This document shows positions 1-64,000 of a stretch of 64,000 nt of DNA, one piece after another. Source of the stretch: an uncultured delta proteobacterium (GTDB taxonomy: Bacteria > Desulfobacterota > RBG-13-43-22). Both the position numbers and the translations under genes were made by a program. How positions within the stretch are numbered: the first letter of the stretch is position 1; the number at the start of each line of letters is the position of its first letter. Where the stretch lies: assembly GCA_963790475.1 (NCBI GenBank), contig CAWBOS010000013.1:128001-192000 (forward strand). The letters are read 5' to 3'. The notes below the pieces were generated by a model. That model made no database searches. It saw only the letters and a list, made by a program, of their open reading frames with translations, and was not told where the DNA came from.

Positions 1-16
1 AAAGTAAGCCACCCAA

Positions 17-382
17 TTAAGCCAGGTTCGGACCTCCCAGGAGAAGGTCTTTTGATGAAAAGGAATCAGGGTCAGTCCAAAGCGTATAGGGCAGATAACC
101 AAGAAGGAAATTGCCCACAAACCCGGCCAGGGAAGAAGGAGTCAAGGTGCCGCCGAAGATGTCGCCGATCAGATTGCCGATGGCCGAACCCCAGGCACCG
201 GCCGGTCCGAACATCAGCCCGAAGGGCATGGGAAAAATGTTTCCAACCCGGACCTCGGTGATACCCGGGATCAGGGGAATGGCGGTTTTAAAGGCCAGCA
301 GGGCGGCGCTGTAGATGGCCGCACAAACCGCGGTCAGGATGATCATCCGGGTATTTCTCCACATGGTAAAGACGGCTTTCAT
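17..382 (-). CDS. QueT-family / ECF S-component-like membrane transporter (3' end probably frameshifted or running off the window)
   Basis: Hydrophobic protein with the pattern FGLMFGPAGAWGSAIGNLIGD...GFVGNFLLGYLPY typical of ECF substrate-specific components; strong RBS upstream. Confidence 0.65.
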   Translation of the reverse strand: MKAVFTMWRNTRMIILTAVCAAIYSAALLAFKTAIPLIPGITEVRVGNIFPMPFGLMFGPAGAWGSAIGNLIGDIFGGTLTPSSLAGFVGNFLLGYLPYTLWTDPDSFSSKDLLLGGPNLA

Positions 383-423
383 GGAACCCTCCTTTCCTTA
401 ATGTAAAAAAAAAGTAAAAAATC

Positions 424-484
424 AGTTCGGAGTTCGGAGTCCTTAAAGGTATCTCGGGGTTCTCTGAACACCGAACTCCGAACT
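424..484. repeat. Inverted heptamer repeat (AGTTCGG)2...(CCGAACT)2
   Basis: agttcggagttcgg at 424-437 is the exact reverse complement of ccgaactccgaact at 471-484. Confidence 0.8.
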
Positions 485-493
485 TTTTTCTTC

Positions 494-1732
494 CTAATCC
501 TTCCTCAAATACTGCATGGTCCCGTCCTGCACTACGGCCACCCTGGCCTGTCCGGGAAAATCCTTTTCCAGAATGGCCAGGCAATCCGGCCAGGTTTTGA
601 CAAAGATCGCATCATCTACATGACAGATCAGGTCTATCCCTGTCCGATCCGGATAAGGGGCCATGACAATCAATTTTTTCATCAAATGGGGCATAAGACC
701 GCGAGTTCTGGGCGTATACTGGCGTCCCCCGTAATCTGATCCCCAGGCCCGAAACACGTAATGGGGGACTTGCCCTTCGGGGGCGTCTGAGATCAGGATC
801 GCAATTCCCTCCCTGGGTTTCAGGGTTTGTAAACCCAGACCGAGGGCGATGGCCGATTCATTGGCCTTGCCATAGGCATTGCTGACCACCAGATCGAAAC
901 CGGTGGAATAGGGAATTCCATAATGCTCCTTTCCCTCTTGTCCTCCGGCTTCGTGGGTGGCCCGGAACGAACCGGCATAGAGGTTGGTGATCTCTCCCCG
1001 GCGGTTGATCAGGCAATCCACCTTGAAATTGAGCCCAACGGCATCCCCGGCGGCATCACACTCGGCCCTCATGATGTTATTTTCGAAGTTGCCCAGGCCG
1101 GTGCGCGATGGATCCCGGGAAAGCTGGTTATGGAACTGGTTAATGGTTTCGATCCCGGCTACCCCCGGCAGGATCAGTTTGGCCCCTCCGCCGAATCCCA
1201 CGTGGACATGCGGGGTGATGCAGCCGATCCCGATTTTCAGGTCACAGGACATAAATTCCCGGTTGTACCAAAGTTCCACTCCGGTCGGGGTCCTCCCTAC
1301 CCTGACGGTGTTTTGGAAAGGATCATGGTTGAAGACGGCATAGTTTTCCACGATCTCCTCCCCTAATTTCTTGCGGGCATTGATCATGTCATAGGCCCCA
1401 TGTCCGCCCAAGGCCCACATAAAACGGATCTGATCTTTCTTCAGGCCCGCCCTATGGAGGGGGTCCAAGATATGCGGGGCAATGTCCTTGACCGGCGTGG
1501 GACGGGTCATGTCGTCAAAGACAATAATGGCCTGGTTTTTTCCTTGGGCTATTTCTTCCAAGCGAGGTCCTTCAACCGGGGTATCGATCTTTTCTTTTAT
1601 TTGTCCAAGGGTGAGTCCGGGTTTTTCAAATCCGGGAGAATTGAGGTTCTGAATATTCCAGCGATCCGGAAAGGTCAATTCCCGTTCTTTATTTTCATAC
1701 CAGAGTCGGGAGGGAACAGATATCTTCTGCAT
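494..1732 (-). CDS. LarA-family (lactate racemase domain, DUF2088) nickel-pincer enzyme
   Basis: Motifs IVFDDMTRPTP, ALGGH, NHD, PHVHVGFGGGAKLILPGVAG; start moved to MQKISV (ATG 1732) with an AAGGAG RBS. Confidence 0.8.
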   Translation of the reverse strand: MQKISVPSRLWYENKERELTFPDRWNIQNLNSPGFEKPGLTLGQIKEKIDTPVEGPRLEEIAQGKNQAIIVFDDMTRPTPVKDIAPHILDPLHRAGLKKDQIRFMWALGGHGAYDMINARKKLGEEIVENYAVFNHDPFQNTVRVGRTPTGVELWYNREFMSCDLKIGIGCITPHVHVGFGGGAKLILPGVAGIETINQFHNQLSRDPSRTGLGNFENNIMRAECDAAGDAVGLNFKVDCLINRRGEITNLYAGSFRATHEAGGQEGKEHYGIPYSTGFDLVVSNAYGKANESAIALGLGLQTLKPREGIAILISDAPEGQVPHYVFRAWGSDYGGRQYTPRTRGLMPHLMKKLIVMAPYPDRTGIDLICHVDDAIFVKTWPDCLAILEKDFPGQARVAVVQDGTMQYLRKD

Positions 1733-1850
1733 GACAGATTTCTCCTTTTGAAGGTTTTCGACCAAGAAGAGTTGGCTTGATTGGAAGGAGTATAGGGTAT
1801 GAAGGTTTTGGGTGTCAACGAAAAGGTAATATCCGATTTTAGAGGGAGTT

Positions 1851-1936
1851 AGACTGAAGGCTGAAGGCCGAAGGTAAAAGATTGAAAGCAAAAGGCGGGT
1901 TTTTCCCTTATTCCTATCCCCTTCAGCCTTCAGTCT
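1851..1936. repeat. Inverted heptamer repeat (CTGAAGG)n...(CCTTCAG)n
   Basis: agactgaaggctgaagg at 1851-1867 pairs with ccttcagccttcagtct at 1920-1936. Confidence 0.8.
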
Positions 1937-1968
1937 TCGGTCTATGAACCTAAAAGATAATATTTTTC

Positions 1969-2013
1969 TTGACAAGGCCGATAAAAGATCTTATGTTAGT
2001 TAACACTATGAAC
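1969..2013 (+). promoter_or_regulatory. sigma70 promoter plus MarR-type operator 1
   Basis: TTGACA(1969)-17 bp-TATGTT(1992); imperfect palindrome GTTAACACTATGAAC at 1999-2013. Confidence 0.6.
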
Positions 2014-2487
2014 TATAAATTCCATAACAATTCTTCTAAATTAGAAGATTATCAGTCAGGACGGCTCAGGGAATTAATAGAAGAAATCATTCATTGTTGC
2101 CAGGAAAGGGTCCTATTCCAATCCCAAAAATTTAATCTCACTCCAGCCGAATTGCGGTGTATCTCGCTGTTTAACAACGAAAAATATTTGACGACCAAAG
2201 GAATGTCCCAAAAGTTAGAGGTGGCCAAGAGCCGGGTAACCAAGATAATGGAGGGATTAACCCAGAAGAAGCTGGTCCAGTGTATCGATGACCCCAAGGA
2301 TGCCCGTGTGAAACTAATCCGCCTGACCCAGACCGGATATAATAAATACAATGAAATAAATCAGTTTATGAAAAATATCCATTACCAGTTGTTGACGAAT
2401 TTGAGCACCGGGGACCGGAAGTCAGTCCTTAGTGCCTTGGAACTGCTGCGTTCCTCCATGGAGGTAGTCAAGGAAAAACTGGTATGA
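2008..2487 (+). CDS. MarR-family transcriptional regulator
   Basis: Winged-helix pattern LEVAKSRVTKIMEGLTQKKLV...DPKDARVKLIRLTQTG; start uncertain (1993 or 2008). Confidence 0.85.
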   Translation: MNYKFHNNSSKLEDYQSGRLRELIEEIIHCCQERVLFQSQKFNLTPAELRCISLFNNEKYLTTKGMSQKLEVAKSRVTKIMEGLTQKKLVQCIDDPKDARVKLIRLTQTGYNKYNEINQFMKNIHYQLLTNLSTGDRKSVLSALELLRSSMEVVKEKLV

Positions 2488-2506
2488 CCTATTGGGGGAT
2501 AAATTT

Positions 2507-2521
2507 GTTAATACTATTAAC
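2507..2521. promoter_or_regulatory. MarR-type operator 2
   Basis: Perfect palindrome GTTAATA-C-TATTAAC, 13/15 identical to the site at 1999-2013. Confidence 0.6.
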
Positions 2522-2547
2522 TTTAATTGTAAAGGGGAGGAAAAATC

Positions 2548-3096
2548 ATGGCGGAAGATTTTGAAAAACAATTAGCGGAACTGAAAAGTAAGGTGGAGGC
2601 CCTGGCCTCCGATCAACCGGAAAATAAAATCTCTATGATCGTTTTCAGCGGTGACCTGGATAAGGCCCTGGCGGCCTTTGTCATCGCCACCGGGGCCGTG
2701 GCCATGGGCATGGAAGTGGTCATGTTTTTTACCTTCTGGGGTACCCCTTTGTTGAGAGATAAACTCAAAAAAGTCGGGGGAAAAGATATGATGGGAACCA
2801 TGTTCGGGGCCATGTTACCTAAAGGGACCGGTCAGGTTAAGTTATCTAAGATGAATATGGCCGGGATGGGTACGGCCATGATGAAGTCCCTGATGAAAAA
2901 GAAAAATGTCGCTTCCTTGGAACAGATGCTGGAGATGGCCGGGGAATTGGGCGTAAAGATCTTTGTCTGTGAAATGTCGATGGACCTGATGGGTTTCAAA
3001 CGCGAGGAGATGATCAGCTACCCGGATATGACCTATTGCGGGGTAGCCAAGTTCCTGGAAGAGGCTATGCACAGCAAAATTCAATTATTCATATAA
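2548..3096 (+). CDS. DsrE2-like (DsrE/DsrF/DrsH-family) sulfur carrier
   Basis: FSGDLDKALAAFVIATGA, FFTFWG, LSKMNMAGMG and CEMSMDLMG motifs. Confidence 0.85.
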   Translation: MAEDFEKQLAELKSKVEALASDQPENKISMIVFSGDLDKALAAFVIATGAVAMGMEVVMFFTFWGTPLLRDKLKKVGGKDMMGTMFGAMLPKGTGQVKLSKMNMAGMGTAMMKSLMKKKNVASLEQMLEMAGELGVKIFVCEMSMDLMGFKREEMISYPDMTYCGVAKFLEEAMHSKIQLFI

Positions 3097-3118
3097 GTAT
3101 TCCAAGGAGGGAAAAAAC

Positions 3119-3358
3119 ATGGAAGAGTTCAAAGTCGATAAAGTGATGGACCTGAAGGGACTACCCTGTCCCATGCCGGTAGTCAAAGTCAGCAAAGGGA
3201 TAAAAGAGGTCCAGGTGGGACAGGTCATCGAAGCCATAACCACCGACCCGGGGGCCTTGTCCGATTTTCCGGCCTGGGCCAGGACCAGCGGTAACGAGAT
3301 CCTCAAAACCGATCAAGGGGATGGGGTTATCAAGATCTATATCAAACGAAACAAATAA
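3119..3358 (+). CDS. tusA: TusA-family sulfurtransferase
   Basis: 79 aa, DLKGLPCPMPVV (CPxP), TDPGALSDFPAW. Confidence 0.9.
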   Translation: MEEFKVDKVMDLKGLPCPMPVVKVSKGIKEVQVGQVIEAITTDPGALSDFPAWARTSGNEILKTDQGDGVIKIYIKRNK

Positions 3359-3418
3359 GCGATTTTTATCCTGTCCGGTCCCTTCCCTATCTATGGAAGG
3401 GACTATGGAGGATTTTAT

Positions 3419-4129
3419 ATGAAAACCCTGTACTATCTTATTCTGGTCCCCATGGTCTATCTGGCCTTCCTGGTTTTTATCGTGGGGACCCTGGTTCAAA
3501 GTATCCGTATATGGCGAACGCCCAAAAACCCGACTACCTTGCAGATCTTCCCTGAAAAGAAACCTAAATGGCTCTGGACCTTTCTCGACAGCTTTCTGCT
3601 GCCCACGGTCCGCCGGCATGCCCCGGTGCGCTGGGTTATTCTCATGATTTTTCACCTGGCCCTGCTGTTGTTGATTATCGGTCATCTGGAACTCTTTAAG
3701 GGATTTACCTTTTTTCAATTCTGGAGGCATGAGATCTTTTTGGGAAAAGGCTTTGTCGGTCTGGCCCTGTCCCTGGCCCTTCTCTACTTCCTTTTCCGTC
3801 GCTTTCATTCCCCCACGCGGGATCTATCCGTCCCCGAGGATTATTATCTGATCCTCCTGCTCTTTCTGACCATGCTCTTCGGCGCTCAAATGGATTGGGC
3901 CAGGAGGTGGTACGGCTATGGGGAACTGAGTCCGGGAGATTATCAAACCTATATGACCAGTCTTCTGGTATTCAAACCCCAGCTGCCTGAGGCGGTCTAT
4001 CAGACCGGCCATTCTTTTATGCTCGTCTTGCATATCTTTTTTGCCAACCTCTTTATCATGCTTTTCCCCTTCAGCAAGGTCATGCATTCCATTTTCAGTA
4101 TCCCTATGAATAAATTAAGGAGGGGTTAA
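3419..4129 (+). CDS. NarI/DsrM/HmcE-like membrane cytochrome b subunit
   Basis: Multiple TM helices with heme-ligand His pairs (FH...GH; LH...FPFSKVMH). Confidence 0.8.
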   Translation: MKTLYYLILVPMVYLAFLVFIVGTLVQSIRIWRTPKNPTTLQIFPEKKPKWLWTFLDSFLLPTVRRHAPVRWVILMIFHLALLLLIIGHLELFKGFTFFQFWRHEIFLGKGFVGLALSLALLYFLFRRFHSPTRDLSVPEDYYLILLLFLTMLFGAQMDWARRWYGYGELSPGDYQTYMTSLLVFKPQLPEAVYQTGHSFMLVLHIFFANLFIMLFPFSKVMHSIFSIPMNKLRRG

Positions 4130-4131
4130 TC

Positions 4132-5388
4132 ATGGATTCGCAAACTCAAAAAGATCTGTTAAACCTATTTCAATCCAAGTTAAACCAGGCCATGAAGTTT
4201 TATCTGGAGACCTGTACCCGTTGCGGGACCTGTACCGAGGCCTGCCACGTCTATGCCTCCATGGGCCAGAACAAATATATCTCTTACTACCGGCATGAAA
4301 TCGTCCGCCGGCTTTATAAAAAATATTTCAAAAGTTCGTTAAACCCCTCGGCTGTCCTGGGGGAATCCAAAGAATTGACTGATATGGCCATGGAGGAACT
4401 CTATGAGGCCGCCTATTCCTGCACGGGCTGCCGCCGCTGCATGGTTTATTGTCCTTACGGCATTGACACCCAGATGCTGATGTCGATTGCCAAGCTCTTA
4501 TTGGTCGGAAACAAATCGGAGCCGGAAATCCTGTCCATGCTGGCCGACATGTCCATTGAGAAGGGGAAGTCGCTGGAGCTGTTCAAGGAGGGTTTTCTCT
4601 CGGCCATAAAAAACCTGGAGTCCCAGGTGGTGGAAAAATGGAAGAGCGAGGCCGGTCAAACCCCTATTCCGGTGGATAGGGAGGGAGCGGATATGCTCTA
4701 TGTCGCCCTGGCCGGGGCGCATTCGATCGTCCCGGCAGCGGCCATCTTTAATGCCGCCAAAGAGAACTGGACCTTGAGTTTTTTTGAGGCCGTCAACTTC
4801 GGGGCTTTTCTCGGCGACCCTTCCCGGACCAAGCTGATCCTGAACCGGATCGTTGATGAGGCTTTGCGTCTCCGGGTCAAAGAGGTCTGTATCTGCGAAT
4901 GCGGAACGGCCTTCCGGGTCATGAAACAGTTGTCCGGAAAACAACCCTTCCGGGTCAGCTCCATCACCGAGGTTCAGGCCCGTTATTTACGGGAGGGACG
5001 GATTAAACTGGACAAGGAAGTCTTCAACAAAGTCCCGGTTACCTATCACGATCCCTGCCAGATCGCCCGCAATGCCGGAGTGATTGATGAGCCCCGCTAC
5101 ATCTTGCGCCAATTGACTGCTGATTTTCGGGATATGACTGATGATGTGCGTTATAATTGGTGCTGCGGCGGCGGCGGCGGTTTGGTCGCCCTGGGGGAGG
5201 ACAACCTGGAATTTCGGATGAAATCGGCCAGGGTCAAGGTGGAGCAGGTCAATAAAACCGGGGCCAAGATTTTGGCCACGGCCTGCGAAAACTGCCATAC
5301 CCAACTCAGCAATCTGAACGACCATTATCAAATGGGCCTGGATGTCCGATTTCTCTCTTCCATGATAGCCGAGGCCCTGGTGGCCTAG
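4132..5388 (+). CDS. HdrD/DsrK/HmcF-like Fe-S protein with CCG domain
   Basis: CTRCGTCTEAC, CTGCRRCMVYCP, YHDPC, CCGGGGG, TACENC. Confidence 0.85.
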   Translation: MDSQTQKDLLNLFQSKLNQAMKFYLETCTRCGTCTEACHVYASMGQNKYISYYRHEIVRRLYKKYFKSSLNPSAVLGESKELTDMAMEELYEAAYSCTGCRRCMVYCPYGIDTQMLMSIAKLLLVGNKSEPEILSMLADMSIEKGKSLELFKEGFLSAIKNLESQVVEKWKSEAGQTPIPVDREGADMLYVALAGAHSIVPAAAIFNAAKENWTLSFFEAVNFGAFLGDPSRTKLILNRIVDEALRLRVKEVCICECGTAFRVMKQLSGKQPFRVSSITEVQARYLREGRIKLDKEVFNKVPVTYHDPCQIARNAGVIDEPRYILRQLTADFRDMTDDVRYNWCCGGGGGLVALGEDNLEFRMKSARVKVEQVNKTGAKILATACENCHTQLSNLNDHYQMGLDVRFLSSMIAEALVA

Positions 5389-5411
5389 ACCGAAAAAAGG
5401 AGAAGAACCTA

Positions 5412-5600
5412 TCACGGCTCATCTTCTCCTCTGGCGGATGATTTTCTCCGGTTACGGACAGTGACAAAAATATAGTAGATCATTAGAAAAGGAAGAACGC
5501 CCAAGGCCAAATCAAAGCGGCCTTTAAAGAGCTGATAGGTGCTGAATCCTACGATCAGGAGAATAAAAAAAAGTTGAAAAAGAGCCGCGGCCTTTACCAT
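5412..5600 (-). CDS. Small two-TM hypothetical protein
   Basis: 62-aa ORF with two hydrophobic helices and a basic tail; AAGGA upstream. Confidence 0.5.
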   Translation of the reverse strand: MVKAAALFQLFFILLIVGFSTYQLFKGRFDLALGVLPFLMIYYIFVTVRNRRKSSARGEDEP

Positions 5601-5775
5601 GATTGACGGTCCTTTCTTATCACCGGCGATCTTATTATGCTTTAGAAAATGATGGAATCAAGGGAATACGTTATACGTTTGATGAGTTAACCATACGATT
5701 AATCACGAGTCAGAGCCCAACCTATTATATAGGCAAGGATTTCATGGAATCGTTTATTAATGAAAGGAACAAGCC

Positions 5776-6399
5776 ATGTCGTGTTCTATCAGCAAAGCAT
5801 TGATTGAAAAAACCATGGCCTTTCATGGCCATTGGTGTCCGGGGTTAGCTATCGGAATCAGGGCCTCCGAGTTGGCGCTCCGGAGATTAGGGGATCCCGG
5901 AAAGGCCGACTGGGTGGCCGTTGTGGAAACCGATATGTGCGGGGTGGACGCCATCCAGGTCCTCACCCACTGTACCTTCGGCAAAGGGAATCTGATCCAC
6001 CGGGATTACGGGAAAATGGCCTTCAGCTTTTTCGATCGCCAGGGGGGGAAAGGGTTCCGGGCCGTATTCAATGCCAACCTTCAGGGCGAGACCGGAAAGG
6101 AAATACAGGCACTGATGAAAAAGACGGCGGATGGGTCGATCTCGGATCAAGAAAAACAACGTTCCGAAGAACTGCGTCAAACCCTTCCCGATATCTATAT
6201 GAACGCTGAACTGGAAGAGATGTTTTCCATCACCGATCTGCCGACTCCGGCCCCACATCCGGCCCGGGTGTTGCAAAGCCTGGCTTGTGAGCGTTGCGGA
6301 GAAATGACTATGGAATCCCGCACCCGACGATTGGACGGGAAAATCTTTTGCATCCCCTGCTTTGCCGAAGTGGATCAAAAATCTGAAGGTTTTTCATAA
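5776..6399 (+). CDS. FmdE-family protein with C-terminal zinc finger
   Basis: FHGHWCPGLAIG, CGVDAIQVLTHCTFGKGN, CERCGE...CIPC. Confidence 0.85.
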   Translation: MSCSISKALIEKTMAFHGHWCPGLAIGIRASELALRRLGDPGKADWVAVVETDMCGVDAIQVLTHCTFGKGNLIHRDYGKMAFSFFDRQGGKGFRAVFNANLQGETGKEIQALMKKTADGSISDQEKQRSEELRQTLPDIYMNAELEEMFSITDLPTPAPHPARVLQSLACERCGEMTMESRTRRLDGKIFCIPCFAEVDQKSEGFS

Positions 6400-6460
6400 A
6401 AGGCATTTTTAAAACCTAACCCGGACAAGCCGGAACCATATTTGAAATATTGTAACATTT

Positions 6461-6575
6461 GGTGGATTCGTAAAAAGTCACCGAAAGCCTATTTTCGTCA
6501 TTCCCTTGAAAAAGGGAATCCAGTGTTTTTAATAAGTTGAGAATAGCCTGGATTCCCGCCTCCGCGGGAATGACG
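6461..6575. repeat. REP/MITE-like palindromic element
   Basis: GGATTCGTAAAAAGTC end motif, then cgtcattccc-N8-gggaatccag ... ctggattccc-N8-gggaatgacg nested inverted repeats. Confidence 0.7.
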
Positions 6576-6620
6576 ACGAAATATTCTATCCAATTTGAGT
6601 AGAATTCTATTCCTAAGTTA

Positions 6621-7640
6621 CTAATGGCCTCCAAAAATACTTTTATACTCCCCGTACCCTTCCTTTTCCAGATCTTCCTTGGGAATGAAACGCAGGGCAG
6701 CGGAATTAAGACAATAACGCAGCCCCGTGGGTTTCGGTCCGTCGGGAAAGACATGCCCCAGGTGGGAATTTCCATGTTTGCTTCTAACCTCAGTGCGGTT
6801 CATCTGGTGGCCGGAATCCACTTTTTCCACAATATTATTCGGGTCCACGGGTTTGGTGAAACTCGGCCAGCCGGTTCCGGAATCATACTTGTCTAAGGAA
6901 CTGAACAGGGGCTCTCCGGAAACAATATCCACATAAATTCCTTCTTTTTTATTATCCCAGTAAGCATTATTAAAGGCAGGCTCGGTACCGTTTTGTTGAG
7001 TCACTTCCAACTGCAAAGGGGTCAGTTTTTTCTTTAAGCCAGCTTCATCTGGTTTCCGATACTCTTTTTTCCCTTCGGAATTGGGGCTCTTTTCCCCCCA
7101 GTTATTGATAATGAACTGGTCTCTTCCTGATCCCCAGCGGTAGTTCCGGTAGCGCAAGGGATTTTTCTGGGAATAATCCTGATGATACTCTTCAGCCGCA
7201 TAAAAAACGCCGGCTGGTTTTATCTCGGTCACGATAGGTTTGGAAAATCTTCCGGAACGAGCCAAGGCCTCTTTTGAGGTTTCGGCCATTTTTTTCTGCT
7301 CTTGGTCATGATAAAAAATTACCGTTTTATATTGCGAACCCCGGTCGGCAAATTGGCCGCCGGGATCAGTCGGATCAATATGTCTCCAGAAAACGTTCAG
7401 TAACCCCTCATACGATATCCGGGCCGGGTCATAATGGACCTGGATCGCCTCCACATGTCCCGTCGAACCTTCTGATACTTCTTGATAGGTGGGATTTTTT
7501 TTGCGGCCGCCCGTATATCCTGAGACCACTCTGATCACTCCCGGTAATTTTTTATAATCGGATTCACTGCACCAGAAACAACCACCGGCAAAGGTGGCAA
7601 TTTTTACAGTTGAATTCTCCTGATTCATTATTTTTTTCAC
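6621..7640 (-). CDS. msrAB: Bifunctional peptide methionine sulfoxide reductase MsrA/MsrB
   Basis: [16 protein letters not shown] (MsrA); GTGWPSF, RTEVRS, HLGHVF, RYCLNS (MsrB). Confidence 0.95.
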
Positions 7641-8000
7641 CCCGTCTTTAGATTCTGCGGTTTGTTAACAAGATGGTGTGATAGTGACCAATACAGCGAC
7701 AAAAACCAACCATGGCCCCACCCTATCTATTCCTGTCATGATTTTCTTCACTCTTCGATTGGGTGCCTTCTCTTTTTCTTTGAATTCTTGCAACGAAGAA
7801 TATAGCTTCCAAAATATCAAAAAGAGTTCCCCGGGATGGATTAGGATATATGATAAGAACTTCTCAGGTAAGTTACAAGGGGGAGGGGGAGGAAGGGCTT
7901 ACTGATTATTCCGGCAGGGTTAGACCCTTTATACGGAGTCGGAATTCCCTTAAAAGGGAAATTTAATGGTGGGTATGTTTTTCATGGATAATGAACCAAT

Positions 8001-8636
8001 CTACATAACCGTTCTTACAGACTTTCCAGCTGCCTGAATTAAGGCGTCGGTCAATAACCATCCCAGGATAGCCAGACATTCCATGTCCAAATATCCAGTG
8101 GTATTTTGCTGGAAAAGCAATCCCCCTTGGGCCGGAAACTCTTCGTCTTCGTCATTAAACAGCAGCAAGATCGGAATTTTGGGCAAGACATCGAACCGGG
8201 CAATAATCTGATAAGACAACTCCAGGTTAGCCGGTCCGGCTCCCAGTTCTTGACAGGCCCCTTTCAAATCTTCAAGCCGGTTGGAAAATTCTTTCACCAG
8301 GGCTTTTTCGGTGTTGCTGTTGAATCCGCCCACAAAAGGGGCGGCATCTTTGAAATCTTTGTAAGTGACCCAATTATCTCCTTTCGGTTCCTGATCAGGA
8401 CTTAAGAGGAGATATCTGCAAAGCAAAATACTGACGGCAGGCAACGGCTCCTTACCTGATCGTTCATAAACCCCTTTCGGAGAAACCTGATAGGTTTTCT
8501 CCATCAGTGAAATAAAGGCTTCTCCGCCCCTGATTTCAATCTCTAGGATTTTAGACCTGGAGGCAAAATCGATCCCGACTAACTGCTTCAGATAATCTTG
8601 ATAGGTTTCTTCAAAAATAGAAGAATCAAAAGTCAT
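8001..8636 (-). CDS. DUF3786-like protein
   Basis: ILLCRYL, LPKIPILLLFNDEDEEFPA..LLF, YLDMECLA pattern. Confidence 0.7.
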   Translation of the reverse strand: MTFDSSIFEETYQDYLKQLVGIDFASRSKILEIEIRGGEAFISLMEKTYQVSPKGVYERSGKEPLPAVSILLCRYLLLSPDQEPKGDNWVTYKDFKDAAPFVGGFNSNTEKALVKEFSNRLEDLKGACQELGAGPANLELSYQIIARFDVLPKIPILLLFNDEDEEFPAQGGLLFQQNTTGYLDMECLAILGWLLTDALIQAAGKSVRTVM

Positions 8637-8982
8637 AACCGATCCCTTTTGGACAACTCAGTTTTTGGGAACCCTCAGTGGCCCCGATTATTTTTCAAAG
8701 GACCAAGGGGCTCTTTTCGCAGACGATTCGATTTGGGGGCCTAAAAAAAGGATTGAATTTCAAAAATCGAATCAAATAAAATTATTCTACTATGGAAAAG
8801 GAATGGAAATCAAGCCAGGAGCTTATCATCGTTGTTGACAGACCCAAAATTCCAAGTAATATAGGATGTGAATTGAATGAAATATCGAGTGGGGCGGAGA
8901 ATTATCTGAATCCTCTATCCTCCCATCCAAGAACCGCTCCCCGAAGGGGCTGGTGAATATAAATCATGACCAAGGAAACCCC

Positions 8983-10500
8983 ATGAACCGACCTTTTTCT
9001 CTTATGATCGCCGATGATGAAAGAGTCATCCGTGAAGGGATTCAACGGGTTCTTTCCCGGGAGAACCTTGAGATTCACCTGGCTGAAAACGGGGTGCAGG
9101 TCTGGGAGGCCATGCAGCAACGCGGCTTCGATCTGCTCCTGGTCGATCTGAGGATGCCCCAGTTGGACGGAATGGAACTCCTTCATCGTATAAAAGAGCG
9201 CTATCCGGATCAGATTTTTATCATCATCACCGGTCACGCCACCATTGAAGCGGCTGTGGAAGCCATGAAATTAGGGGCCTATGACTTCATCACCAAACCC
9301 TTTGTTCCTGATCAACTGAGACAGGCGGTCCGTCGTGCCCTGGAAAAACGATCCCTGGAAATGGAGGCCCTCCAACTACGAGAAGAGCGGGAAAAGAGCC
9401 TCAAAGACATCGCCATGGAAAAGAGTCGCATTCAAACCATCATCCACTCTATGGCCAGCGGGGTCTTGGTTACTGATCGGGATCAGATTGTGGTCCTCTA
9501 TAATCCGGCCTTGACTCACTTGTTAAAGATTCCCGGAGAACCTCTGGTTGGGAAACCCCTTCCGGGAAGCCCCTCTATGAAAAGCCTGACCGAAGCTATT
9601 GCTCAGGTGTTAAAAGAGGAAGGACCCCGGACTATTTCTGAGGAAACTTCTTTGGATGATCCTGAACCCGTATATCTCCGGGCCCACACCGCAGCCGTTA
9701 CCGGTGATGAGGGAGAAATCCTGGGCTCGGTCTCAGTAATCGAGGATATCACCTATTTAAAGGCCATGGACCTGATGAAAAATGAATTTGTGGCCATGGT
9801 CGCCCACGAACTGCGGTCCCCCATAGCCGCTATTCAACAGCAAATTTCGGTCATCCTCCAGGGGCTGGCAGGCGCGGTAACCGAAAAACAGCAGGAACTT
9901 TTGGGGCGATCCCAAGAACGGGCCAACGGGTTGTTGGATATGATTCGAGACCTGCTGGACATTTCCAAGATGGACACCGGCCGGTCCTTCCAGCAAAAGG
10001 AACACCTGAATCTCTTTCCCCTGGCGGACAAAACCGTCTCCTTCTTACAGCCCCAAGCTCAAGCCAAAAACCAGACTCTGACCCTTCAAGCCCAAGAGGA
10101 CCTTCCACTTATTAATGCCGATCCCCAGGCCATGGAGGAAATAATGACCAATCTGATTTCCAATGCCATCAAATTTACACCGGAAGGGGGGACCATTCAG
10201 GTCCTTTTGAAGCCGGAATTCGACTACCTCCTTATTCAGGTTTCGGATAACGGGATTGGCATTGCCCAGAAGGATCTTCCGCGGATTTTTGATAAGTTTT
10301 ATCGGGTGAAAAGTGAGAAAACCAGAAAAATCGTCGGGACAGGGTTAGGGTTACCCATCGTCAAACAAATAGTTGAAGCTCACCTGGGTTATATTCGAGT
10401 AGAAAGTCAACCGGATCAGGGATCGAGCTTCAAGGTCTTCATCCCTTCCATACCCCCAGAAAGGACACCCTATGATCATACCTCTTCTGAAAAAGAGTGA
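8983..10500 (+). CDS. REC-PAS-HisKA-HATPase hybrid sensor kinase
   Basis: N-terminal receiver (DDE, DLRMP, KPF), H-box VAHELRSP, NLISNAIKF, DNGIG, GTGLGL. Confidence 0.9.
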   Translation: MNRPFSLMIADDERVIREGIQRVLSRENLEIHLAENGVQVWEAMQQRGFDLLLVDLRMPQLDGMELLHRIKERYPDQIFIIITGHATIEAAVEAMKLGAYDFITKPFVPDQLRQAVRRALEKRSLEMEALQLREEREKSLKDIAMEKSRIQTIIHSMASGVLVTDRDQIVVLYNPALTHLLKIPGEPLVGKPLPGSPSMKSLTEAIAQVLKEEGPRTISEETSLDDPEPVYLRAHTAAVTGDEGEILGSVSVIEDITYLKAMDLMKNEFVAMVAHELRSPIAAIQQQISVILQGLAGAVTEKQQELLGRSQERANGLLDMIRDLLDISKMDTGRSFQQKEHLNLFPLADKTVSFLQPQAQAKNQTLTLQAQEDLPLINADPQAMEEIMTNLISNAIKFTPEGGTIQVLLKPEFDYLLIQVSDNGIGIAQKDLPRIFDKFYRVKSEKTRKIVGTGLGLPIVKQIVEAHLGYIRVESQPDQGSSFKVFIPSIPPERTPYDHTSSEKE

Positions 10501-10918
10501 GTTGTTTAATAAAGTTTCTCCCGAAGAGATGAAAGTGTTGACCCCCCTCTCCCAAGAAAAGACCTTCTCCACGGGAACGATTATCTTTTCACAAAACGCT
10601 CCGGCAGAAAGAGTCTATCTCCTGGACCATGGGTCGGTGGCTCTAAAAACCGTTCTCTCCAATGGTCTGGAAATCACCTACGAAATGATTACCAAACCAG
10701 GGGAGCCTTTCGGCTGGTCGGCCCTGATCGAACCTTTTCGGCACATGACCACCGCCCTTTGTCTGGAAGATACCAAGGCCATGGTTTTCAACCGGAAAGA
10801 TCTATACCGAGTTTTTCCCAAGCACCCCAGCCTGGGATTTAAGATCATGCGGAATTTATCTATTCTGATCGCCAAACGCCTGGAGCGTACGCGCAGATTG
10901 TTGGTGGGGCAAATATAA
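10472..10918 (+). CDS. Stand-alone cyclic-nucleotide-binding (Crp-like) domain protein
   Basis: LF..S.EE, GTIIFSQ, GEPFGWSALI; no HTH. Confidence 0.75.
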   Translation: MIIPLLKKSELFNKVSPEEMKVLTPLSQEKTFSTGTIIFSQNAPAERVYLLDHGSVALKTVLSNGLEITYEMITKPGEPFGWSALIEPFRHMTTALCLEDTKAMVFNRKDLYRVFPKHPSLGFKIMRNLSILIAKRLERTRRLLVGQI

Positions 10919-11083
10919 ATAATCCGAAGGGAAGGACTTTATCCGGGTTCGGACCGCTGATTTCCGTTTTTCCACTTGACCCTCTTTTCATCTTATCCTA
11001 TACTCAGGCCTGCTTTATAAGCTAAGGTCAGTCATACCGATCAGTCCGCCGCATTCGGTTTGTTTTCAAAAGAGGCTTTTCCT

Positions 11084-12559
11084 ATGCGTTCGGAAACAGA
11101 AAACCAATTTCTTCTAAAAGCCATTGAGGCCTTTAGAACACGCTTGATCGTAATTTCCCCGGAGTTTAAAATTCTGGCGGTCAACGGCGGCTTGGAGGGA
11201 ACCGATAGTTCGAAGATTGTTGGAAGTCTCTGCCACCAGGTCTTTTACGACCGCCCGGAACCCTGCCCCAACTGCGCGGTCCATAGAGCCAGAGAAACCG
11301 GCCTCCCGGCCTTACAGCCAAAACTGGGAGAATTTACCGAGACCAGGGCCATCCCCTGTCTTTATGCCTATCCGGTTTATACTGACAATAAAATTGAAGC
11401 CTTCGTCAGCCTGGATTTCGACCTTCCGGCCCGTAGCGAAATCGAAGTCTCCCTGCAGAGTTCGAATGCCCTGCTGCGCAATCTGATCCTCAGCGCCGTT
11501 GATGGGGTCATTGCCGCCGACAAAAAGGGTCGAATCCTGATTTTCAACGAAATGGCGGCTGAGCTGTTCGGTTACGGCGTGGCCGAAGCCATGGAAAGCT
11601 TAGATATCCGGGACATCTATCCCGATCAAAAAGAGCTGGAGGTCATGAAGGCCCTGCGCAGTGAGGACTACGGCGGACGGGGCAAGCTGCACTCTTTCGA
11701 AGTAGAAGTTATCAATAAGAAGGGGGAACATATCCCTATTGATCTGAATGCTTCCATCGTCTATGAAGGGGATCGGGAAGTGGCCACCATCGGCTTTTTT
11801 CGTGACCAGCGCGGGATCAACCGCATGAAGGAAGAACTGGAAAGGACCCAACTGCAATTACTTCAGTCGGAAAAAATGGCCTCCCTGGGCAAGCTGGCGG
11901 CCGGCGTGGCCCATCAGCTTAATAATCCCTTGTCCGGCATCATCCTGTTCACCCGGTTGGTCCTGGAGGAGTACACCCTGGAAGAGGGCGCCAGAAAGGA
12001 CCTCACCCGGGTCATAGAAGATGCCGAACGCTGCCGGGACACGGTCAAGGAACTGCTGGAATTCGCCCGCCAGACCAAACATATCCGGCGGCCTCACGAT
12101 ATTAACCGGGCCATTTCCCGGACCCTTTTTCTATTGGAAAATCAAACGCTGTTTCAAAACATTGACATTGAAAAGCACCTGGACCCAAATTTACCCCCGG
12201 TGACCGCTGACATCCAACAACTGAACCATATGTTTATGAATATTATTCTAAACGCCGCCCAGGCCATGGAAGGAAAGGGTAATTTAATTATAAGAACCAC
12301 GGCCCTTCCCGAAAAGGAACAGGTCCGCATCGAAATTTCAGATACCGGCCCGGGGATTCCCGACGATATCCTGTCCCATATCTTTGATCCCTTTTTTACC
12401 ACTAAACAAGAGGGAGAAGGGACCGGCTTGGGATTAAGTTTGGTATACGGGATTGTACAAAATCAGGGGGGTGAAATCAAGGTTCAGAGTACCCTGGGTG
12501 AGGGAGCGACCTTCATCATCGACCTGCCCATCATGCCCAAAGCAGACGGAGGAAGCTGA
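11084..12559 (+). CDS. PAS-domain NtrB-like sensor histidine kinase
   Basis: EKMASLGKLAAGVAHQLNNPL, NAAQAM, DTGPGI, FDPFFTTK, GTGLGL; N-terminal CHQVF...CPNC PAS motif. Confidence 0.9.
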   Translation: MRSETENQFLLKAIEAFRTRLIVISPEFKILAVNGGLEGTDSSKIVGSLCHQVFYDRPEPCPNCAVHRARETGLPALQPKLGEFTETRAIPCLYAYPVYTDNKIEAFVSLDFDLPARSEIEVSLQSSNALLRNLILSAVDGVIAADKKGRILIFNEMAAELFGYGVAEAMESLDIRDIYPDQKELEVMKALRSEDYGGRGKLHSFEVEVINKKGEHIPIDLNASIVYEGDREVATIGFFRDQRGINRMKEELERTQLQLLQSEKMASLGKLAAGVAHQLNNPLSGIILFTRLVLEEYTLEEGARKDLTRVIEDAERCRDTVKELLEFARQTKHIRRPHDINRAISRTLFLLENQTLFQNIDIEKHLDPNLPPVTADIQQLNHMFMNIILNAAQAMEGKGNLIIRTTALPEKEQVRIEISDTGPGIPDDILSHIFDPFFTTKQEGEGTGLGLSLVYGIVQNQGGEIKVQSTLGEGATFIIDLPIMPKADGGS

Positions 12560-12560
12560 A

Positions 12561-14053
12561 GTGAATAAGGAGCTCGAGGGAATACGGATTCTGGTAGTGG
12601 ACGACGAACGGGATATCCGCGATGCTTCGGAGCGTATTCTGAGCCGCGTCGGTTTTCAATTGGTTACCGCCAAACGCGGAGAGGAAGCCCTCCAGGTCTT
12701 TCAGGAGGCGCACCCGGCCATCGTGCTCCTTGACTTAAAGATGCCCGGCATGGACGGCATGGAGGTTCTTAAGCGCCTCCGGGAAGGGGACCCTTCCATT
12801 CTGGTGATTGTCATTACCGGTTACGCCACGGTGGAAACAGCCATTGAAGCCATGAAGCAGGGCGCCTATGATTTCATCCCCAAGCCTTTCGAACCGGATC
12901 AGCTGCGTATTGTGGTCAATCGGGCGGCTGAAAAAATCCGCCTGACCCGGGAAGCCAAAAAACTGGAACAGGAAAAAGCCCGCACCATGTCCGATTTGGA
13001 CACCGAAAAAAGCCGCTTGCGGACGATCATCGAATCGCTGCCGGATGGGGTTATGGTCACCAACACCAGCGGACAGGTGGTGCTGATCAATCCCTCCTGC
13101 AAACAGATGCTGAAACTGGACCCCGACACCGCACCGGGCCGGCCTATTCAAGAGTATGTAGCGGATGAAGCCTTGTGCAATCTGGGTCTGGATATATCCA
13201 AAGGAAAATATGTGGATTACGGGGATATCCCCGAGCAGGAGTTCGCCCTGACCGATGGAACCTATCCTGCGGGCCATGGCCCTGCCGGTCTTGGGAGAAC
13301 GAAAGGAATGCCTGGGAGCGATCATCAATTTCATCGACATCACTTCCATGAAGGCCCTCGATCGGCTGAAGTCGGAGTTTGTGGCCAAAGTCTCCCATGA
13401 ATTGCGTTCACCCCTTTCCACCATCCATGAACAGATCGCCATAGTCGTTGGCGACCTGGTGAGCAGCCAGCCCCAACAGCACCAACACCTGCTGGCCCGG
13501 GCCAAGGAAAAAACCCAGGGGTTGATCTCTTTGATCGGTGATCTGCTCGACTTATCGCGGATTGAGGAAGGGAATCACCAGCCGGGAGCCGAAACCGATC
13601 CGGGTGGACGAACTGTTGAAAAATATCGTCGATTTTCTTTCCACCAGGGCCTCGGCCAAAAAACAATCCCTGACCCTTGAGGTTCTATCCCGGGACCTGC
13701 CGGAAATCAAGGCCGATCCCCTGGCCCTGGAAAGCATTTTCGGAAATCTGATCACCAATGCCATCACCTATACCCAGGAAGGAGGCTGCATTCGAGTTGA
13801 ATTGGACCGGGCCGGCATCAATATCCGGGTCAAAGTAGTGGACAACGGCTTCGGTATTGCCGAAAAATATATCGACAAAATTTTCGATCGCTTTTACCGG
13901 GTTAAGGATGAAAGAACCCGCTATATCACCGGGACCGGGCTGGGGCTTCCCATTGTCAAAGGCCTGGTGGATTCTTTGGGCGGGATCATCGAGGTGACCA
14001 GTACCCCTGGGGAGGGATCGACCTTCACCGTTCTGCTTCCGGTCCAACAGTGA
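12561..14053 (+). CDS. REC-PAS-HisKA-HATPase hybrid kinase, paralog of 8983-10500; two apparent frameshifts (~13266, ~13571)
   Basis: Three overlapping ORFs join into one protein when single extra bases are removed; VSHELRSP, NLITNAI, GTGLGL. Confidence 0.8.
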
Positions 14054-14061
14054 AACACCCC

Positions 14062-14881
14062 TTAGGCGTTATCCCGTAAAGCGTTTAGAAACTCCTCCGG
14101 AGGAACCTGCAATCCGGTCCACAAGGCAAAGGCCCTTCGGGCCTGGTAGGCCAGGGCCGACAACCCGTCCATAAACCGAATGTCTTTGGACCGGGCCAGC
14201 TCTTCCCAAAAATTTCTTTGGCGGCCGTAATTAAGATCAAAAACCAACCGGCATCCCGGGAGATCAAGACTGCTCACCAGATCGGCCATTTCCGGAGATT
14301 CATCACGGCTGGAAACTGATGTGGCATTGACTACAATATCTACGGGGAGCGGGCCTTCGGGGAAGGACGACAAATCCAGCGGCTCCCCACCCAAGTGTCT
14401 CAATAAGGGCCTTTGTTTTATCCATATTGCGTCCGGCGACATAGATGGTAGCCGCCCGCAGCCAGTTTAAAATAAACACCACCGCCCTGGCCACCCCGCC
14501 GGTTCCAAAAACTAAGGCCACTTTCCCGTCCACCTCGAATCCCGCTTCGTTGAGCGCATCCATGACGCCGATGGCATTCGTATTGTATCCCTTCAAACGA
14601 TCCCCGTCCCGAACAACGGTATTAACCGCTCCGATGATGTTGGCGCCCTCGGAAAGGACATCCAACAAAGGGAGCACGGCTTCCTTGTAGGGGACGGTGA
14701 TGTTGGCCCCGGCCATGTGCAGGATCCGGATACTTTGAATGGCCTGTCCCAGGTCCTGGGGTTTGACGACGAAGGGGACATAGGTCCCATTAATGCCCTG
14801 ACGTTTCAGGACCCGGGAAAACATAATCGGAGATTTCGATTGTCCCGCCCGTTCGTCACTCAGAATACAAAAAACTTTCAT
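14062..14881 (-). CDS. aroE: Shikimate dehydrogenase family protein (frameshift ~14390)
   Basis: SKSP, GANITVPYK, GAVNT, GYNTN, GTGGVARA, VNATS, DLNY, DGL motifs. Confidence 0.8.
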
Positions 14882-14914
14882 CGTAATTATCCGGGGAAAG
14901 GATTCAAGGGTAAT

Positions 14915-14972
14915 AGTTCGGAGTTCGAAGTAACATCTTATTGCCGAATCATAAATCCAACAACTCCGAACT
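14915..14972. repeat. Inverted heptamer repeat, same family as 424-484
   Basis: agttcggagtt at 14915-14925 and aactccgaact at 14962-14972. Confidence 0.7.
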
Positions 14973-14992
14973 CCCAACTCTGAGCTTCTTTA

Positions 14993-15385
14993 TTACAGCC
15001 CCAGCAGCCTTTTCAGGCTTTTGGTGATTTCTTCGGCCGAGGCCGGTTTGCTGATGTAGTCATCGGCTTCAGTGGACATACCGTCGTAATGGGAGTAGCG
15101 TGTGGAGGTCACATGGGAGGCTACCGCCGTCAGCAGGATAATGGGGATGTCACGGTATCGGTCATCCTTTTTGAGTTCTTTGCAGACCTCGTACCCGTCT
15201 TTTTCAGGCATCATCACATCCAGCACAATGGCATCAGGCGGATTGGAGCGCACCTTTTCCAGACCCTCCACCCCGTTATAAGCCACCTCAACCTTGAAGC
15301 CCTCTTTTTCCAAATTACCCTGGACGATGATAGCGAAGTCCGGTTCATCGTCTACAACTAAGACCCTCTTTTGCTGGTTCATCAT
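14993..15385 (-). CDS. Single-domain response regulator
   Basis: VVDDE, LDVMMP, LLTA, KP. Confidence 0.9.
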   Translation of the reverse strand: MMNQQKRVLVVDDEPDFAIIVQGNLEKEGFKVEVAYNGVEGLEKVRSNPPDAIVLDVMMPEKDGYEVCKELKKDDRYRDIPIILLTAVASHVTSTRYSHYDGMSTEADDYISKPASAEEITKSLKRLLGL

Positions 15386-15433
15386 GACCTCCCCATCTGT
15401 ATCGCATTCAGTTAATTGTTACCTTTTTTATTT

Positions 15434-16366
15434 TTATTCAACCGTCGGTCTCGGAAACAAGCCTGACCTTTCCACGATTTCCGGGACCATCTCCTCCCAT
15501 TCGATAGCCATGATGTGAAATCCGGCCACCCCTTTTACTCCTTTAAGGCGCTGGATGGACTCAACGCAGATTTTGATCCCCTCTTCGGCCTGTTTTTCTT
15601 TGGGTGTGTCCGCCAGGCGCTTGACAACAGCATCCGGCACGTCCATACCGGGCACCCGGTTTTTCATGTAGCGGGCCATCCCGGCTGATTTCATCGGGGT
15701 CAACCCGGCCAAAATATAAACCTGCTCGGTCAACCCCCGGTCCCGGGCTTTGCTCAGCCAGTCTTCAAATTTGTCCAGATTATAGATGCATTGGGTCTGG
15801 ATAAACTCGGCCCCGGCGGCCACTTTCTTGGCCAACCGCGGTACACGGATTTCGTAGGGGTCGGCAAAGGGATTAGCCGCTGCTCCGACGAACATCTGCG
15901 GAGGCCGGCTGATGGCATCACCTCCCAGAAACTTGCCTTCGTCGCGCATATGTCTGACGGTCTGGACCAGCTGCAGCGAGTCGATGTCGTGGACGTTCTG
16001 TCCCTGGGCACAGTCCCCGAAACTCTGATGATCTCCTGAAAGGCAGAGGATATTGTGGATGTCGAATGAGGCCGCGCCCAGAATGTCGCTTTGGAGGGCG
16101 ATCCGGTTCCGATCCCGGGTCACCATCTGCAAAACGGGTTCCAGCCCCATCAACTTCAGTCGAATACAGGCGGCCAGACTGCACAAACGGGTCATGGAGG
16201 TCTGGTTGTCGGTCACATTGATGGCATCAACATGGTTCTTAATCATTTCCGCCTTGCGAGTAATCACCTCAGGGTCACTGCCGCGAGGGGGACCGCATTC
16301 GGAGGTGACGGCCATCTTTCCGGAAGCCAAAATTTTTTCCAGTTTGCTCGGTGTCTTGGCCTTCAT
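15434..16366 (-). CDS. metF: Methylenetetrahydrofolate reductase MetF
   Basis: ECGPPRG, NVTDN, RDRNRIALQ, LSGD, KKVAAGAEFIQTQ. Confidence 0.9.
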   Translation of the reverse strand: MKAKTPSKLEKILASGKMAVTSECGPPRGSDPEVITRKAEMIKNHVDAINVTDNQTSMTRLCSLAACIRLKLMGLEPVLQMVTRDRNRIALQSDILGAASFDIHNILCLSGDHQSFGDCAQGQNVHDIDSLQLVQTVRHMRDEGKFLGGDAISRPPQMFVGAAANPFADPYEIRVPRLAKKVAAGAEFIQTQCIYNLDKFEDWLSKARDRGLTEQVYILAGLTPMKSAGMARYMKNRVPGMDVPDAVVKRLADTPKEKQAEEGIKICVESIQRLKGVKGVAGFHIMAIEWEEMVPEIVERSGLFPRPTVE

Positions 16367-17031
16367 AGCTTCAAATCCTCCCTGACGACTTTTCGCGGTC
16401 CGCCGGCCCGGTCGGTGGACCAGTTCTTGATTGGGGTCAGTTTTTCATAGTCATCCATCCGCCCCAGGGCCTTCAGCCGGTCGATGATCAACTGCCAGGC
16501 GCAGGGGACCTCTTTGCTGATTTCACATTTTCCGGCCGTAGACCCGCCGCAGGGCCCGTTCAGGATCCGCTTGGCGCAGCGGGAAACCGGACAGATGCCG
16601 CCTGAAATGGCCAGCAGACACTGGCCGCAACCCTGGCAGCGTTCGGACCAGACCCCCCTGGCCTCGTTGGCCCCCATGAACAGGGTGTTCACCCCGGGGT
16701 AAACCGGTTTGGTCTGGTACTTTTCGGCGGTGAATTGAACCCCGACCCCACAGGCAATAGACAACACCGCCTCATAGTGATCGAGGCTGTCCCGGATCTC
16801 TTCCAGGTACTCATGATCACACTGCCGCTCCAGGGTCCGTTCCCCGATGTTCACTTCCCGCCCCTGCTGCAGGAAATGCATGCGCAAGGCCGAGGCCAGA
16901 AGGCCCACTTCTTTCTTCCCGCCGACCTCGCAAACCGTTACGCATTCATTACATCCCAAGACCAGGACGCTCTGGCAGTCTTTGACGTAATCAATGATTT
17001 CTTCTATCGGCTTTTTATCGGCCACAATCAT
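16363..17031 (-). CDS. metV: MetV (MTHFR C-terminal Cys-rich subunit)
   Basis: CNECVTVC, ERQC, ACGVGVQ, CQGCGQC, CPVSRCAKRILNGPCGG, CAW; overlaps metF start. Confidence 0.85.
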   Translation of the reverse strand: MIVADKKPIEEIIDYVKDCQSVLVLGCNECVTVCEVGGKKEVGLLASALRMHFLQQGREVNIGERTLERQCDHEYLEEIRDSLDHYEAVLSIACGVGVQFTAEKYQTKPVYPGVNTLFMGANEARGVWSERCQGCGQCLLAISGGICPVSRCAKRILNGPCGGSTAGKCEISKEVPCAWQLIIDRLKALGRMDDYEKLTPIKNWSTDRAGGPRKVVREDLKL

Positions 17032-17079
17032 CGCTTTTGACCTCCATTTCTGATTGTTTCGCAGGTTTCATTAATCTGC

Positions 17080-17553
17080 TTAAAGGGTTACACCAGCGGC
17101 CTCTTTCTGATCCTGCCGGATTTTTTTCAGTTTTTTCAAGACCCCTCGAATCGGATTCGGGCCGGCTTCAAGAATTCGGGCGTGCATTTCCTCGGCAAAC
17201 CGGGCGAACAGGGGACCATCGCTGGAAGACAGGTTGAACATCTGCAATCGATGGCCGCCGATACCGATGGCGTCCAGGGTTTTCCGGATTTGCTCCACCC
17301 GGGCCTTGGCCCTGAAATTGCCTTTTTCGTAATGGCAGTCCCCTTCGCGGCATCCCACCAAATAAACCCCGTCGGCCCCCTTCTCAAAGGATCGCATCAG
17401 ATGCAGGGCATCGACTTTTCCGGTGCAGGGAACGCGAATAATCTTTATGGACGAAGGATAACCCAAGCGCATCGAACCTGCCAGGTCCGCAGCCGTGTAT
17501 CCTCAGAAATTACAGCAGAAGGCGATGATGATCGGCTTAAAATCTTGGCTCAT
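17080..17553 (-). CDS. mvhD: MvhD [2Fe-2S] subunit, selenoprotein (UGA=Sec, codon 17)
   Basis: Read-through gives [33 protein letters not shown]...VPCTG...GADG...GC..GDCHY; TGA at 17503-17505 sits at the conserved Cys; ATGA overlap with upstream gene. Confidence 0.9.
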
Positions 17554-20500
17554 AGGGCCCCCTCCAATAAAGTGTCGATCTTACATAAAAGCTGATCGTC
17601 TTCATACCAGTTGAGTTCGATGGCCTTGGCCGGGCATTCAGCGGCACAGATCCCGCACCCGTGGCACAGGGCCTCATCGATTTCACTGAACCCTTCGGCA
17701 TTGATCTTGGGCACGCCGTAAGGACAGGACCTGACACAGATAAGGCAAGCCGCGCACAAATCGGTCTGAACCTGGGCGGTTACGGCCGATAGGGTCAGTT
17801 CTTTCCGGGAAAGGAAGGTGGTGGCCCGGGAGGCCGCGGCTTGGGCCTGGGCGATGGTTTCGTTCATCAGTTTCGGGCTGTGGGCCGCTTCCGCAAATAA
17901 AGATCCCTTCGGTGGCCATGTCCACCGGACGCAGTTTGACATGGGCTTCCATAAAGTACCCTTCGGCGGTCCGGGCCAGCTTGACGATTGAAGCCAGTTC
18001 TTCGGTATCCGCCGCCACCATCCCGGCACTTAAGCCCAGAAGGTCGACCTTGACCTGCATATTTCGACCCAGGACATGGTCCCTGAAATTTACCACCAGT
18101 CCTTCTTCAACCTGTTCCACCTGGGGAGGGGTTTCCGGGTCGAAGCGGAAGAAGACCACCCCTTTTTCCCGGGCTTCTTTATAATAGGTTTCCAGCAATC
18201 CATAGGTGCGGATATCGCGGTAAAAAATGAATACCTCGGCCTCGGGATTGAGATTTTTTATTTTAAGGGCGTTCTTGATGGCACTTTGACAACAGATGCG
18301 CGAACAATTGGGGTTTTCCTCGTTCCGGGATCCGACACACTGGATCATGGCCACCTGGTTCAGATCTTGGGCCCCTTTTTCTTTGAGACGTTTGGCCAGC
18401 TCAACCTGAGTCATGACTTTTTCGCTTTGACCGTAGAGATATTCCCGGGGTTGATATTCGGAAGCCCCGGTGGCAATCAGGGTCACCCCGTGATTGATCT
18501 TGCGCTGGTACGGGCCCGGTCCGACGAGTAGCTCGGTGGTGAAGTTTCCCTGGAAACCGGTAAATCCGACTACTAAAGCCTGGGTCAGTACCTGAATCAG
18601 GGGATGGGTGGTCACCCGTTCTACCAGACCTTGCAGATAGGTCTGAATATCATCTCCTTCAATAGTAAAGGTCAGACGGTTGGCCATGCCCCCCAATTGT
18701 TTTTCCTTCTCAACCAACACCACCTCATATCCCTGATCAGCCAGTCCCAGGGCGGCATTCATTCCCGGCCACCCCGCCGCCGATAACCAAGGCGCGTTGG
18801 TTGACGGTGATGACCTTCTCCCGCAGCGGGCTAAGGCTTCCGGCCCGCGAGACGGCCATACGGATCAGTTCCCGGGCCTTATCGGTGGCCTCCCGGGGAT
18901 CGTCCGAGTGGACCCAGGAATCCTGGTTGCGGATGTTGGCCATTTCCAGGAGGTACTTATTTAAGCCGCAACTCTGGAGGGTATCCATAAAGATGCCCTC
19001 ATGGGTTTTCGGGGTACAGGCGGCCACCACCACCCGGTTGAGCCGGTGCTCCCGAATACTTTCTTTCATGATTTCCAAGGAATCCTGACTGCAGGAAAAA
19101 AGGTTCTGCCGGGCATAGACCACGTTGGGCAGGCTTCGGGCAAAGGCCTCCGCCTCGGCCACATCCACGACTCCGGCGATATTGATACCGCAGTTGCAGA
19201 CATAGACCCCGATGCGTGGTTCTTCGTCCGCGACCTCGATTTCCTGGGGAAGGTCAAGGGTTCTGGTGCGTGTGTTTCGGACATTGGCCAATTTTACCCC
19301 GGCCAGGCAAGCCGCGGCACTGGCCTCGGTAACCGAACCGGGGATATCCTTGGGTCCCTGAAACACGCCGCAGGCATAGACGCCCGCACGGGAGGTCTCT
19401 ATGGGCGCAAAGGTCGATGTCTTGACAAAGCCGTATCCATCCAGCTCCACATCGAGCCTCCGGGCCAGATCCTTGGAAGATTCCGGCACCTGGAGGCCCA
19501 CGGACAGGACGATCAGGTCAAAGAATTCTTCTTTAACCTCGCCGTCTTCATCCACATAGCGGATATGCAGATCCCGGTCTCCGGCGATTTCGTCAAAGGA
19601 GTGAACCCGGGACCTTGATGAAGCGCACGCCGGCCTTGTCTCTGGCCCGCAGATAGATATTTTTCGTAGTCCTTTCCGAAGGTACGAATATCCATGTTGA
19701 AAATGGCACAATCCAAATCTCCCTTGGCATGCTCCTTGGCCATCATGGCATCCTTGATGGCGTACATACAGCATACCGAGGAGCAATAGCTGTTCCCGCA
19801 GTGATTGGTGTCCCTGGACCCGATGCATTGAAACCAGGCGATTTTTTTCGGCTCTTTTCCGTCGGAGGGACGGATCAGGTGCCCCTGGGTCGGGCCGGAA
19901 GCGCTCAGGATTCTCTCGAATTCCAGACTGGTCAGGACATTGGGATTTCTGTGGTATTGATAAAGCTCTTCCAGAGGGGAAGGGTCATAGGGCCGGCTGC
20001 CGGTAGCCAAAACAACCGAACCGATCTCGATTTCCTTTTCCATCACCGTCTGATCATGGTCCACGGCTTGGGCCAGACAGGCCTCGACACACTGGTAGCA
20101 TTCGGAGCAAATACCGCATTTCAGACATCGGCGGGCTTCCTGTTGTGAATCGCTTTCCTGATAACCCAGTTGAACCTCATTGAAGTTTTGGATGCGTTGA
20201 TCGGCCGGGGCCTGAGACATCCGGGTTCGCGCTTGAAGAATCTGCCCCTCGGTTGGAACATCAATAACAGCTTCCCAATGTTTCGGTCGCCCCTGGCGCA
20301 GATCGCGGCCCTGGAGAAAGCGGTCAATGGAAAGGGCCGCTTCTTTGCCGGCCCCGATGGCCTCCACTACGGTCCGCGGTCCGCTGACCGCATCCCCGCC
20401 GGCAAAGATATCCCGGTCGTCGGACTGTAAGGTTACCGGATCGACCCGGATGGTCCCCCAATCATTTAGCTTACAGGCGCACTCTTCGGTCAGGCAGGTC

Positions 20501-22032
20501 CAATCGGACTCCTGGCCGATGGCCGGAATAACGGCATCGACTTCGATGATAAATTCACTGCCGGGGATCGGTTCCGGGCGGCGGCGCCCGCTTTGATCCG
20601 GCTCACCCAGGGCCATTCGGATACATTCTATGGCCTTGACCCGACCGGCTTCGGCTATCACCCGTACCGGATTGGTCAGGGTCATGATCTCGATTCCCTC
20701 GGCCTGGCATTCTTCAATCTCTTCGGCATTGGCCGGCATCTCTTCCAGACTGCGCCGGTAGATAATGAAAGGATGGGCGCTGCCGGTGCGCAGGGCGGTG
20801 CGCACCGCATCCATGGCCACATTACCGCCACCGACCACCGCCACCCGGTCTCCCAGTTTGATCCGGTTGCCGAGATTGACTTCCCGGAGGAAGTCGAGAC
20901 CCGGATAGACCCCCGGCAGATCTTCCCCTTCGATGCCCAGGGCCTTGCAGGCCTGGGATCCGATCCCCAGAAAGAAGGCCCCATACCCCTGATGGCGCAG
21001 TTGGCCGATAGTAAAATCCTTGCCGATCTCCAGCCCGGTTTTGAACTCCACACCCAGATCACGGATGGTCTGGATTTCCGCTTCGATGATGTTACGAGGC
21101 AACCGGTAGGCGGGAATACCAACGGTCAACATTCCCCCCAGAACGGGCAGTTTTTCAAAAACCGTGACCGCATATCCCTCTATGGCCAGAAAGTAGGCGC
21201 AGGTCAAACCGGCCGGTCCGGCGCCGATGATGGCCACCTTTTCCGGTCTGGGTTCTTTTTTCTGAGGCAAAAAGGGAGGGCCGCTTTTCTGGTCCCAGTC
21301 GGCCAAGAACCGGTGGAGATTCATGATCGCCAATGGTTCATCGACCGACTGGCGGGTGCAGGCCGCTTCGCAAGGGTGATGACAAACCCGTCCGCAAACA
21401 CCGGGAAAAGGATGGTCTTTTTTAAAAAGCTCCATGGCCTCCCGGTATTTTTCGGTGTTCATAAGGGCAATATACCCCTGAACACTCACATGAGCCGGAC
21501 AAGTAACCCGGCAGGGGGCGTTTCCACGCTTGCTGATGGCATATCCACCGGGAATCGCCTGGGGATATTTTTTAAAGGCGGCCTTGCGCTTGGATAGACC
21601 TTGATCATATTCGTTGGGCAGCTCTATGGGGCAGACCTTGCTGCATTCACCGCAGCTGGTGCATTTGGATAAGTCCACGAAGCGGGGCTGTTGCCGGAGT
21701 CGGGCCTTGAAAAGACCCTGCTCTCCATCCAATCCCAGGACTTCGGTATTAGTCAGAATTTCGATGTTCAGATGCCGGCCGACCTCGACCAGTTTAGGCG
21801 AGATAATTCACATGGCGCAGTCATTGGTGGGAAAGGTCTTATCCAACTGAGACATCAATCCGCCGATGGCCGATGAGTGCTCGACCAGGTAGACATAGTA
21901 CCCGGAATTGGCCAGGTCCAGTGCTGATTGCATTCCGGCGATGCCTCCCCCGACCACCATGACCGCCCCGACGAAACTTGGTCCTTCGCTCACGACCGCA
22001 GGTGTTAGGCCTTTTTTGGTTTTCGATTCCAT
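17550..22032 (-). CDS. hdrA: HdrL-type large heterodisulfide reductase A protein (HdrA + NAD(P)H/GltD-like domain + second HdrA module), selenoprotein; several apparent frameshifts
   Basis: GGGIAG...[24 protein letters not shown] (TGA at 21808-21810, in frame with the next ORF); [14 protein letters not shown] GltD core; QCIGSRD...CSSVCC; VYVCNCG; GGGVAG; QCVGSR...CSRICC; C-terminal 2x[4Fe-4S]. Extra bases near 19657, 19613, 18760, 17890. Confidence 0.85.
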
Positions 22033-22044
22033 TTTACCTTCCCT

Positions 22045-22917
22045 CTAAATCCCTTCGATGATTTCCGGCAGTTTATGTCTCCCATCCCAGAGTGGAAAGA
22101 TAGGCGCCGCTGTACCCCTGATTCTTGAGTTCCCTAACCGTTTCCGCTGCAATCCTGGACACACTCGCGCACCTTGTCCGGTGCCCGGTCAATCCGGTCT
22201 ATAACGGCTTCCGGTATATGAATATGGGGCAGGTTACGGAGGATGTATCGGGCCATCCCCAACGGACTTGAGCAGCATGACCGTGGGAATAATGGCCACC
22301 TTTCGGAGATCGATCCTTTTTTGGTACGGTTCGAGCAAAGATAAGTCGAAGAGGGGGGAAGTGACGAAAAAGCGCGCCCCGGCCTCGACCTTTTTCATCA
22401 TCTCTTCCACTTCCATCTCCGTCGATTTTCCCTTGGATCCGGCATCGGCGGTGGAACCGATAAAAAAGTCCGGTGCACCCCTGAGTTCGATGCCGGCCAT
22501 ATCCCGACCTTTGTTGAGCCGGTCGATGGCCCTAATCAACTCGATGAGGTCGATATCAAATACCGAACGGGCCTGGTGATGATCCCCGAAGCTGAGATCT
22601 TCACCGCCGACCGCCATGACGGTGGTGATCCCCAGGGCGTGGGCCGCCAGTAAATCACCCTGAATAGCCAAACGGTTTCGGTCCCGGCAGCACACCTGAA
22701 ATACCGTCGGCAGATCTTCGTTCTGCAAGACCATGGCCCCTCCCAGGGAACTCATTCGCATGACGGCATTACTCATCTCCGGCACAACGAAGGCATCGAT
22801 CCCCTCTTTGACTCTTTTGGCATTGGACAGCATGTCAGAGACATCCACCCCTTTTGGTGGTTCCATTTCTGCCAAAACAATAAATTCTCCCGCCTCGATT
22901 TTGTCCTTTAACCCCAT
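22045..22917 (-). CDS. Second MetF-like methylenetetrahydrofolate reductase (frameshifts in the 3' end)
   Basis: EMEPPKG, RDRNRLAIQGDL, KKVEAGARF; continues LKSVG/MARY..., STLGWE..LPEII in shifted frames to TAG at 22045. Confidence 0.75.
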
Positions 22918-22999
22918 GGCTGCCTCCGATTTTTATTAAGTAATAGAGTCCTGAAAAAGCACAGGAAAGTCGAACCTTGAGTCACACTAATCATTCATT

Positions 23000-23015
23000 A
23001 ACAAAAAGTGTGCCA
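23000..23015 (-). promoter_or_regulatory. sigma54 (-24/-12) promoter of the metF2-hdrL operon
   Basis: TGGCAC-ACTTT-TTGTT on the minus strand (consensus TGGCAC-N5-TTGC). Confidence 0.65.
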
Positions 23016-23117
23016 TAATGAGAATAATTCCTTTAAATTAGTTTATTTTTGTGAATTCAATATGTTAAAATAAATAAATTAGAACCAGTGATCATTGTTG
23101 AAATTTTCTTTAAACTA

Positions 23118-23203
23118 TGCCATTATGGCCTATTGTATTTTTATTTTATTTGATATCAAAATGTTAGTCTAATGATGCCATTTCGGCACAGGCCATTATG
23201 GCA
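23118..23203. promoter_or_regulatory. Repeated palindromic enhancer-like sites and IHF box
   Basis: TGCCATTATGGCC at 23118, TGCCATTTCGGCA at 23176, GGCCATTATGGCA at 23191; TATCAA-N4-TTA at 23154-23166. Confidence 0.55.
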
Positions 23204-23235
23204 CATAGGGGGAGGTTGCCATTTCAGCCCGGATA

Positions 23236-24591
23236 TTGATTGTCGACGATGACTGGGATTTTCTTGAATTAATGAAAGCGCGGTTGGCCGGGGCCGGTTT
23301 TCAACAGGTGCGCATCGAGGATGATCCCTTAAAGGCAGCGGAAATGATACAAGCGGAAGAGGTCTTCGACATCGCTCTGATAGATATAACCATGCCGGAA
23401 ATGGACGGACTTCAGTTGCTGGACATGGTCAAGAACAACAGCCCCAGGACCGAGTGCATCATGGTTACCGCGGTGAACGATGTGCGGGTGGCTGTCCAGT
23501 GTATCAGAAAAGGGGCCTACGATTATTTAGTCAAACCGATCAGTGAAGAGGACCTTGTCTTTTCCCTCAGGCGGACCCTCGAAAAAAAGCGGCTTCTCGA
23601 AATTCTGGACATTGAAAAAAGCAAGGTCTTGCCGGTTCTGTCCCACCCCGAGGCCTTCCAATCCATCAGTACACGGTCTCCTTCCATGATGCGCTTGCTC
23701 AAAGAGGCCGAATTGCACGCCGGCAGCGATGTGCCTATTCTGATTACCGGGGAAAGCGGCACCGGCAAAGAACTTCTGGCCCGGGCGATTCACGCGGTAA
23801 GCCCCCGCGCCCGTTACCCCTTTATGCCGGTCAACATGGCGGCGATCAATCCCGGTCTCTTCGAGGCTGAATTTTTCGGCCATACCCGGGGCGCTTTTAC
23901 CGGCGCTGAAAAAGAGCGGGCCGGATATTTGAAGCATGCCAATCATGGCACCTTGTTTCTGGATGAGATCGGGAATCTCCCTCTGGAAATGCAAGGAAAA
24001 TTATTAAGGGTACTCCAGGATGGTGAATATACCCCTTTAGGATCCAGTGTCGCTCAAAAAGTCGATGTGCGGTTTGTGACCGCCACCAATGAAAACCTGG
24101 AAATGCTGATATCCGGGAAAAACTTTCGCAAGGACCTGTACTATCGAATCCGGGGAGGCTGGCTGCACCTGCCGCCGTTACGGGAAAGACCGGAAGACAT
24201 CCCCCTGCTGGTAGACCGTTTTCTGGATGAATACCGGAATGGAGGACCGCACTGTCATTTAGAAGAAGAGGCCTTTAAACTTCTCTGCCAATACGACTAC
24301 CCCGGTAACATCAGGGAACTGAAATCCATCATCCAGTCTGCCGTAAATCTCGCCCAGGGGGAAGCCATTACTTCCAGCATGTTCCCGGCTCCCTTGCGGG
24401 AGATTCCGCTCATCTTTCCTGTAGAACCGCAAAGGGAGTCTACCGCCATCATCCCCCTTTCCGAATATGAAAGGGCCTATATCATTAAAGTCTACCGGCA
24501 GCTACACCAGAATAAATCTCAAACTTCCCGCCTTCTGGGAATAGGGATGAACACCCTGCGACGAAAATTGAAATCCTTTAATATCCCATGA
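23236..24591 (+). CDS. sigma54-dependent NtrC-family response regulator
   Basis: REC, GESGTGKE, GAFTGA, LFLDEIG, YPGNIREL, C-terminal HTH; true start probably slightly upstream. Confidence 0.92.
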   Translation: MIVDDDWDFLELMKARLAGAGFQQVRIEDDPLKAAEMIQAEEVFDIALIDITMPEMDGLQLLDMVKNNSPRTECIMVTAVNDVRVAVQCIRKGAYDYLVKPISEEDLVFSLRRTLEKKRLLEILDIEKSKVLPVLSHPEAFQSISTRSPSMMRLLKEAELHAGSDVPILITGESGTGKELLARAIHAVSPRARYPFMPVNMAAINPGLFEAEFFGHTRGAFTGAEKERAGYLKHANHGTLFLDEIGNLPLEMQGKLLRVLQDGEYTPLGSSVAQKVDVRFVTATNENLEMLISGKNFRKDLYYRIRGGWLHLPPLRERPEDIPLLVDRFLDEYRNGGPHCHLEEEAFKLLCQYDYPGNIRELKSIIQSAVNLAQGEAITSSMFPAPLREIPLIFPVEPQRESTAIIPLSEYERAYIIKVYRQLHQNKSQTSRLLGIGMNTLRRKLKSFNIP

Positions 24592-24803
24592 CCGGCTGTC
24601 ATCGTCGGCTGGGGCCTGAAAACGGAGATGAACCCGGCCATTTCATAATTTCGGATAGTGCCTTGTTAATTACGAGTCTCATTATAGTCTTGACCTGAAA
24701 CGGAGGACTTGCATTAAATAGGACGAAGGCTTCTCCTGGGAGTCAATATTATTCTGAGACCGTTAAGAACAGAAAGAGTCCCTCTCCTAAGAAGGAAAAA
24801 AGA

Positions 24804-25289
24804 ATGAAAAAAATCAAACTGGGTGGGATTATTGAGCACAAAGGTCTGAGCCTGGTCAGTATAGAGAATATCCCCGACCGCCCCGGTATTGCCGGTTTTA
24901 CTTTCCAAACCCTGAGTCAGCGGGGTATAAACATCGAATTTATCATCCACTGTCTAAATCAGAAGGGATTAAGCCAAGTTATTTTTTGCGTGTCCCATGC
25001 CCAGAAGGAAGAGACCATGGTGGTTTTGAATGAAATCAAGTCCCGGATCGGGAATCCGGATTTTCTGGTTGACTCCGATATTGCGGTTGTCTCCATTTTC
25101 GGACCCCATTTCCGGGAACGTCCCGGCATCGCCGGTACTTTCTTCGCCGCCTTAAATTCAAAGGGCATTAATATCCGGGCTATCAGCACTTCCATCTCGA
25201 CCTGTTCCTGTGTTATCTCCTCCCAGGATCTGTTAGGCGCGGTCAAGGCCATTGGGGAATCCTTTGATGTGCCCGGCGGTGAGGAATAG
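24804..25289 (+). CDS. Tandem ACT-domain protein (aspartokinase beta-like)
   Basis: DRPGIAG..F..L...GINI pattern twice. Confidence 0.75.
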   Translation: MKKIKLGGIIEHKGLSLVSIENIPDRPGIAGFTFQTLSQRGINIEFIIHCLNQKGLSQVIFCVSHAQKEETMVVLNEIKSRIGNPDFLVDSDIAVVSIFGPHFRERPGIAGTFFAALNSKGINIRAISTSISTCSCVISSQDLLGAVKAIGESFDVPGGEE

Positions 25290-25452
25290 TCAGAAGGTCT
25301 ATGGAAGATGAATCAGTCAGCAGGGAAGGTCTTGAATAATTGGAATCAAATTTAAAGGTTTTGAACTTGTGTTTTGATATAAAAAATGTTAGGATTTGAC
25401 AAACTTAAAATTGAAAATTTAGAATTTAGGTCTCATTCAACAAGGAGGTTTA

Positions 25453-25839
25453 ATGGAGAAGAAAAGAATTCTGATCGTTGATGATGATCCGGATCTGGTG
25501 GAAACCGTCAGTATGATGCTTGAGTCCAAGGGGTTTGCTCCCCTTCCTGCCTACGGCGGAATAGAGGGGTTGGAAAAAGCCCGAGTGGAAAAACCTGATT
25601 TGATCGTTCTTGACGTCATGATGCCCGATAAGGATGGTTATGCGGTTTGCAATGAGCTAAAAAAAGACCCGGTGTTAAAAGAAATCCCGATTATACTTCT
25701 GACCGCAATCGGGGATCATATTACCTCCACTACTTATACTTTACGGGGGGGAATGGAAACCTTTGCCGACGATTTCTTTCAGAAACCGGTTAATACTCAA
25801 GCTTTGGTCAATCGAATCGGAGAGTTGCTAAAGGGATAA
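25453..25839 (+). CDS. Single-domain response regulator (paralog of 14993-15385)
   Basis: IVDDD, LDVMMPDKDGYAVC, PIILLTA, KP. Confidence 0.9.
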   Translation: MEKKRILIVDDDPDLVETVSMMLESKGFAPLPAYGGIEGLEKARVEKPDLIVLDVMMPDKDGYAVCNELKKDPVLKEIPIILLTAIGDHITSTTYTLRGGMETFADDFFQKPVNTQALVNRIGELLKG

Positions 25840-25984
25840 TTATCGCTGTTTTTTTGAAGAAATGGGGTGATGGTTTGGAAAAATACTCGAGGCCATCATT
25901 TCATTTCTCTTTATATCTCCTTCCCGCCAATCTCTGGGGTTAAAGATAATTCCTCAAATAAAAAGATATATTCATCTCACCCTT

Positions 25985-26139
25985 GATGAGTTCGTGGAAA
26001 GTCACCAGAGGCGCCACCCCGGCGAACCCCGGATCAGGTCCGGGGCAGGCGCCGGTGCCCATAACTAAGTGAATTTTATTGATTATTAATTTAATCGGAA
26101 TGACGGAAATGGGATTTTGACGACTTTCTACGAATCTAT
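25985..26139. repeat. MITE-like element with terminal inverted repeats
   Basis: Left TTCGTGGAAAGTC, right GACTTTCTACGAA; internal hairpin ccccgga-tcagg-tccgggg; same end motif as 6461. Confidence 0.6.
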
Positions 26140-26250
26140 AGCTTCAATTTCTTCACTCAATTTTTTTCCCCCCTGGTTATTTTTCTAAACTTTTTAGAAA
26201 AGAATCCCGATAAATATAATCAGAAAACTTAATAATATTATGTATGAAGG

Positions 26251-26592
26251 ATGGCGCTGGTGGCAATCTCTGTTCCCTTCGAAACCCTTGAGCCGGGAAT
26301 GGTATTAGCTGAACCGGTTTTAAACCGGATGGGACAAATTCTATTGAGCAAAGGGAGTGAATTGTCTCCCCGACATTTAACGGTATTGAGAACTTGGGGA
26401 ATTTCAGCGGTGGTCATTGAAGGCGAAGAAACCGAGGGCCGGGACCCCATTGTGGACGAAGCAATCCAAAAACGTGCCCTGACCAGAATAAAAATGCGCT
26501 TGTTTTGGCATCCCCAAAGTCCGTTAGAGAAAGAAATTTTTGATCTGGCCGTTCAGCAGGCTGTTCAACGTTCCTTGCAGGGAAGTTTTTAG
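26251..26592 (+). CDS. Hypothetical protein of the type found next to HDOD/HD-GYP genes
   Basis: LEPGMVLAEPV...GQILLSKG..L...L..WGI..V pattern. Confidence 0.65.
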   Translation: MALVAISVPFETLEPGMVLAEPVLNRMGQILLSKGSELSPRHLTVLRTWGISAVVIEGEETEGRDPIVDEAIQKRALTRIKMRLFWHPQSPLEKEIFDLAVQQAVQRSLQGSF

Positions 26593-26621
26593 GAACCCGG
26601 CGAGGAGATTTTAATATATAA

Positions 26622-26662
26622 CCTTTGGCCGTCCCCGCCTCTCCAGAAGGGACGGCCAAAGG
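26622..26662. other. 14-bp perfect intergenic stem-loop
   Basis: cctttggccgtccc (26622-26635) / gggacggccaaagg (26649-26662). Confidence 0.7.
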
Positions 26663-26692
26663 ATGAAGTTGGTCTGAGAGGAAACCGTTATT

Positions 26693-27535
26693 ATGGAGAT
26701 AGCAAGCCAGCTCATTAAAAATATTAAAGAATTTTCAACCCTGCCTACCGTTTACTCCTCTTTAGTGGATACCCTGACCGATCCCAAGTCAACCACGGAA
26801 GATGTTTGCAATATCATTACCTGCGACCAAGCCTCGACCACTAAAGTTCTAAAAGTCGTTAATTCTCCTTTTTATGGTTTTTCCGGGCAGATTGACACGG
26901 TTTCCCGGGCCATCGTCATTCTTGGTTTCAATGAAATATATAATCTAATTCTGGCCTCTTACATCATGGATTTTTTCTTAAAAAAAGATGCCGTTTTAGA
27001 TTTTCGGCCTGTGGATTTTTGGGGACATTCGATCGCCGTGGGGATAGCCACCAGGCTGATTGGACAGACTCAGGGTCTTCCAAGTCAGGAAAATTTTTTC
27101 GTAACCGGTATATTACATGATATCGGTAAATTGGTTTTTTTTGAATTTTCAGAAGATCAATTTGCGGCCGCCCTGGCCCTTTCCAAAAGAACTCAACAAT
27201 CCCTCCATGTTTCCGAGATGGCGGTTTTCGGAATGGATCACTCCGAGACGGGAGCGCTCATCGCTGAAAGGTGGCGGTTCCCCTCTTCTATAATCCAAGC
27301 CATCCGCCATCACCAGATTGGAATCGTCCCGGGAAAAAACGACGGATTGACCGCCGCCGTTCACCTGGGGAATATTTTTTGCCGGGCCTTGGAATTGGGT
27401 TATCCGGGAGATGATTTCATCCCTCAGCCCAATCCTGAGGCCATGGAAATCATAAACGCCCAAGCGGGACTGCTGAAAGAAATAACACCCTCTCTGCTGA
27501 AAAATTATGAAGAGACCACCCAATTCCTTTTATAA
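26693..27535 (+). CDS. HDOD-domain protein
   Basis: TLP.V, KVLKVVNSPFYG, FWGHS, GILHDIGKL, GMDHSE.G, W.FP, IRHH. Confidence 0.9.
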   Translation: MEIASQLIKNIKEFSTLPTVYSSLVDTLTDPKSTTEDVCNIITCDQASTTKVLKVVNSPFYGFSGQIDTVSRAIVILGFNEIYNLILASYIMDFFLKKDAVLDFRPVDFWGHSIAVGIATRLIGQTQGLPSQENFFVTGILHDIGKLVFFEFSEDQFAAALALSKRTQQSLHVSEMAVFGMDHSETGALIAERWRFPSSIIQAIRHHQIGIVPGKNDGLTAAVHLGNIFCRALELGYPGDDFIPQPNPEAMEIINAQAGLLKEITPSLLKNYEETTQFLL

Positions 27536-27555
27536 AGAGATAAAGGTCTGAGAAT

Positions 27556-28002
27556 GTGATTTCAATCAATACGGCTTTCAATATTGATAAGGAGGAAGAG
27601 AGGAACCTGGACTGGGAACGCTTTCTGCAAGTCATGGTCTCTCATCTGGAAAATGGTTCTGCCCCGGAATTCGATTTCAACGGGTTTCGCTCTCACCTGG
27701 AGGTCTTTTTAAATTTGCCTTTCTGCCTGTCAGCCTCCCTTTTTTTAATTAACGAGGGAACTTTTGAATTTAATCACCTCTTCTCCTGTCCCGACTTGAA
27801 GGACGATTTAGCTCAAAAGCCATTTGCTGCCCTGGTGTATCAGGGGAAGATCGCTGAGGCCCTGAATTCCAATCAGGGATACTTAACCGGTCCCCATCAG
27901 GGCTTAATGAATGGAACTCATTTTCTCATCATGCCTGGGCCATTTCAGTTAAAGCCTGAGACAACTTCCTTAAGCCCCTTGCCTTTACTCTTCAACAATT
28001 GA
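27556..28002 (+). CDS. Hypothetical protein, possibly a truncated GAF-like sensor N-terminus
   Basis: 148-aa ORF co-oriented with HDOD; no clear motif. Confidence 0.35.
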   Translation: MISINTAFNIDKEEERNLDWERFLQVMVSHLENGSAPEFDFNGFRSHLEVFLNLPFCLSASLFLINEGTFEFNHLFSCPDLKDDLAQKPFAALVYQGKIAEALNSNQGYLTGPHQGLMNGTHFLIMPGPFQLKPETTSLSPLPLLFNN

Positions 28003-28025
28003 AACCTCTTTAAAGCTTTGCCCTT

Positions 28026-29633
28026 TTAACTGGTGACCGGCCCGGCATTCTTCACCTTGCTGGAGACCTTTGACGAAAATTGTTTAAAGTTCTCCCTGAA
28101 CCTTGCGGCCAGATCCCCGGCCTTGGCATCATATTCCCGGGGTTTCCGCCAGGTGGATCGGGCATCCAGTATTTCTTTAGGGACCCCATCACAGGATTGA
28201 GGGACCTGAAGCCGGAAAATGGGATCGGTCTGAGTGGGCAGCGCATCCAATTTCCCCGCTAAGGCCTGGTGAATCATGGCCCGGGTATAGGCGATCCTGA
28301 TCCGTTCCCCGACCCCAAAGGACCCGCCGGACATACCGGTATTGACCAGCCAGCATTTCACCTTATGGCTTTTTATCCGTTCCCCTAAAAGTCTTGCATA
28401 AACCGTCGGGGGCAAGGCCATAAAGGGGGCGCCAAAACAGGTACTGAAGGTGGCCTGGGGTTCTTTTCCCAATCCTTTTTCGGTCCCGGCCACTTTCGCG
28501 GTATAACCGGAAAGGAACTGATACATGGCCTGTTCCGGAGTTAATTTGGCGATGGGCGGCAAAACTCCAAAGGCGTCATAAGTGAGCATAATAATATTCT
28601 GGGGATGATCGGCAACACCGGAACGAATGGCCCGGGAGATATGGCTGATGGGATAAGCGGCCCGGGTATTCTCCGTGAGGGAGCCGTCATTCAGATCGAT
28701 CCGGCGGGTTTCATTGTCAATACCGACATTCTCCAGAATCGTTCCGAACCTTCGAGTGCACTCATAAATTTCAGGTTCGGCTTCAGCAGACAGACGAATG
28801 ACTTTGGCGTAACATCCCCCCTCGAAGTTAAAGATCCCCTTATCGCTCCAGCCGTGTTCGTCGTCTCCAATCAGGAGCCGTTCCGGGTCGGCGGAAAGGG
28901 TGGTCTTTCCGGTCCCTGACAGACCGAAAAAAACAGCCACGTCTCCTTTCTCACCCACATTGGCCGAACAGTGCATGGACAGGACCTTTTCCTGGGGATA
29001 GAGATAATTCAAGACGGTAAAAACTGATTTCTTGATCTCTCCGGCGTAGCTGGTCCCACCGATCAAGATCACCCTTTTTTCGAAATTGACAATGATAAAG
29101 GACTCGGAATTGGTCCCGTCCATCTCCGGCATGGCATGAAATTTGGGAATATTGATGATGGTGAATTTGGGGACATGATGAGTCAGTTCCGACCGGTCTT
29201 TGATCTGGACAAACATATTCCGGGAAAAGAGATTGTGCCAGGCGCTTTCCGTGATGATTCGGATCGGCACCTGATATTTGGGGTCGGCCCCGGCATAGCA
29301 ATCCTGGACAAAGACATCCTTGCCCTGGAGATAAGCCAGCATCCGGAAATAGAGTACTTCAAATTTTTCCGGCTCCATAGGCATATTGACCGGACTCCAC
29401 CAGATCTTCTTCTTGCTGGTCTTTTCCCGTACGATCCGTTTATCGTCGGGAGACCGCCCGGTATGGTGCCCGGTCCGCACAACAATAGCCCCCAAATGGG
29501 CCATGACCCCTTCCCGGCGGCGGACGATCTCTTCATAAAGGACCGGGGTTGGAGGATTCCAGTAAATCGTCCCTACATTTTTGATCCCATGATGCTCCAG
29601 GCTGTAATGGGGCTGCGGGTTCCTCGGGTTCAT
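28026..29633 (-). CDS. pckA: Phosphoenolpyruvate carboxykinase (ATP)
   Basis: TGRSP.DK, GGTSYAGEIKK, MHCSAN, FFGLSGTGKTTLS, LIGDDEHGW, EGGCYAK, CFGAPF. Confidence 0.97.
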   Translation of the reverse strand: MNPRNPQPHYSLEHHGIKNVGTIYWNPPTPVLYEEIVRRREGVMAHLGAIVVRTGHHTGRSPDDKRIVREKTSKKKIWWSPVNMPMEPEKFEVLYFRMLAYLQGKDVFVQDCYAGADPKYQVPIRIITESAWHNLFSRNMFVQIKDRSELTHHVPKFTIINIPKFHAMPEMDGTNSESFIIVNFEKRVILIGGTSYAGEIKKSVFTVLNYLYPQEKVLSMHCSANVGEKGDVAVFFGLSGTGKTTLSADPERLLIGDDEHGWSDKGIFNFEGGCYAKVIRLSAEAEPEIYECTRRFGTILENVGIDNETRRIDLNDGSLTENTRAAYPISHISRAIRSGVADHPQNIIMLTYDAFGVLPPIAKLTPEQAMYQFLSGYTAKVAGTEKGLGKEPQATFSTCFGAPFMALPPTVYARLLGERIKSHKVKCWLVNTGMSGGSFGVGERIRIAYTRAMIHQALAGKLDALPTQTDPIFRLQVPQSCDGVPKEILDARSTWRKPREYDAKAGDLAARFRENFKQFSSKVSSKVKNAGPVTS

Positions 29634-29725
29634 GATCCTATCTCCTCTTGGGTATTTAGTATCTTGATAGTCAGAGCTCTTATATGATTTGCAGCAATAT
29701 GCCAAAGGGTTATCTCTTCAAAAAC

Positions 29726-30028
29726 CTAAGCGGCCGTTATCATGGGGCGCACTTCAATCGCCACTTTTTCAGACAAGGCATCTTCGGCAACATCCAGGTC
29801 ATAACGAGCCTGCAGGTTTATCCAATAACGCGGACTTTGACCGAAATAACGTCCGAGACGCAAAGCCAGTTCGGCAGTTACCGGTCGTTTGCCGTTCACG
29901 AGATGATTGATACGCATGGCGGGAAGACCCAAATCCCGGGCAAGCCGGTATTGGGATAGATTCAACTCTTCTATCAAATCTTTTAGATATACTCCTGGGT
30001 GTATAGGGGAAATATGAACTTTCTTCAT
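29726..30028 (-). CDS. higA: HigA-family antitoxin
   Basis: PIHPG, HTH, TAELALRL, WINLQARYDL. Confidence 0.9.
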   Translation of the reverse strand: MKKVHISPIHPGVYLKDLIEELNLSQYRLARDLGLPAMRINHLVNGKRPVTAELALRLGRYFGQSPRYWINLQARYDLDVAEDALSEKVAIEVRPMITAA

Positions 30029-30038
30029 CGATTCTCCT

Positions 30039-30320
30039 TCAGTGATAATCAACGATTTCCACATGTTCAGCATCGCCGTCCTGCCACTTAAAACAAATAC
30101 GCCACTGATCGTTGATACGGATACTCCATTGCCCTTTCCGTTTCCCCCTCAGGGCTTCCAATCGGTTTGAAGGCAACAGGGCCAAATCTTCTAGCTGGCT
30201 TGCTGCATCAATGGAATTCAGTTTCATAAAGGCTCGTTGTTGGATGCCGCGGGGAAACTTAAAAGAAATTCGGCGATAAAATATTTTTTGGGTTTCCCGG
30301 CAACCGAACGATTTTATCAT
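30039..30320 (-). CDS. higB: HigB/RelE-family toxin (killer protein)
   Basis: MIKSF, NRLEALRG, SIRINDQWRICF, EIVDYH. Confidence 0.92.
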   Translation of the reverse strand: MIKSFGCRETQKIFYRRISFKFPRGIQQRAFMKLNSIDAASQLEDLALLPSNRLEALRGKRKGQWSIRINDQWRICFKWQDGDAEHVEIVDYH

Positions 30321-30325
30321 AGCAT

Positions 30326-30355
30326 TATAATAAACAAATTGTTTATTATAGTCAA
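30326..30355 (-). promoter_or_regulatory. higBA promoter with 12-bp palindromic operator
   Basis: TATAATAAACAA-A-TTGTTTATTATA (30326-30350) between TTGACT and TATTAT/TATAAT on the minus strand. Confidence 0.7.
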
Positions 30356-30415
30356 GAAAAATAATCCAATCCGATCATTGACAAATTCAGCCGGATATGG
30401 AATTATTCTTTCCGG

Positions 30416-30490
30416 GCCGGCGTAGCTCAGGGGTAGAGCAGCTGATTCGTAATCAGCAGGCCGCGGGTTCAAATCCCATCGCCGGCTCCA
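30416..30490 (+). tRNA. tRNA-Thr(CGT)
   Basis: Cloverleaf: GCCGGCG/CGCCGGC acceptor stem, anticodon arm GCTGA-TTCGTAA-TCAGC, GTTCAAATC T-loop, encoded CCA. Confidence 0.95.
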
Positions 30491-30855
30491 TAAAATTTCA
30501 ATAAGTTACATTGCCATAAATAGTGAGACAAGAATACCGGGTGGAGATGGATGTGAAAAAAAAATTAAAAGGCATTTTGACCTTCAATTAAGGAGGTCCT
30601 CAAACAATAAACGCCCGACACCACCTGGCCGCCAGCCATTCGTACACTTTGGGCTTCCGACGGTAACCGCAAGAGCAAAACATCCAGATCCCTCCGGAAT
30701 CCTTTTCCGGCCTGACCTCCAGTCACAACATTTAAGACTCAACACCTGGGTCTTTTTGTACCCATTTATATTCGGGCACCCCGATTAACAAAAAAGTCTA
30801 TAAATTTATTGACTTCTTGCCGGTTAAGAGGTACGAAATCCAAAGCAAATTAATT

Positions 30856-30947
30856 AAGTTTTCTTTATTGGCAACCTTCTAATAAAGGAGTTCCGATGGC
30901 AGGATGATAAACCCCATTTCTTAGAAGAGAAGTGGGGTTTTTATTTT
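30856..30947 (+). repeat. Conserved ~90-nt leader/terminator element, copy 1
   Basis: AAGGAG, ATG GCA GGA TGA TAA, then stem AAACCCCATTTCT/AGAAGTGGGGTTT plus T tract; TTGACT-17-TACGAA upstream at 30809. Confidence 0.75.
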
Positions 30948-31058
30948 AGATATAGACCCATTCAGATATTTATAGGCACTGGAGATAATTTGTTCTCAAA
31001 TAATGAAAAAGCGCACTACTTTGATGATAATGGTCTGAAAAAACAAAGAGATAGAGAA

Positions 31059-32210
31059 ATGATCTTTATCAGTTATAGTCATGAAGATGAAGAACATTTA
31101 GAAAGATTACGCATCCACATGAAGCCATTAGAAAAAAGGGGATTGGTGGTTATATGGGATGACTCAAAAATAATAACTGGACAAAAATGGCAAGAAAAAA
31201 TTGAAACTGCGTTATCAAAAGCAAATATTGCAATCTTAATAATATCTGCAGACTTTTTTGCATCAGACTTTATTGCTGAAAAGGAGCTTCCCCCTATTCT
31301 AAAGAAGGCTGAATCAGAAGGAACAATGATAGTGCCTATAATTCTCAAACCATGTCGGTTTTTAAGGGAAGAGCACCTTTCAAAATTTCAAGCCCTAAAC
31401 CATCCTGACGAACCATTGCTATCAATGTCTGACATAGAACAAGAGAAAACATGGGATCGATTATCACAGCTCATTGAGACCGAGTTGAGGCGTCCCGACG
31501 AAGAGGCCATTTTAAATTATACAGAGAAGATCGGTACTAATAATAATGATGAATTGTTATACTTTAGGCGTGGCGTCTGTTATAAAAGGTTAGGAAAATT
31601 TCATGAAGCCATTTCTGATTTTTTAAGAGCAAAGGATATTGAACCGAAAGATCGATTCGTTTATTTTGAACTCGGTGACTGTTATAAAAAATTACATAAG
31701 TATTTAGATTCAATAAAAAATTATTTGAAATGTTTGGAATTTGAGCCTGATCCAAAACCTATTTTAAATAAATTAGGTTTAATTTTAAAGGATCTCGGCG
31801 GAGAACATTTTGATTTTTCTGGTTTAACCGCCTTGGATAAAAAATTGAGGTTACGTTGGGTAAGAAACGCTAATTTGTCACCTAAGAGATTAACTTGGGA
31901 TGAAGCTAACCATTTTTTACAAAATTTGAACATAGAAGGTTATGCCGGATACAATGATTGGAGATTACCTGATATAGGTGAGCTTGTGACATTAATTAGT
32001 TTTGTCAAAAATATTGGGTACGAGAAAAAGTTTGGAAGATTATTTAATAAGATGGGATTTAATAATGTCCAATCTACAATTTTTTGGTCAAACGAAGTCG
32101 TTATGAAAAAACCTAATTGGGTTTACGCTATTAACATGAATTATGGAGGGAAAAGTCGACATAAGAAAATAGCCAAACATTGCATTTGGCCTGTGAGATC
32201 TGAATGTTAA
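31059..32210 (+). CDS. TIR_2 - TPR - DUF1566 (Lcl-like) fusion protein
   Basis: IFISYSH.D...W.D..I..G..W...I, SADFFAS.FI..KEL (TIR); YFRRG.CY..LGKF.EA/YFELG TPRs; LTW.EA..F...LN..GYAGYNDWRLP...EL...FWS...WPVR. Confidence 0.8.
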   Translation: MIFISYSHEDEEHLERLRIHMKPLEKRGLVVIWDDSKIITGQKWQEKIETALSKANIAILIISADFFASDFIAEKELPPILKKAESEGTMIVPIILKPCRFLREEHLSKFQALNHPDEPLLSMSDIEQEKTWDRLSQLIETELRRPDEEAILNYTEKIGTNNNDELLYFRRGVCYKRLGKFHEAISDFLRAKDIEPKDRFVYFELGDCYKKLHKYLDSIKNYLKCLEFEPDPKPILNKLGLILKDLGGEHFDFSGLTALDKKLRLRWVRNANLSPKRLTWDEANHFLQNLNIEGYAGYNDWRLPDIGELVTLISFVKNIGYEKKFGRLFNKMGFNNVQSTIFWSNEVVMKKPNWVYAINMNYGGKSRHKKIAKHCIWPVRSEC

Positions 32211-32440
32211 TGATCTTTCAATAGGGCAGAGGTCCATAAAGTGTTGAGAAAGGGCTTTCTCAATCTGAAGGGGACTTCTTCGGCCAAGATTAAGATAAGT
32301 AAGATAGGATGTTGCATTACAGCGAATCTTACTATCTTACTTGCAACCGTGAAGGGCCTTCCATTGGCTCTGCCCTGTAAATAAATTAAGTTTTTGTGAT
32401 ATGAATAGCAATGAATGACCAATTTGTATATAAATTACCC

Positions 32441-32530
32441 AAGTTTTCTTGTTGGCAACCCTCTCATTAAGGAGTTCCAATGGCAGAATGATAACCCCCA
32501 TTCCTCAAAAGAGAAGTGGGGGTTTTTTTT
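32441..32530 (+). repeat. Conserved leader/terminator element, copy 2
   Basis: AAGGAG, ATG GCA GAA TGA TAA, CCCCCATT...AGTGGGGG plus T8; near-identical to 30856-30947. Confidence 0.75.
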
Positions 32531-32574
32531 CGATCTAAGCGATCACGAAATAAATTATGGAATAGAGAGTTATT

Positions 32575-34827
32575 ATGCCTCGATTGACTGAACAGGAACA
32601 ACAAGAGATTATCCGCTATATTGAGGCCGACAAACCCCTGCCGGACAAGTACCGATTCTTATTGTTTGAAGACAAACGCGAAGTGGAGTTGGTCTGGAAT
32701 GGGAAGACTAATGAGGTCTGCAACATCGTGTTGCCGTTTCAGGTGATCGAGCAGGTGGACGAGCCGCGGGCCGAAAAGCCGGCCGATACGGCGCTACAAA
32801 TGGGCCTCTTCGACTCCCGGGGGCGTCAGCTAAAGGGGTGGACAAACAAGCTCATCTGGGGGGACAACAAGCTTATTCTCTCCTCCCTGAAGAACGGCCC
32901 CTTGCGTGAGGAGATTGAGAAACAGGGCGGCATCAAGGTGATGTCTATTGATCCCCCCTTTGACGTAGGTGCGGATTTCTCCATGGATATTGAGATCGGT
33001 GACGACACCTTCACCAAAAAGCCCAACATTCTTGAAGAGATCGCCTACCGTGACACCTGGGGCAAGGGTGTGGATTCCTTCATCGCTATGATTTATGAGC
33101 GGCTAACACTGATGCGAGATCTCCTGGCTGAAGATGGCAGTATTTATGTCCATTGTGATTGGCATATTGGGCACAGTATTAAACTTGTGTTAGATGAGGT
33201 TTTTGGTGCGATTAATTTCAGAAATCATATTTCCTGGAAAAGGAGCACTCCGAGGGGTAATGCGAAAAATAAATATCCTGAATTAACGGATTTCATTCTT
33301 TTTTATTCAAAGTCTGAGGACACCATTTGGAATGACCAGTATACTGATTATAGGCCAGAATACATTGAAAAATACTATTCATATGTTGATGAGAAGACAG
33401 GAAAGAAGTTTCAACCTACAAGTTTGCTTGGGCATTCCGGCGTTAACCCAATTTATGAGTGGCGAGGCATCAAAAGACCTTGGAGATACCCAATAAACCG
33501 GCTCGAAGAGTTAGATATTCAAGGAAAGATTTATTGGCCTGAAGGAGAAGGTATCCCCAGGTTAAAACGTTTTTTTGATGAACAAAAAGGGGTACCAGTT
33601 CAGTCATTATGGGATGATATTCCACCTGTTAATTCTCAAGCGCTCGAAGATACAAAATACGCGACTCAAAAGCCCGAAGCCCTACTCGAACGCATCATTA
33701 AAGGCTCTTCAAATGAAGGCGATCTCGTTGCTGACCCTTTCGGTGGTTCTGGAACCTTGGCAGCGGTGGCGGAGAAATTAGGCCGCAAGTGGATTGTAGC
33801 CGACCTTGGCAAGTTCGCCATCCACACGACGCGCAAGCGGTTGATCGGCGTCCAGCGGCAACTGAAAGCCGAGGGTAAAGACTACCGCGCTTTTGAAATC
33901 CTAAACCTGGGCAAGTACGAGCGCCAACATTACATCGGTATCAATCCGAACCTACGTCAGGCAGAACAACAAAAACAACTGGAAGAAAAGGAAGCCGCGT
34001 TTCTCGACCTGATTCTACGTGCCTACCGGGCCGAGAAGACCGAGGGTTTTGCCGCGTTCCACGGCAAAAAAGCTGGACGGTTGGTGGCGGTGGGACCGGT
34101 CAATCTGCCGGTAACACGCCTGTTCGTTGAAGAAATCATTTTGGAATGCCGCAAAAAACATATTACAAAAGTGGACCTTCTCGGTTTTGAGTTTGAAATG
34201 GGGCTGTTCCCCAATGTATTGGATGAAGCCAGGGCCAAGGGCATCGACATTTCGCCTAAGTATATCCCCGCTGATGTCTTCGACAAACGGGCTGTGGAAA
34301 AGAATCAGGTGGTCTTCCATGACGTGGCCGCCATTGAAGTCAAGCCGCATGTCAAAAAAAATAATGTGGCGGTGGAGCTGACAGACTTTTCGGTTTTTTA
34401 TTCCCAGGATTCCATCGCCGGCGCCGAGGCCACGCTTAAGGACAAGGCCAGCAAGATCGTGGTGGAGAAGGGCCAGATCATTAAATTGATTAAGGACGCG
34501 AAGGGCCTCGTGAAACGGGAGTATTTGACTAAGAAGTGGACTGATTGGATTGATTACTGGGCGGTGGATTTCAACTTCGAAAACAAGCGAGAGATTATCC
34601 GCGTACAGAACGAGGAAAACGGTGAGTGGGAGGAGCGTTGGACTGGAGACTACATCTTTGAAAACGAGTGGCAGTCCTTCCGTACCAAGAAAGACCGCTC
34701 GCTGGAAATGACCAGCGTCTTTCACGAATGCCCGCCCGGACGGCGCAAGCTGGCGGTGAAGGTGGTGGATATTTTCGGCAACGACACCATGACCATTGTC
34801 GAAATCTCTGTGGGAGGGAAGAAATAA
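32575..34827 (+). CDS. mod: Type III restriction-modification methyltransferase
   Basis: NKLIWGDN, IDPPF, YATQKPE.LLERII, DPFGGSGT (beta-class N6/N4 MTase); TAATG coupling to res. Confidence 0.88.
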   Translation: MPRLTEQEQQEIIRYIEADKPLPDKYRFLLFEDKREVELVWNGKTNEVCNIVLPFQVIEQVDEPRAEKPADTALQMGLFDSRGRQLKGWTNKLIWGDNKLILSSLKNGPLREEIEKQGGIKVMSIDPPFDVGADFSMDIEIGDDTFTKKPNILEEIAYRDTWGKGVDSFIAMIYERLTLMRDLLAEDGSIYVHCDWHIGHSIKLVLDEVFGAINFRNHISWKRSTPRGNAKNKYPELTDFILFYSKSEDTIWNDQYTDYRPEYIEKYYSYVDEKTGKKFQPTSLLGHSGVNPIYEWRGIKRPWRYPINRLEELDIQGKIYWPEGEGIPRLKRFFDEQKGVPVQSLWDDIPPVNSQALEDTKYATQKPEALLERIIKGSSNEGDLVADPFGGSGTLAAVAEKLGRKWIVADLGKFAIHTTRKRLIGVQRQLKAEGKDYRAFEILNLGKYERQHYIGINPNLRQAEQQKQLEEKEAAFLDLILRAYRAEKTEGFAAFHGKKAGRLVAVGPVNLPVTRLFVEEIILECRKKHITKVDLLGFEFEMGLFPNVLDEARAKGIDISPKYIPADVFDKRAVEKNQVVFHDVAAIEVKPHVKKNNVAVELTDFSVFYSQDSIAGAEATLKDKASKIVVEKGQIIKLIKDAKGLVKREYLTKKWTDWIDYWAVDFNFENKREIIRVQNEENGEWEERWTGDYIFENEWQSFRTKKDRSLEMTSVFHECPPGRRKLAVKVVDIFGNDTMTIVEISVGGKK

Positions 34828-37508
34828 TGGCCTTGCATAAAGACTTTCCTGAATCCCCCTACGATATTCTTGACCCGGTCTTGCGTTGGTTTCCGGCCGA
34901 CGAATCGTTGCGCGAGACCACGATGGAAAAACTGATACCCCCGTTGGTGTCGCAACTACGCAATAAGGTGAAGGAATGGCGGGACAGCAGTTATGCCGGG
35001 GCCACGGATACCAGCAAGAGTTTGCTTAAATGGTGGTTTATTACCCCACACCTGCTGCCCAAGGCTGACGGCACCATGACCGAGTTTCAGTATTACTTTG
35101 CCCAGCGCGAGGCGCTGGAGACGATTATCTATCTTTATGATGTGGTTGGCGTCCAAGACAAGTTTGATCTCATGCGCTTTGACAGTTCCGGCGCGGTTTC
35201 GGCCGGAATGTTCGATGAAACCTGGCGACGTTTTGTGGTAAAAATGGCGACCGGCTCCGGCAAGACCAAGGTGTTGAGTCTTGTTCTGGCTTGGAGTTTC
35301 TATCATAAGCTTTATGAACCGGGGTCGGAGTTGGCTCGGAATTTTCTGGTAATCACTCCTAATATTATCGTCCTGGATCGCATCTATAAGGATTTTAAGG
35401 GCCTTGATATCTTTTTTAAAGACCCGGTTATTCCCGACAATGGCGTGGGCGGACGGAACTGGCGCGATGATTTTCAACTGACCCTGCACGTGCAGGACGA
35501 GGTGCGGATTACCCGTCCCACCGGTAATATCTTTTTAACCAACATTCACCGTGTTTATGCCGGGAATGATATTCCCCCTTCTCCTGATGACGAAGACCTC
35601 CGGGATTATTTCCTGGGGAAGCGTCCCAGCGGCGCAACTACCGATTCCAAAGTTGACTTGGGAATGATCGTGCGCGACGTTGATGAGCTGGTGGTCTTGA
35701 ACGACGAGGCCCATCACATCCATGACCCTCGCATGGCTTGGTTCAAATCCATCGAGGACATCCATAATCGATTGAAACAAAAAGGCGCGGCTCTCTCCCT
35801 GCAAGTGGACACTACCGCCACCCCAAAACACAATAACGGGGCAATCTTCGTCCAGACGGTGGCCGATTATCCATTGGTTGAAGCAATCTCGCAAAACGTG
35901 GTTAAACACCCGGTCCTGCCCGATGCCCCCAGCCGTGCCAAATTAGTGGAACGTCAGAGCGCCAAATTCACCGAGAAATACACAGATTACATCCACCTCG
36001 GGGTGATCGAGTGGCGCAAGACGTATACCGAGCATGAAAAACTGGGCAAGAAGGCCATCCTGTTCGTTATGACGGACGATACCCGCAATTGCGACGACGT
36101 GGCTGAATACCTTGAAAATAATTATCCCGATCTGAAAAACGCAGTCTTGGTCATTCATACTAAGACCAATGGTGAGATTTCCGAATCAACCTCGGGCAAG
36201 AGCAAGGAAGAGTTGGACAAACTTCGTGAGCAGGCGAACATTATTGATGAACTGGACAGTCCTTACAAGGCTATCATATCCGTGATGGTGCTCAAAGAGG
36301 GTTGGGACGTGCGCAACGTTACCACCATTGTGGGTTTGCGGGCCTATTCCGCCCAAAGCAATATTTTGCCCGAACAAACCCTTGGTCGCGGATTAAGAAA
36401 AATGTACCCCGGCAGCGTGGAAGAATACGTCAGCGTAGTCGGAACCAATGCCTTTATGGAATTTGTTGAATCGATCCAGGCCGAAGGGGTGGTCCTGGAC
36501 CACAAGCCTATGGGCGAGGGGACAGGCCCCAAAACCCCCCTGGTTGTGGAGGTTGATAGAGACAATATCAAAAAGGACATCGAGGCGCTGGATATCGAAA
36601 TTCCGGTGCTGTCCCCGCGGATCTATCGGGAATATAAGAACCTTAGCAGCCTGGACGTAAGCGCGATTGGGCACCAACGTGTCTTATACCTTCAATTCAG
36701 CGAAGAGGAGCAACGGGAGATCGTCTTTAAGGACATCACCACCGGGGAGGTATCCCACACAACAATTTTGGATACAGGAGGTGTTGCCGATTACCGCAGC
36801 GTTATCGGCTTCTTCGCCCAATCCATTATGAAAGAATTGCGGCTGGTAGGCGGTTATGACGTTCTATATGGAAAGGTCAAGGCGTTTATCCGGGATGATC
36901 TGTTCGACAGGGAAGTGGACCTCGAAAGCCCAAACACCTTGCGAAACCTGTCAGAGCCGGCAGCAACGATGACTCTGATTGGGACCTTTAAAAAAGCGAT
37001 CAATGCTCTCACAGTCCAAGACAAAGGGGACGCTGAAATCCGCGATACTATCAAACTAAGGCAGACGAGGCCCTTTGTGGCGAAGGAGCAAAGCTACCTT
37101 ATCCCGAAAAAAAGCGTTTTTAATCGTATTATCGGCGATAGCCATTTTGAATTGCTATTCGCCCGGTTCTTGGAAGACTGCGAAGATGTGATTTCCTACG
37201 CCAAGAATTATTTGGCTGTTCATTTCAAGCTGGACTACGTTAATGCGGCCGGTGATATTTCCACCTACTATCCGGATTTTTTAGTAAAGCTATCCGATAA
37301 TCGCATGGTCATTGTTGAAACCAAGGGGCAGGAAGAATTAGACGTACCCCAAAAAATGGACCGTTTGCGGCAATGGTGTGAGGATATCAACCGCGTCCAG
37401 TCCGATGTAAGATATGGCTTTGTTTATGTGGACCAGGAAAGCTTTGAGAGATTCAAGCCGGTCTCATTCAGGCAATTGGTTGAAGGCTTCAGGGAATACA
37501 AAAAATAA
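34827..37508 (+). CDS. res: Type III restriction endonuclease/helicase
   Basis: KMATGSGKT, NDEAHH, TATP, LKEGWDV, EQTLGRGLR, C-terminal YYPDF...VETKG nuclease. Confidence 0.88.
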   Translation: MALHKDFPESPYDILDPVLRWFPADESLRETTMEKLIPPLVSQLRNKVKEWRDSSYAGATDTSKSLLKWWFITPHLLPKADGTMTEFQYYFAQREALETIIYLYDVVGVQDKFDLMRFDSSGAVSAGMFDETWRRFVVKMATGSGKTKVLSLVLAWSFYHKLYEPGSELARNFLVITPNIIVLDRIYKDFKGLDIFFKDPVIPDNGVGGRNWRDDFQLTLHVQDEVRITRPTGNIFLTNIHRVYAGNDIPPSPDDEDLRDYFLGKRPSGATTDSKVDLGMIVRDVDELVVLNDEAHHIHDPRMAWFKSIEDIHNRLKQKGAALSLQVDTTATPKHNNGAIFVQTVADYPLVEAISQNVVKHPVLPDAPSRAKLVERQSAKFTEKYTDYIHLGVIEWRKTYTEHEKLGKKAILFVMTDDTRNCDDVAEYLENNYPDLKNAVLVIHTKTNGEISESTSGKSKEELDKLREQANIIDELDSPYKAIISVMVLKEGWDVRNVTTIVGLRAYSAQSNILPEQTLGRGLRKMYPGSVEEYVSVVGTNAFMEFVESIQAEGVVLDHKPMGEGTGPKTPLVVEVDRDNIKKDIEALDIEIPVLSPRIYREYKNLSSLDVSAIGHQRVLYLQFSEEEQREIVFKDITTGEVSHTTILDTGGVADYRSVIGFFAQSIMKELRLVGGYDVLYGKVKAFIRDDLFDREVDLESPNTLRNLSEPAATMTLIGTFKKAINALTVQDKGDAEIRDTIKLRQTRPFVAKEQSYLIPKKSVFNRIIGDSHFELLFARFLEDCEDVISYAKNYLAVHFKLDYVNAAGDISTYYPDFLVKLSDNRMVIVETKGQEELDVPQKMDRLRQWCEDINRVQSDVRYGFVYVDQESFERFKPVSFRQLVEGFREYKK

Positions 37509-37580
37509 ATATAACACGGCGCTTCCCCGGACGACTATTCCGCTGCCGCTCCATAGCAATGGTTTGATGAAGGGGGGAAC

Positions 37581-37850
37581 TTGAAAAGCAAAATCACTGA
37601 GATTCCGATTTCATACCTTACCCGCTCAAAAAACAGACTGGGTAAAGGGGCCGTCCCCTGCGTGGCTACCGGTCGTTGGTTGGAATTCCCACCTGTATCC
37701 TCTGGCCACTTCAAGGAGGGCGAGTTTATCTTATTGAAAGTAATGACAAAAGATAAAAACAATAGAGACAAAATAATTTGTAAACTTGTTATCACCAGGG
37801 AAAACCTGCTGGACGCAATAAATTTTACAGGAAGTCCCTTAAAATATTGA
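37581..37850 (+). CDS. Small hypothetical protein
   Basis: 89-aa ORF, TTG start after a G-rich RBS. Confidence 0.4.
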   Translation: MKSKITEIPISYLTRSKNRLGKGAVPCVATGRWLEFPPVSSGHFKEGEFILLKVMTKDKNNRDKIICKLVITRENLLDAINFTGSPLKY

Positions 37851-37998
37851 TAACTATATCAGGGGGATATGGGATAGCACCAAATGGAGGTTTGAGAACT
37901 TCTTCCTGCTATACGTACCAAAGTGATGATTGACAGATAAGGAGATTTTGATCATCATCTGTCTGATTTTCTTATTGATTTAAGAAAAGGAGACAGAG

Positions 37999-39138
37999 AT
38001 GACGAGCCTATATAGTGATATACAGAAGGCAGATATAACTTCAGATCATTTTAAGAGTCCCACCCCAACCCCACCCCGTTACTATCAGACGCGGTTACGA
38101 TTCACCTCCCATCTTGAAGGAAGTTTAGAAGCGCTCGGAAAGATTTTGAAACGGTTGGCCGGAATGGACCTCCCGGGGAGAGATCAGGTAGCCGCCTATC
38201 TTCGCCACTTAACTCACGGCAATCGCCGACCGAGAACCCTGTACAGTCGGTTTGGCACCCTCGTTCTTTTTCTGGGACTGATACGGGACACCGGCAAAGG
38301 CTTTGAAGCCATTACCCGAAGTGATGTAGAGGCCTTTATCGAGCGAGAGCAGGACCGGGGGATTAAGATAACGACGATCAGGACCAGGCTGGTGAGTGTG
38401 CAGGCCTTTCTCCGCTATCTGGTGGAGGAAGGGATCGTTTCTGGGGATATATTCCGCAGTCGGAGGATACGGTTGCAGTTACCGGAGCGGCTGCCGCGGG
38501 CCATGGATCCTGACGATCTGCAGAAGCTGCTTTCCGTTATTCATGATATCCGTGACCGAGCTTTGATCCTGGTCTTGTTGCGGACTGGCCTGCGGATCGG
38601 CGAGTTGCTTCAGACCAAGATGACCGACGTCCATCTCCAGGAGCGGAAGATAGAGATTTACGAAGGGGAGAAGAACCGCCTGGGGAGGGTGGTCTATCTC
38701 AGCGACGATGCAGTTATAGCCCTGCGGAAGTGGTTGAAGAAGAGGAATCCCGGAGAGGAGTACCTGTTCTATGGGAAGAACGTCGAGACTTTGTGTTACA
38801 GCACCGCCCGGATCATCTTTCTGCGATATATATCCAAAGCGGGATTAGAGGGCAAGGGATATTCCCTGCATACCCTGCGTCACACCTTTGCCACGGAGTT
38901 GCTCAACGCCGGCATGCGTCTGGAGTGCCTCCAGGTATTGCTGGGACACCGGAGCATCGAGGAGACGCGACGTTATGCCCGGTTGACCGATAAGACCCGG
39001 GAGGAGGAGTATTTTAAGGCCATGTCGAAGATCGAGAGGAGGAAGAGTCATGATCGATGCGATCCTGAACTGGCGGCGATTTTTGAAGCGAAGGAACTGT
39101 TCGCCCCATTGCCTGAAGAACTATCTGAACCTCATTAA
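37999..39138 (+). CDS. Tyrosine recombinase A
   Basis: TGLRIGE, GEK, HTLRH, LLGH, TRRY: full catalytic set. Confidence 0.92.
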   Translation: MTSLYSDIQKADITSDHFKSPTPTPPRYYQTRLRFTSHLEGSLEALGKILKRLAGMDLPGRDQVAAYLRHLTHGNRRPRTLYSRFGTLVLFLGLIRDTGKGFEAITRSDVEAFIEREQDRGIKITTIRTRLVSVQAFLRYLVEEGIVSGDIFRSRRIRLQLPERLPRAMDPDDLQKLLSVIHDIRDRALILVLLRTGLRIGELLQTKMTDVHLQERKIEIYEGEKNRLGRVVYLSDDAVIALRKWLKKRNPGEEYLFYGKNVETLCYSTARIIFLRYISKAGLEGKGYSLHTLRHTFATELLNAGMRLECLQVLLGHRSIEETRRYARLTDKTREEEYFKAMSKIERRKSHDRCDPELAAIFEAKELFAPLPEELSEPH

Positions 39139-39937
39139 ACACTTTGTCATCTGGTTGGATGTGCCGGTGGAGGAGGTTACCTCTGCGGTCGTCTCCCGCT
39201 ACATTGAGCATCTGATGAGGAAGAGACTGGCGCCCAAGACAGTCAACTGTCACTTAAACGGCATCCGCCAGTTCTACCATTATCTGCGGGAGGAAGAAGG
39301 TCTGACCATCACCAATCCCATCAGGAAGCATCACTTCCAGAAGATGTCCAGGCCCCTTCCCCGGCACCTGAGAGATGAACAGGTGGAGACCTTCTTCCAG
39401 GCCATCAAGGGGGCCCGCGACCGGGCCATGTTCATGCTTATGCTTAGATGCGGGTTACGGGTGGAAGAAGTCGCCCATCTCACCATAGGCGTCATCGACG
39501 TCAAGCGCAGGACCATCCTGGTGGAAGACGGCAAGGGTGGAAAAGACCGGGTCGTCTATATGAGTCATGATGCCCTTCAGGCCCTGACCGCCTATCTGAG
39601 GGTGAGGCCTCTATCCAGAGCCAGTAGGATCTTTCTGGCGGAAAAGGCTCCCTGTAAGGGACAGCCCATTTCCATTCGTGGCATTCAGAGGCGCATGGAA
39701 TATTATGGCCGCCAAGCGAAGCTCAAGGTGTCCTGTCATCATCTTCGACACACCATGGCCACCCAGCTGCTCAACGCTGATGCCGATCTCTGCACCATCC
39801 AGGATCTCTTGGGTCATAGCAATGTGAAAACCACGCAACGGTACTGCCGGATATCAAACCTGAAAGTGCAGAGAGACTACTTCAAGGCCATGGAGGTGAT
39901 CAGGCTACAAACGGCTGGCAACCCAAATAATCCTTGA
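39050..39937 (+). CDS. Tyrosine recombinase B (XerC/D-like)
   Basis: CGLRVEE, GKGGKDR, HHLRH, LLGH, TQRY; overlaps recombinase A by 89 nt. Confidence 0.92.
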   Translation: MIDAILNWRRFLKRRNCSPHCLKNYLNLIKHFVIWLDVPVEEVTSAVVSRYIEHLMRKRLAPKTVNCHLNGIRQFYHYLREEEGLTITNPIRKHHFQKMSRPLPRHLRDEQVETFFQAIKGARDRAMFMLMLRCGLRVEEVAHLTIGVIDVKRRTILVEDGKGGKDRVVYMSHDALQALTAYLRVRPLSRASRIFLAEKAPCKGQPISIRGIQRRMEYYGRQAKLKVSCHHLRHTMATQLLNADADLCTIQDLLGHSNVKTTQRYCRISNLKVQRDYFKAMEVIRLQTAGNPNNP

Positions 39938-40183
39938 CAAAAGAACTAAACTATGAAATTTTAAACAGTACCTAACCCATTAACTTCAATAAGAAAATCA
40001 GACTTTAGTACGTATAGCTTCCTGTAGTCCGCAGATCTCTATTTTTGAAAAACCGCAAGAGTACGAACGGAAATCGTTAATAAAAATACCTTGTTATTTC
40101 AGGAAATTCAACAGATAATAAAGTATTCCCAACAAGTTTACCTATTTTTTGCTTTCAATCCCTCTCGATAGAATTGGAGAATA

Positions 40184-41605
40184 ATGAGCATACGGGATAC
40201 CATGAAGAAGCTATTGGGTGGTAAGCCCGTTGATATCGGTGAGCTTAATAGGCGAACAACACGGGAATCTTTGCAGAAGGTTCCTATCCCCGTACCCAAA
40301 AACCCTCTTGAAGGGATTCACATCACTGATGAATTTAGAACAGTCGAGTCTTTGCTTGATGCTGGCTACCCAGTAGTCTTCGTCTCTGGCAATGCTGGCA
40401 CGGGAAAGTCAACATTGATCCATTATCTACGAACTGTCCTAAAGAAGAAGTTGGTAGTTGTAGCCCCAACTGGTGTGGCTGCCCTGAACGTCGGCGGCGT
40501 TACAATTCATTCATTTTTCCATCTCCCCCCGAAGATCCACGAAGACGAAGATATCAAACTCGTATATGACAGGAGGCTTTACCAGAAACTAGACTTGCTT
40601 ATTATCGATGAAGTCTCAATGGTCCGATGTGATCTCATGGACAGCATTGACAATTTCCTCAAAAAGAATAGGGCGAACAATGACCCCTTCGGTGGCGTTC
40701 AATTGCTACTGATTGGCGACCTCTTTCAATTGCCGCCTGTCGTTCCTAGGCAGGAAATGGTTATATTAAAAGAGAAGGGATACTTCAGCCCTTACTTCTT
40801 TAGTTCGTTTAGCCTGCAGAAAAGTTCCCTGGTTCCCATTGAGCTTACATTTGTCTATAGACAAGAGGACTCCTTTTTCGTATCTCTGCTGAATAGTTTG
40901 CGGATAGGGGAGAACGTAGATTTAGCAACTGCCGAGGTCAATTCCCGGTGTTATTGGAACGGAGATGTATCTACAGACATCACTCTGACTTGCACGAACA
41001 TAAGGGCTGACCAAATCAACATGGATGAATTGCACCAGATACTTGAAAGAGAGTATGCCTTCAAAGGCGAAATCAAAGGACGGTTCTCTCTTGAAGAAGA
41101 CAAACTGCCTTCCCCGCTTGACCTAAGGTTGAAAGTCGGTGCACGAGTTATGTTCACCAAGAACGACGATCACCGAAGGTGGGTCAATGGAACTCTCGGT
41201 ATCATACGACATATAGACCAAAAATCAATCGGCGTTGAACTTGTTACTGATCAGAAAGGGTCAAACTTTGATGTTCAAAGGGTTACATGGGAGACATACA
41301 AGTATGCCTACAGCCCCGAGAAGGACCAGATACTTGCGAAAAAAGTAGGCGAGTACACACAGTATCCCTTAATGCTGGCATGGGCCGTCACTATACACAA
41401 GAGTCAAGGCAAGACCCTGAAAAACGTCCTGGTTGATCTGGGCAATGGTGCATTTACTTCTGGCCAGGTCTACGTGGCGCTTAGTCGTTGTCGATCTATA
41501 AAAGACATCCGTCTCGCACGTCCACTTCGGAATACAGACGTGAAATGTGATCCTTTGATTAAAAGATTCTACCTAACTTTGGATGAAATGAAAAAGAGAA
41601 TGTGA
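40184..41605 (+). CDS. Pif1-family (SF1B) DNA helicase
   Basis: GNAGTGKS, APTGVAA, TIHSFF, IDEVSM, GDLFQLPPV, YRQ, LKVGARVM, YPLMLAWAVTIHKSQG, GQVYVALSR. Confidence 0.9.
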   Translation: MSIRDTMKKLLGGKPVDIGELNRRTTRESLQKVPIPVPKNPLEGIHITDEFRTVESLLDAGYPVVFVSGNAGTGKSTLIHYLRTVLKKKLVVVAPTGVAALNVGGVTIHSFFHLPPKIHEDEDIKLVYDRRLYQKLDLLIIDEVSMVRCDLMDSIDNFLKKNRANNDPFGGVQLLLIGDLFQLPPVVPRQEMVILKEKGYFSPYFFSSFSLQKSSLVPIELTFVYRQEDSFFVSLLNSLRIGENVDLATAEVNSRCYWNGDVSTDITLTCTNIRADQINMDELHQILEREYAFKGEIKGRFSLEEDKLPSPLDLRLKVGARVMFTKNDDHRRWVNGTLGIIRHIDQKSIGVELVTDQKGSNFDVQRVTWETYKYAYSPEKDQILAKKVGEYTQYPLMLAWAVTIHKSQGKTLKNVLVDLGNGAFTSGQVYVALSRCRSIKDIRLARPLRNTDVKCDPLIKRFYLTLDEMKKRM

Positions 41606-41609
41606 TTTA

Positions 41610-42390
41610 ATGGAAAATTATTCAGACCACCTAATGCCCGAAGAGAAAGAACTTTTTGAAAAAAAGAAGGAATTAACAGTTCTTGAAGAAGAGTTGTTCC
41701 AGCAGGAGTTGGATTTGGCAACGACAAAGGCCGATCTTCTGGTATATGAAGGGAAGTATATTCGTATTGTTGGTAGCCTTTATGCAGAACTTGATGAGAT
41801 AGAGGCCCAAATATCTGAAGCAGAAGCAAACCTTGACCTTAATAACAAAGAGACTTTATTTAAAGCCAAAGAGGCCCGTCGAAAGGCACAAGAATCCCAC
41901 GAGGCTACCACATCTGCCATAATAGAAAAGGCACAAAAAAAATTCCGGCCATCAGATGAAATTAAAAAACTTTATCGTCAGGCGGCTAAAGCTATGCATC
42001 CGGATTTGTCAACAGACGAAAAGTCACACACTATACGAAAACAAATGATGGCTGAAGTAAACCTCGCTTACGAAGAAGGAAGCGAAGAAAAGCTGTGTGA
42101 AATTTTAAGACGGTGGGAAACTAGTCCGGATTCTGTTGAGGGGGAAGGGGTTGGAGCGGAGCTAATTAGAATAATCAGAAAAATTACTCAAATAAAGGAT
42201 CGATTAAAGGCTATTAAAGTTGAAATTTCGGATTTAGAGAAATCAGAATCTTTGGAAGTTAAAGGAAGAAATCAAAAAAGCAGAAAAAGAGGGAAGAGAT
42301 CTTCTTAAGGAAATGGCCGATAGACTATATGATCAAATACTGTCGGCAAGAGCCAGATTAAAAAATGTGAATATAAAAACCAGTGGTTAA
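41610..42390 (+). CDS. Coiled-coil protein with J-domain-like HPD motif (probable frameshift ~42250)
   Basis: KKLYRQAAKAMHPDL...MAEVNLAY; the shifted frame continues LWKLKEEIKKAEKEGRDLLKEMA... to TAA at 42388-42390, overlapping the next ATG. Confidence 0.75.
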
Positions 42391-44045
42391 TGGTTAATGG
42401 AATGACTGATAATACTGAAAAGCAAACAAGTTTAATCTCCTTAAGCAAGTTAGAAATAGCAAAATATTCTCAAGGCTTAATTAAAAGGGGGATAGAGTTA
42501 ACTAAGGAGATAAATTTACAAGTCATAAAGAGCGCAAATGACTATTTTGACGTAGGGATAGGATGCTATGAAAAGAAAGATTTTGAGGGGGCTATTGCAA
42601 ATTTTACGAAATCGATTGCAATAGATGTTGATTTTTCTCAAGCCTACCTATATCGGGGGAAAGCTTTTTGTTATAGAACAAATAAAGAATGGAAAGCTGA
42701 ATACACAAATTTAATAGTCAAAGGAAGTTATGTTAAAGACGACAATGACCCTTTTGTTTTTAGTTCACGGCTAACTCACTTGGATACTTTCAATAATGTC
42801 TGTTTTTATTTACTCCAAGGGATTTGTTTTATGCAAGATATTTCCGGGGATGATAATGCACCTAATCGGCCTAATGGAGAAAAATTTGAAATATCCTCTG
42901 ATGATTTATTTTCTTATTTTGCAAAGCCAATAGTTCCTATGCGTGTTAAATCTGTCAATATTTTTTTGGCTTCTCCTGCAAAGATTGAAGGGAATTCTTT
43001 TGGTGAGATAAAAACGCCTGATACTCTTATCAAAATCAGATTGGGGCAGATAGATCGAAGACCATTCCGGTCTAAATATAGTTATAAGCCAAAAATGAAG
43101 GGATTATTTTGTTGTAGGATATTTGGGCCTATTAAGGACTATGAGTGTATTTGTGGCAAATACAATCTGATGAAGCACCGCGGAGTTGTCTGCGAAAAGT
43201 GTAGGGTTGAGGTCATTCAGTCCAAGGCCAGGCGACAGCGCATGGGACATATTAAGCTGACAATTCCAGTGGTCCACACTTGGTTTCTTAAATATCTCCC
43301 TTATCAAATTGACATACTTTTGGATATGCCAAGAGAGGAATTAGAAAAAATAATCTATTATAACTCATGGATTGTTCTTGACCCTCGTCAAACATCACTT
43401 AAGAGAAGAGAAGTGCTGGATAAAGAGGGATATAAACAGGTTATAAAGAATTATGGTTTTAATTCATGTGAAATGAGTTCGGGGGCTGAGGCAGTTAAAA
43501 GATTACTTGAAGAGTTAGATCTTAAAAAAACAACCGACCAAATACTATCAGACATTAATAAAACAAATTCAGAAATAAAAAAGACTTTTCTAAAGACAAG
43601 ATTGGAGACTATTAATTATTTCATTAGAACAGGAGTTAAACCGGAATGGATAATTCTTAACGTTTTGCCTATAATACCACCAGGTTATAGGCCGCTCTTC
43701 CCAGATAGTTTTGAAATAAGTCTCAATCATCATTACAAAGTTGTCATTAACCAGAATAATTATTTGAAGCGATTACTTGATCAAAATCTCCCTGAGGCAA
43801 TTATTACGATGGCGAAAAAAACCCTTCAGAGGTCTGTCGATGCTCTTTTTGAGAACGAGCAATTTGGAAAAGATCCAAGGGATTATGAACAAGCTATTTC
43901 TGATTTTGATACTTTTATGAGATTAGAACCCAACAGAGAAGAGCCGTATTTTTATCGAGGAGTATTTTTTTTAGAAAGAGGGAGGATTGATGAGGCGTTT
44001 AAAGATTTAAATCATATATCATCTTTTAGAAAGAAAGAAGATTGA
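42390..44045 (+). CDS. TPR protein with an inserted RNA polymerase beta-prime (RpoC) N-terminal clamp domain
   Basis: TPRs at both ends (YFDVG..CYEKKDFEGAIANFTKSI..D..F..AYLYRG; DYEQAISDF..F.RLEP....YFYRG); aa ~184-489 follow RpoC: LASP, GEIKTPDT, GLFC.RIFGPIKDYECICGKY, GVVCEKC.VEV...RR.RMGHI.L..PV.H.WF, GAEAVK.LL, PEW.IL..LP.IPP..RP, VIN.NN.LKRLL, LQ..VDALF.N. Confidence 0.9.
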   Translation: MVNGMTDNTEKQTSLISLSKLEIAKYSQGLIKRGIELTKEINLQVIKSANDYFDVGIGCYEKKDFEGAIANFTKSIAIDVDFSQAYLYRGKAFCYRTNKEWKAEYTNLIVKGSYVKDDNDPFVFSSRLTHLDTFNNVCFYLLQGICFMQDISGDDNAPNRPNGEKFEISSDDLFSYFAKPIVPMRVKSVNIFLASPAKIEGNSFGEIKTPDTLIKIRLGQIDRRPFRSKYSYKPKMKGLFCCRIFGPIKDYECICGKYNLMKHRGVVCEKCRVEVIQSKARRQRMGHIKLTIPVVHTWFLKYLPYQIDILLDMPREELEKIIYYNSWIVLDPRQTSLKRREVLDKEGYKQVIKNYGFNSCEMSSGAEAVKRLLEELDLKKTTDQILSDINKTNSEIKKTFLKTRLETINYFIRTGVKPEWIILNVLPIIPPGYRPLFPDSFEISLNHHYKVVINQNNYLKRLLDQNLPEAIITMAKKTLQRSVDALFENEQFGKDPRDYEQAISDFDTFMRLEPNREEPYFYRGVFFLERGRIDEAFKDLNHISSFRKKED

Positions 44046-44204
44046 TGAAGCGTTTGCGGATTTAAACATTTAACATCGCTAAAATAGAATTGGTTCAACA
44101 AGAAAAGTTTGGATTTGTTCAAAAAGTAAGCGACTATTTATTAAGTTTTTGGAAAAGAAACGGATTCAGTCAAGATATTGACCCGAGATTAAAAGGCAAG
44201 CAAA

Positions 44205-45053
44205 ATGGAGTTTGTAGATTGTCGTAAATGCGGGTTTAAAAATCCTCTTCCTATCTATGAGATGATATGCGGTAATTGCGGATATCGTCTTTACCTTGGT
44301 CGAAATGCTCAATATGTAGAAAGGGAACTTACGCAAGGTACGCCCACGTGGCATGATTGGCGAAGAGAAGGAATAGGTGCGTCGGAAGCGCCTACTGCTA
44401 TGGGCGTGTCTAAGTTTATGTCTATTGAGAAGTTGGTAAAGATTAAGACCGGAAAGACGCCCGAACCGCCTTCAAATAAATATATGAGTCGAGGGAAAGA
44501 ACTGGAGAAACCTGCAAGGGAATTGTATATCAAAAAGACAGGCATAACCGTTCATCCGTCATGTCTTGAATCGCTTGACCGGGGATGGATGAGAGCAAGC
44601 CTGGACGGATGGTCAAAAGAAAACCATCTCGTAGTCGAAATCAAGTGTCCGCAGGGAGAGAAAGACCACTCGCAAGCACTTAGGGGAAAAGTTCCAGAGC
44701 ATTACTATCCACAACTTCAACACATTCTTGCGGTAACTGGCTTTTCAGAGATTGACTATTGGAGCTTTCGGAAAGGTAAGGGAGTCCTCCTGAAAGTTAA
44801 GAGGGATGAGAATTATATCCAAAAACTTATTTCGACTGAAGTGAAGATATGGCATAGAATTACATCGGATAAAAATTTTAATAGTGGCAGCAAAGTTGTT
44901 TTAACCTGCCCAAATCCAAGTTGTTCAAAAGGGCTGAAGGTCTCAACTGGTGGAGATTTACCAAGGAGGGTATTTGTCTGTATGCACTGCGGGATTGAAT
45001 TTGAATTATATGAGAGTCCTTGGGGTATCAAGCCTCGTATCAAATCTAATTAG
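44205..45053 (+). CDS. YqaJ/lambda-exonuclease-family nuclease with N- and C-terminal zinc ribbons
   Basis: QGT..W..WRR.GIGASE, RG.ELE..AR, ASLDG, EIKCP, YYPQLQH; CRKC/CGNC and CPNPSC/CMHC. Confidence 0.85.
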   Translation: MEFVDCRKCGFKNPLPIYEMICGNCGYRLYLGRNAQYVERELTQGTPTWHDWRREGIGASEAPTAMGVSKFMSIEKLVKIKTGKTPEPPSNKYMSRGKELEKPARELYIKKTGITVHPSCLESLDRGWMRASLDGWSKENHLVVEIKCPQGEKDHSQALRGKVPEHYYPQLQHILAVTGFSEIDYWSFRKGKGVLLKVKRDENYIQKLISTEVKIWHRITSDKNFNSGSKVVLTCPNPSCSKGLKVSTGGDLPRRVFVCMHCGIEFELYESPWGIKPRIKSN

Positions 45054-45115
45054 TGTCCATCCGGAAGTGGACTTTCCCATATCATATAGATAGGGTTGGG
45101 GTATTGAGCGTGGAT

Positions 45116-45895
45116 ATGAAAATCCTGGATAATCTGAGCTACGTTCCGATTGGTAGATGCATATACTGCGGAGATACTGAAGACCTGCAGAAAGAACATA
45201 TCCTCCCATTCGGTTTAGGGGGCACTACCGTTTTGCCAGATTCAACATGTAGAGAGTGCGCGAAAATTACAGGGCAGGTGGAGCAGAAGGTCCTCCGCGG
45301 TCCAATGTGGGGTCTACGGATTTACCGAGGACTAAAGTCCAGAACAAAACATGAAGAGGCTCCTAAATGTTACCCCCTTAAAATCATAAAGAACGGAGCG
45401 GAACAGTTAGTTGAACTGTCTATCAATGAATTCCCCATAATGTTGCATTTTCCGATTTTTGAACCGCCTGCATATCTGAATCCAAATGCCTATAAAAAAG
45501 GCATCTTGGTGAGCGGTGTTGTTACCGTTTCTTTCGGGCCACGCCCCGAAGAAGTTGCTCGGACATTAGGTGCCAAATCTATCTCTATTAGCCAAGACCA
45601 GGAACCAGTTGCATTTGCCCGCATGATAGCCAAAATAGCGTATTCTTGGGCGGCAGCAGAGGGCAAACTTGATCTTTTGCGAGGCGCTTCTCCAGTTGTC
45701 TCAGCTATTTTGGGCAAGACAGACGATATCGGTCGCTGGGTTGGTACGGTTACTGATCACATACAGAAGCATAACGGTTTGCTGCACCGTATACTGATTC
45801 ATGAAGATGACGACAGGCACCTTCTAATCGGGGAGGTCCACCTGTTCAGTGACTCTGAAACGCCCAAATATGGAGTAATCCTTGGTGAAATCTAA
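45116..45895 (+). CDS. HNH-endonuclease-like protein
   Basis: CIYCG...EHILPFGLGG...CRECA; start at 45116 or 45053. Confidence 0.7.
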   Translation: MKILDNLSYVPIGRCIYCGDTEDLQKEHILPFGLGGTTVLPDSTCRECAKITGQVEQKVLRGPMWGLRIYRGLKSRTKHEEAPKCYPLKIIKNGAEQLVELSINEFPIMLHFPIFEPPAYLNPNAYKKGILVSGVVTVSFGPRPEEVARTLGAKSISISQDQEPVAFARMIAKIAYSWAAAEGKLDLLRGASPVVSAILGKTDDIGRWVGTVTDHIQKHNGLLHRILIHEDDDRHLLIGEVHLFSDSETPKYGVILGEI

Positions 45896-46048
45896 GCCTA
45901 CCTACTTATCGCTTAAAGAGACAGTGCACTGGATCGCCGACAAATCCAGCTCTCGGTGACCTCAGCGTTATTTACTAACTTTCATATCGTAAGTGTTGCC
46001 CTTTTTGCTTCGCAAAAGTAACCATTTGTAGGTGAACTTAGCATTTGA

Positions 46049-46405
46049 TTATTGGCAATGAGGCCGGTCCGGGTTCTTCCACCGGCCTCCCCAAACTCCT
46101 CCAACCGATTCCCAAAGGTGGCCCGCCTCATCATAATCAGGCCCGGCGCTCTGATTGGTATCGACCTTGATATCCCAAACGGGCTTTCCGTCCCAGGTGA
46201 TCGCAAAATCAAAGACCCGGGCTTTGTCGTTATCCGGATCATGGGCTCGATGTCAACGATATGCAACGACTTCAAGGTCCAGGTGATTATCCTGTTTTTG
46301 GGATCGTGGATGGGGGTTAGCCCAACCAGCCAGCGATAGGAACAGGCCACCCTGGTCGGACAATACCGTAATCTCTTCCCCCCCGGTTACTATTTTAGAT
46401 CTCAT
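46049..46405 (-). pseudogene. Relic of a phage-type M15 peptidase (endolysin)
   Basis: Fragments IITWTLKSLH and ARVFDFAITWDGKPVWD...YDEAGHLWESVGGVWGGRWKNPDRPHCQ* in different frames. Confidence 0.65.
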
Positions 46406-46418
46406 TCCTTTGTCTCAT

Positions 46419-46495
46419 AAAACAAAACCCCCACCTCTCTTTGAGAAATGGGGGTTATCATTCTTCCATGGATGCTCACATTCTGAAGGCTGCCG
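46419..46495 (-). repeat. Conserved leader/terminator element, copy 3 (diverged)
   Basis: GGCAGCCTTC...ATG GAA GAA TGA TAA CCCCCATTTCTCAAAGAGAGGTGGGGG TTTTGTTTT. Confidence 0.7.
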
Positions 46496-46575
46496 GTGTA
46501 ACGGTCAAGGGGAAAGCTATCTCTATCCCACATTCGTCGCGGTATGATTTTCGGAATAAAGTGTCAGAGTTTTTT

Positions 46576-47186
46576 TTAATTTCTCAACCTTTCCTGTTTT
46601 TTCCATTTATAGTATTTCTCGTTTGCCAACCGCAACATATCAAAGTCTCCAGGACTATCCCCATAGGCATATATGTTTTTAAAATTTTCCAGATTGAAAT
46701 ATTCTTTTATCCTCTTTATTTTTTCCGCACCGTAACAGTTTTTTCCTGCTATTCTTCCTGTAATTCTCGATTCAATCACCTCCAACTCTGTGGCAATCAA
46801 ACCAAAACCATATTTTTTACACCAATGCTTTAAATAATCTTCGATTGAAGCTGAGACAATCACAATTTCATGTCCGGCGGCTTTATGAAACTGTAATCGT
46901 TCTATGGCTACCTTTCTTATTAAATTGGGCAATTTTTTATTAGAGAAGTGGATAGCCTGTTCCTCGAATAATTTTTTTTCCCATCCACCAAAATAATATC
47001 TGAGAACAGCCTCTTTAGCCTTCCAGTTTGGCAATACTTTGAGTTTATAGGCGATAACAATTGGGCTTAATAATAAAGAACCCATTAAAACCTAGGGTAG
47101 CCAACGGCAAACAGTATAAAATCAATGAAGCTGTCACGATAAGTGATTGTGCCGTCAAAGTCAAAAAGAACAAGCGTGTTTTTCAT
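46576..47186 (-). CDS. HAD-IB family hydrolase (frameshift in T run ~47090)
   Basis: MKNTLVLFDFDGTIT, IVSAS, NCYGAEK, AYGDSPGD..ML. Confidence 0.8.
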
Positions 47187-47539
47187 GGTTTTTGGAAACG
47201 GATCATTTTATATATGATTTGTCATTGAAAAAATTTGATATTAATTTTCTCGAAATTTCCTATTCTTTAATTAGAAAAAAGCCAATGAATTTAATAAACA
47301 GAAAGCATTTGCACCGAATTTTTTACCCTTGTGTGTGTGAAGCGAAAGGAGTCCCATTCCCTATTGACACCCCCCCTCACTTTTGGTCCCCCCCTACCCA
47401 CTGTGCTTTAACTGTGCAGTTGCCATTAATAACCAGCATGAAATGACATCACGTCTCAAAGGCTTTTCTTCCGCCATTTATCTTGAATTTATTGTAATTA
47501 TGAGTTATGATGAAATAAAAAGTGGGATATGGAAAATAC

Positions 47540-47584
47540 TTCGTAATCAGCAGGCCGCGGGTTCAAATCCCATCGCCGGCTCCA
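47540..47584 (+). repeat. att duplication (3' 45 bp of tRNA-Thr)
   Basis: Identical to 30446-30490; followed by an IHF-like AATCAACTGGTTA. Confidence 0.95.
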
Positions 47585-47644
47585 CTTCAAATCAACTGGT
47601 TACGAATGAGTTGATCTATGGCCGCGTCGTGATCGGATGATCTG

Positions 47645-47826
47645 GGCAGGTCTCCATAAATATCCGATGTGCCCTCTAACTACTATCACCCAATTGCTCC
47701 TGCATGTACTTGGGATTCTGACCGGCCTCAATTTTCAGCTGGGGTTGGTATGCTTGAGATCGTGAGATCTGTTTTTGGCAACTTTCGCCCGGCTCAAAGC
47801 CGGATAAAAAATCCTTTTCAGCATAT
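47645..47826 (-). pseudogene. Degenerate tyrosine integrase C-terminus
   Basis: Fragments RIFYPAL..A...RSHDLKHT / IEAGQNPKYMQEQLGDSS / TSDIYGDL across frames with stops. Confidence 0.7.
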
Positions 47827-47982
47827 AGGGTTGAAGATGGAAGCAGATAGGTAAACGCGGAAAAATAAAGTTTTAAGTAGTGGCATGTGGTTCTTTTCTC
47901 AAACGTCATTTTAAAATTTGGACGATTCTGGCTGATTTCTAATGAGAATCATTGGCAAAACATCCTAACAAGAATTCATATC

Positions 47983-48780
47983 CTATAATGTCCAAATACA
48001 CTTAACAAAACGGTATGGGTCCTCCTGGATTTTATCAGTGATTCCGCTTGAGGGGAAACCGTTGAGAGATGCCTCTACATAGCGGCGGAGCTTCTTCTTG
48101 GCCCGTTTGGTATCGAACTCCGGGTCACCCTCAATTTTCTTAATCAGCTTATAATAGCTTTCCACAGGCGCATAAGTTTCGAGAACGTCCAGAATAAATT
48201 TTTCCTGAATAGCCTGTTTCATGGTGTAACTGTGAAGAGGGCGGTGTTTGATTTTACCGCCCAGTTCATAACCCTCGCCGAAAATTTCAAGGGTCTTATT
48301 CTTTGGCGTGGCCGTAAAGGCAAAATAACTCGCATTAGACAGGAGCTTCCGGGCCTCCATGATGCGGTTGATTTTATCCTCTGTGGTTTAACCATCTTCT
48401 TCTGCCCCGGTTGTGGATAGTGCTGCGCTTACCGCCGCTGAGGTTTTGCCGCCCTGACTCGAATGGGCCTCATCGATGATGATAGCAAAGTTGTTCCCCC
48501 GTTGCTCGTTCCCGATTTCGTCGAGGATATAAGGGAACTTTTGGACCGTGGAGATAATGATTTTCTTGCCGCTTTTAATAAACCTGCGCAAATCTCCCGA
48601 ATGCTCGGCATGTCCAACCGTCGCCCCCACCTGGGCGAACTGCTTGATGGTATCACCGATCTGTTTGTCGAGGATCCGCCGGTCCGTAACGACGATGATC
48701 GAATCAAAGACGACCTTATCGTTTATAGTAAGGCCGATGAGCTGATGGGCGAGCCAGGCGATGGAACAACTCCGGGCTGT
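47983..48780 (-). pseudogene. hsdR: Internal fragment of type I restriction subunit HsdR
   Basis: SIAWLAHQL, VVTDRRILD, STVQKF, IIDEAHSSQ, FAFTATPK, YTMKQAIQE; truncated at both ends. Confidence 0.8.
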
Positions 48781-48907
48781 GGCTTTTATCACCGGGCAAA
48801 CTCTTCGAGCAGTTGATAGCTCTTTCCAGATAACCTGTCTGGTGTCATCTTCTGCTACGGGACCGTGTTGAAATAAATCAGACATATTACAAAAGTCTCT
48901 GTCATTT

Positions 48908-49510
48908 TTACCGATCGTAGCCGGAACAAGGGATGCAGACATGTTTTTCGCCCAGAACCCGGAGATAGGCCTTGGCCGTCAGCTCCCCGCAAACGGCGCA
49001 GGGGGTGAACCCCATTATTTCGGGAAACCAATCACCTTCGTATTGTTTGACTTCACCGATGGTAAGGACATCAGACTCCGGGGCATCCCAGACGAGATTT
49101 ACCAGCTCTTCCTGCTCTTCAAGGGGAATGTCGTCGGGCATGATGCCCATCCCCCGTTTACGCATAAAGGCCGATTCGCCAATCTGTTTTTGCAACGTGG
49201 GTTTATAGCTGACCCGTACAGAGCGGTTGGTAGCCTTGTCAATGAGGGTGAAAGCAAGCTTGCCAAGGGGTTTTTTGTTGATGTTGCCCTTGCCGAAAGT
49301 GCAACCGGTGGCATACTGGACACCGTCGCCAAAGCACATCCCGCCATGGTCCTCCCCGATCTCTACGATACCGAAAAGCTGTGTGCCGCCGGAGCGCTTC
49401 ACGCCCAACGTCCGCAAAGCCGCCAGCCCGACACGCACACCCGCTACGCTGGCCCAGCACTTATGTCCGTGAAATTTCAATGCGTCCATCAAGATTACTT
49501 TGTCATCCAT
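48908..49510 (-). CDS. FmdE-family protein
   Basis: FHGHKC, CFGDGVQYATGCTFGKGN, CAVCGE...CIPC. Confidence 0.85.
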   Translation of the reverse strand: MDDKVILMDALKFHGHKCWASVAGVRVGLAALRTLGVKRSGGTQLFGIVEIGEDHGGMCFGDGVQYATGCTFGKGNINKKPLGKLAFTLIDKATNRSVRVSYKPTLQKQIGESAFMRKRGMGIMPDDIPLEEQEELVNLVWDAPESDVLTIGEVKQYEGDWFPEIMGFTPCAVCGELTAKAYLRVLGEKHVCIPCSGYDR

Positions 49511-49613
49511 AGTTTCCTCCCTTCAAATTTATTTATCTGAAAAATGAAAATTATTAATCCGCTCTTTAAAAAATGACCCTCCAGTGTCCATGGCCGTCGC
49601 TCCTTTTAGTCCA

Positions 49614-50381
49614 TTAGAAAACGTGCAAGAGTTTAAGGGCGATCTGGGTTGCGAAAAACCACATGATGAATGAGAAGGCCACCTTGACGAAGGTCGGGCT
49701 CGCCTTCACGGTGACGTGTGAACCCACGGCCGAACCGATAATGCAGGCCACGGTAGCCGCCGCCAGGAAGCGATAATCCACCTGACCTAAGGCGAAGTGG
49801 CCGATGGTTCCGACGAAGGAACTCACGGTCACGATAAGGGAGTTGGCCCCGGCCGCCATCTGCGCCCTATACTTCATGTAAAGCACAAGAAAGGGGAAAA
49901 TGATGAGCCCGCCGCCCACGCCAATGAGGCTCGAGAGGATGCCTACCCCAAAAGAAAAGGCGGTGATCAGTACGATCATCGCCGTGGTCATTTTCCTCAC
50001 CGTTTGGCCGGCCTTTTCCTTGGCGGAGAAGATCATGAGAAGGCCCACACCGTACAGGAAAACGGAGAATATCCCGAGCAGGAGGTTTCTGGGGGCCATG
50101 CTGGAGAGCACCGCCCCTATAAATGAGCCCACGATCGTCCCCGGAAGAAAGACAAGGCAGAAACGGTAGTCCACCAGCTTATTCCGCTGGAAAACAATGG
50201 TTGCCACCAGCGCCGTCACCAAGTTGAGGAAGATGGCGGTGGAGATAGCGGGCTCTACCGCCATGCCAAGCATCACCAGCACGGGAGTATAAAGTGAACC
50301 TCCTCCCTTGCCAAACATGGAAAAGACGGACGAGATCACTAAGATGGTTACGAAGCCAATAAACAGAAACGAGGTACTCAT
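49614..50381 (-). CDS. TauE/SafE (TSUP) family exporter
   Basis: FGKGGG.L..P.L and LIGVGGG..I.P.L repeats; ~8 TM helices. Confidence 0.85.
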   Translation of the reverse strand: MSTSFLFIGFVTILVISSVFSMFGKGGGSLYTPVLVMLGMAVEPAISTAIFLNLVTALVATIVFQRNKLVDYRFCLVFLPGTIVGSFIGAVLSSMAPRNLLLGIFSVFLYGVGLLMIFSAKEKAGQTVRKMTTAMIVLITAFSFGVGILSSLIGVGGGLIIFPFLVLYMKYRAQMAAGANSLIVTVSSFVGTIGHFALGQVDYRFLAAATVACIIGSAVGSHVTVKASPTFVKVAFSFIMWFFATQIALKLLHVF

Positions 50382-50471
50382 TTTCCTCCTCCTTAAATGA
50401 CGCAGGGCGTAAAGCCCCGCGCCCGAAAATCTATTGACCTGGATTTTACTTTAAAATCAGATCAACTCGCT

Positions 50472-51080
50472 TCAGGCGGTATAGCCGGAACAAGGGATAC
50501 AGACTAATTGACCCTCATCGGTCACGCGCATCCTGTTTATAAAAGTCAGCTCACCGCATCCGGCACAACGCTTTGCCGTGAAGCATCCTTTCCCCTTTTT
50601 GACTTCCACCTGATGCACGGCGCCGATATCCAAAAATGCGCTTTCTTCCAGGGCAAGAATTCGCTCGACAAGGGGATCGGTTATTTCGGGCTCGATGTTC
50701 TGTGGCGGCACTCCAGCTTTACGTTTCTGAACAAAGGGTGAAGCGAGGGCCTTTTCGAAAAAATCCGCCTTTAGTGAGACTCTCACCGCTCGACCGGTCT
50801 TCTGATCGATTAACGTGAAGGCCATCTTATTGAAATAGCGTTTCTCAATATTCGATTTGCCGTAGGTGCAACCTGTCGCGGTCATGATGCCATCCAAAAA
50901 ACAGCCCGCCGCATGGTCCTTCCCGGTCTCCGAGACCACCAAGAGTTCTTTATCCTGGGCACGGTCCACCCCAAGGACCTTCATAGCCGCCATTCCAGCC
51001 CTTAGACCCATAGGCATGGCCGGACACTTATGTCCATGAAATTTCAAACCCACTTCAAACAATTCTTTTAAATCCTTCAT
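50472..51080 (-). CDS. FmdE-family protein
   Basis: FHGHKCP, CFLDG...[16 protein letters not shown]...CIPC. Confidence 0.85.
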
Positions 51081-51270
51081 AATAATACCTCCTTCGCCAT
51101 ATTTTTTTCTTTCATTCAACTACACCTTATCTCTGTGTTCAAGACTGACCCTCACGCGTACCCAGGTGGCTATGATTAAGTGGTATTCGGGTTACGGGAC
51201 TGCCTTGCTTGCTGCAACTCCCGCCAGTCTTTCTATTTTTTACATCCGGGCTAATCCTTTATCTGTAACT

Positions 51271-52455
51271 TCAGTTCAACTTAAATCCTTTAACCGGGAA
51301 GTATTGCACCTGAATGCGCCAGACGGGGGCTGGTCCCGTTCCTGTATCGGACCAACTATAATCAGTAGCCAGTCGCAAAGGCAGCCAGGGCAAATCGTAG
51401 GTTGCCGCAATCGTCACTCTGCCGGTGGAGGAGGCTGTTGGTTCATTCACATCAGGGTTGAACCACTCCTGGCGCAATCCCAGAATTACGCTTTTGATGG
51501 GCTGATAGGCCACTTGCCCGTAAGCGCCGGTAGCCGCGATTTCGTTTCCCGAAGCGGGATCAAGCCAGACCCTGAAATACTCTCCCTGAGCACTCAACGG
51601 TCCCCAGTTGATCTGCGCAAAGGCGTTTAACCGACTGTCCTGTCCTCGGAAATGGCTCGTCAAATTCTTGCTCAAGCCGGGCAGCTGAGCCGAAAAATCC
51701 AGGTCGGCAACGTCCCGGACCGATCCCGCCAATCCAGCACGCCACAACCACGGTCGACCTTCTTGAACTCCTTCGCTGCCATAACTCAAGCGCGCCACTC
51801 CCAAGGGACCGTTGCCGCGAGTGTCCTCATTAGCTCCCGCACCAAGAAAGAGGCCCGCGGAGAGCTGCCAGCCGCTATGGTCCCAATCACATTCGAGGCC
51901 CCGGTCCCGGGCAAAGGTGTCCCCCAAATTCCCATTGATCACCAGCCGGTTGGTGACATCGGTGCGCTCTACAAAATCCAGGTTCCAATCGGGCTGAAAT
52001 CGCTCCAAACCAAATGGTGGAATAAATTGGCCGCCTTTAAGAGAAAGGCCAAAACCGGACGGATAGATTAGGTAAGCGTCTTGCAAAAAGATTTGATCAT
52101 CGGTAGCACTTCCATTGTTGTCCTTGTAGATGAATTGGAAATGGTAATGGAGCTTGTCCGAAGACCCGCCATCCAGCATGGCCTTGAACCGGCGGAGAGC
52201 TACACCGGTACCGGGATCGGTATAACGAACCTGGAGGTAAGAGCTCAGTGTTGGCAGGTAAGCCGAGGGCGGATCTATCCCGCCTGCGCACCCAGTTTCA
52301 GCCAACCACAGAACCAGACTGAGCATTACGATGCTGACCGGAAACGCGGGCGAAACGATAGCGCGCTTACAGATACCGCCAGCCACGCGGGCCGTTGGGA
52401 TGGTGAACTTGAATCCCAAAGCAATCATTAAGCGAAAACCACAAGTACTGTCCAC
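51271..52455 (-). CDS. Porin (OprO/OprP-like beta barrel); true start may be 52326
   Basis: YLQVRY, LRRFK, LQDAY, GQF.PPFGLE, RDRG, amphipathic strands ending in IQVQY. Confidence 0.65.
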   Translation of the reverse strand: MDSTCGFRLMIALGFKFTIPTARVAGGICKRAIVSPAFPVSIVMLSLVLWLAETGCAGGIDPPSAYLPTLSSYLQVRYTDPGTGVALRRFKAMLDGGSSDKLHYHFQFIYKDNNGSATDDQIFLQDAYLIYPSGFGLSLKGGQFIPPFGLERFQPDWNLDFVERTDVTNRLVINGNLGDTFARDRGLECDWDHSGWQLSAGLFLGAGANEDTRGNGPLGVARLSYGSEGVQEGRPWLWRAGLAGSVRDVADLDFSAQLPGLSKNLTSHFRGQDSRLNAFAQINWGPLSAQGEYFRVWLDPASGNEIAATGAYGQVAYQPIKSVILGLRQEWFNPDVNEPTASSTGRVTIAATYDLPWLPLRLATDYSWSDTGTGPAPVWRIQVQYFPVKGFKLN

Positions 52456-52724
52456 ATAAAACTCCCGATTATCATAGAAAAAGCATCCTTAAACCTATTT
52501 TTTCGTGTCTTTTTTATTATGCCTTTATTAATAATACCCTGAACATGGTAAACAGAGCTCTTTACCGTCCTTCAGTCCTACGTAGCGCTCAAAGACGTAC
52601 TCGCCGCATCCTGCGCATTATAAGTTTGTTCTCCAATCCTTTTCCACTTGTTAATTAAAATAGTTTCCATAAAGATATCACAAGGATAAGCTTAAAAATG
52701 GGGATCGAGCCCTTAAACTCCAAA

Positions 52725-52768
52725 ATAACTATTTAGTTATATAGTAATGGTTTTCTCTTCCTTGTCAA
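52725..52768 (-). promoter_or_regulatory. sigma70 promoter plus shared operator (porin-fmdE operon)
   Basis: TTGACA-16-TACTAT followed by ATAACTAAATAGTTAT. Confidence 0.65.
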
Positions 52769-53020
52769 GCAAAAAATATTCTCCTCATTAAATATTTTTC
52801 CAATGGCAAGTCAAATAGTACAAATAGGGAGGATTCCGGTTTTTTCAAAAATCCAGCCGTTTCGAAAGTTCCTGGTTTTCCTGGGAAGTATCATTTCCCA
52901 ATCCGTTTAATAAGAATAATCTGGGAAAAAATTCATTTTGACTTTTCAAGAAGGGTGTGAAATTAAATGAAAATCTGAAAAATAACGAAAATAGTGATCA
53001 AAAGTTGAAAGGGGTCGTTT

Positions 53021-53173
53021 ATGGTATTGACAATTCGACAAGATGAATTTCAGTTGATGAAGATGATTGTTCTGGATAAGGACAAGGAGGAGGCCCTGCG
53101 GTTGATAAAACAATTTGTGGCCCGTTTGGAACAACAGGCCAATCAGGGTCTGAAATCCCATTTGGATCGGTAA
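53021..53173 (+). CDS. 50-aa small protein not in the ORF track
   Basis: MVLTIRQDEFQLMKMIVLDKDKEEALRLIKQFVARLEQQANQGLKSHLDR; AAGGGG RBS. Confidence 0.55.
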   Translation: MVLTIRQDEFQLMKMIVLDKDKEEALRLIKQFVARLEQQANQGLKSHLDR

Positions 53174-53273
53174 AATCATGTCAGCCTGATGAAAAGAATC
53201 CGGAAGATGAACCCTGAGAAACTCGCTACGGATTGTTTGAGCTGCCGGATACAATTCAATCAGCTCTTACCGT

Positions 53274-53327
53274 ATAAAGTGGTTCATCCCAATAAAGTGG
53301 TTCATCCCAATAAAGTGGTTCATCCCA
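53274..53327. repeat. Perfect tandem repeat, 3 x 18 bp
   Basis: (ATAAAGTGGTTCATCCCA)3. Confidence 0.95.
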
Positions 53328-53679
53328 TTGAGATACTCCGAGAATCCTATTCTTTAAATTTTAAATAAGATTCCAGTTCAAAAATATCTCCTCCCTTTTC
53401 CCTCGTATAAAATAAATTGCGGAGGCGCCCTCTTCCACTTGAATGACCCAGTTCCGGTCAAAACCAGGAGTAACGGCCGAACCCCACCAATACCCATCGG
53501 CCCCCATCCCGGCGGTTGGCAACCCTATCATGGAGGCCACCAGAAGAATAACCCGGAAAAAGATCCCTTTTGTTCCCCGTAGCCTTGCTTTATACGGTGG
53601 CTTTCTTTCTCTTGGCCCATTTTTTTCCCTGCCGAGAAGGCGGTTTTTATCACTGGTTGAAGGCCTTAAATTCGGAATT

Positions 53680-54618
53680 CTATTTTTTCCTCAACTCTAC
53701 CGGATAATTCCGTGATCGCCAGGCCTTGAAACCGCCGGCCAGAGGTCGTACCTTGGCCGCCCCCCTTTTCTTTAACATTAACGCCGCCCGGGCGCTGGAG
53801 GCCTCTTTGGGTCAGTCGCAGTACAAAACCACTTCCCGTCCCTGGGGAATATCCGGCGGATGCTTATGCAATTTTTCCAGAGGACAACAGAAAGCCCCGG
53901 GGATGACCTGAGGTTCGGCTTCAAATTCATGGGCATTGCGAACATCGAGGATAAAGAGGTCTTCGGCATTATCGATCTTTTGCTTCAGTTCCTCCGGAGT
54001 AATGCGGGCCAGTCGCATCTGGTGCAGAAATTGTTTCCATTGAATGAACTTCCAGGTGACATAGGCCATTAAAATAGTCAGGATCAGGGCCCAGAATATC
54101 TTTCCGGCCAAAGACAGGTAGGCCGTTGTTTGTTCGATTTGACTGCTGAACCAATATCCGAGGCCGGTGAAAGTGCTCACCCAAATAATCGTTCCCAGGC
54201 CATCCAATAGGATAAATCGGATCACCTTCATGTGGGTAATCCCCGACAATGGGGGGGCTAAGGTATTCACCCCGGGAATAAATTTGGCCACCAAAAGCGA
54301 TTTGGCCCCGTGCCGAAAAAAAAGGCTTTTGGTAAGGCTGACACAAGAGTCGGGGTTGAAGGAGATGCGGCAGAGAAAAGGTAATAGGGAACTGCCCATT
54401 CGTCGGCCGACCTGATGCCAGAAGACATCGCTCAGTAAGCAGGCCAGGGTGGAGAGAAGAAATATGAGGCTGAAATTGAACTGTCCTCCCCCGGCCATCG
54501 CCCCGGCGATAAGCAACAATAATTCAGCCGGTATGGGCAAGCCGAGTTGTTCTCCTAAGACCCCCAAAAAAAGAATAACATAGCCATGCTGGATCAGGGT
54601 GTGCATTAGATCATTCAT
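53680..54618 (-). CDS. DedA/VTT - rhodanese fusion, probable selenoprotein
   Basis: EQLGLPIP, AKFIPG (DedA); LDVR, IPGA, VLYCD-TGA-PKEASSARAA..L...G..KVRPLAGGFKAW....PVE; TGA at 53812-53814. Confidence 0.85.
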
Positions 54619-54629
54619 AGCTGTGCCTA

Positions 54630-56516
54630 CTAAACGGTGTTTCCGCCAAGGAGATTGCGGCCCAGGGATTGGCTGCGATGCAGGACGGTGGAGTTGTCAA
54701 AGGTACCTGGTAACTCCAAGCCGGCTCTCTCATATTCGCGAGAGAGAAGCTTTTCGATTTCTTCAACCGAGGAGAGACTTAAAACTACCCTGGCAATTGA
54801 CCGCCACTGCTCATAGGCGATAGAGCGGACGATTTTCTTCGCTTCCAGAAGGGCAACAGGACTCATGCTCAGATCCACCAGGCCCATTCCGACAAGCAAA
54901 GGGATATACTTTGGATCTCCGGCCATCTCCCCACACACGGCTACTGCTTTGTTGGCGGTCTGAGCTACATGGGCCACGCCCTGAATCAGTCGAAGCACAG
55001 CCGGGGCAAGGGGCTGATAAAGAGGACTCACCAGTTCGTTATCCCGATCTACGGCCAGGGTATATTGGATCAGGTCATTGGTCCCAATGCTCAAAAAATC
55101 GAGGTCATTAATCAATTGGTCTGCCACAACGGCCACCGAAGGGACTTCGATCATCGCGCCGAGCGGAATTCGTCCATCAAAAGGGATCCCTTCTGCCCGA
55201 AGCTCTCTTTTTGATAGTTCGACCAGTTGCCAGATCTGCCGAACCTCCTCGATGCTCGAGATCATCGGGAATAGAATCTTCACCGGCCCGTAGGCGCTTG
55301 CCCTGAGGATAGCGCGAAGTTGTTGTTTAAAAAGGTCCTTTTCCCTCAAGAAAATGCGAATCGATCGATAGCCCAAGAAGGGATTTTTTTCCTTCGGACT
55401 CCTTCCCTCTCCGAAGAATTTATCCCCGCCAAAATCGAGCGTCCGGATAATGACTTCCTTGCCGTTAGCTTGATGAACCACCTTGCCATAGAGCTCAAAT
55501 TGTTCCTCTTCTGAGAGGAAACGTCCCAAGGCCAGAAAGGGCAGCTCCGTCCGGAACAAGCCGATTCCATGGGCCCCGAAATGCAGACCATATTCCAGAT
55601 CGACGAGACTTCCGATATTGGCCCATAATCGAACGGTGCGCCCATCCAGCGTCTCCGACGGGAGGGGAATGGTTTGTTTAAGCGCTGACTGGTAGGCTTC
55701 CCGTTTCTTCCGGAGGTCCTGGTAATTTTGGGTGACCTCTGCCGGTGGGTTTATGACCACGGTCCCCATGTCCCCGTCAACCGCCAATTGATCTCCCTTA
55801 TTTACCTTAAGGAGTAAGCCTTCGATACCAATCACCGCCGGAAGGCCAAGGGATCTTGCGAGAATAGCCGCATGGGATTCTTTGCCCCCTGATTCTGTCG
55901 CAAAGGCAAGGACCTTGTCTCTGTCGAGTCGCACCGTATCGGAAGGGGTCAACTCGCGGGCCACAATGATGACAGGCTCCTTGAAATCGCAGGCGGATTC
56001 TTGTGAAGACATGAGTTTTTCGATCAGCCTTCTTCCAACATCCCGAAGGTCGGCCCCTCGTTCACGAAAGTAAAGATCCTCCAGCTCCTCGAAGACCTTT
56101 CCGAAGGCCTCCACCTGCTGCAGAACGGCTGCCTCTGCATTCATTCCGTTTTCCCGAATCTCTTTTAAAATCCGGGCGATCCAATAAGGATCCTCAAGCA
56201 TGGCTACGTGGGCAAGAAAAATTGCCGCTTCCGCCTTACCGATCCTTTGAGAGGTCTGGAAGTGGTCTTCCATCAATTCATCGATCACCTGGCGGACCGC
56301 CTCCTTGAGGCGTATCACCTCTTGTTCTGTTTGTTCCTCTGCCAGAGTGTGTTTCTCCACCCTGAACAAAATATCCTGAAAGACGCAGGCCTTACCGATG
56401 ACAATCCCGGGGGAGGCTGGAATTCCTTTTAAAAAGCGTTTTGAAATCTCTGATTCCATATGGTCTAACCCTTTTTCTTGTTCGTGATCTTTATCCTTCT
56501 TCAACCCTAAGGTCAC
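54630..56516 (-). CDS. ptsI: Phosphoenolpyruvate-protein phosphotransferase (PTS Enzyme I)
   Basis: SHAAILARSLG, GIGLFRTE, IRTLDFGGDK, NPFLGYR, MIEVP, SIGTNDLIQY, CGEMAG. Confidence 0.92.
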   Translation of the reverse strand: MTLGLKKDKDHEQEKGLDHMESEISKRFLKGIPASPGIVIGKACVFQDILFRVEKHTLAEEQTEQEVIRLKEAVRQVIDELMEDHFQTSQRIGKAEAAIFLAHVAMLEDPYWIARILKEIRENGMNAEAAVLQQVEAFGKVFEELEDLYFRERGADLRDVGRRLIEKLMSSQESACDFKEPVIIVARELTPSDTVRLDRDKVLAFATESGGKESHAAILARSLGLPAVIGIEGLLLKVNKGDQLAVDGDMGTVVINPPAEVTQNYQDLRKKREAYQSALKQTIPLPSETLDGRTVRLWANIGSLVDLEYGLHFGAHGIGLFRTELPFLALGRFLSEEEQFELYGKVVHQANGKEVIIRTLDFGGDKFFGEGRSPKEKNPFLGYRSIRIFLREKDLFKQQLRAILRASAYGPVKILFPMISSIEEVRQIWQLVELSKRELRAEGIPFDGRIPLGAMIEVPSVAVVADQLINDLDFLSIGTNDLIQYTLAVDRDNELVSPLYQPLAPAVLRLIQGVAHVAQTANKAVAVCGEMAGDPKYIPLLVGMGLVDLSMSPVALLEAKKIVRSIAYEQWRSIARVVLSLSSVEEIEKLLSREYERAGLELPGTFDNSTVLHRSQSLGRNLLGGNTV

Positions 56517-56691
56517 TTCATTGGCTTCTCTTCAGTCCTAAGGCCCGACTCTTCCAATCTCAGGGCATCGATGTAAAACTTCCTTAAATATTCCTTTACC
56601 TTAATGATAGGCCGGTTACCATGATAGCATAAGAACCATAAGCCAATAGATAGGTCCCGCTCCCATATTCGATCTCCTTTGACTGTATTAT

Positions 56692-56737
56692 ACAACCATA
56701 TAGTTATAAAGTTAACATAAGGGACTGGCCTTGTCAA
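56692..56737 (-). promoter_or_regulatory. sigma70 promoter plus shared operator (Enzyme I operon)
   Basis: TTGACA-17-TAACTT followed by ATAACTATATGGTTGT. Confidence 0.55.
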
Positions 56738-56915
56738 GAAAAAACTTAGCTTATCCATCATTCACTTTTCTCATACCGCATGCTTCCCCTTTAGCCTGTT
56801 TGGGACCCGGCTTACCCTGGGGCTTGGTCAATAATATATACAAACAGGTATCAAAGAAAGTGAACCAGGCATGACCGCCAAGAATCCTTCCAGGATCGAT
56901 CCCGGCGGCTTGAGG

Positions 56916-58409
56916 CTAAAATTCTCTGCCGCTGTTATCCATCATCTGCCAGCCGCCTCCCAATGATTTGATTAAAGCCACCGCTGTGGCCAGTTGCTGA
57001 CCGCGCAGGCGCATGGCGGAGCGCTCGATCCCCAACGCAGTATTCTGCGCCGTCGCCACCTCCAGATAGGTCACCAGGCCTGCGTCATAACGATTGTTGG
57101 CGACTTCCAGTTGCCGGCGCGCGGCCTTTAAGGCAGCCAGCACCTCCTCGTATTGGCGGGCGAGCAGATACTCGGCGGCCAGGTTGTTTTCGACGTCCGC
57201 AAAAGCGGTCAGCACGGTTTGGTGGTAACGGGCGACCGTTTCCTCATACCCCGCCTTGGCCTGACTGAGGTTGGCGCTGAGCTGGCCGCCCTGGAATAAT
57301 GGGAGCGTCAGGGAGGGGCCGACGGCCCAGAACAGGCTCGGCCAAGTAAGCAGTGTGCTCATATCTCTGTTGGCGTTCAAATCCCCGCTCCAGAATCCCG
57401 CCTGGCCGCCGAACTTGATGGTCGGAAAAAACGCTGCCGTGGCCACGCCGATCGTGGCGTTGGCGGCGGCCATGCGCCGTTCAGCGGCGGCGACGTCGGG
57501 CCTCCTTTCGAGCAGTTCCGAAGGCAGGCCGGAGGGAACAAGGGGAGGTTCCGGGTTCAGCGCCCGCTCCGCCAGACGGAAAAGGGACGCATTCTTCCCG
57601 GACAGCACGGCCAGTGCGTGCTCAAACCTGGCACGCTGCAGCGCGTTGTCCGGCAGTTGCGCCTCGGCGGTTTTAAGGACAGTTTCGGCCTGGGCCACAT
57701 CCAGGTCGGAAACCATGCCCCCGGCCCTGCGGTTGCGGACCAGTACCAGCGACTTGCGGTAGGCTTCGATGCTCCAGAGGAGCAGAGCCTTGTCGGCATC
57801 GAGGGCGCGAATCGTGAAATAGTCGGCGGCGACTTCGGCCTGGATGGCCAGTCTCACCGACTCGACATCGTCGGCCACGGCCTGCACTTGAGCCGTCGCC
57901 GATTCAACGCTGCGCCGCACCCGCCCCCAGAGGTCGAACTCATAGCTTAAATCAAAGGGCAAGGTGAACGTGTCGTAAGTCTTGCCCGGCTTGCCCCCCA
58001 CGGGGCGATTTTCGGAGTCGAGCTGCTCGGTCGGATAAAAAGAGGCGCCCAGACGGGGGAAAAGACCGGAGCGGGCCACATCGGCCACGGCCCGGGCCTG
58101 GTTGAAGCGGGCGTAAGCCGCCTTGAGGTCCTGATTGGCTTCTGTGGCCTCGGTCTCCAGGCGACTCAGTTCAGGGTCGCCGAAAATTTCCCACCAGTTG
58201 CCCTTGGGCAGGTGTGCCTGGGGCACGGCTACTTTCCATTCGTCGGAGACACCGGTATAAGCGGCGGGGATTGTCGTGGCTTCGGGCCGTTGGTAGTTCG
58301 GGCCGACCGTACAACCGCTCATCACCATGGCTAACACCAGCAGGACCGGGAAAGCCAGGATACGGCCACTTCTCGAAAAAAGGCGAATAGATAGTGGCGT
58401 CATCTTCAT
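56916..58409 (-). CDS. RND efflux outer-membrane lipoprotein (NodT/OprM family)
   Basis: Lipobox MSGC, WWEIFGDPEL, YEFDLWGRVRR, PSELLERRPDV, LGGGW. Confidence 0.92.
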   Translation of the reverse strand: MKMTPLSIRLFSRSGRILAFPVLLVLAMVMSGCTVGPNYQRPEATTIPAAYTGVSDEWKVAVPQAHLPKGNWWEIFGDPELSRLETEATEANQDLKAAYARFNQARAVADVARSGLFPRLGASFYPTEQLDSENRPVGGKPGKTYDTFTLPFDLSYEFDLWGRVRRSVESATAQVQAVADDVESVRLAIQAEVAADYFTIRALDADKALLLWSIEAYRKSLVLVRNRRAGGMVSDLDVAQAETVLKTAEAQLPDNALQRARFEHALAVLSGKNASLFRLAERALNPEPPLVPSGLPSELLERRPDVAAAERRMAAANATIGVATAAFFPTIKFGGQAGFWSGDLNANRDMSTLLTWPSLFWAVGPSLTLPLFQGGQLSANLSQAKAGYEETVARYHQTVLTAFADVENNLAAEYLLARQYEEVLAALKAARRQLEVANNRYDAGLVTYLEVATAQNTALGIERSAMRLRGQQLATAVALIKSLGGGWQMMDNSGREF

Positions 58410-59611
58410 TGGCTCTTCTCCTTTTTGGCAGACTGGGCAATGGACACCGCGGCGCCGGTCGCCAGCGAGTCAGAGGGGTTGACGATGACCCGGTCCTTGG
58501 CACTCACCCCGGACAGTATCTCAATCGTCGGCCCGAAGTCGCGTCCGAGCTTTACGGTGCGCAGCTCGACCTTGCCATTGGACTGTACGATGCCCACCTG
58601 CGGTCCTTCGGGGCGGGATAAAATCGTGTTCGCCGGAAGCGTCAGGGCCGCCTCCATCTTCGCCTCGGTGAAACGCACCTGGGCATAGCCGCCCGCCAGG
58701 ATCTCCTCCTTCGGGTTGTCCAGCGCCAGTTCCACCAGGAGGGTCCTGGAATCCGCGGCTATCACACCCGCGTTACGGATCACCTTGGGTCTAAACGCCC
58801 GACCGGGAATTTCCAGAACGCTCATCTCGGCGGTCTGGCCGGGTCGAACGCTTCGAGCCATGGTCTGAGGGACCTGCACGAATACGCGAAGTTTCCCCGT
58901 CTGCGCCAGGTGGAAAAGCTCCTTGCCGCCGCCGGCGACGATGAGATCGCCCGCATCGATATTACGGGCCGTGATGGTACCGGCAAAGGGCGCTGTTATC
59001 CGGGTATACGACTCAAGTTTCTCCAGCCGGCGCACCTCGGCCCGGGCCGCCGCGGCACTGGCGGTCTTGAGCTTGAAGTCGGCCTGTTTTTCGGCGTTTT
59101 CCTGTTCGCTGACGCTGGCGGTCTTCAGGAGACCGGCCCAGCGCTCGGCCGTGAGCTTCGACAGCGCGAGGGCGGCTTCGGCCTGGTCGAGCTGGGCTCG
59201 GGCGCGATCGAGCTCCTGGTTGAGTTCCGGCACATCGATCACGGCCAGAAGCTGCCCGGCCTGGACATGGGCGCCAATGTCCACCAGCCTCCGTTTGAGA
59301 TACCCGTTAGCCCGCGCATAGATCGGCGCTTCGACCCAGGGCTTGACTTCAGCAGACAAAGGCAGGTTGGAAGTGGATTGCCCCGGCTTCGGCAAGACCA
59401 CGGTAACCATGGGAACAGAGATCTTTCGCGTCTCGGCACCCAACTCGGTTTGCTGACGAAGCCGCGGAATGAGACCGGCGACCACACCGGTCGCGATCAG
59501 TATTGCTACGACGGCTGCCGCAAATAAGAACTTGACCGGCGAGCGTCTAAGCTCCGCTTTCGGTTCCGGGTTTTTCGACAATTCTGTCGGATTATCTGGT
59601 TTTAAATTCAT
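58406..59611 (-). CDS. RND periplasmic adaptor (MFP)
   Basis: IYARANGY..VDIG..V.AGQLLA, ITAPFAG, SRTLLVE. Confidence 0.92.
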   Translation of the reverse strand: MNLKPDNPTELSKNPEPKAELRRSPVKFLFAAAVVAILIATGVVAGLIPRLRQQTELGAETRKISVPMVTVVLPKPGQSTSNLPLSAEVKPWVEAPIYARANGYLKRRLVDIGAHVQAGQLLAVIDVPELNQELDRARAQLDQAEAALALSKLTAERWAGLLKTASVSEQENAEKQADFKLKTASAAAARAEVRRLEKLESYTRITAPFAGTITARNIDAGDLIVAGGGKELFHLAQTGKLRVFVQVPQTMARSVRPGQTAEMSVLEIPGRAFRPKVIRNAGVIAADSRTLLVELALDNPKEEILAGGYAQVRFTEAKMEAALTLPANTILSRPEGPQVGIVQSNGKVELRTVKLGRDFGPTIEILSGVSAKDRVIVNPSDSLATGAAVSIAQSAKKEKSQ

Positions 59612-59623
59612 GGGTACACCTCT

Positions 59624-62600
59624 TTAGTTTTTGATTTCATTTAAGTCAAGCGCCTCGGGTTGAGGGTCCTTTGGGGTCCGTCGGTGAAGCAGACTGAACA
59701 CCACGGGCACGAAGAACAGCGTCGCCACAGTGGCGATCACCAGGCCTCCAATCACCGCTCGGCCCAGCGGGGCGTTCTGCTCACCGCCCTCGCCCAGAGC
59801 CAGTGCCATAGGAAACATACCAATGATCATGGCCAAAGCCGTCATCAGCACCGGGCGCAGGCGGACGATACCCGCTTCCCGGGCCGAGGCCAGCGGGTCA
59901 CCGCCTTGCTGGAGCTGGCTGCGGGCAAAGCTTACCACCAGGATTGAGTTGGCCGTGGCCACCCCCAGGCTCATGATCGTCCCCATCAAAGCGGGAACAC
60001 TCACAGTGGTGACCGTCAGATAGAGTCCCCAGACCACGCCCGCCAGGGCACCGGGAAGCGCGGTAATGATGATAAACGGGTCGAGCCAGCTTTGAAAGAA
60101 AACGACCAGCAGCAGGTAGATGAAGACGATGGCCAGCCCCATTCCTACGGCCAGCCCGGTAAAGCTGGTGCTCATCGTATCCGCCTGTCCGCGCAACGCG
60201 ATGGAGCTCCCTTTCGGCAATTGTTTTTTCGCCTGCTCGATGAGGGGCTTGATGTCGGCCAGCACCCCGCCCAGATCCCGACCGCTGACGCCGCCGAAGA
60301 CGTCGATCACCGGCAGCACGTTGTAATGGGAAAAGATAGGGGATCCGCTGAGGCGTTCGAAGGTAGCGACGTTGGCCAGAATCTGGGCCCCGTTTTTGCC
60401 CGCCTGACCGGCGTTGACCGGGATCGAATTGAGCGCATCAAGCGAATCCATGGGATACTCGGGCACCCGCATGTTGACCGGATATTGGATGCCGTTTTTC
60501 GGGTTGAGCCAGTAGTTGGGTTGTGTCTGACTGCTGCCGCTGAGGCTGATGAGCACCGAGTTGGCCACATCGCGCTCGGTCAGGCCTATCTGAGAGGCCT
60601 TGGTACGATCCACGGCGAAGTGGATCTCGGGCTGGTCGGCCGGCTGTTGAACGCGCACATCGACCGCTCCGGGCACCCGGCGGATTTTTTCAACGAGGGT
60701 TGCCGCGATGGTCCGGCTTTTGTCGCGCTCCCGGCCGACGACCTGGATGTCGAAGGGGGCCGGCAGCCCGAAGTTGATGGTCTGATTGACAATGTCGGCG
60801 GGCAGGAAATAGAAGGTGGCCCCCGGAAAGTCGCGGTTGAGCCGGGCGCGCAATCGGCGCACGTACCCTTCGGTGGGCCGGTGGCCGTGGCTCAGTGAGA
60901 CGAGAATGTCGGCATCGCCGGTTCCTGTTAGACCGTTGTCGATGTACGCGAGGGGGACACCCCCGGAAGGCATGCCGATGTTATCGAGGATGCCCGCGAG
61001 GTCCCTGGCCGGGATCTCTTCCCGGATCACGGCCTCGACCCGGTCCACCATCCGGGTAGTCTCTTCGATGCGCGTCCCGCCGGGGGATCGCAAGTGCAGC
61101 CGGAACTGTCCGGCATCGACCGACGGGAAGAAGTCCTGGCCGAGATGCGGGATGAGCAGCCAGGTGCCGAGGCAAAAGACCAGGAAGAAAATTACGAAGA
61201 GTGCCCGATGCGCCAGTACGGTGCCCAGCATCCGGCGGTAGCCTTCCCTGAACCTACCGAAACCGCGGTCAAAGCTACCCTGCAGCGCCACAAACGGACG
61301 CCACCACAGCGAAACCGTGCCCGGATCGGCCGCATGGCCGCTATACTCGATGTTACGGTAGAACCACATGACCAGGGTCGGGACGAGCGTTCGCGAGAGC
61401 ACATAACTGGCCAGCATAGCGAAGACGACTGCCTCGGCCAGGGGCACGAAGAGATAATGCGACACGCCGGTGAGGAAGAACATGGGTACGAAGACAATGC
61501 AGATGCACAGCGTCGAAACCAGGGCCGGCAGGGCAATTTCCTGCGCTCCGTCGAGAATGGCCGGCACGGTCGTCTTGCCCAGGCGCCATCTGGCGATGAA
61601 TGCTCTCGATGGTCACCGTGGCATCATCCACCAGAATCCCGACGGCTAAAGCCAGTCCTCCCAGGGTCATCAGGTTGATAGTCTCACCCAAGGCGCTGAG
61701 CAGGACAATGGAACTCAGAATCGAAAGCGGAATCGAGATAGCAATGATGAACGTGCTCCGCCATGACCCCAGGAAGAGCAGAATCATGACCGCCGTCAGT
61801 AGCGCTGCGATCACCCCTTCCTTCACCACCCCACTTACGGCCGCGCGGACAAAGAGCGATTGGTCGGCGAATTCCTTGGCTTCCAGCTCGGGCGGCAGAC
61901 CGCTCAGGATCCGCGGCATGGCCTTTTTCACGCTGTCCACGACGCTGAGGGTCGAGGCCGCACCGCTCTTGAGGATGGTGAGCAGCACGCCGCGCACTCC
62001 GTTCAACCGGACCACATTGGTCTGTGGTAGGTAGCCGTCGTGGACCTGGGCCACATCGCCAACCCGGATCACGGCGCCGTTTACGGTTTTGACCGGGAGA
62101 TCGTTCAAAGCCGCGAGCACTGCCGGATTGCTGTTCAAGGAAACGTTATACTCCGTCTCGCCGATTTTTGCGGTGCCGCTGGGGAGGACGAAGTTCTGGG
62201 CATTGAAGGCATTGACCACATCCTGTGGAGCCAGGTTCTTCGCTTTCAGGGCCGGCAGATCGATATCAACGGCCACGACCCGCGCCTTCCCGCCGGCCGG
62301 ATAGGGCATGGAGGCGCCACGAACGGTTGAAAGACCTGGCTTCACGCGGTTCAGCGCCATATCCTGCAGCTCTTGCTCTGACAAGCTTTTGCTTGCGAGG
62401 CTATATTGGAGGATCGGCACCGAGGAAGCATTGTAGCGGATAATAAAAGGCGGGGTGATTCCCGGGGGAAGCAAACGGAGCGCCGTCTGTCCGGTGGCCG
62501 TGATCGACGCCACGCCTTCGGAAACCGAGGCGCCTGGCTGGAGGAAGACCTTGATCACGCCGGCGCCGTTGTAGGCGGTGGACTCCATATGCTCGAGATC

Positions 62601-62828
62601 GTTGACTAAGGTGGTGATCACGCGCTCGTGGTTGTAGATGATGCGCTCCTCCATCTCCCGGGCATTCAGGCCGTTATAGGTCCAGACCACACTGATGACC
62701 GGGATGTTGATCTCCGGGAAGATGTCCGTCGGCGTGCGGAGCAGCACGAACGGTGTCAGCAGCAAAAGCACCAGCGCCGCCACCACGAAGGTGTAGGGCC
62801 GGCGTAAGGCGAGTTGAACAATCCACAT
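59624..62828 (-). CDS. RND permease (one apparent frameshift ~61582)
   Basis: ALRRPYT, DIFPEI.IP, GILVDDA, RLRPVLMTA, APLGRAVIGG; the two ORFs join when one base is removed. Confidence 0.9.
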
Positions 62829-62966
62829 AATTTATTTCCTCGTTAGAAATATTTTCATTTTCCCACCCCTCGGGGAAAAGGCCATACCTTGATATAAGGG
62901 ACAGGAAATGTTCGTTGACGACCCTGGTCAGGGCCGGAACAAGATAACTGATTCCTGTAAAGCTAT

Positions 62967-63008
62967 AAAACTATTTAGTTATATAATCAAGTTATTTTCT
63001 ATTATCAA
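62967..63008 (-). promoter_or_regulatory. sigma70 promoter plus shared operator (RND operon)
   Basis: TTGATA-17-TATATA overlapping ATAACTAAATAGTTTT. Confidence 0.65.
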
Positions 63009-63172
63009 GAAAAAAATTATTTTAAAGGCCCGTTTGTTGATACTGGTTATGTCAGGAATCGATCAAAGAATAATCTTCCATTTCTTTCGAGGTGTAGACC
63101 CGAGTTTAGGAAAATTTTGAGGGGTGTCGAACAACTAAAAAGATTCAGTGATCCTTTTTTCTATTCATGAAA

Positions 63173-63415
63173 TTAAAGCTCCTTTTTCATTCTCTTGAAT
63201 TCCTCTTCCGTGATCTCTCCCAAGACAAACCGATTTTTTAAAATCATTAACGGGTCTTGAGTTTTCTGAACTTCATCGGTCGGAAGATTCCTGAGACGCG
63301 AAAAGAGATAAAAAATACCCCCCAAAAGCAACCCCCACACACTCAACTGAATCCATCAGGTCAACGGCCCCAACCCAAAATAGCGGTTTCCCCACCAGTA
63401 ACAATTCCACCACAT
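63173..63415 (-). pseudogene. SHOCT-domain membrane protein with an internal TGA
   Basis: MWWNCYWWG...PLT*WIQLSVWGLLLGGIFYLF...ILKNRFVLGEITEEEFKRMKKEL; TGA at 63356-63358. Confidence 0.65.
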
Positions 63416-63506
63416 GATTCAACCTCATTAAATCCTTAGAAGTCCCAAGTTAATCGGTTTTTGGAAATACTCATAAGGAACAGTCTTGATTGGTTATTTT
63501 TTCTTC

Positions 63507-63535
63507 TTGACATGGTCCTTATCCAACCATATTAT
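63507..63535 (+). promoter_or_regulatory. sigma70 promoter
   Basis: TTGACA-17-TATTAT. Confidence 0.65.
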
Positions 63536-63570
63536 TATGTAGTAATATATAAAAAACGCTGTGAGGGAAA

Positions 63571-64000
63571 ATGGGTTCTGGGGATATCACGCCAATACAG
63601 ATTGGGAATTTTCAGGTCGGGATGGTCGGGCTCAAGGAAATCATGGCCGACCTGGCCCCCTCTTTTTCCAAGGCCTCGGACGAAGAAATGGCCGGGGCCT
63701 TGATCCAACGGCTCTCCCCAAAAAATTATATACCCGAAAAGGCCAAACCCGAATACGGACGGGCCTTGGTTCGGGAATTCAGAAAATTTTTGGGTCAGGA
63801 AATCCATCCAGACCGAGAAGCTCAAGGCCTGGTCATCAGGGTCCTGGGTCAGGGCTGTGCCAATTGTCAGGCCCTTAGCCAGCGCATTATCGAGGTCCTG
63901 GCGGAATTGAAACTGGCGGCTGATTTTGAGCATGTTACCGATATCAAAGAGATCGCCCGTTACGGGATCCTGCAAAGCCCGGCCCTGCTGATTAACGATA
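63571..64000 (+). CDS. Thioredoxin-like (MTH895/redox-active disulfide protein 2) protein, partial
   Basis: Open to the window end; IRVLGQGCANC...EHVTDIKEIARYGILQSPALLIND. Confidence 0.8.
   Translation, partial: MGSGDITPIQIGNFQVGMVGLKEIMADLAPSFSKASDEEMAGALIQRLSPKNYIPEKAKPEYGRALVREFRKFLGQEIHPDREAQGLVIRVLGQGCANCQALSQRIIEVLAELKLAADFEHVTDIKEIARYGILQSPALLIND

Follow-up and report, generated by a model that had tools for sequence, protein, structure and literature searches.

A minimal two-recombinase element at fixed 7-bp cores of accessory-gene module arrays in uncultured deltaproteobacteria

A compact unit that encodes only two tyrosine recombinases raises the question of how such a small element moves and what decides where it is inserted. 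The window, the whole stretch of 64,000 nucleotides that was analysed, carries this element at positions 37909-40017 (2109 bp; Table 1). The element sits within a tRNA-adjacent island, where a tRNA gene is followed by a TIR-TPR-Lcl gene and a Type III restriction-modification pair (30416-37508). Its G+C content is 52%, compared with 41-42% in the flanks. The terminal arms, CTATACGTACCAAAGT and the reverse complement CTATACGTACTAAAGT, match at 15 of 16 positions. An earlier note on this DNA had described the same unit at the same coordinates, with 16-bp terminal inverted repeats differing at one position, CTTCCTG just outside both ends and a perfect 18-bp inner inverted repeat. All of this was borne out, except that the inner repeat, which had been said to abut the right terminal repeat, overlaps the right arm by 2 bases. 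The element is not a chance pattern, because the same ends are seen again in two other genome copies and in 35 complete family members.

Table 1. Features of the element and of the adjoining module, in positions of the window
Feature	Position	Strand	Remark
Left flank unit X, ends at core	37568..37901	+	89-aa ORF without Pfam match; element-free in relatives
Left crossover core CTTCCTG	37902..37908	+	Putative attL
Left terminal arm, 16 bp	37909..37924	+	Probable core-binding site for recombinase; conserved across the family
Predicted promoter TTGACA, 17 bp, CATCAT	37930..37958	+	Read from sequence; similar in relatives
Inner 18-bp repeat, left copy	37961..37978	+	Between predicted promoter and ribosome-binding site
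Tyrosine recombinase A, 379 aa	37999..39138	+	Phage_int_SAM and Phage_integrase domains
Tyrosine recombinase B, 295 aa	39050..39937	+	Phage_int_SAM and Phage_integrase domains; predicted Xer-like two-domain fold
Inner 18-bp repeat, right copy	39986..40003	-	Perfect match to left copy
Right terminal arm, 16 bp	40002..40017	-	Sequence comparison of ends
Right core CTTCCTG	40018..40024	+	Second flanking copy
Core and target site L1: arm WAVTC, A/T tract, distal box TTCAAAC-GRTAATC-GTT	40018..40082	+	Left end of cargo module
Cargo module, core 1 to core 2	40018..46034	+	PIF1-like helicase, DnaJ-like, TPR/RpoC-like, YqaJ and HNH genes
Site R2, core GTAGGTG at 46028-46034	45975..46034	-	Right end of module; weak HMM score, E 0.02

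Regarding the coding capacity, the ORFs of A and B overlap by 89 nt, and both proteins combine a core-binding domain with a catalytic domain carrying the R-H-R-H-Y residues of the tyrosine recombinase superfamily (R199-H291-R294-H317-Y326 in A; R137-H230-R233-H256-Y265 in B). The element thus encodes two overlapping, catalytically intact recombinases and nothing else, as had been read from the sequence before. The catalytic motifs are present in 39 of 39 A proteins and 38 of 39 B proteins of the family set. A and B are 27% identical to each other, and the termini of A vary among relatives (the first ~45 and the last ~35 residues). In a comparison with the L017 copy, third codon positions hold 94 of the 175 differences in A and 62 of the 104 in B. 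A structure search with the predicted fold gave generic recombinase matches alone (TM about 0.4).

The two further copies in the genome (C10:824299-826407 and C13:39577-41686) support the proposal that the element was recently active, the copies being 98.9-99.5% identical over the BLAST alignment. The C10 copy shows zero internal differences from the element of the window; the C13 copy shows ten, one of which, the insertion of one base towards the end of gene A, may have arisen in assembly. CTTCCTG lies on either side of all three copies, whose flanks are unrelated. As the same word is shared despite unrelated flanks, the 7-mer is to be regarded as a fixed crossover core and not as a target duplication, an option that the earlier note had raised. 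In established tyrosine-recombinase chemistry, strand exchange takes place across a short overlap, and inverted arms around an asymmetric 7-bp overlap make up a core site. It is very probable that the 7-mer is such an overlap between inverted arms, and that integration needs the same 7-mer and reproduces it on both sides. A classical target-site duplication by staggered cuts would likewise place a direct repeat just outside inverted ends; this explanation is barely credible, given that one word is found at all insertions of a lineage and that the element has no DDE transposase, its enzymes belonging to the class that exchanges strands across a short overlap.

Relatives at 82-86% identity occur in five of 20 same-family genomes and carry the same 7-mer where both ends are available. 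An empty site with a single CTTCCTG had been predicted, and half of it was found: unit X, 79-86% identical in L015, L092, L093 and L095, ends there at a single core, but beyond this core each of the four runs into different DNA, and the exact empty allele of the window locus was not found among the relatives compared. Neither the circle junction nor an empty form was seen in the contigs of runs X1-X4 (four of the 20 listed runs), where contigs drop rare forms and X3 and X4 contain small shares only. One X1 contig passes at 40024 from the element into flanking DNA of a fourth kind, which has no exact match in the assembly.

The element belongs to a family. A search of the species collection with protein A yielded 48 loci in hosts labelled Syntrophales, Smithella, Desulfobacterales and other deltaproteobacteria; numerous relatives of protein B were met in metagenomes, and the contigs that carry them are often about 2 kb long. 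Pooling these loci with those of the same-family genomes gave 35 distinct complete elements with both ends in view, after L039 (false right end) and L002-L005 (duplicates of L017, L016, L043 and L044) had been omitted. They are 2041-2448 bp long, possess a common terminal arm and have A/B gene overlaps of 10-170 nt, which agrees with the earlier designation as an IS-like two-recombinase element. In one copy of the element, L098 (G020:C13), gene B is split by a stretch of about 3.6 kb, in which an rve transposase gene and an AAA ATPase gene lie. The flanking 7-mers are identical in 32 of the 35 elements (CTTCCTG in 20, CAAATAC in five, CACCTAC in three, GTAGGTG in two, CTAACTG and CTGCTAT in one each), and according to a quick tree of protein A these six kinds are lineage-specific. 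The 7-mers of the other three, L026, L042 and L057, are unequal, and this counts against an integration that reproduces the core on both sides. The unequal 7-mers would suit a strand-biased copy-out mechanism as in SE and Tn554, in which the 7-mer is carried as a footprint; such a mechanism would fit two catalytically intact recombinases with target specificity, and copy number that increases without a known conjugation system. Copy-out is nevertheless unlikely, since in the accessible part of PMC10214605 such a footprint gives unequal flanks as a rule, and 2.0-2.45 kb is too small to hold a Tfp, Srap or TnpC gene.

In a quick tree and in profile searches, A and B form two clades apart from RitA, RitB and RitC of pHG1, from host XerC/D-like proteins and from IS91-linked recombinases; the tree with B covers a 12-element subset, has poorly supported deep branches and does not include Tn554, SE or GInt proteins, and the RIT reference consists of six pHG1 proteins labelled by gene order and size. 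The best other match of either profile is the partner protein. Overlapping recombinase genes between inverted repeats could be left by a decayed RIT trio that has lost one gene. This origin is highly improbable: RITs are about 3500 bp long and the 35 complete elements 2041-2448 bp, and A and B stand in their own clades. A deletion derivative, named in the earlier note as an outcome that would overturn its reading, was discarded on these two grounds. No RIT was found in the 140-190 kb region of pHG1. Plasmid and phage collections gave no close relative but Xer-level matches (best identity about 34%); two plasmid matches that were inspected proved to be IS91-linked recombinases of a clade separate from A and B. 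Two copies of a recombinase grouping with the IS91-linked recombinases are located at G000 C10:1651520 and C11:98233.

As to where the element is inserted, the right flank of each genome copy belongs to a dispersed site of ~62 bp, designated L1, which consists of the core, the arm WAVTC, an A/T tract and, 37-39 bp from the core, a dyad box; this distal box may be IHF-like. The target, which the earlier note had missed, is a long, one-sided dispersed site of a two-core module array. An L1 profile matched 41 genome sites at E <= 0.01, with none in a reversed-genome control. The sites lie among mixed accessory genes, and 45 of the 46 listed are clear of long ORFs. Among 50 genome sites with core and arm, the box stands at an offset of 40-49 in 14 and elsewhere in one. 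Targets rebuilt for elements of distant hosts retain the core, arm and box, while the middle is not kept. Folding of six sites did not support attC-like hairpins at any of them (z -1.9 to +0.5). Remnants of the right arm (8-16 bp) stand directly before element-free cores at G000 C15:131825, C6:359107 and C15:13688 and at L103:3056.

L1 is one of two kinds of site that bound the modules. The second, R2, has the core GTAGGTG and 31 genome copies (none in the control); modules open at L1 and close at R2. The CACCTAC and GTAGGTG lineages of the element insert at R2; the two words are one core read in opposite orientations, and the flank on which the distal box stands changes with the orientation. 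An R2 site facing L1 was found within 15 kb of 20 of 48 L1 sites. Neighbouring sites share polarity in 41 of 42 pairs in this genome and in 35 of 37 pairs in relatives, the latter from 20 regions chosen for holding L1 sites. Module breakpoints coincide with the cores. Alignments between site neighbourhoods are confined to one side of the core in 244 of 252 cases, in which the pairs are not independent, and three of the eight that span the core represent one locus counted twice. One duplication runs exactly from CTTCCTG to GTAGGTG and comprises a module of 2.76 kb, of which one copy lies next to the C10 copy of the element and the other has no element beside it. A core-2-to-core-2 unit of 1048 bp is duplicated at 99.3%, and further duplicates also end at cores. 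Homologues of the outer right flank of the window module start at GTAGGTG in G002 and G003. In G003, the outer flanks of the window module enclose 8.9 kb of other DNA with different cargo and no element; this can be taken as a hint only, as the flanks in common are short (104 and 139 bp) and repeated in G003.

Several further features accompany the modules. Units of 96-98 bp at G000 C6:632959-633054 and C10:2008718-2008815, with core 1, a degenerate core 2 and one common box, resemble modules free of cargo. Within the window module, 42390-44045 encodes a 551-aa protein with TPR repeats and a match to RNA polymerase Rpb1/RpoC domain 1 (E 9e-41). A leader consisting of a ribosome-binding site, ATG-GAA-GAA-stop, a G+C stem and a T run is found at 46401-46490 (- strand) and at many genome sites; it gave 73 profile matches, some being both strands of one hairpin, and several lie 110-195 bp from L1 or R2. 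An Rfam search of the window and six loci returned tRNA only, and the leader repeat had no match.

Considering these results, we regard it as likely that the two-gene element is excised as a circle and integrates through matching 7-bp cores at module junctions, and that its enzymes probably also reshuffle the modules. In the proposed mechanism, the two ends of the element would recombine to yield a circle with the junction arm-CTTCCTG-arm. The circle would integrate at the same 7-mer where short inverted arms (approximately ABTW / WAVT) enclose it and the distal box stands 32-39 bp away, and core orientation would decide insertion orientation. A and B would share the work, one binding the element arms and the other the target arms, because the element arms (CTATACG) differ from the target arms (WAVTC). 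Finally, two copies recombining at their outer ends, or two target sites recombining with each other, would move the intervening DNA, by which modules would be copied and reordered at core 1 and, through sister lineages, likewise at core 2. The arguments for and against this division of labour and the shuffling of modules by A and B are roughly in balance. More tentatively, the whole may constitute a natural two-address cassette exchange, in which each element lineage recognises a 7-bp core of its own and the lineages act on the two polarised kinds of module-bounding site. Excision, duplication or exchange of modules would then be possible at core 1, at core 2 or at both of them, and the elements would increase the number of sites that they target. 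With one paralogue reading the element ends and the other the target, the 7-bp core would serve as an exchangeable address.

It is also possible, though less likely, that a different host or mobile recombinase runs the module arrays and that the two-gene elements are parasites homing into its sites. L1 occurs in all 20 same-family genomes (1-103 matches among up to 128 candidates scored per genome), while B was found in five of 15; L1 matches in other genomes are weak and limited to two of 20. The genomes richest in L1 (G005, 103; G008, 72; G004, 53; up to 128 candidates scored in each) yielded no B gene at E 1e-30 in incomplete assemblies, and this absence fits another module-shuffling enzyme equally well. 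L1 and R2 also contain extra conserved sequence, and according to the accessible text of PMC10132070, IS1202-family elements provide a precedent by homing to pdif sites. On the other hand, both module cores are exactly the cores of two element lineages, the same box recurs in element targets of distant hosts, right-arm remnants precede several element-free cores, and L1 and R2 are unlike the single dif-like site of the host. Moreover, no other recombinase gene was consistent among 122 proteins sampled near the sites (nearest ORFs only).

We know of no smaller setting than this family for asking why mobile elements need more than one tyrosine recombinase; since its ends, its core and its target have each been defined, two genes and two short sites suffice for a test. 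For RITs, PMC3414803 treats this as a still-open question in its accessible part. The table of five groups of recombinase-encoding transposons in PMC10214605, as far as that source was accessible, includes no two-gene group, and the present family lies outside these groups. Neither the family nor the module arrays were described in the literature searched, mostly main texts of open-access papers, whose supplementary subgroup lists could include these proteins; this is a real, recently mobile family of minimal recombinase elements that is apparently new to the literature. If A and B also move modules, they would account for a large part of the turnover of accessory genes in a family of uncultured deltaproteobacteria and would form an integron analogue built from an IS-like element. 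The naturally varying cores could be useful for recombinase tools.

In integrons, as here, accessory genes stand in arrays of one polarity with recombination sites between them. In contrast to integrons, the present sites show no attC hairpin, and IntI profiles score far below the cut-off. The dif modules of Acinetobacter, as portrayed in the accessible parts of PMC13141974 and PMC10132070, are similar in that gene modules between recombination sites are reshuffled where spacers match, and the IS1202 family (PMC10132070) is similar as a small element homing to module sites. However, the sites described here lie in the chromosome, consist of a 7-bp core with short arms and a distal box, and do not resemble dif; a search with a XerC/XerD-type pattern gave one dif-like genome site, unlike L1 and R2. 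In contrast to IS1202-family elements, the present element brings the genes for its own recombinases, and its insertion point is the crossover itself. The left arm of the dif-like site (G000 C10:970214) shares GTCTGAT with the inner repeat of the element, possibly by chance. RITs, in the accessible text of Van Houdt 2012 (PMC3414803) and Smyshlyaev 2021 (PMC8138268), are likewise multi-copy elements that carry only tyrosine recombinase genes, overlapping and between terminal inverted repeats, but they possess three adjacent genes in about 3.5 kb instead of two in 2.0-2.45 kb, gene overlaps of 4-8 bp instead of 10-170 nt and terminal repeats of 28-34 bp instead of 16 bp; the present element further differs in having a fixed 7-bp core at its flanks and a target that is defined. 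SE, GInt and Tn554, in the portion of Idola 2023 (PMC10214605) that was available, share two catalytically intact tyrosine recombinases and target specificity; they rely on one large recombinase with helpers (Tfp/Srap, GinC/D, TnpC), whereas A and B have 379 and 295 aa with no room for a third gene, and SE and Tn554 leave unequal 6-bp flanks, compared with equal 7-mers in 32 of 35 members here. TnPZ of Helicobacter with XerT, according to the accessible text of PMC2731543, combines an Xer-like enzyme, short terminal inverted repeats and a fixed 7-bp word on both sides at many sites; it differs in its size of about 39-55 kb, its single recombinase and its type IV secretion genes, and that text describes neither an extended target nor module arrays for it. 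On the features tested, the element is set apart from RIT, Tn554, SE, GInt, TnPZ, dif modules and integrons; it behaves like a site-specific integrative element whose 7-bp overlap is fixed, and in its logic TnPZ comes nearest to it.

Follow-up and report, generated by a model that had tools for sequence, protein, structure and literature searches.

A J-domain protein and its leader-bearing partner, a putative split co-chaperone, in a cargo mosaic on a tRNA-Thr island

Five co-oriented genes occupy positions 40184–45895 of the 64,000-nucleotide stretch of DNA analysed here (the window), encoding a Pif1-type helicase, a J-domain protein (J), a protein in which tetratricopeptide repeats (TPRs) are joined to part of RNA polymerase β′ (X), a YqaJ nuclease and an HNH endonuclease (Table 1). 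Do they act together? A preliminary description took them for a new multi-gene anti-phage or conflict system, and its local observations hold: ORFs and Pfam matches return the same five genes and domains, the 4 bp that separate Pif1 from J can be read directly from the sequence, and Pfam and PADLOC recognize the neighbouring TIR and type III restriction–modification (R-M) genes. Its suspected frameshift near 42250, with a TAATG overlap of J and X once corrected, is likewise supported. An extra base at 42247 makes J read as 232 aa, against 255–262 aa in homologues; from about 42250 the +1 frame carries on into the C-terminus of the homologues and ends at TAA 42388–42390, which overlaps the X ATG at 42390 by 1 nt. 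A contig from another public run without one base at 42247 places J in frame (200 nt, 42140–42340, depth 2.88; the sample is possibly the same as that of the window), and contigs of that run span the TPR-to-RpoC junction of X with no difference (record 5, 42836–43024).

Table 1. Features of the island and of the J and X genes (window positions)
Feature	Position	Strand	Basis or remark
tRNA-Thr (CGT)	30416–30490	+	ARAGORN
Left att repeat, 3′ 45 nt of tRNA-Thr	30446–30490	+	Direct repeat family D2
TIR-TPR-Lcl_C protein, island cargo	30990–32210	+	Pfam TIR_2 6.5e-15; PADLOC ThsB-like 1.3e-21
Type III R-M	32575–37508	+	Mod 32575–34827, Res 34668–37508; Pfam/PADLOC MTase_III 1.8e-98, REase_III 1e-19
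Two overlapping tyrosine recombinase genes	37999–39138, 39050–39937	+	Phage_integrase 8.8e-39, 5.5e-39
Pif1/RecD-type SF1B helicase	40184–41605	+	PF05970 8.9e-30
J-domain scaffold gene (J)	41610–42390	+	Frame-corrected; read as 41610–42308 uncorrected
X, 551-aa J partner	42390–44045	+	Leader, TPRs, integrated β′ segment, C-terminal TPR pair
X leader core, residues 12–38, predicted J-docking helix	42423–42503	+	Near-invariant L30, R33, G34; L053 complex model
Integrated RNA polymerase β′ 2–314 copy	42900–43871	+	Zn-binding domain, lid, clamp helices to rudder
YqaJ/lambda-exonuclease family nuclease, Zn-ribbon-like ends	44205–45053	+	PF09588 1.5e-25; TIGR03033 1.1e-35
HNH_5 endonuclease	45053–45895	+	PF14279 7.6e-7
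Right att repeat, 45-nt exact copy of tRNA-Thr 3′ part	47540–47584	+	Direct repeat search

The genes lie, as had been proposed, on a tRNA-integrated genomic island alongside defence genes. The two att repeats bound a 17.1-kb segment that starts in the end of tRNA-Thr, holds two integrase genes and deviates in GC content (0.44, against 0.50 and 0.54 in the flanks). Within the five-gene run, Pif1 and J lie 4 bp apart, J and X overlap by 1 nt, 159 bp separate X from YqaJ, and YqaJ and HNH again overlap by 1 nt; no terminator-like site was found between the genes on the + strand. Third-position GC (GC3) differs, setting J (0.33) and X (0.30) apart from Pif1 (0.49), YqaJ (0.39) and HNH (0.46). On this mobile, integrative island the five form mosaic cargo, unrelated except for J and X.

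Judged by sequence, J is a helical protein of about 260 residues whose J domain lies centrally and whose HPD motif does not vary. PF00226 matches window J at 1.2e-5 with 25.7 bits, slightly short of the 27.8 cut-off, the J family profile retrieves only J domains from the PDB (2ej7, 2.2e-5; 2lgw, 5.2e-4), and the family has helices II–III with the HPD motif; all 28 aligned homologues have H130-P131-D132, and all 49 sequences of a larger alignment keep HPD. A J profile search of metagenome contigs gave 548 relatives, from which 80 loci were kept. At 66 of these the J gene is complete and followed by at least 300 nt, and every one of the 66 carries a co-oriented ORF downstream, −25 to +30 nt from the J stop in 58 and with a 4-nt overlap in 40. 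Three genomes of the phylum show the same arrangement, as does Granulicella tundricola pACIX902, whose annotation calls J a ‘hypothetical protein’ and X a ‘tetratricopeptide repeat protein’. At several loci one J gene is followed by two X genes. In one bacterial family, 6/6 genomes have a site downstream of ruvB and an Hda-like gene at which J runs straight into a leucine-rich repeat (LRR) part as a fusion protein, without the leader described below. The host genome contains a single J gene and a single leader-bearing gene, and these are the two in the window. Elsewhere in the phylum J was found in 11 of 400 genomes; the 10 genomes sampled from the host genus had none, and 2 of 72,556 plasmid records hold a J relative. 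X is evidently translationally coupled to J, and the two are, from their gene arrangement, the only conserved functional unit among the five genes, a widespread two-gene family. We found no description of such a family in the literature searched, passages of PMC7159879 and PMC10410713 included.

What the X proteins have in common is an N-terminal leader of about 35 residues and nothing more, the remainder being interchangeable. The leader profile matches 62/66 X proteins (15 of 19 outside the profile-building set among them); of the 963 other ORFs at these loci it matches 9, mostly second X genes arranged in tandem. In a search of 1.84 billion cluster representatives it finds 325 proteins at E ≤ 0.001, and 147 of the 150 proteins listed have a match that starts no later than residue 6. 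Window X has the L-x2-R-G core and matches the profile at 5.1e-12 (within its own genome) and 4.2e-7 (among the 1.84 billion proteins), values that are partly circular since it is itself a row of the profile alignment; its leader and TPR flank also match the X protein of locus L053 (39% over residues 6–94). A complex model of the L053 pair docks the leader onto J with an ipSAE of 0.72, against 0.00 for the best of three controls; 58/80 solved complexes and 2/110 mismatched pairs reach that mark, a calibration that is only rough because the alignments behind the model are our own. At least 71% of contacts are common to the three runs (partner pLDDT at least 56), and the predicted interface joins J residues 48–59, 96–101 and 214–240 to leader residues 19–38, with conserved positions on both sides.

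Behind the leader, 70 X proteins show mainly TPR (23), Sel1 (21) and LRR (8) domains in Pfam. Other domains are single cases: an Hsp70 substrate-binding domain, REC with TonB_C, GGDEF, GAF with GGDEF, WG repeats and WD40. An FGE-sulfatase domain also occurs. Two X genes adjoining a J gene encode parts of host machinery: Sel1 with sigma-70 region 4 (L025) and the Hsp70 substrate-binding domain just mentioned (L058). Three leader-bearing proteins, whose gene context lay outside the data, carry sigma-32-like regions 1.2–2 and region 4 (P0387, RpoH model 3.1e-60), S21 with an Hsp70 substrate-binding domain (P0489) and an Hsp70 substrate-binding domain by itself (P0384). For the GGDEF, REC and FGE-sulfatase proteins, a regulated client is no worse a reading of X than an adaptor.

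In the window, the variable part contains a β′ clamp, which occurs behind the leader only here; no search returned a further clamp-bearing X, and the protein is a singleton. Residues 171–494 align with host RpoC 2–314 at 48% identity and keep the C-x-C...C-x2-C motif. Matches to PF04997 (RNA_pol_Rpb1_1, 8.9e-41), which identifies N-terminal domain 1, to E. coli β′ 17–314 (3.2e-86) and to TIGR02386 (3.2e-90) agree with this, whereas NCBIfam rpoC reaches 303 bits against a cut-off of 963.5. Homology stops at residue 314 and X gives no match to the catalytic-domain families PF00623, PF04983, PF05000 and PF04998, so that the segment is, as far as homology can tell, an RpoC fragment and not a subunit. 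The host keeps a normal 1,390-aa rpoC, and the GC3 of the clamp segment (0.32, against 0.58 in host rpoC) indicates an old capture. Across 40 RpoC rows, 173 columns reach at least 95% invariance, and X keeps 108 of them. Conservation is uneven: 50 such positions are kept and 14 changed in the Zn-binding region (host 50–124), against 28 kept and 26 changed in the clamp helices and rudder (host 250–324). In the coiled coil, E. coli R275, E295 and A302 are replaced by Q, A and S, so the residues for sigma docking are not preserved; R275Q, E295K and A302D impair holoenzyme formation (PMC8321222). With all three positions changed and the Zn-binding part kept, the ligand is probably not canonically bound sigma-70, and sigma region 2, otherwise the obvious candidate, is doubtful. 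AlphaFold models X poorly over residues 102–298 (mean pLDDT 63.8).

How might such a pair work? Our preferred reading, with moderate confidence, is that J and X are a split class C J-domain co-chaperone on an island of mosaic cargo, J being the constant subunit and X an exchangeable targeting subunit. In the model, the leader helix would dock in a groove between the N- and C-terminal helices of J. On the strength of its J domain, J would recruit and activate host Hsp70 (DnaK), which could thereby reach the target of the variable part of X, or X itself. Window X would be a TPR array into which β′ 2–314 integrated long ago, and with this targeting subunit the pair would most likely direct DnaK to a factor that docks on the β′ N-terminus or clamp.

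The domains found behind the leader also suggest an ‘integrated decoy’, an immune sensor or neutralizer in which X traps an invader protein and J passes it to DnaK or signals through DnaK. The variable part would then be a recognition repeat (LRR, WD40, TPR or Sel1) or a copy of a phage-targeted host protein (β′ clamp, sigma, DnaK substrate-binding domain or S21), as in window X, L025, L058 and the three leader-bearing proteins P0387, P0489 and P0384. The altered sigma-docking residues suit this idea, as a decoy without them would not titrate host sigma, and so do the patchy distribution of J in its phylum and genus and the presence of type III R-M and TIR genes on the same island. We nevertheless think it rather unlikely. 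J and X have no effector domain and no PADLOC match, and no defence or mobile-element family recurs among the ORFs that flank J–X in metagenome contigs: 159 were picked, and the first 150 match 132 Pfam families, the commonest (TsaD and DinB_2) with four members. The rarity of J relatives in plasmid records also argues against a decoy, and the J–LRR fusion, at the same site beside ruvB in all six genomes, looks like housekeeping.

Alternatively X may be the client. J would tether DnaK to X and hold its output off or on, and diversion of DnaK by unfolded proteins or infection would free X, a stress-gated switch resembling the control of sigma-32 by DnaK/DnaJ. The output domains of some X proteins (GGDEF, GAF with GGDEF, REC with TonB_C, FGE-sulfatase) agree with this, as do the sigma-32-like leader protein and the loci with two X genes per J gene. 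Most X proteins, however, are the plain protein-binding repeats counted above, with no output, and the fused forms of J retain the LRR and drop the leader, which fits a docking role for the leader and not a DnaK binding site. We regard a client role for X in general as improbable.

The remaining three genes bear on the original proposal, in which the clamp protein would be a sensor, J a chaperone adaptor and Pif1, YqaJ and HNH the DNA-degrading effectors of one anti-phage system. Co-orientation, close spacing without a + strand terminator-like site and an island holding other defence genes are what such a system would show. YqaJ also adjoins a Pif1 homologue at one of four close Pif1 loci (L010), and two of the 120 Pif1 homologues listed carry a fused PD-(D/E)XK or Cas4 domain. 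The proposal nevertheless fails its own co-occurrence test: homologues of the Pif1 family, YqaJ and HNH are near none of the 90 other J loci (80 metagenome loci, 444,927 bases, and 10 genome loci); J, X and HNH are absent from the contexts of all four Pif1 loci; and HNH homologues, found in 2/400 other genomes of the phylum, have none of the other four genes beside them. Pif1 homologues are many, 56–89% identical and from several phyla. PADLOC matches only the helicase core of Pif1 (typeIV_RecD 6.9e-23, PDC-S68 1.8e-21, Nhi 1.1e-3), and J, X, YqaJ and HNH match no family in PADLOC-DB 2.0 and no system is matched, as the preliminary description had foreseen. With the differing gene composition, this makes a single five-gene system highly improbable. 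The coupling of J to the clamp-bearing gene, conserved far beyond this genome, and the tRNA island survive from that proposal; membership of Pif1, YqaJ and HNH does not. These three are, on present homology, separate island cargo, with Pif1 free of J–X linkage elsewhere, and Pif1 and YqaJ may be a helicase–nuclease pair of their own. A YqaJ-type gene is a recurrent neighbour of the Pif1 family of the window. A RecD2 helicase, unrelated to that family, lies at one J locus. That the pair is decaying junk, a frameshifted J beside a chance TPR/rpoC-fragment chimera or even an assembly artefact, might be suggested by the frameshift, the singleton X and the 9.68% contamination of the source assembly, but is very doubtful given a 551-codon frame intact despite clamp divergence and acquired low GC3, the retained Zn-binding cysteines and RpoC-invariant positions, independent contigs over the junction and without the extra J base, and leader and TPR flanks that match another X.

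Compared with known systems, the island cargo resembles Gabija, Hachiman, Nhi, PDC-S68 and PDC-M16A in having a Pif1/RecD-type SF1 helicase near nucleases, with partial PADLOC matches, and differs in that only the helicase core matches and the window genes have no conserved linkage. Cyanobacterial RpoC1, the split gamma subunit, has the N-terminal part of β′ as its own polypeptide. The clamp segment of X is homologous to that part, but ends at the rudder, without the domain 2 catalytic loop, and is embedded in TPRs behind a putative J-docking leader. DnaK and DnaJ control sigma-32 in competition with RNA polymerase core. J–X would likewise place an Hsp70 system at the sigma–core interface, the X family carrying a β′ clamp or, in P0387, sigma-32-like regions; here a dedicated J would replace DnaJ, and positions 275, 295 and 302 are changed in X. 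bNACHT25, a bacterial NLR-like sensor, is reported to sense phage through DnaJ (PMC12169576). As an integrated decoy, J–X would share with plant NLR-ID proteins and bacterial NLR-like sensors repeats or host-target copies on a constant signalling part and a link between Hsp70 and phage sensing. It differs from them in lacking a STAND NTPase and an effector domain, and its defence role is putative.

The closest parallel to the split co-chaperone that we favour is with class C J-domain proteins such as DNAJC7 and DNAJC3, which have TPR client-binding domains. A ‘DnaJ-TPR’ architecture class among J-domain proteins is described in PMC10410713. Such proteins share with J–X an HPD J domain and a target-selecting repeat that would bring Hsp70 to particular clients. 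In J–X, unlike these, the two parts are split on two polypeptides joined by an N-terminal leader, fusion being seen in one bacterial family only and with an LRR part; the J domain lies in the middle of a helical scaffold, and the predicted targeting part is swapped among many domain types.

Five ORFs, all in the same orientation, occupy positions 40184-45895 (table). Their preliminary description was correct, including the 4-bp gap between the Pif1 gene and the J-domain gene (J). The frameshift it placed in J near 42250 also holds: the +1 frame gives the C-terminus of all homologues and ends in a TAA overlapping the next ATG, which starts the gene right after J (X). One base, at 42247, is absent from a contig of another public run, in which J is in frame; because this independent contig (a single contig of depth 2.88, possibly from the same sample as the window) lacks that base, the frameshift is due to an additional A in the window's sequence, which is a variant or else an assembly error. 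The five genes are preceded by a TIR-TPR gene, a type III Mod/Res pair and two genes for tyrosine recombinases. The 3′ 45 nt of tRNA-Thr are repeated exactly, and the DNA between the two copies is a 17.1-kb integrated island (GC 0.44; flanks 0.50 and 0.54) whose cargo comprises the five genes together with the TIR, restriction-modification (R-M) and recombinase genes. A scan of 39800-47700 gave no excess over shuffled sequence of promoter-like sites (22 versus 17.3 ± 4.2) or terminator-like sites (7 versus 7.0), and does not bear on co-transcription.

Features of the island and its right-hand flank, in window positions
Feature	Position	Strand	Match or remark
tRNA-Thr, 3′ 45 nt	30446-30490
87-nt repeat, first copy	30860-30946
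87-nt repeat, second copy	32444-32530
Type III Res	34668-37508		C-terminal TnsA-like (2.5e-5) and RE_endonuc (9.7e-4) matches
Pif1 helicase	40184-41605	+	Pfam PF05970, 8.9e-30
J-domain protein (J)	41610-42308	+	Pfam PF00226, 1.2e-5; 25.7 bits versus cut-off 27.8
TPR + RpoC protein (X), 551 aa	42390-44045	+	PF04997 RNA_pol_Rpb1_1, 8.9e-41, plus TPR repeats
YqaJ nuclease	44205-45053	+	PF09588, 1.5e-25
HNH_5 nuclease	45053-45895	+	PF14279, 7.6e-7
Hairpin resembling that of the 87-nt repeat	46426-46456	-	strongest terminator-like site
Exact copy of the tRNA-Thr 45 nt	47540-47584
18-nt unit, three exact tandem copies	53274-53327

Several smaller features were observed in and beside the island. The two copies of the 87-nt repeat (84% identity) stand upstream of the TIR gene and the Mod gene; the repeat ends in a G+C-rich hairpin with a T-run, a similar hairpin lies near the right end of the island, and the element could be a small terminator, present more than once, or a mobile element. 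The Res ORF and the Mod gene overlap by 160 nt. Right of the att repeat, GC is uneven (0.39-0.53 over 47585-57000, then ~0.62 at 57 kb), and a further inserted segment beside the island is possible.

The Pif1, J, clamp, YqaJ and HNH genes had been proposed to form one anti-phage system, a proposal that by its own terms depended on homologues occurring together elsewhere; by that criterion it is refuted in the loci examined from the Pif1, HNH and J sides, and the five-gene reading is not supported. Pif1 homologues are very numerous, the 120 listed sharing 56-89% identity and spanning several phyla, and the J, clamp and HNH genes are absent from all four Pif1 loci recovered from species genomes. 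A YqaJ gene lies directly upstream of the Pif1 homologue in one of these loci (L010), DUF2779 and PD-(D/E)XK genes adjoin it in another, and two homologues among the 120 listed carry a fused PD-(D/E)XK or Cas4 nuclease domain; the helicase-nuclease theme around Pif1 is recurrent and independent of J-X. Fusions to a topoisomerase-type zinc finger were also seen (8 of 120 listed), and the fusion proteins of either kind are P0165, P0192, P0212, P0219, P0227, P0233, P0234, P0237 and P0239. Of 400 other genomes of the phylum, two contain HNH homologues, and the other four genes are all absent within ~7 kb of these; viral contigs searched contain no HNH relatives. Across 10 genome and 80 metagenome J loci (444,927 bases) there are no Pif1-family, YqaJ or HNH homologues; one locus contains an unrelated RecD2 helicase. 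Third-position GC (GC3) agrees with the five genes not being one system (J 0.33 and clamp gene 0.30; Pif1 0.49, YqaJ 0.39 and HNH 0.46). Close gene spacing inside an island did not imply one system here, a lesson for scans of this kind.

What does stand is the coupling of J to the clamp gene, a real pairing that forms part of a larger family. Of 400 other genomes of the phylum, 11 contain a J family member, as do at least 548 metagenome contigs. We examined 80 metagenome loci, of which 66 have a complete J and at least 300 nt 3′ of it; all 66 carry a co-oriented ORF downstream of J, starting between -25 and +30 nt relative to the J stop in 58 and with an exact 4-nt overlap in 40 (X ORFs were chosen by a simple script, and some boundaries are approximate). 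The X proteins range from 96 to 903 aa and show no relationship along most of their length (mean column identity 7%), and common to their N-termini is a leader of ~35 residues with a near-invariant L-x2-R-G core. A leader profile matches 62 of the 66 X proteins, including 15 of 19 left out of profile building, and 9 of 963 other ORFs of the same loci, most of these nine being a second tandem X gene or the true X where the script took a neighbouring ORF. With the 44-position profile, a search of 1.84 billion cluster representatives yields 325 proteins (E ≤ 0.001), among them the window's X (E 4.2e-7), and the match begins within the first six residues in 147 of 150 listed proteins. In the host genome J and a leader-bearing gene are each present exactly once, in the window in either case. 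Elsewhere a second leader-bearing gene follows the first X in tandem (L058 1421-1894, L069 2064-2684, L091 2804-3976, L101 2319-3545 and L102 4699-5835), and one J scaffold may therefore serve several partners; in L064 a leader-bearing gene (793-1356) lies upstream of J.

What follows the leader varies widely. Among 70 X proteins, TPR families are matched by 23, Sel1 by 21 and LRR by 8, and single J-adjoining X proteins carry REC with TonB_C, GGDEF, GAF with GGDEF, WG repeats or a beta-propeller. Two further J-adjoining X proteins carry host-machinery domains: that of L058 has an Hsp70 substrate-binding domain (SBD; 53% identity to a host Hsp70-family gene), and that of L025 has Sel1 repeats and sigma-70 region 4. 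Known from the protein alone are leader-bearing representatives resembling sigma-32 (regions 1.2, 2 and 4; NCBIfam RpoH model, 3.1e-60), combining S21 with an Hsp70 SBD, or bearing FGE-sulfatase or WD40 arrays; the sigma-32-like and S21-SBD leaders are of the same subtype as the window's.

On sequence, J is a real J-domain protein: HPD is invariant in the family, and J domains are the only PDB matches of the family profile. NCBIfam has no model that names J, and in the cultured carrier Granulicella tundricola MP5ACTX9 it is annotated 'hypothetical protein' (RefSeq), overlapping by 11 nt an X annotated 'tetratricopeptide repeat protein' that carries a leader variant. The J relative of Paraburkholderia phymatum has no obvious X downstream. 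In one family of the phylum, all genomes sampled (6 of 6) encode J as a direct fusion to an LRR domain that is homologous to LRR-type X proteins, and the leader is absent, the pattern to be expected if the leader's only job were to dock X on J. These fusions (L028-L031, L033 and L034, in genomes G268, G182, G366, G047, G085 and G120) are 439-451 aa long, the J match falling in frames of 443-471 aa in all six sampled genomes; that of L028 has a 4-nt overlap with the Hda/DnaA-like ATPase gene upstream of it, itself preceded by ruvB. One further fused J form occurs in another family. We predicted the complex of the intact L053 pair (J with X residues 1-60) using custom alignments, and it scored an ipSAE of 0.72 against 0.00 for the best control; among solved complexes 58 of 80 attain this mark, and among mismatched pairs 2 of 110. 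The runs share at least 71% of contacts, partner pLDDT is at least 56, and in the modelled interface leader residues 19-38 meet J residues 48-59, 96-101 and 214-240, which are conserved positions of both partners. As a prediction, the model supports binding of X to J via the leader.

The window's X combines this leader with a piece of RNA polymerase β′. Its residues 171-494 correspond to host RpoC 2-314 (48% identity) and to E. coli β′ 17-314; the captured segment starts at the extreme β′ N-terminus, ends at the rudder and lacks the catalytic domain. Because the flanks are TPRs related to another X, that of L053 (39% identity over residues 6-94 and 46% over 499-539), a TPR-type X must have acquired the β′ piece. 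The capture is old, since the segment's GC3 (0.32; host rpoC 0.58) is as low as that of the rest of X and no RpoC in the cluster search listing or relatives' genomes is closer to it than ~53%. Residues 95-170 of X have no similarity upstream of rpoC or elsewhere in the genome. In an alignment of 40 RpoC rows, 173 columns are invariant to 95% or more, and X retains 108 of them. Conservation is good in the Zn-binding region (host 50-124; 50 retained, 14 changed) but not in the clamp helices and rudder (host 250-324; 28 retained, 26 changed). According to PMC8321222, R275Q, E295K and A302D impair holoenzyme formation; canonical sigma docking by X is doubtful because it has Q, A and S at 275, 295 and 302. 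An AlphaFold model is confident only at the TPR ends and β′ residues ~130-250, and does not show TPR-clamp packing.

No second clamp-bearing X was found among the matches listed from 5.8 billion clusters, in 60 relatives' genomes or among 120 leader-bearing representatives. The word-indexed cluster search gave 1613 matches, and the listing contains, query aside, 119 RpoC pieces of at most 49% identity, none with TPR; seven that seemed to be separate N-terminal proteins come from rpoC genes that are frameshifted or cut and have out-of-frame tails. The relatives' genomes show only their own rpoC, a second match in G043 left aside. The second match in G017 is not a clamp-only gene but a broken rpoB-rpoC copy beside L10 (L008, G017:C19:76000-95500, about 6000-14000, - strand, fragmented), probably contamination or a degraded duplicate. 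None of the 120 leader-bearing representatives of at least 100 aa matches host rpoC, and in the ESM Atlas, with RpoC families left out, the matches were TPR clusters alone, at 0.78, and give no evidence of a clamp-bearing relative.

The J-X family comprises hundreds of sequence clusters, in Acidobacteriota, Chloroflexota, Verrucomicrobiota, Nitrospirota and the window's own phylum. Of the two ORFs nearest to J-X on either side, 159 were picked and the first 150 compared with Pfam; 132 families are represented, each with at most four members, and no defence or mobility family recurs among them. J relatives are absent from IMG/VR viral contigs and from 50,697 phage records, and occur in 2 of 72,556 plasmid records. 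Because its flanks are varied, phage records lack J, plasmids rarely have it and the fusion lies downstream of ruvB and an Hda-like gene, J-X is a self-contained cellular module and not usually an island or phage gene; its occurrence in the window's island is one among many contexts.

J-X is an apparently undescribed family and most likely a J-domain co-chaperone in two parts, whose targeting subunit is exchangeable and docks by its leader; it would recruit DnaK, and we infer both this recruitment and the kind of target. The literature searched, including the available text of PMC7159879, PMC10410713 and PMC8321222, contains no description of the family or of a β′ clamp decoy, and supplementary tables could list such architectures. 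We consider it improbable that J-X represents a surveillance module of a new class, coupled to Hsp70, in which a constant J scaffold would carry exchangeable 'bait' subunits. Some baits would be pattern-recognition repeats, and others integrated decoys copied from host machinery hijacked by phages or mobile elements. The window's decoy would be the RNA polymerase β′ clamp, and those of other members sigma-32/sigma-70 parts, the DnaK substrate-binding domain and S21. A trapped invader protein would be passed to DnaK, or its capture read out via DnaK availability. Such an immune role fits the host-machinery domains integrated in X proteins and the location of the window's J-X in an island with TIR and R-M genes, but gains no support from gene context at the level of the family.

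For the two-part co-chaperone, members with β′, sigma factor and DnaK pieces suggest a direct, unexplored link between chaperones and the transcription-initiation interface, and cultured carriers make experiments feasible. J-domain proteins determine where Hsp70 acts, and the bacterial class C members are mostly uncharacterised. In J-X, target choice would have moved to a separate, swappable subunit that docks via a short leader, a simple and testable rule for how Hsp70 could be aimed at new targets.

Follow-up and report, generated by a model that had tools for sequence, protein, structure and literature searches.

A rewritten copy of the RNA polymerase beta-prime clamp inside a TPR-repeat gene of a tRNA-integrated island, possibly a molecular mimic of polymerase

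The window analysed here, a stretch of 64,000 nt, carries on a tRNA-integrated island a chimeric gene (P0001) in which the N-terminal part of the RNA polymerase beta-prime subunit is set between TPR repeats. Its product is described as a repeat-scaffold protein with a rewritten and non-catalytic beta-prime copy, and is possibly a molecular mimic of the polymerase. The substitution pattern supports maintenance of the gene by selection rather than free decay, and the architecture was found nowhere else in the searches made. We tentatively read P0001 as a selected chimeric island gene whose product is a clamp mimic that would bind a factor docking on beta-prime, a reading that is quite possible though well short of secure. 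We know of no bacterial protein reported to copy the beta-prime docking surface. The parts of the gene are as follows.

42390..44045, + strand: whole chimeric gene (551 aa), in the order TPR, linker, beta-prime 2-314, TPR
42540..42668, + strand: N-side TPR motifs (residues 51-93), after a long helix (residues 9-49) predicted in a low-confidence model
42711..42899, + strand: linker (residues 108-170) without homologue, IVKG ... LQGICF, maybe a remnant of the rpoB 3' end and the rpoB-rpoC spacer
42900..43871, + strand: copy of beta-prime 2-314 (residues 171-494), with N-terminus, zipper, Zn domain, clamp core, lid and clamp helices, from BLASTP, Pfam and Foldseek
43029..43070, + strand: insertion of 14 residues (about 214-227) within the zipper region, after beta-prime residue 43, a gap in the BLASTP and phmmer alignments
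43146..43202, + strand: Zn-binding motif, C253 C255 ... C268 C271, four cysteines in invariant columns
43692..43727, + strand: lid, 4 residues shorter than in host RpoC by BLASTP (PLFP---DSFEIS-LN)
43722..43859, + strand: clamp helices (beta-prime 265-310), with Q455 (R275Q), A475 (E295A) and S482 (A302S)
43875..44018, + strand: C-side TPR-like repeats (residues 496-543)
44024..44066, + strand: relic of the last TPR half-repeat, a copy (84%) that is out of frame and lies across the stop codon (direct repeat D5, 55-nt spacing)

The reading frame is intact throughout. At the gene's own base composition 44 stops would be expected in 551 codons (probability of none 8.5e-21), and the other five frames hold 28-72 stops each; the database copy of the protein (P0002) starts at the fifth codon and has 547 aa. 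The first-pass annotation had placed an RpoC-like block between TPR motifs in this one frame and had proposed a profile search for both families, and both were recovered above cut-off. PF04997 (RNA_pol_Rpb1_1) matches residues 206-494 with E 8.9e-41 and 140.7 bits against a gathering cut-off of 39.7, covering profile positions 10-283 of 312. Among the Pfam repeat families, TPR_2 passes marginally at residues 51-79 (28.3 bits, cut-off 27) and TPR_11 matches residues 59-93; on the C side the weak TPR_9 match at residues 496-542 (E 0.007, 16.8 against 35) and the NCBIfam NlpI match (E 1.1e-6) are both under cut-off. Residues of about 36-100 match generic TPR proteins only, among the best 150 of 10288 matches in a representative library, and neither Pfam nor NCBIfam finds a P-loop NTPase, effector or signalling domain in the protein. 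The relic half-repeat at the 3' end, which in frame +1 reads LERKKIDEAFADLN, looks like a sign of some scaffold decay.

Colinearity of the block with the RpoC N-terminus is confirmed by BLASTP, which aligns residues 171-494 with residues 2-314 of the host's own RpoC at 157 of 328 identical positions (48%, E 4e-91). The limits first assigned to it (42939-43856) do not hold exactly; because BLASTP aligns 42900-43871 of the window, the block is a little longer and begins at beta-prime residue 2. Homology ends at ...LQRSVDALFENEQFGK, which is beta-prime 314, and TPR comes next, so that the block stops well before the NADFDGD active site as originally observed; that loop and the downstream domains are absent from the protein, and there is no PF00623 match. 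The bacterial RpoC profile TIGR02386 gives 303.4 bits against a cut-off of 963.5, the match spanning 2-296 of its 1147 positions. Without an active site the copy cannot polymerise, and the proposal that it is non-catalytic is thus supported by its domain content. All four Zn ligands are retained, and the Zn domain (beta-prime 58-100) is the best-kept part of the block at 79% identity, with the changes K76N and R77L removing two basic residues. The 14-residue insertion in the zipper region had been overlooked in the first-pass annotation; both this insertion and the lid deletion are in frame.

The changes relative to RpoC are unevenly spread, with a concentration in zipper, lid and clamp helices. 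With invariant columns defined on 128 true RpoC sequences, 36 of 109 are changed in P0001 overall; the zipper keeps 6 of 14, the lid 5 of 13 and the clamp helices 17 of 32. Zipper, lid and clamp helices together have 31 of 59 invariant columns changed, whereas the rest of the block has 8 of 52 (Fisher p 5e-5, for element groups drawn after the changes were seen and with borders following the E. coli literature). The shortened lid and the substitutions R275Q, E295A and A302S, all noted by eye at first, are borne out by alignments with the host and E. coli-type chains. Passages of one study report that R275Q, E295K and A302D cause deficient holoenzyme formation (PMC8321222), in line with the earlier statement that these three clamp-helix positions matter for sigma70. 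The coiled-coil core of the clamp helices and its tip, LKRLL...P..II, are kept in P0001.

Two structure models of the whole protein are poor overall (mean pLDDT 55.4 and 58.6), with the TPR flanks and linker below 50, yet the fold of residues ~290-490 is confidently predicted. The clamp core and coiled coil reach pLDDT 75-98, and the clamp helices 87-94 in the second model. Compared by Foldseek, the predicted fold finds beta-prime chains with E of about 5e-24. A predicted complex of residues 170-495 with residues 90-440 of host RpoD scored 0.29 against a mark of 0.32, which speaks neither for nor against binding.

The clamp helices of beta-prime are a binding site for sigma region 2 and for the N-terminal domain of NusG, and the protein might accordingly sequester a host factor on its clamp helices or Zn domain (an alternative sigma, NusG, an RfaH-like protein or Rho) and reprogram transcription for the island in an anti-sigma-like manner. 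The retained coiled-coil core and tip, the confident prediction of the coiled coil and the well-conserved Zn domain speak for such a role. It is nevertheless unlikely, as none of R275, E295 and A302 is retained, the Q at position 275 being the exact residue reported to impair holoenzyme formation, and 15 of the 32 invariant clamp-helix columns are altered.

Of the pair of conditions that the first-pass annotation had set against its own reading, neutral decay without homologous fusions, the absence of fusions holds (see below), but neutral decay was not found. When the host rpoC segment was allowed to drift neutrally to 50.5% identity in 500 simulated runs, a mean of 11.1 stops arose and no run was stop-free. 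Such drift would leave third positions 72% identical; in the block itself, identity to host rpoC is 37% at third codon positions, 64% at first and 70% at second. At conserved residues, 16 of 60 fourfold sites are identical (27%, against 23.5% expected at random), and synonymous sites are saturated. These patterns support the view that P0001 has been kept by selection and is not freely decaying.

The gene could instead be a functionless chimeric orphan, its frame open by luck or by weak indirect constraint such as translation through to the downstream genes. Such an orphan would suit a singleton without a conserved neighbourhood, the relic repeat at its 3' end and the large share of RpoC-invariant columns changed, as well as its extreme terminal branch (2.58 against a median of 0.045, about 57-fold). 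Four differences are listed in near-identical environmental contigs (V342L, Y355C, N390K and one silent), and the three of four that alter a residue are as neutrality would give, for n=4 and a contig depth of 2-3. We consider the orphan reading improbable: chance from composition and neutral simulation alike fail to account for the open frame, both indels are in frame, the first two codon positions are conserved beside saturated synonymous sites, and the changes are clustered.

The origin of the block within RpoC was approached by phylogeny, composition and the linker sequence. The tree gives the block no definite place among RpoC. A tree constrained to group it with the host family is worse by 7.25 lnL (AU p 0.124), so that a host-family origin is neither established nor rejected. 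The nine N-terminal residues DLFSYFAKP are common only to host-family rows in the 128-row sample, the rows being told by this motif. The block is AT-rich as initially described, with a GC content of 0.354 compared with 0.496 for the host rpoC segment, and has converged on the GC content of its flanks (0.33 and 0.32).

The linker is suggestive only of a remnant of the rpoB 3' end and the rpoB-rpoC spacer. Its local alignment to the RpoB tail of genome G315 scores 41 (gap penalties -11/-1), which was reached by 1 of 3000 shuffles; the corresponding figures are 21 of 3000 for G143 and 424 of 3000 for the host tail. A repeat test gave 3 of 2000 for G315, 9 for G143, 102 for G022 and 77 for G074, and 105 of 2000 for a stretch of G163 that is no RpoB tail; G315 and G143 are from one family and were chosen after long alignments had been noticed in the phylum search. 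An HMM of nine host-family RpoB tails gave no signal on the linker (52 of 1000 shuffles scored as high), and residues 90-175 have no Pfam match at E up to 10. An apparent rpoB-rpoC fusion (P0031) was rejected as support for an RpoB-tail origin, its tail being out of frame.

P0001 is not an assembly chimera. That a TPR gene was joined to an rpoC fragment during assembly or binning is extremely improbable, even for an assembly of 20 contigs with 9.7% estimated contamination. Among the matches listed, no rpoC anywhere exceeds 53% identity to the block, and thus no source for a mis-join is available; composition is uniform over both junctions and the frame is continuous. Of the two junctions at which a read check had been proposed, the linker/beta-prime junction is bridged by an environmental contig (X1, which may be from the source sample), and the beta-prime/C-side TPR junction (43799-44040) is covered by no contig among the matches listed. 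Pieces of the diverged block recur in runs of two further studies, as 264 nt with 3 differences (X2) and 258 nt with 4 differences (X5). No RNA run with the sequence appears among the matches listed.

Homologous fusions, a search for which had also been proposed, were found neither in the databases nor in the genomes of the host phylum, phages or plasmids. The protein is a singleton (a 90% cluster with one member, on one contig). In a search with the whole protein, the best 120 of 1613 matches were all true rpoC pieces bar its own record. Residues 1-175 gave no related fusion in a homologue search, nor among the best 150 of 10288 matches against 1.84 billion representative proteins, and the ESM Atlas returned none, its best score of 0.78 being a generic TPR protein. 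Viral contigs, phages and plasmids held no second such fusion, nor did 21 genomes of the host class (the same 21 served for the family, order and class searches). Across 401 genomes of the host phylum, with three candidates scored per genome, there was no second fusion among the matches listed, with 265 matches besides. Five of the 20 genomes other than the source (G000) with more than one rpoC match were re-examined, and all were true rpoC, split or duplicated. No published report of an RpoC-like decoy, a truncated rpoC copy or a polymerase mimic was found in a literature search.

The gene lies within an island that has a tRNA-Thr gene at one end, a second copy of the 3' part of this tRNA gene at the other, and two tyrosine recombinase genes inside.

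30416..30490, + strand: tRNA-Thr (CGT), left end of the island
30990..32210, + strand: TIR-TPR-Lcl_C protein, about 34% GC
32575..37508, + strand: N6/N4 DNA methylase and ResIII helicase with restriction endonuclease domain (type III-like restriction-modification)
37999..39937, + strand: two tyrosine recombinase genes that overlap, with inverted repeats on either side (37961-37978 / 39986-40003)
40184..42308, + strand: Pif1/Dda-like SF1B helicase and J-domain protein (HPD motif), 4 nt between them, directly upstream of P0001
44205..45895, + strand: YqaJ/lambda-exonuclease family gene and HNH_5 gene (stop/start overlap), directly downstream of P0001
47540..47584, + strand: right end of the ~17.1-kb island, marked by 45 nt identical to the 3' half of the tRNA-Thr gene (direct repeat D2)

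The setting among defence genes described at first sight is corroborated by the TIR-TPR protein and the restriction-modification pair. So is the lack of an rpoB neighbour, since the adjoining genes encode the J-domain and YqaJ proteins and the true rpoBC lies on another contig (C15). Between 40184 and 45895 all five genes share one strand; they are separated by 4, 81 and 159 nt, two of them overlap, and this strand carries no terminator-like site between them. A promoter and terminator scan found nothing above chance (19 promoter-like sites, 13.9 expected). In PADLOC-DB 2.0 no family matches P0001 or the J-domain, YqaJ and HNH proteins, and only the helicase and the restriction enzyme have matches. 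A link to the adjacent nucleases, as the first-pass annotation had suggested, was not found; with the HNH, J-domain and YqaJ genes as anchors, their homologues elsewhere form no conserved cassette.

The tight arrangement of these genes would suit a nucleic-acid-handling accessory, with the Zn domain and clamp core re-employed to keep DNA or RNA in place for the Pif1-like helicase, YqaJ and HNH proteins during replication or recombination of the element or the cutting of invaders. In the polymerase, the walls of the RNA exit and of the upstream DNA path are formed by the Zn domain, zipper and lid, and the Zn domain is the part best kept. The zipper and lid, however, are the most altered elements, the loss of K76 and R77 drops two basic Zn-domain residues, and HNH and YqaJ homologues elsewhere occur without any P0001-like partner, which makes this role quite unlikely.

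Under the clamp-mimic reading favoured here, a piece of an rpoBC operon, comprising the first 314 rpoC codons and perhaps the rpoB end and spacer, would have been captured inside a TPR-repeat gene and would then have evolved at about 57 times the rate of true RpoC. Fold-building residues and the Zn-binding domain would have been retained after capture, and the loops needed only in the polymerase (zipper, lid and the sigma-contacting face of the clamp helices) rewritten. We infer that the mimic, held by the TPR scaffold, would bind and so sequester or report a protein docking on the N-terminal/Zn-domain surface of beta-prime, and it might also signal to the neighbouring genes. Host RNA polymerase is often seized by phages and other mobile elements, whose small proteins or RNAs dock on its beta-prime subunit, and the most plausible partner would be a factor with which a phage or rival mobile element takes over transcription. 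With its sigma face rewritten, the mimic would not titrate the host sigma factor.

A decoy or sensor role, as first put forward, is possible. Its fuller version, an integrated decoy in which a sigma-blind clamp on a TPR scaffold captures phage or mobile-element takeover proteins that dock on the N-terminus or Zn domain of beta-prime, either shielding the polymerase as a sponge or acting as a switch for helicase and nucleases, we hold to be rather doubtful. The parts of the original interpretation that stand are the lack of catalysis, the support for selection, the clamp-helix changes and the island with defence genes; the nuclease link does not.

Comparison with known systems places the block closest to the RpoC N-terminal clamp (PF04997), which it resembles in colinearity, 48-53% identity, Zn cysteines, clamp core, clamp helices and predicted fold. 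Unlike RpoC, P0001 ends before the active site, sits inside a TPR protein away from rpoB, and differs by its long branch, its altered invariant columns, its insertion and its lid deletion. Whatever its role, the gene sets the N-terminal parts of beta-prime that folding depends on apart from those that count only within the enzyme, with the caveat of one gene in one lineage; about half of the block residues have been replaced outside the polymerase, and the Zn domain and coiled-coil core survive. The split beta-prime of cyanobacteria and plastids (RpoC1, gamma) is likewise a short chain from the beta-prime N-terminus, and its profiles NF002729 and TIGR02387 match residues 185-494. The gamma subunit, however, is a working subunit of about 620 aa that holds the active site and is encoded beside its partner genes, whereas P0001 retains only ~314 residues, and its score of 262 falls short of the cut-off of 1117. 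Recombinant beta-prime N-terminal fragments (1 to about 314-330) bind sigma-70 in vitro and span about the same residues as the block, which by analogy suggests that the piece can exist on its own; these fragments keep R275, E295 and A302, all three of which are changed in P0001.

STAND/Avs-type TPR sensors resemble P0001 in their TPR repeats and in being encoded next to restriction-modification and TIR genes, but P0001 is without their P-loop NTPase and effector domain and without a PADLOC match. Integrated decoys are known from plant NLR immune receptors, such as the WRKY domain of RRS1, and passages of one report raise the same idea for bNACHT11, where mimicry is described as a hypothesis and no recognisable host-derived domain is given (PMC11702601). 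Like the plant decoys as portrayed in those passages (PMC11702601), P0001 places a domain of a pathogen-targeted host protein within a repeat protein amid immunity genes, and this embedded domain, derived from bacterial rpoC, has lost its own activity; unlike them, it has no NTPase, signalling or effector domain and no conserved partner gene. The origin of the block is plain from its sequence, and the decoy idea is therefore directly testable. If the decoy reading were true, P0001 would be the first prokaryotic immune protein whose bait is recognisably part of the host machine under attack.

The gene at the centre of this analysis encodes a chimeric protein, here called P0001, which consists of a TPR part, a linker, a block copied from the RNA polymerase beta-prime subunit and a second TPR part.

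42390-44045, + strand, stop-free open reading frame of 551 residues (P0001)

Pfam places RNA_pol_Rpb1_1 (PF04997) at residues 206-494 (E 8.9e-41, 140.7 bits vs a cut-off of 39.7); TPR hits flank it, covering residues 51-93 on the N side and, weakly, 496-542 on the C side. By BLASTP, residues 171-494 align with residues 2-314 of the host's true RpoC (157 of 328 positions identical, E 4e-91), which is encoded on another contig, behind rpoB. The block, whose junctions lie at 42900 and 43872, corresponds to rpoC from precisely its codon 2 onwards and ends at beta-prime residue 314, about 145 residues short of the catalytic loop, after which TPR sequence follows. Two in-frame gaps interrupt the alignment: beta-prime residue 43 is followed by 14 inserted residues, and the lid lacks 4 residues. 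All four zinc cysteines are present (C253, C255, C268 and C271), and beta-prime positions 275, 295 and 302 are Q, A and S, which are Q455, A475 and S482 in P0001 numbering. These results bear out every point observed in the first-pass annotation, which had described an RpoC clamp inserted in a TPR protein; the clamp block itself stands, and only its borders had to be redrawn, the real block being slightly longer. In a second AlphaFold model, residues of about 290-490 (clamp core and coiled coil) reach a pLDDT of 75-98, the flanks having no useful model, and Foldseek matches the model to beta-prime chains (E about 5e-24). The block copies the polymerase clamp, is non-catalytic and has had its reading frame kept open.

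The distribution of conserved and altered residues within the copy is uneven. P0001 keeps 73 of the 109 columns that are invariant in 128 true RpoC sequences: 6 of 14 in the zipper, 5 of 13 in the lid, 17 of 32 in the clamp helices, 21 of 25 in the Zn domain and 10 of 12 in the following core. Changes affect 31 of 59 invariant columns in the zipper, lid and clamp helices vs 8 of the other 52 (Fisher p 5e-5), a comparison that comprises 111 columns, since those deleted in P0001 were scored as changed, and that uses element borders as given in the E. coli literature and groups drawn after the list of changes was seen. A by-eye reading of the alignment indicates that in the clamp helices most of the hydrophobic positions holding the coiled coil are retained and that charged, exposed positions have been replaced. 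Rewriting has affected the sigma face and the loops specific to the polymerase; the Zn domain and the residues that build the fold are retained. The substitutions R275Q, E295K and A302D are reported to impair holoenzyme formation (PMC8321222).

The P0001 gene is real. No rpoC exceeds 53% identity to the block among the matches listed from a set of 5.8 billion protein clusters, nor among 401 genomes from the phylum, and therefore the assembler had no source to mis-join. The GC content of the block (0.354) lies near that of its flanks (0.33 and 0.32), vs 0.496 in the host rpoC segment. Logan contigs of sequencing run X1, which may be the sample of origin, match perfectly, and one of them (42836-43024) spans the linker/beta-prime junction; the block/TPR junction on the C-side is spanned by none of the Logan contigs listed. 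A contig of run X3, from the same study, covers 43370-43617 with 2 differences, and two studies other than that of X1 provided contigs at 43321-43584 (run X2, 3 differences) and 43281-43538 (run X5, 4 differences), both of which fall where the block has diverged most.

Several lines of evidence reveal that the block is not decaying and that P0001 has been under selection. At its own composition, 44 stops would be expected in 551 codons, and the other five frames contain 28-72. When neutral drift of the host rpoC segment was simulated under an AT-biased spectrum until identity had fallen to the 50.5% observed, stops arose in all 500 runs (mean 11.1, minimum 1), and the end state had third positions 72% identical and GC down only to 0.43. 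The observed third positions are 37% identical between block and host rpoC, codon positions 1 and 2 are 64% and 70% identical, and fourfold sites under conserved residues agree in 16 of 60 cases vs 23.5% expected at random. Silent sites have been fully replaced, so the block has long been in an AT-rich setting with its protein held meanwhile; neutral decay, which the first-pass annotation had raised against its own proposal, does not describe it. The near-identical environmental contigs count against selection, in that three of the four differences listed change a residue (V342L, Y355C and N390K) and one is silent, a small sample, confined to the block's variable mid-section and to contigs of depth 2-3. 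The protein has changed very fast, with a terminal branch of 2.58 changes per site vs a median of 0.045 over 69 true RpoC rows.

The homology begins at rpoC codon 2, which argues that the captured DNA extended upstream into the spacer and rpoB. Linker residues 108-170 hold IVKG...FNNV...LQGICF, resembling the RpoB tail ...IVKG...FNVLVKELQGLCL of G315 and G143, two genomes from another family of the host phylum, and the spacing up to the start of rpoC is equal in both. Shuffled sequences reached the alignment in 1 of 3000 trials for G315 and 21 of 3000 for G143; the host's own RpoB tail did not stand out (424 of 3000), nor did an HMM of its family's tails. As a lead from sequence comparison, the linker may thus be an RpoB-tail remnant, and if so P0001 would carry clamp contributions of both chains; in the polymerase, the beta C-terminus packs on the clamp. 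Immediately after the start, the nine residues DLFSYFAKP are common, in a sample of 128 rows, only to rows with the host family's motif, and a tree forcing the block into that family is 7.25 lnL worse and not rejected (AU p 0.124). The origin of the block is thus bacterial, from the host phylum, and possibly from the lineage of the host itself.

Within the reach of these searches, the architecture is unique. The 90% cluster of P0001 has a single member, and residues 1-175 recovered only P0001 itself and generic TPR proteins among the matches listed from a 5.8-billion-cluster index and a 1.84-billion representative library. No homologous clamp/TPR fusion was found in 21 genomes of the class, 401 of the phylum, viral contigs, phages or plasmids, and a search of the ESM Atlas found nothing. 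Two other genomes carry additional rpoC sequence. In G005, of the host's family, a second, frameshifted piece that includes NADFDGD (contig C19, about 85-86 kb; locus L012 8803-10417, - strand) is 42-53% identical to P0001 but is not a TPR fusion, and is a pseudogene or contamination. In G043, from the phylum sample, two long rpoC-like frames (1366 aa and 1138 aa), each on its own contig (G043:C28:29101-30039), are a duplicate or contamination.

P0001 lies beside immunity genes in a mobile island of 17.1 kb.

30416-30490, tRNA-Thr, left island border
47540-47584, repeat of the tRNA-Thr 3' half (45 identical bases), right island border

The island begins with a TIR-TPR-Lcl_C protein, an N6/N4 methylase, a ResIII helicase with a restriction endonuclease domain and two tyrosine recombinases. 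The first of these (30990-32210, GC 0.34) directly follows the tRNA and is AT-rich like P0001, and its TPRs have only a generic likeness to those of P0001. The helicase (34668-37508), whose fused domain is TnsA-like, matches NCBIfam BPTD_3080 below cut-off (E 4.6e-74) and overlaps the adjoining 750-aa methylase frame by 160 nt. Nested inverted repeats surround the two overlapping recombinase genes (37762-40159), which points to a module of its own mid-island, either inserted or invertible.

37961-37978 and 39986-40003, inverted repeat, 18 nt perfect
37882-37924 and 40002-40044, inverted repeat
37762-37790 and 40131-40159, inverted repeat

A repeat of about 87 nt, ending in a G+C-rich hairpin and T run, occurs after the tRNA (30860-30946), after the TIR-TPR gene (32444-32530) and, inverted, after the HNH gene (46420-46469); its direct copies are 84% alike, and possibly this is a small repeat element that carries a terminator. 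Positions 46576-47085 hold a HAD-hydrolase fragment. Just outside the right end, two adjoining short frames (47983-48942, - strand), each encoding a portion of a SWI2/SNF2 or ResIII ATPase, have the appearance of a disrupted helicase gene. Further on, an RND efflux operon (56916-62828, - strand) of outer membrane factor, HlyD-type adaptor and AcrB has 61-64% GC in a 49% GC genome, its AcrB gene being split into two overlapping frames.

The last five island genes (40184-45895) encode a Pif1/Dda-like helicase, a J-domain protein (HPD motif), P0001, a YqaJ exonuclease and an HNH protein, on a single strand with short gaps and no same-strand terminator-like site between them. This adjacency would fit a clamp module that handles nucleic acid for the adjoining helicase and nucleases, a reading we consider quite improbable. 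The five are not a recurrent cassette: the HNH protein has two relatives in 185,579 species genomes, both in unrelated neighbourhoods, the J-domain protein occurs in one of 21 genomes of the class, the host itself, and YqaJ in two. The second YqaJ, in a different setting (G008:C13, locus L026 10423-12224), precedes a Sel1-repeat (TPR-like) protein and a trypsin-like peptidase, a further pairing of this nuclease with a repeat protein.

The functional proposal of the first-pass annotation, an integrated decoy or sensor, is an inference coherent with the surfaces retained and lost. By imitating the clamp, the copy would serve as a binding module for some factor whose docking site is the N-terminal or Zn-domain surface that P0001 retains, and the changed R275, E295 and A302 would fit a need to avoid soaking up the host sigma factor. 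Confidence is only moderate, because P0001 is without any relative and without a conserved gene partnership; the clamp-mimic reading, taken as a whole, we regard as tentative, somewhat short of an even chance. The partner might come from a phage, with P0001 acting as a decoy or sponge, or from the host, with P0001 acting as a regulator, and this host version seems unlikely. Within clamp mimicry, the full version, a decoy acting in immunity, is doubtful. P0001 matched no PADLOC model. The literature searched described neither a beta-prime paralogue nor a polymerase decoy. The integrated-decoy idea has so far been only a hypothesis in bacteria, advanced for one NLR-like protein (PMC11702601).
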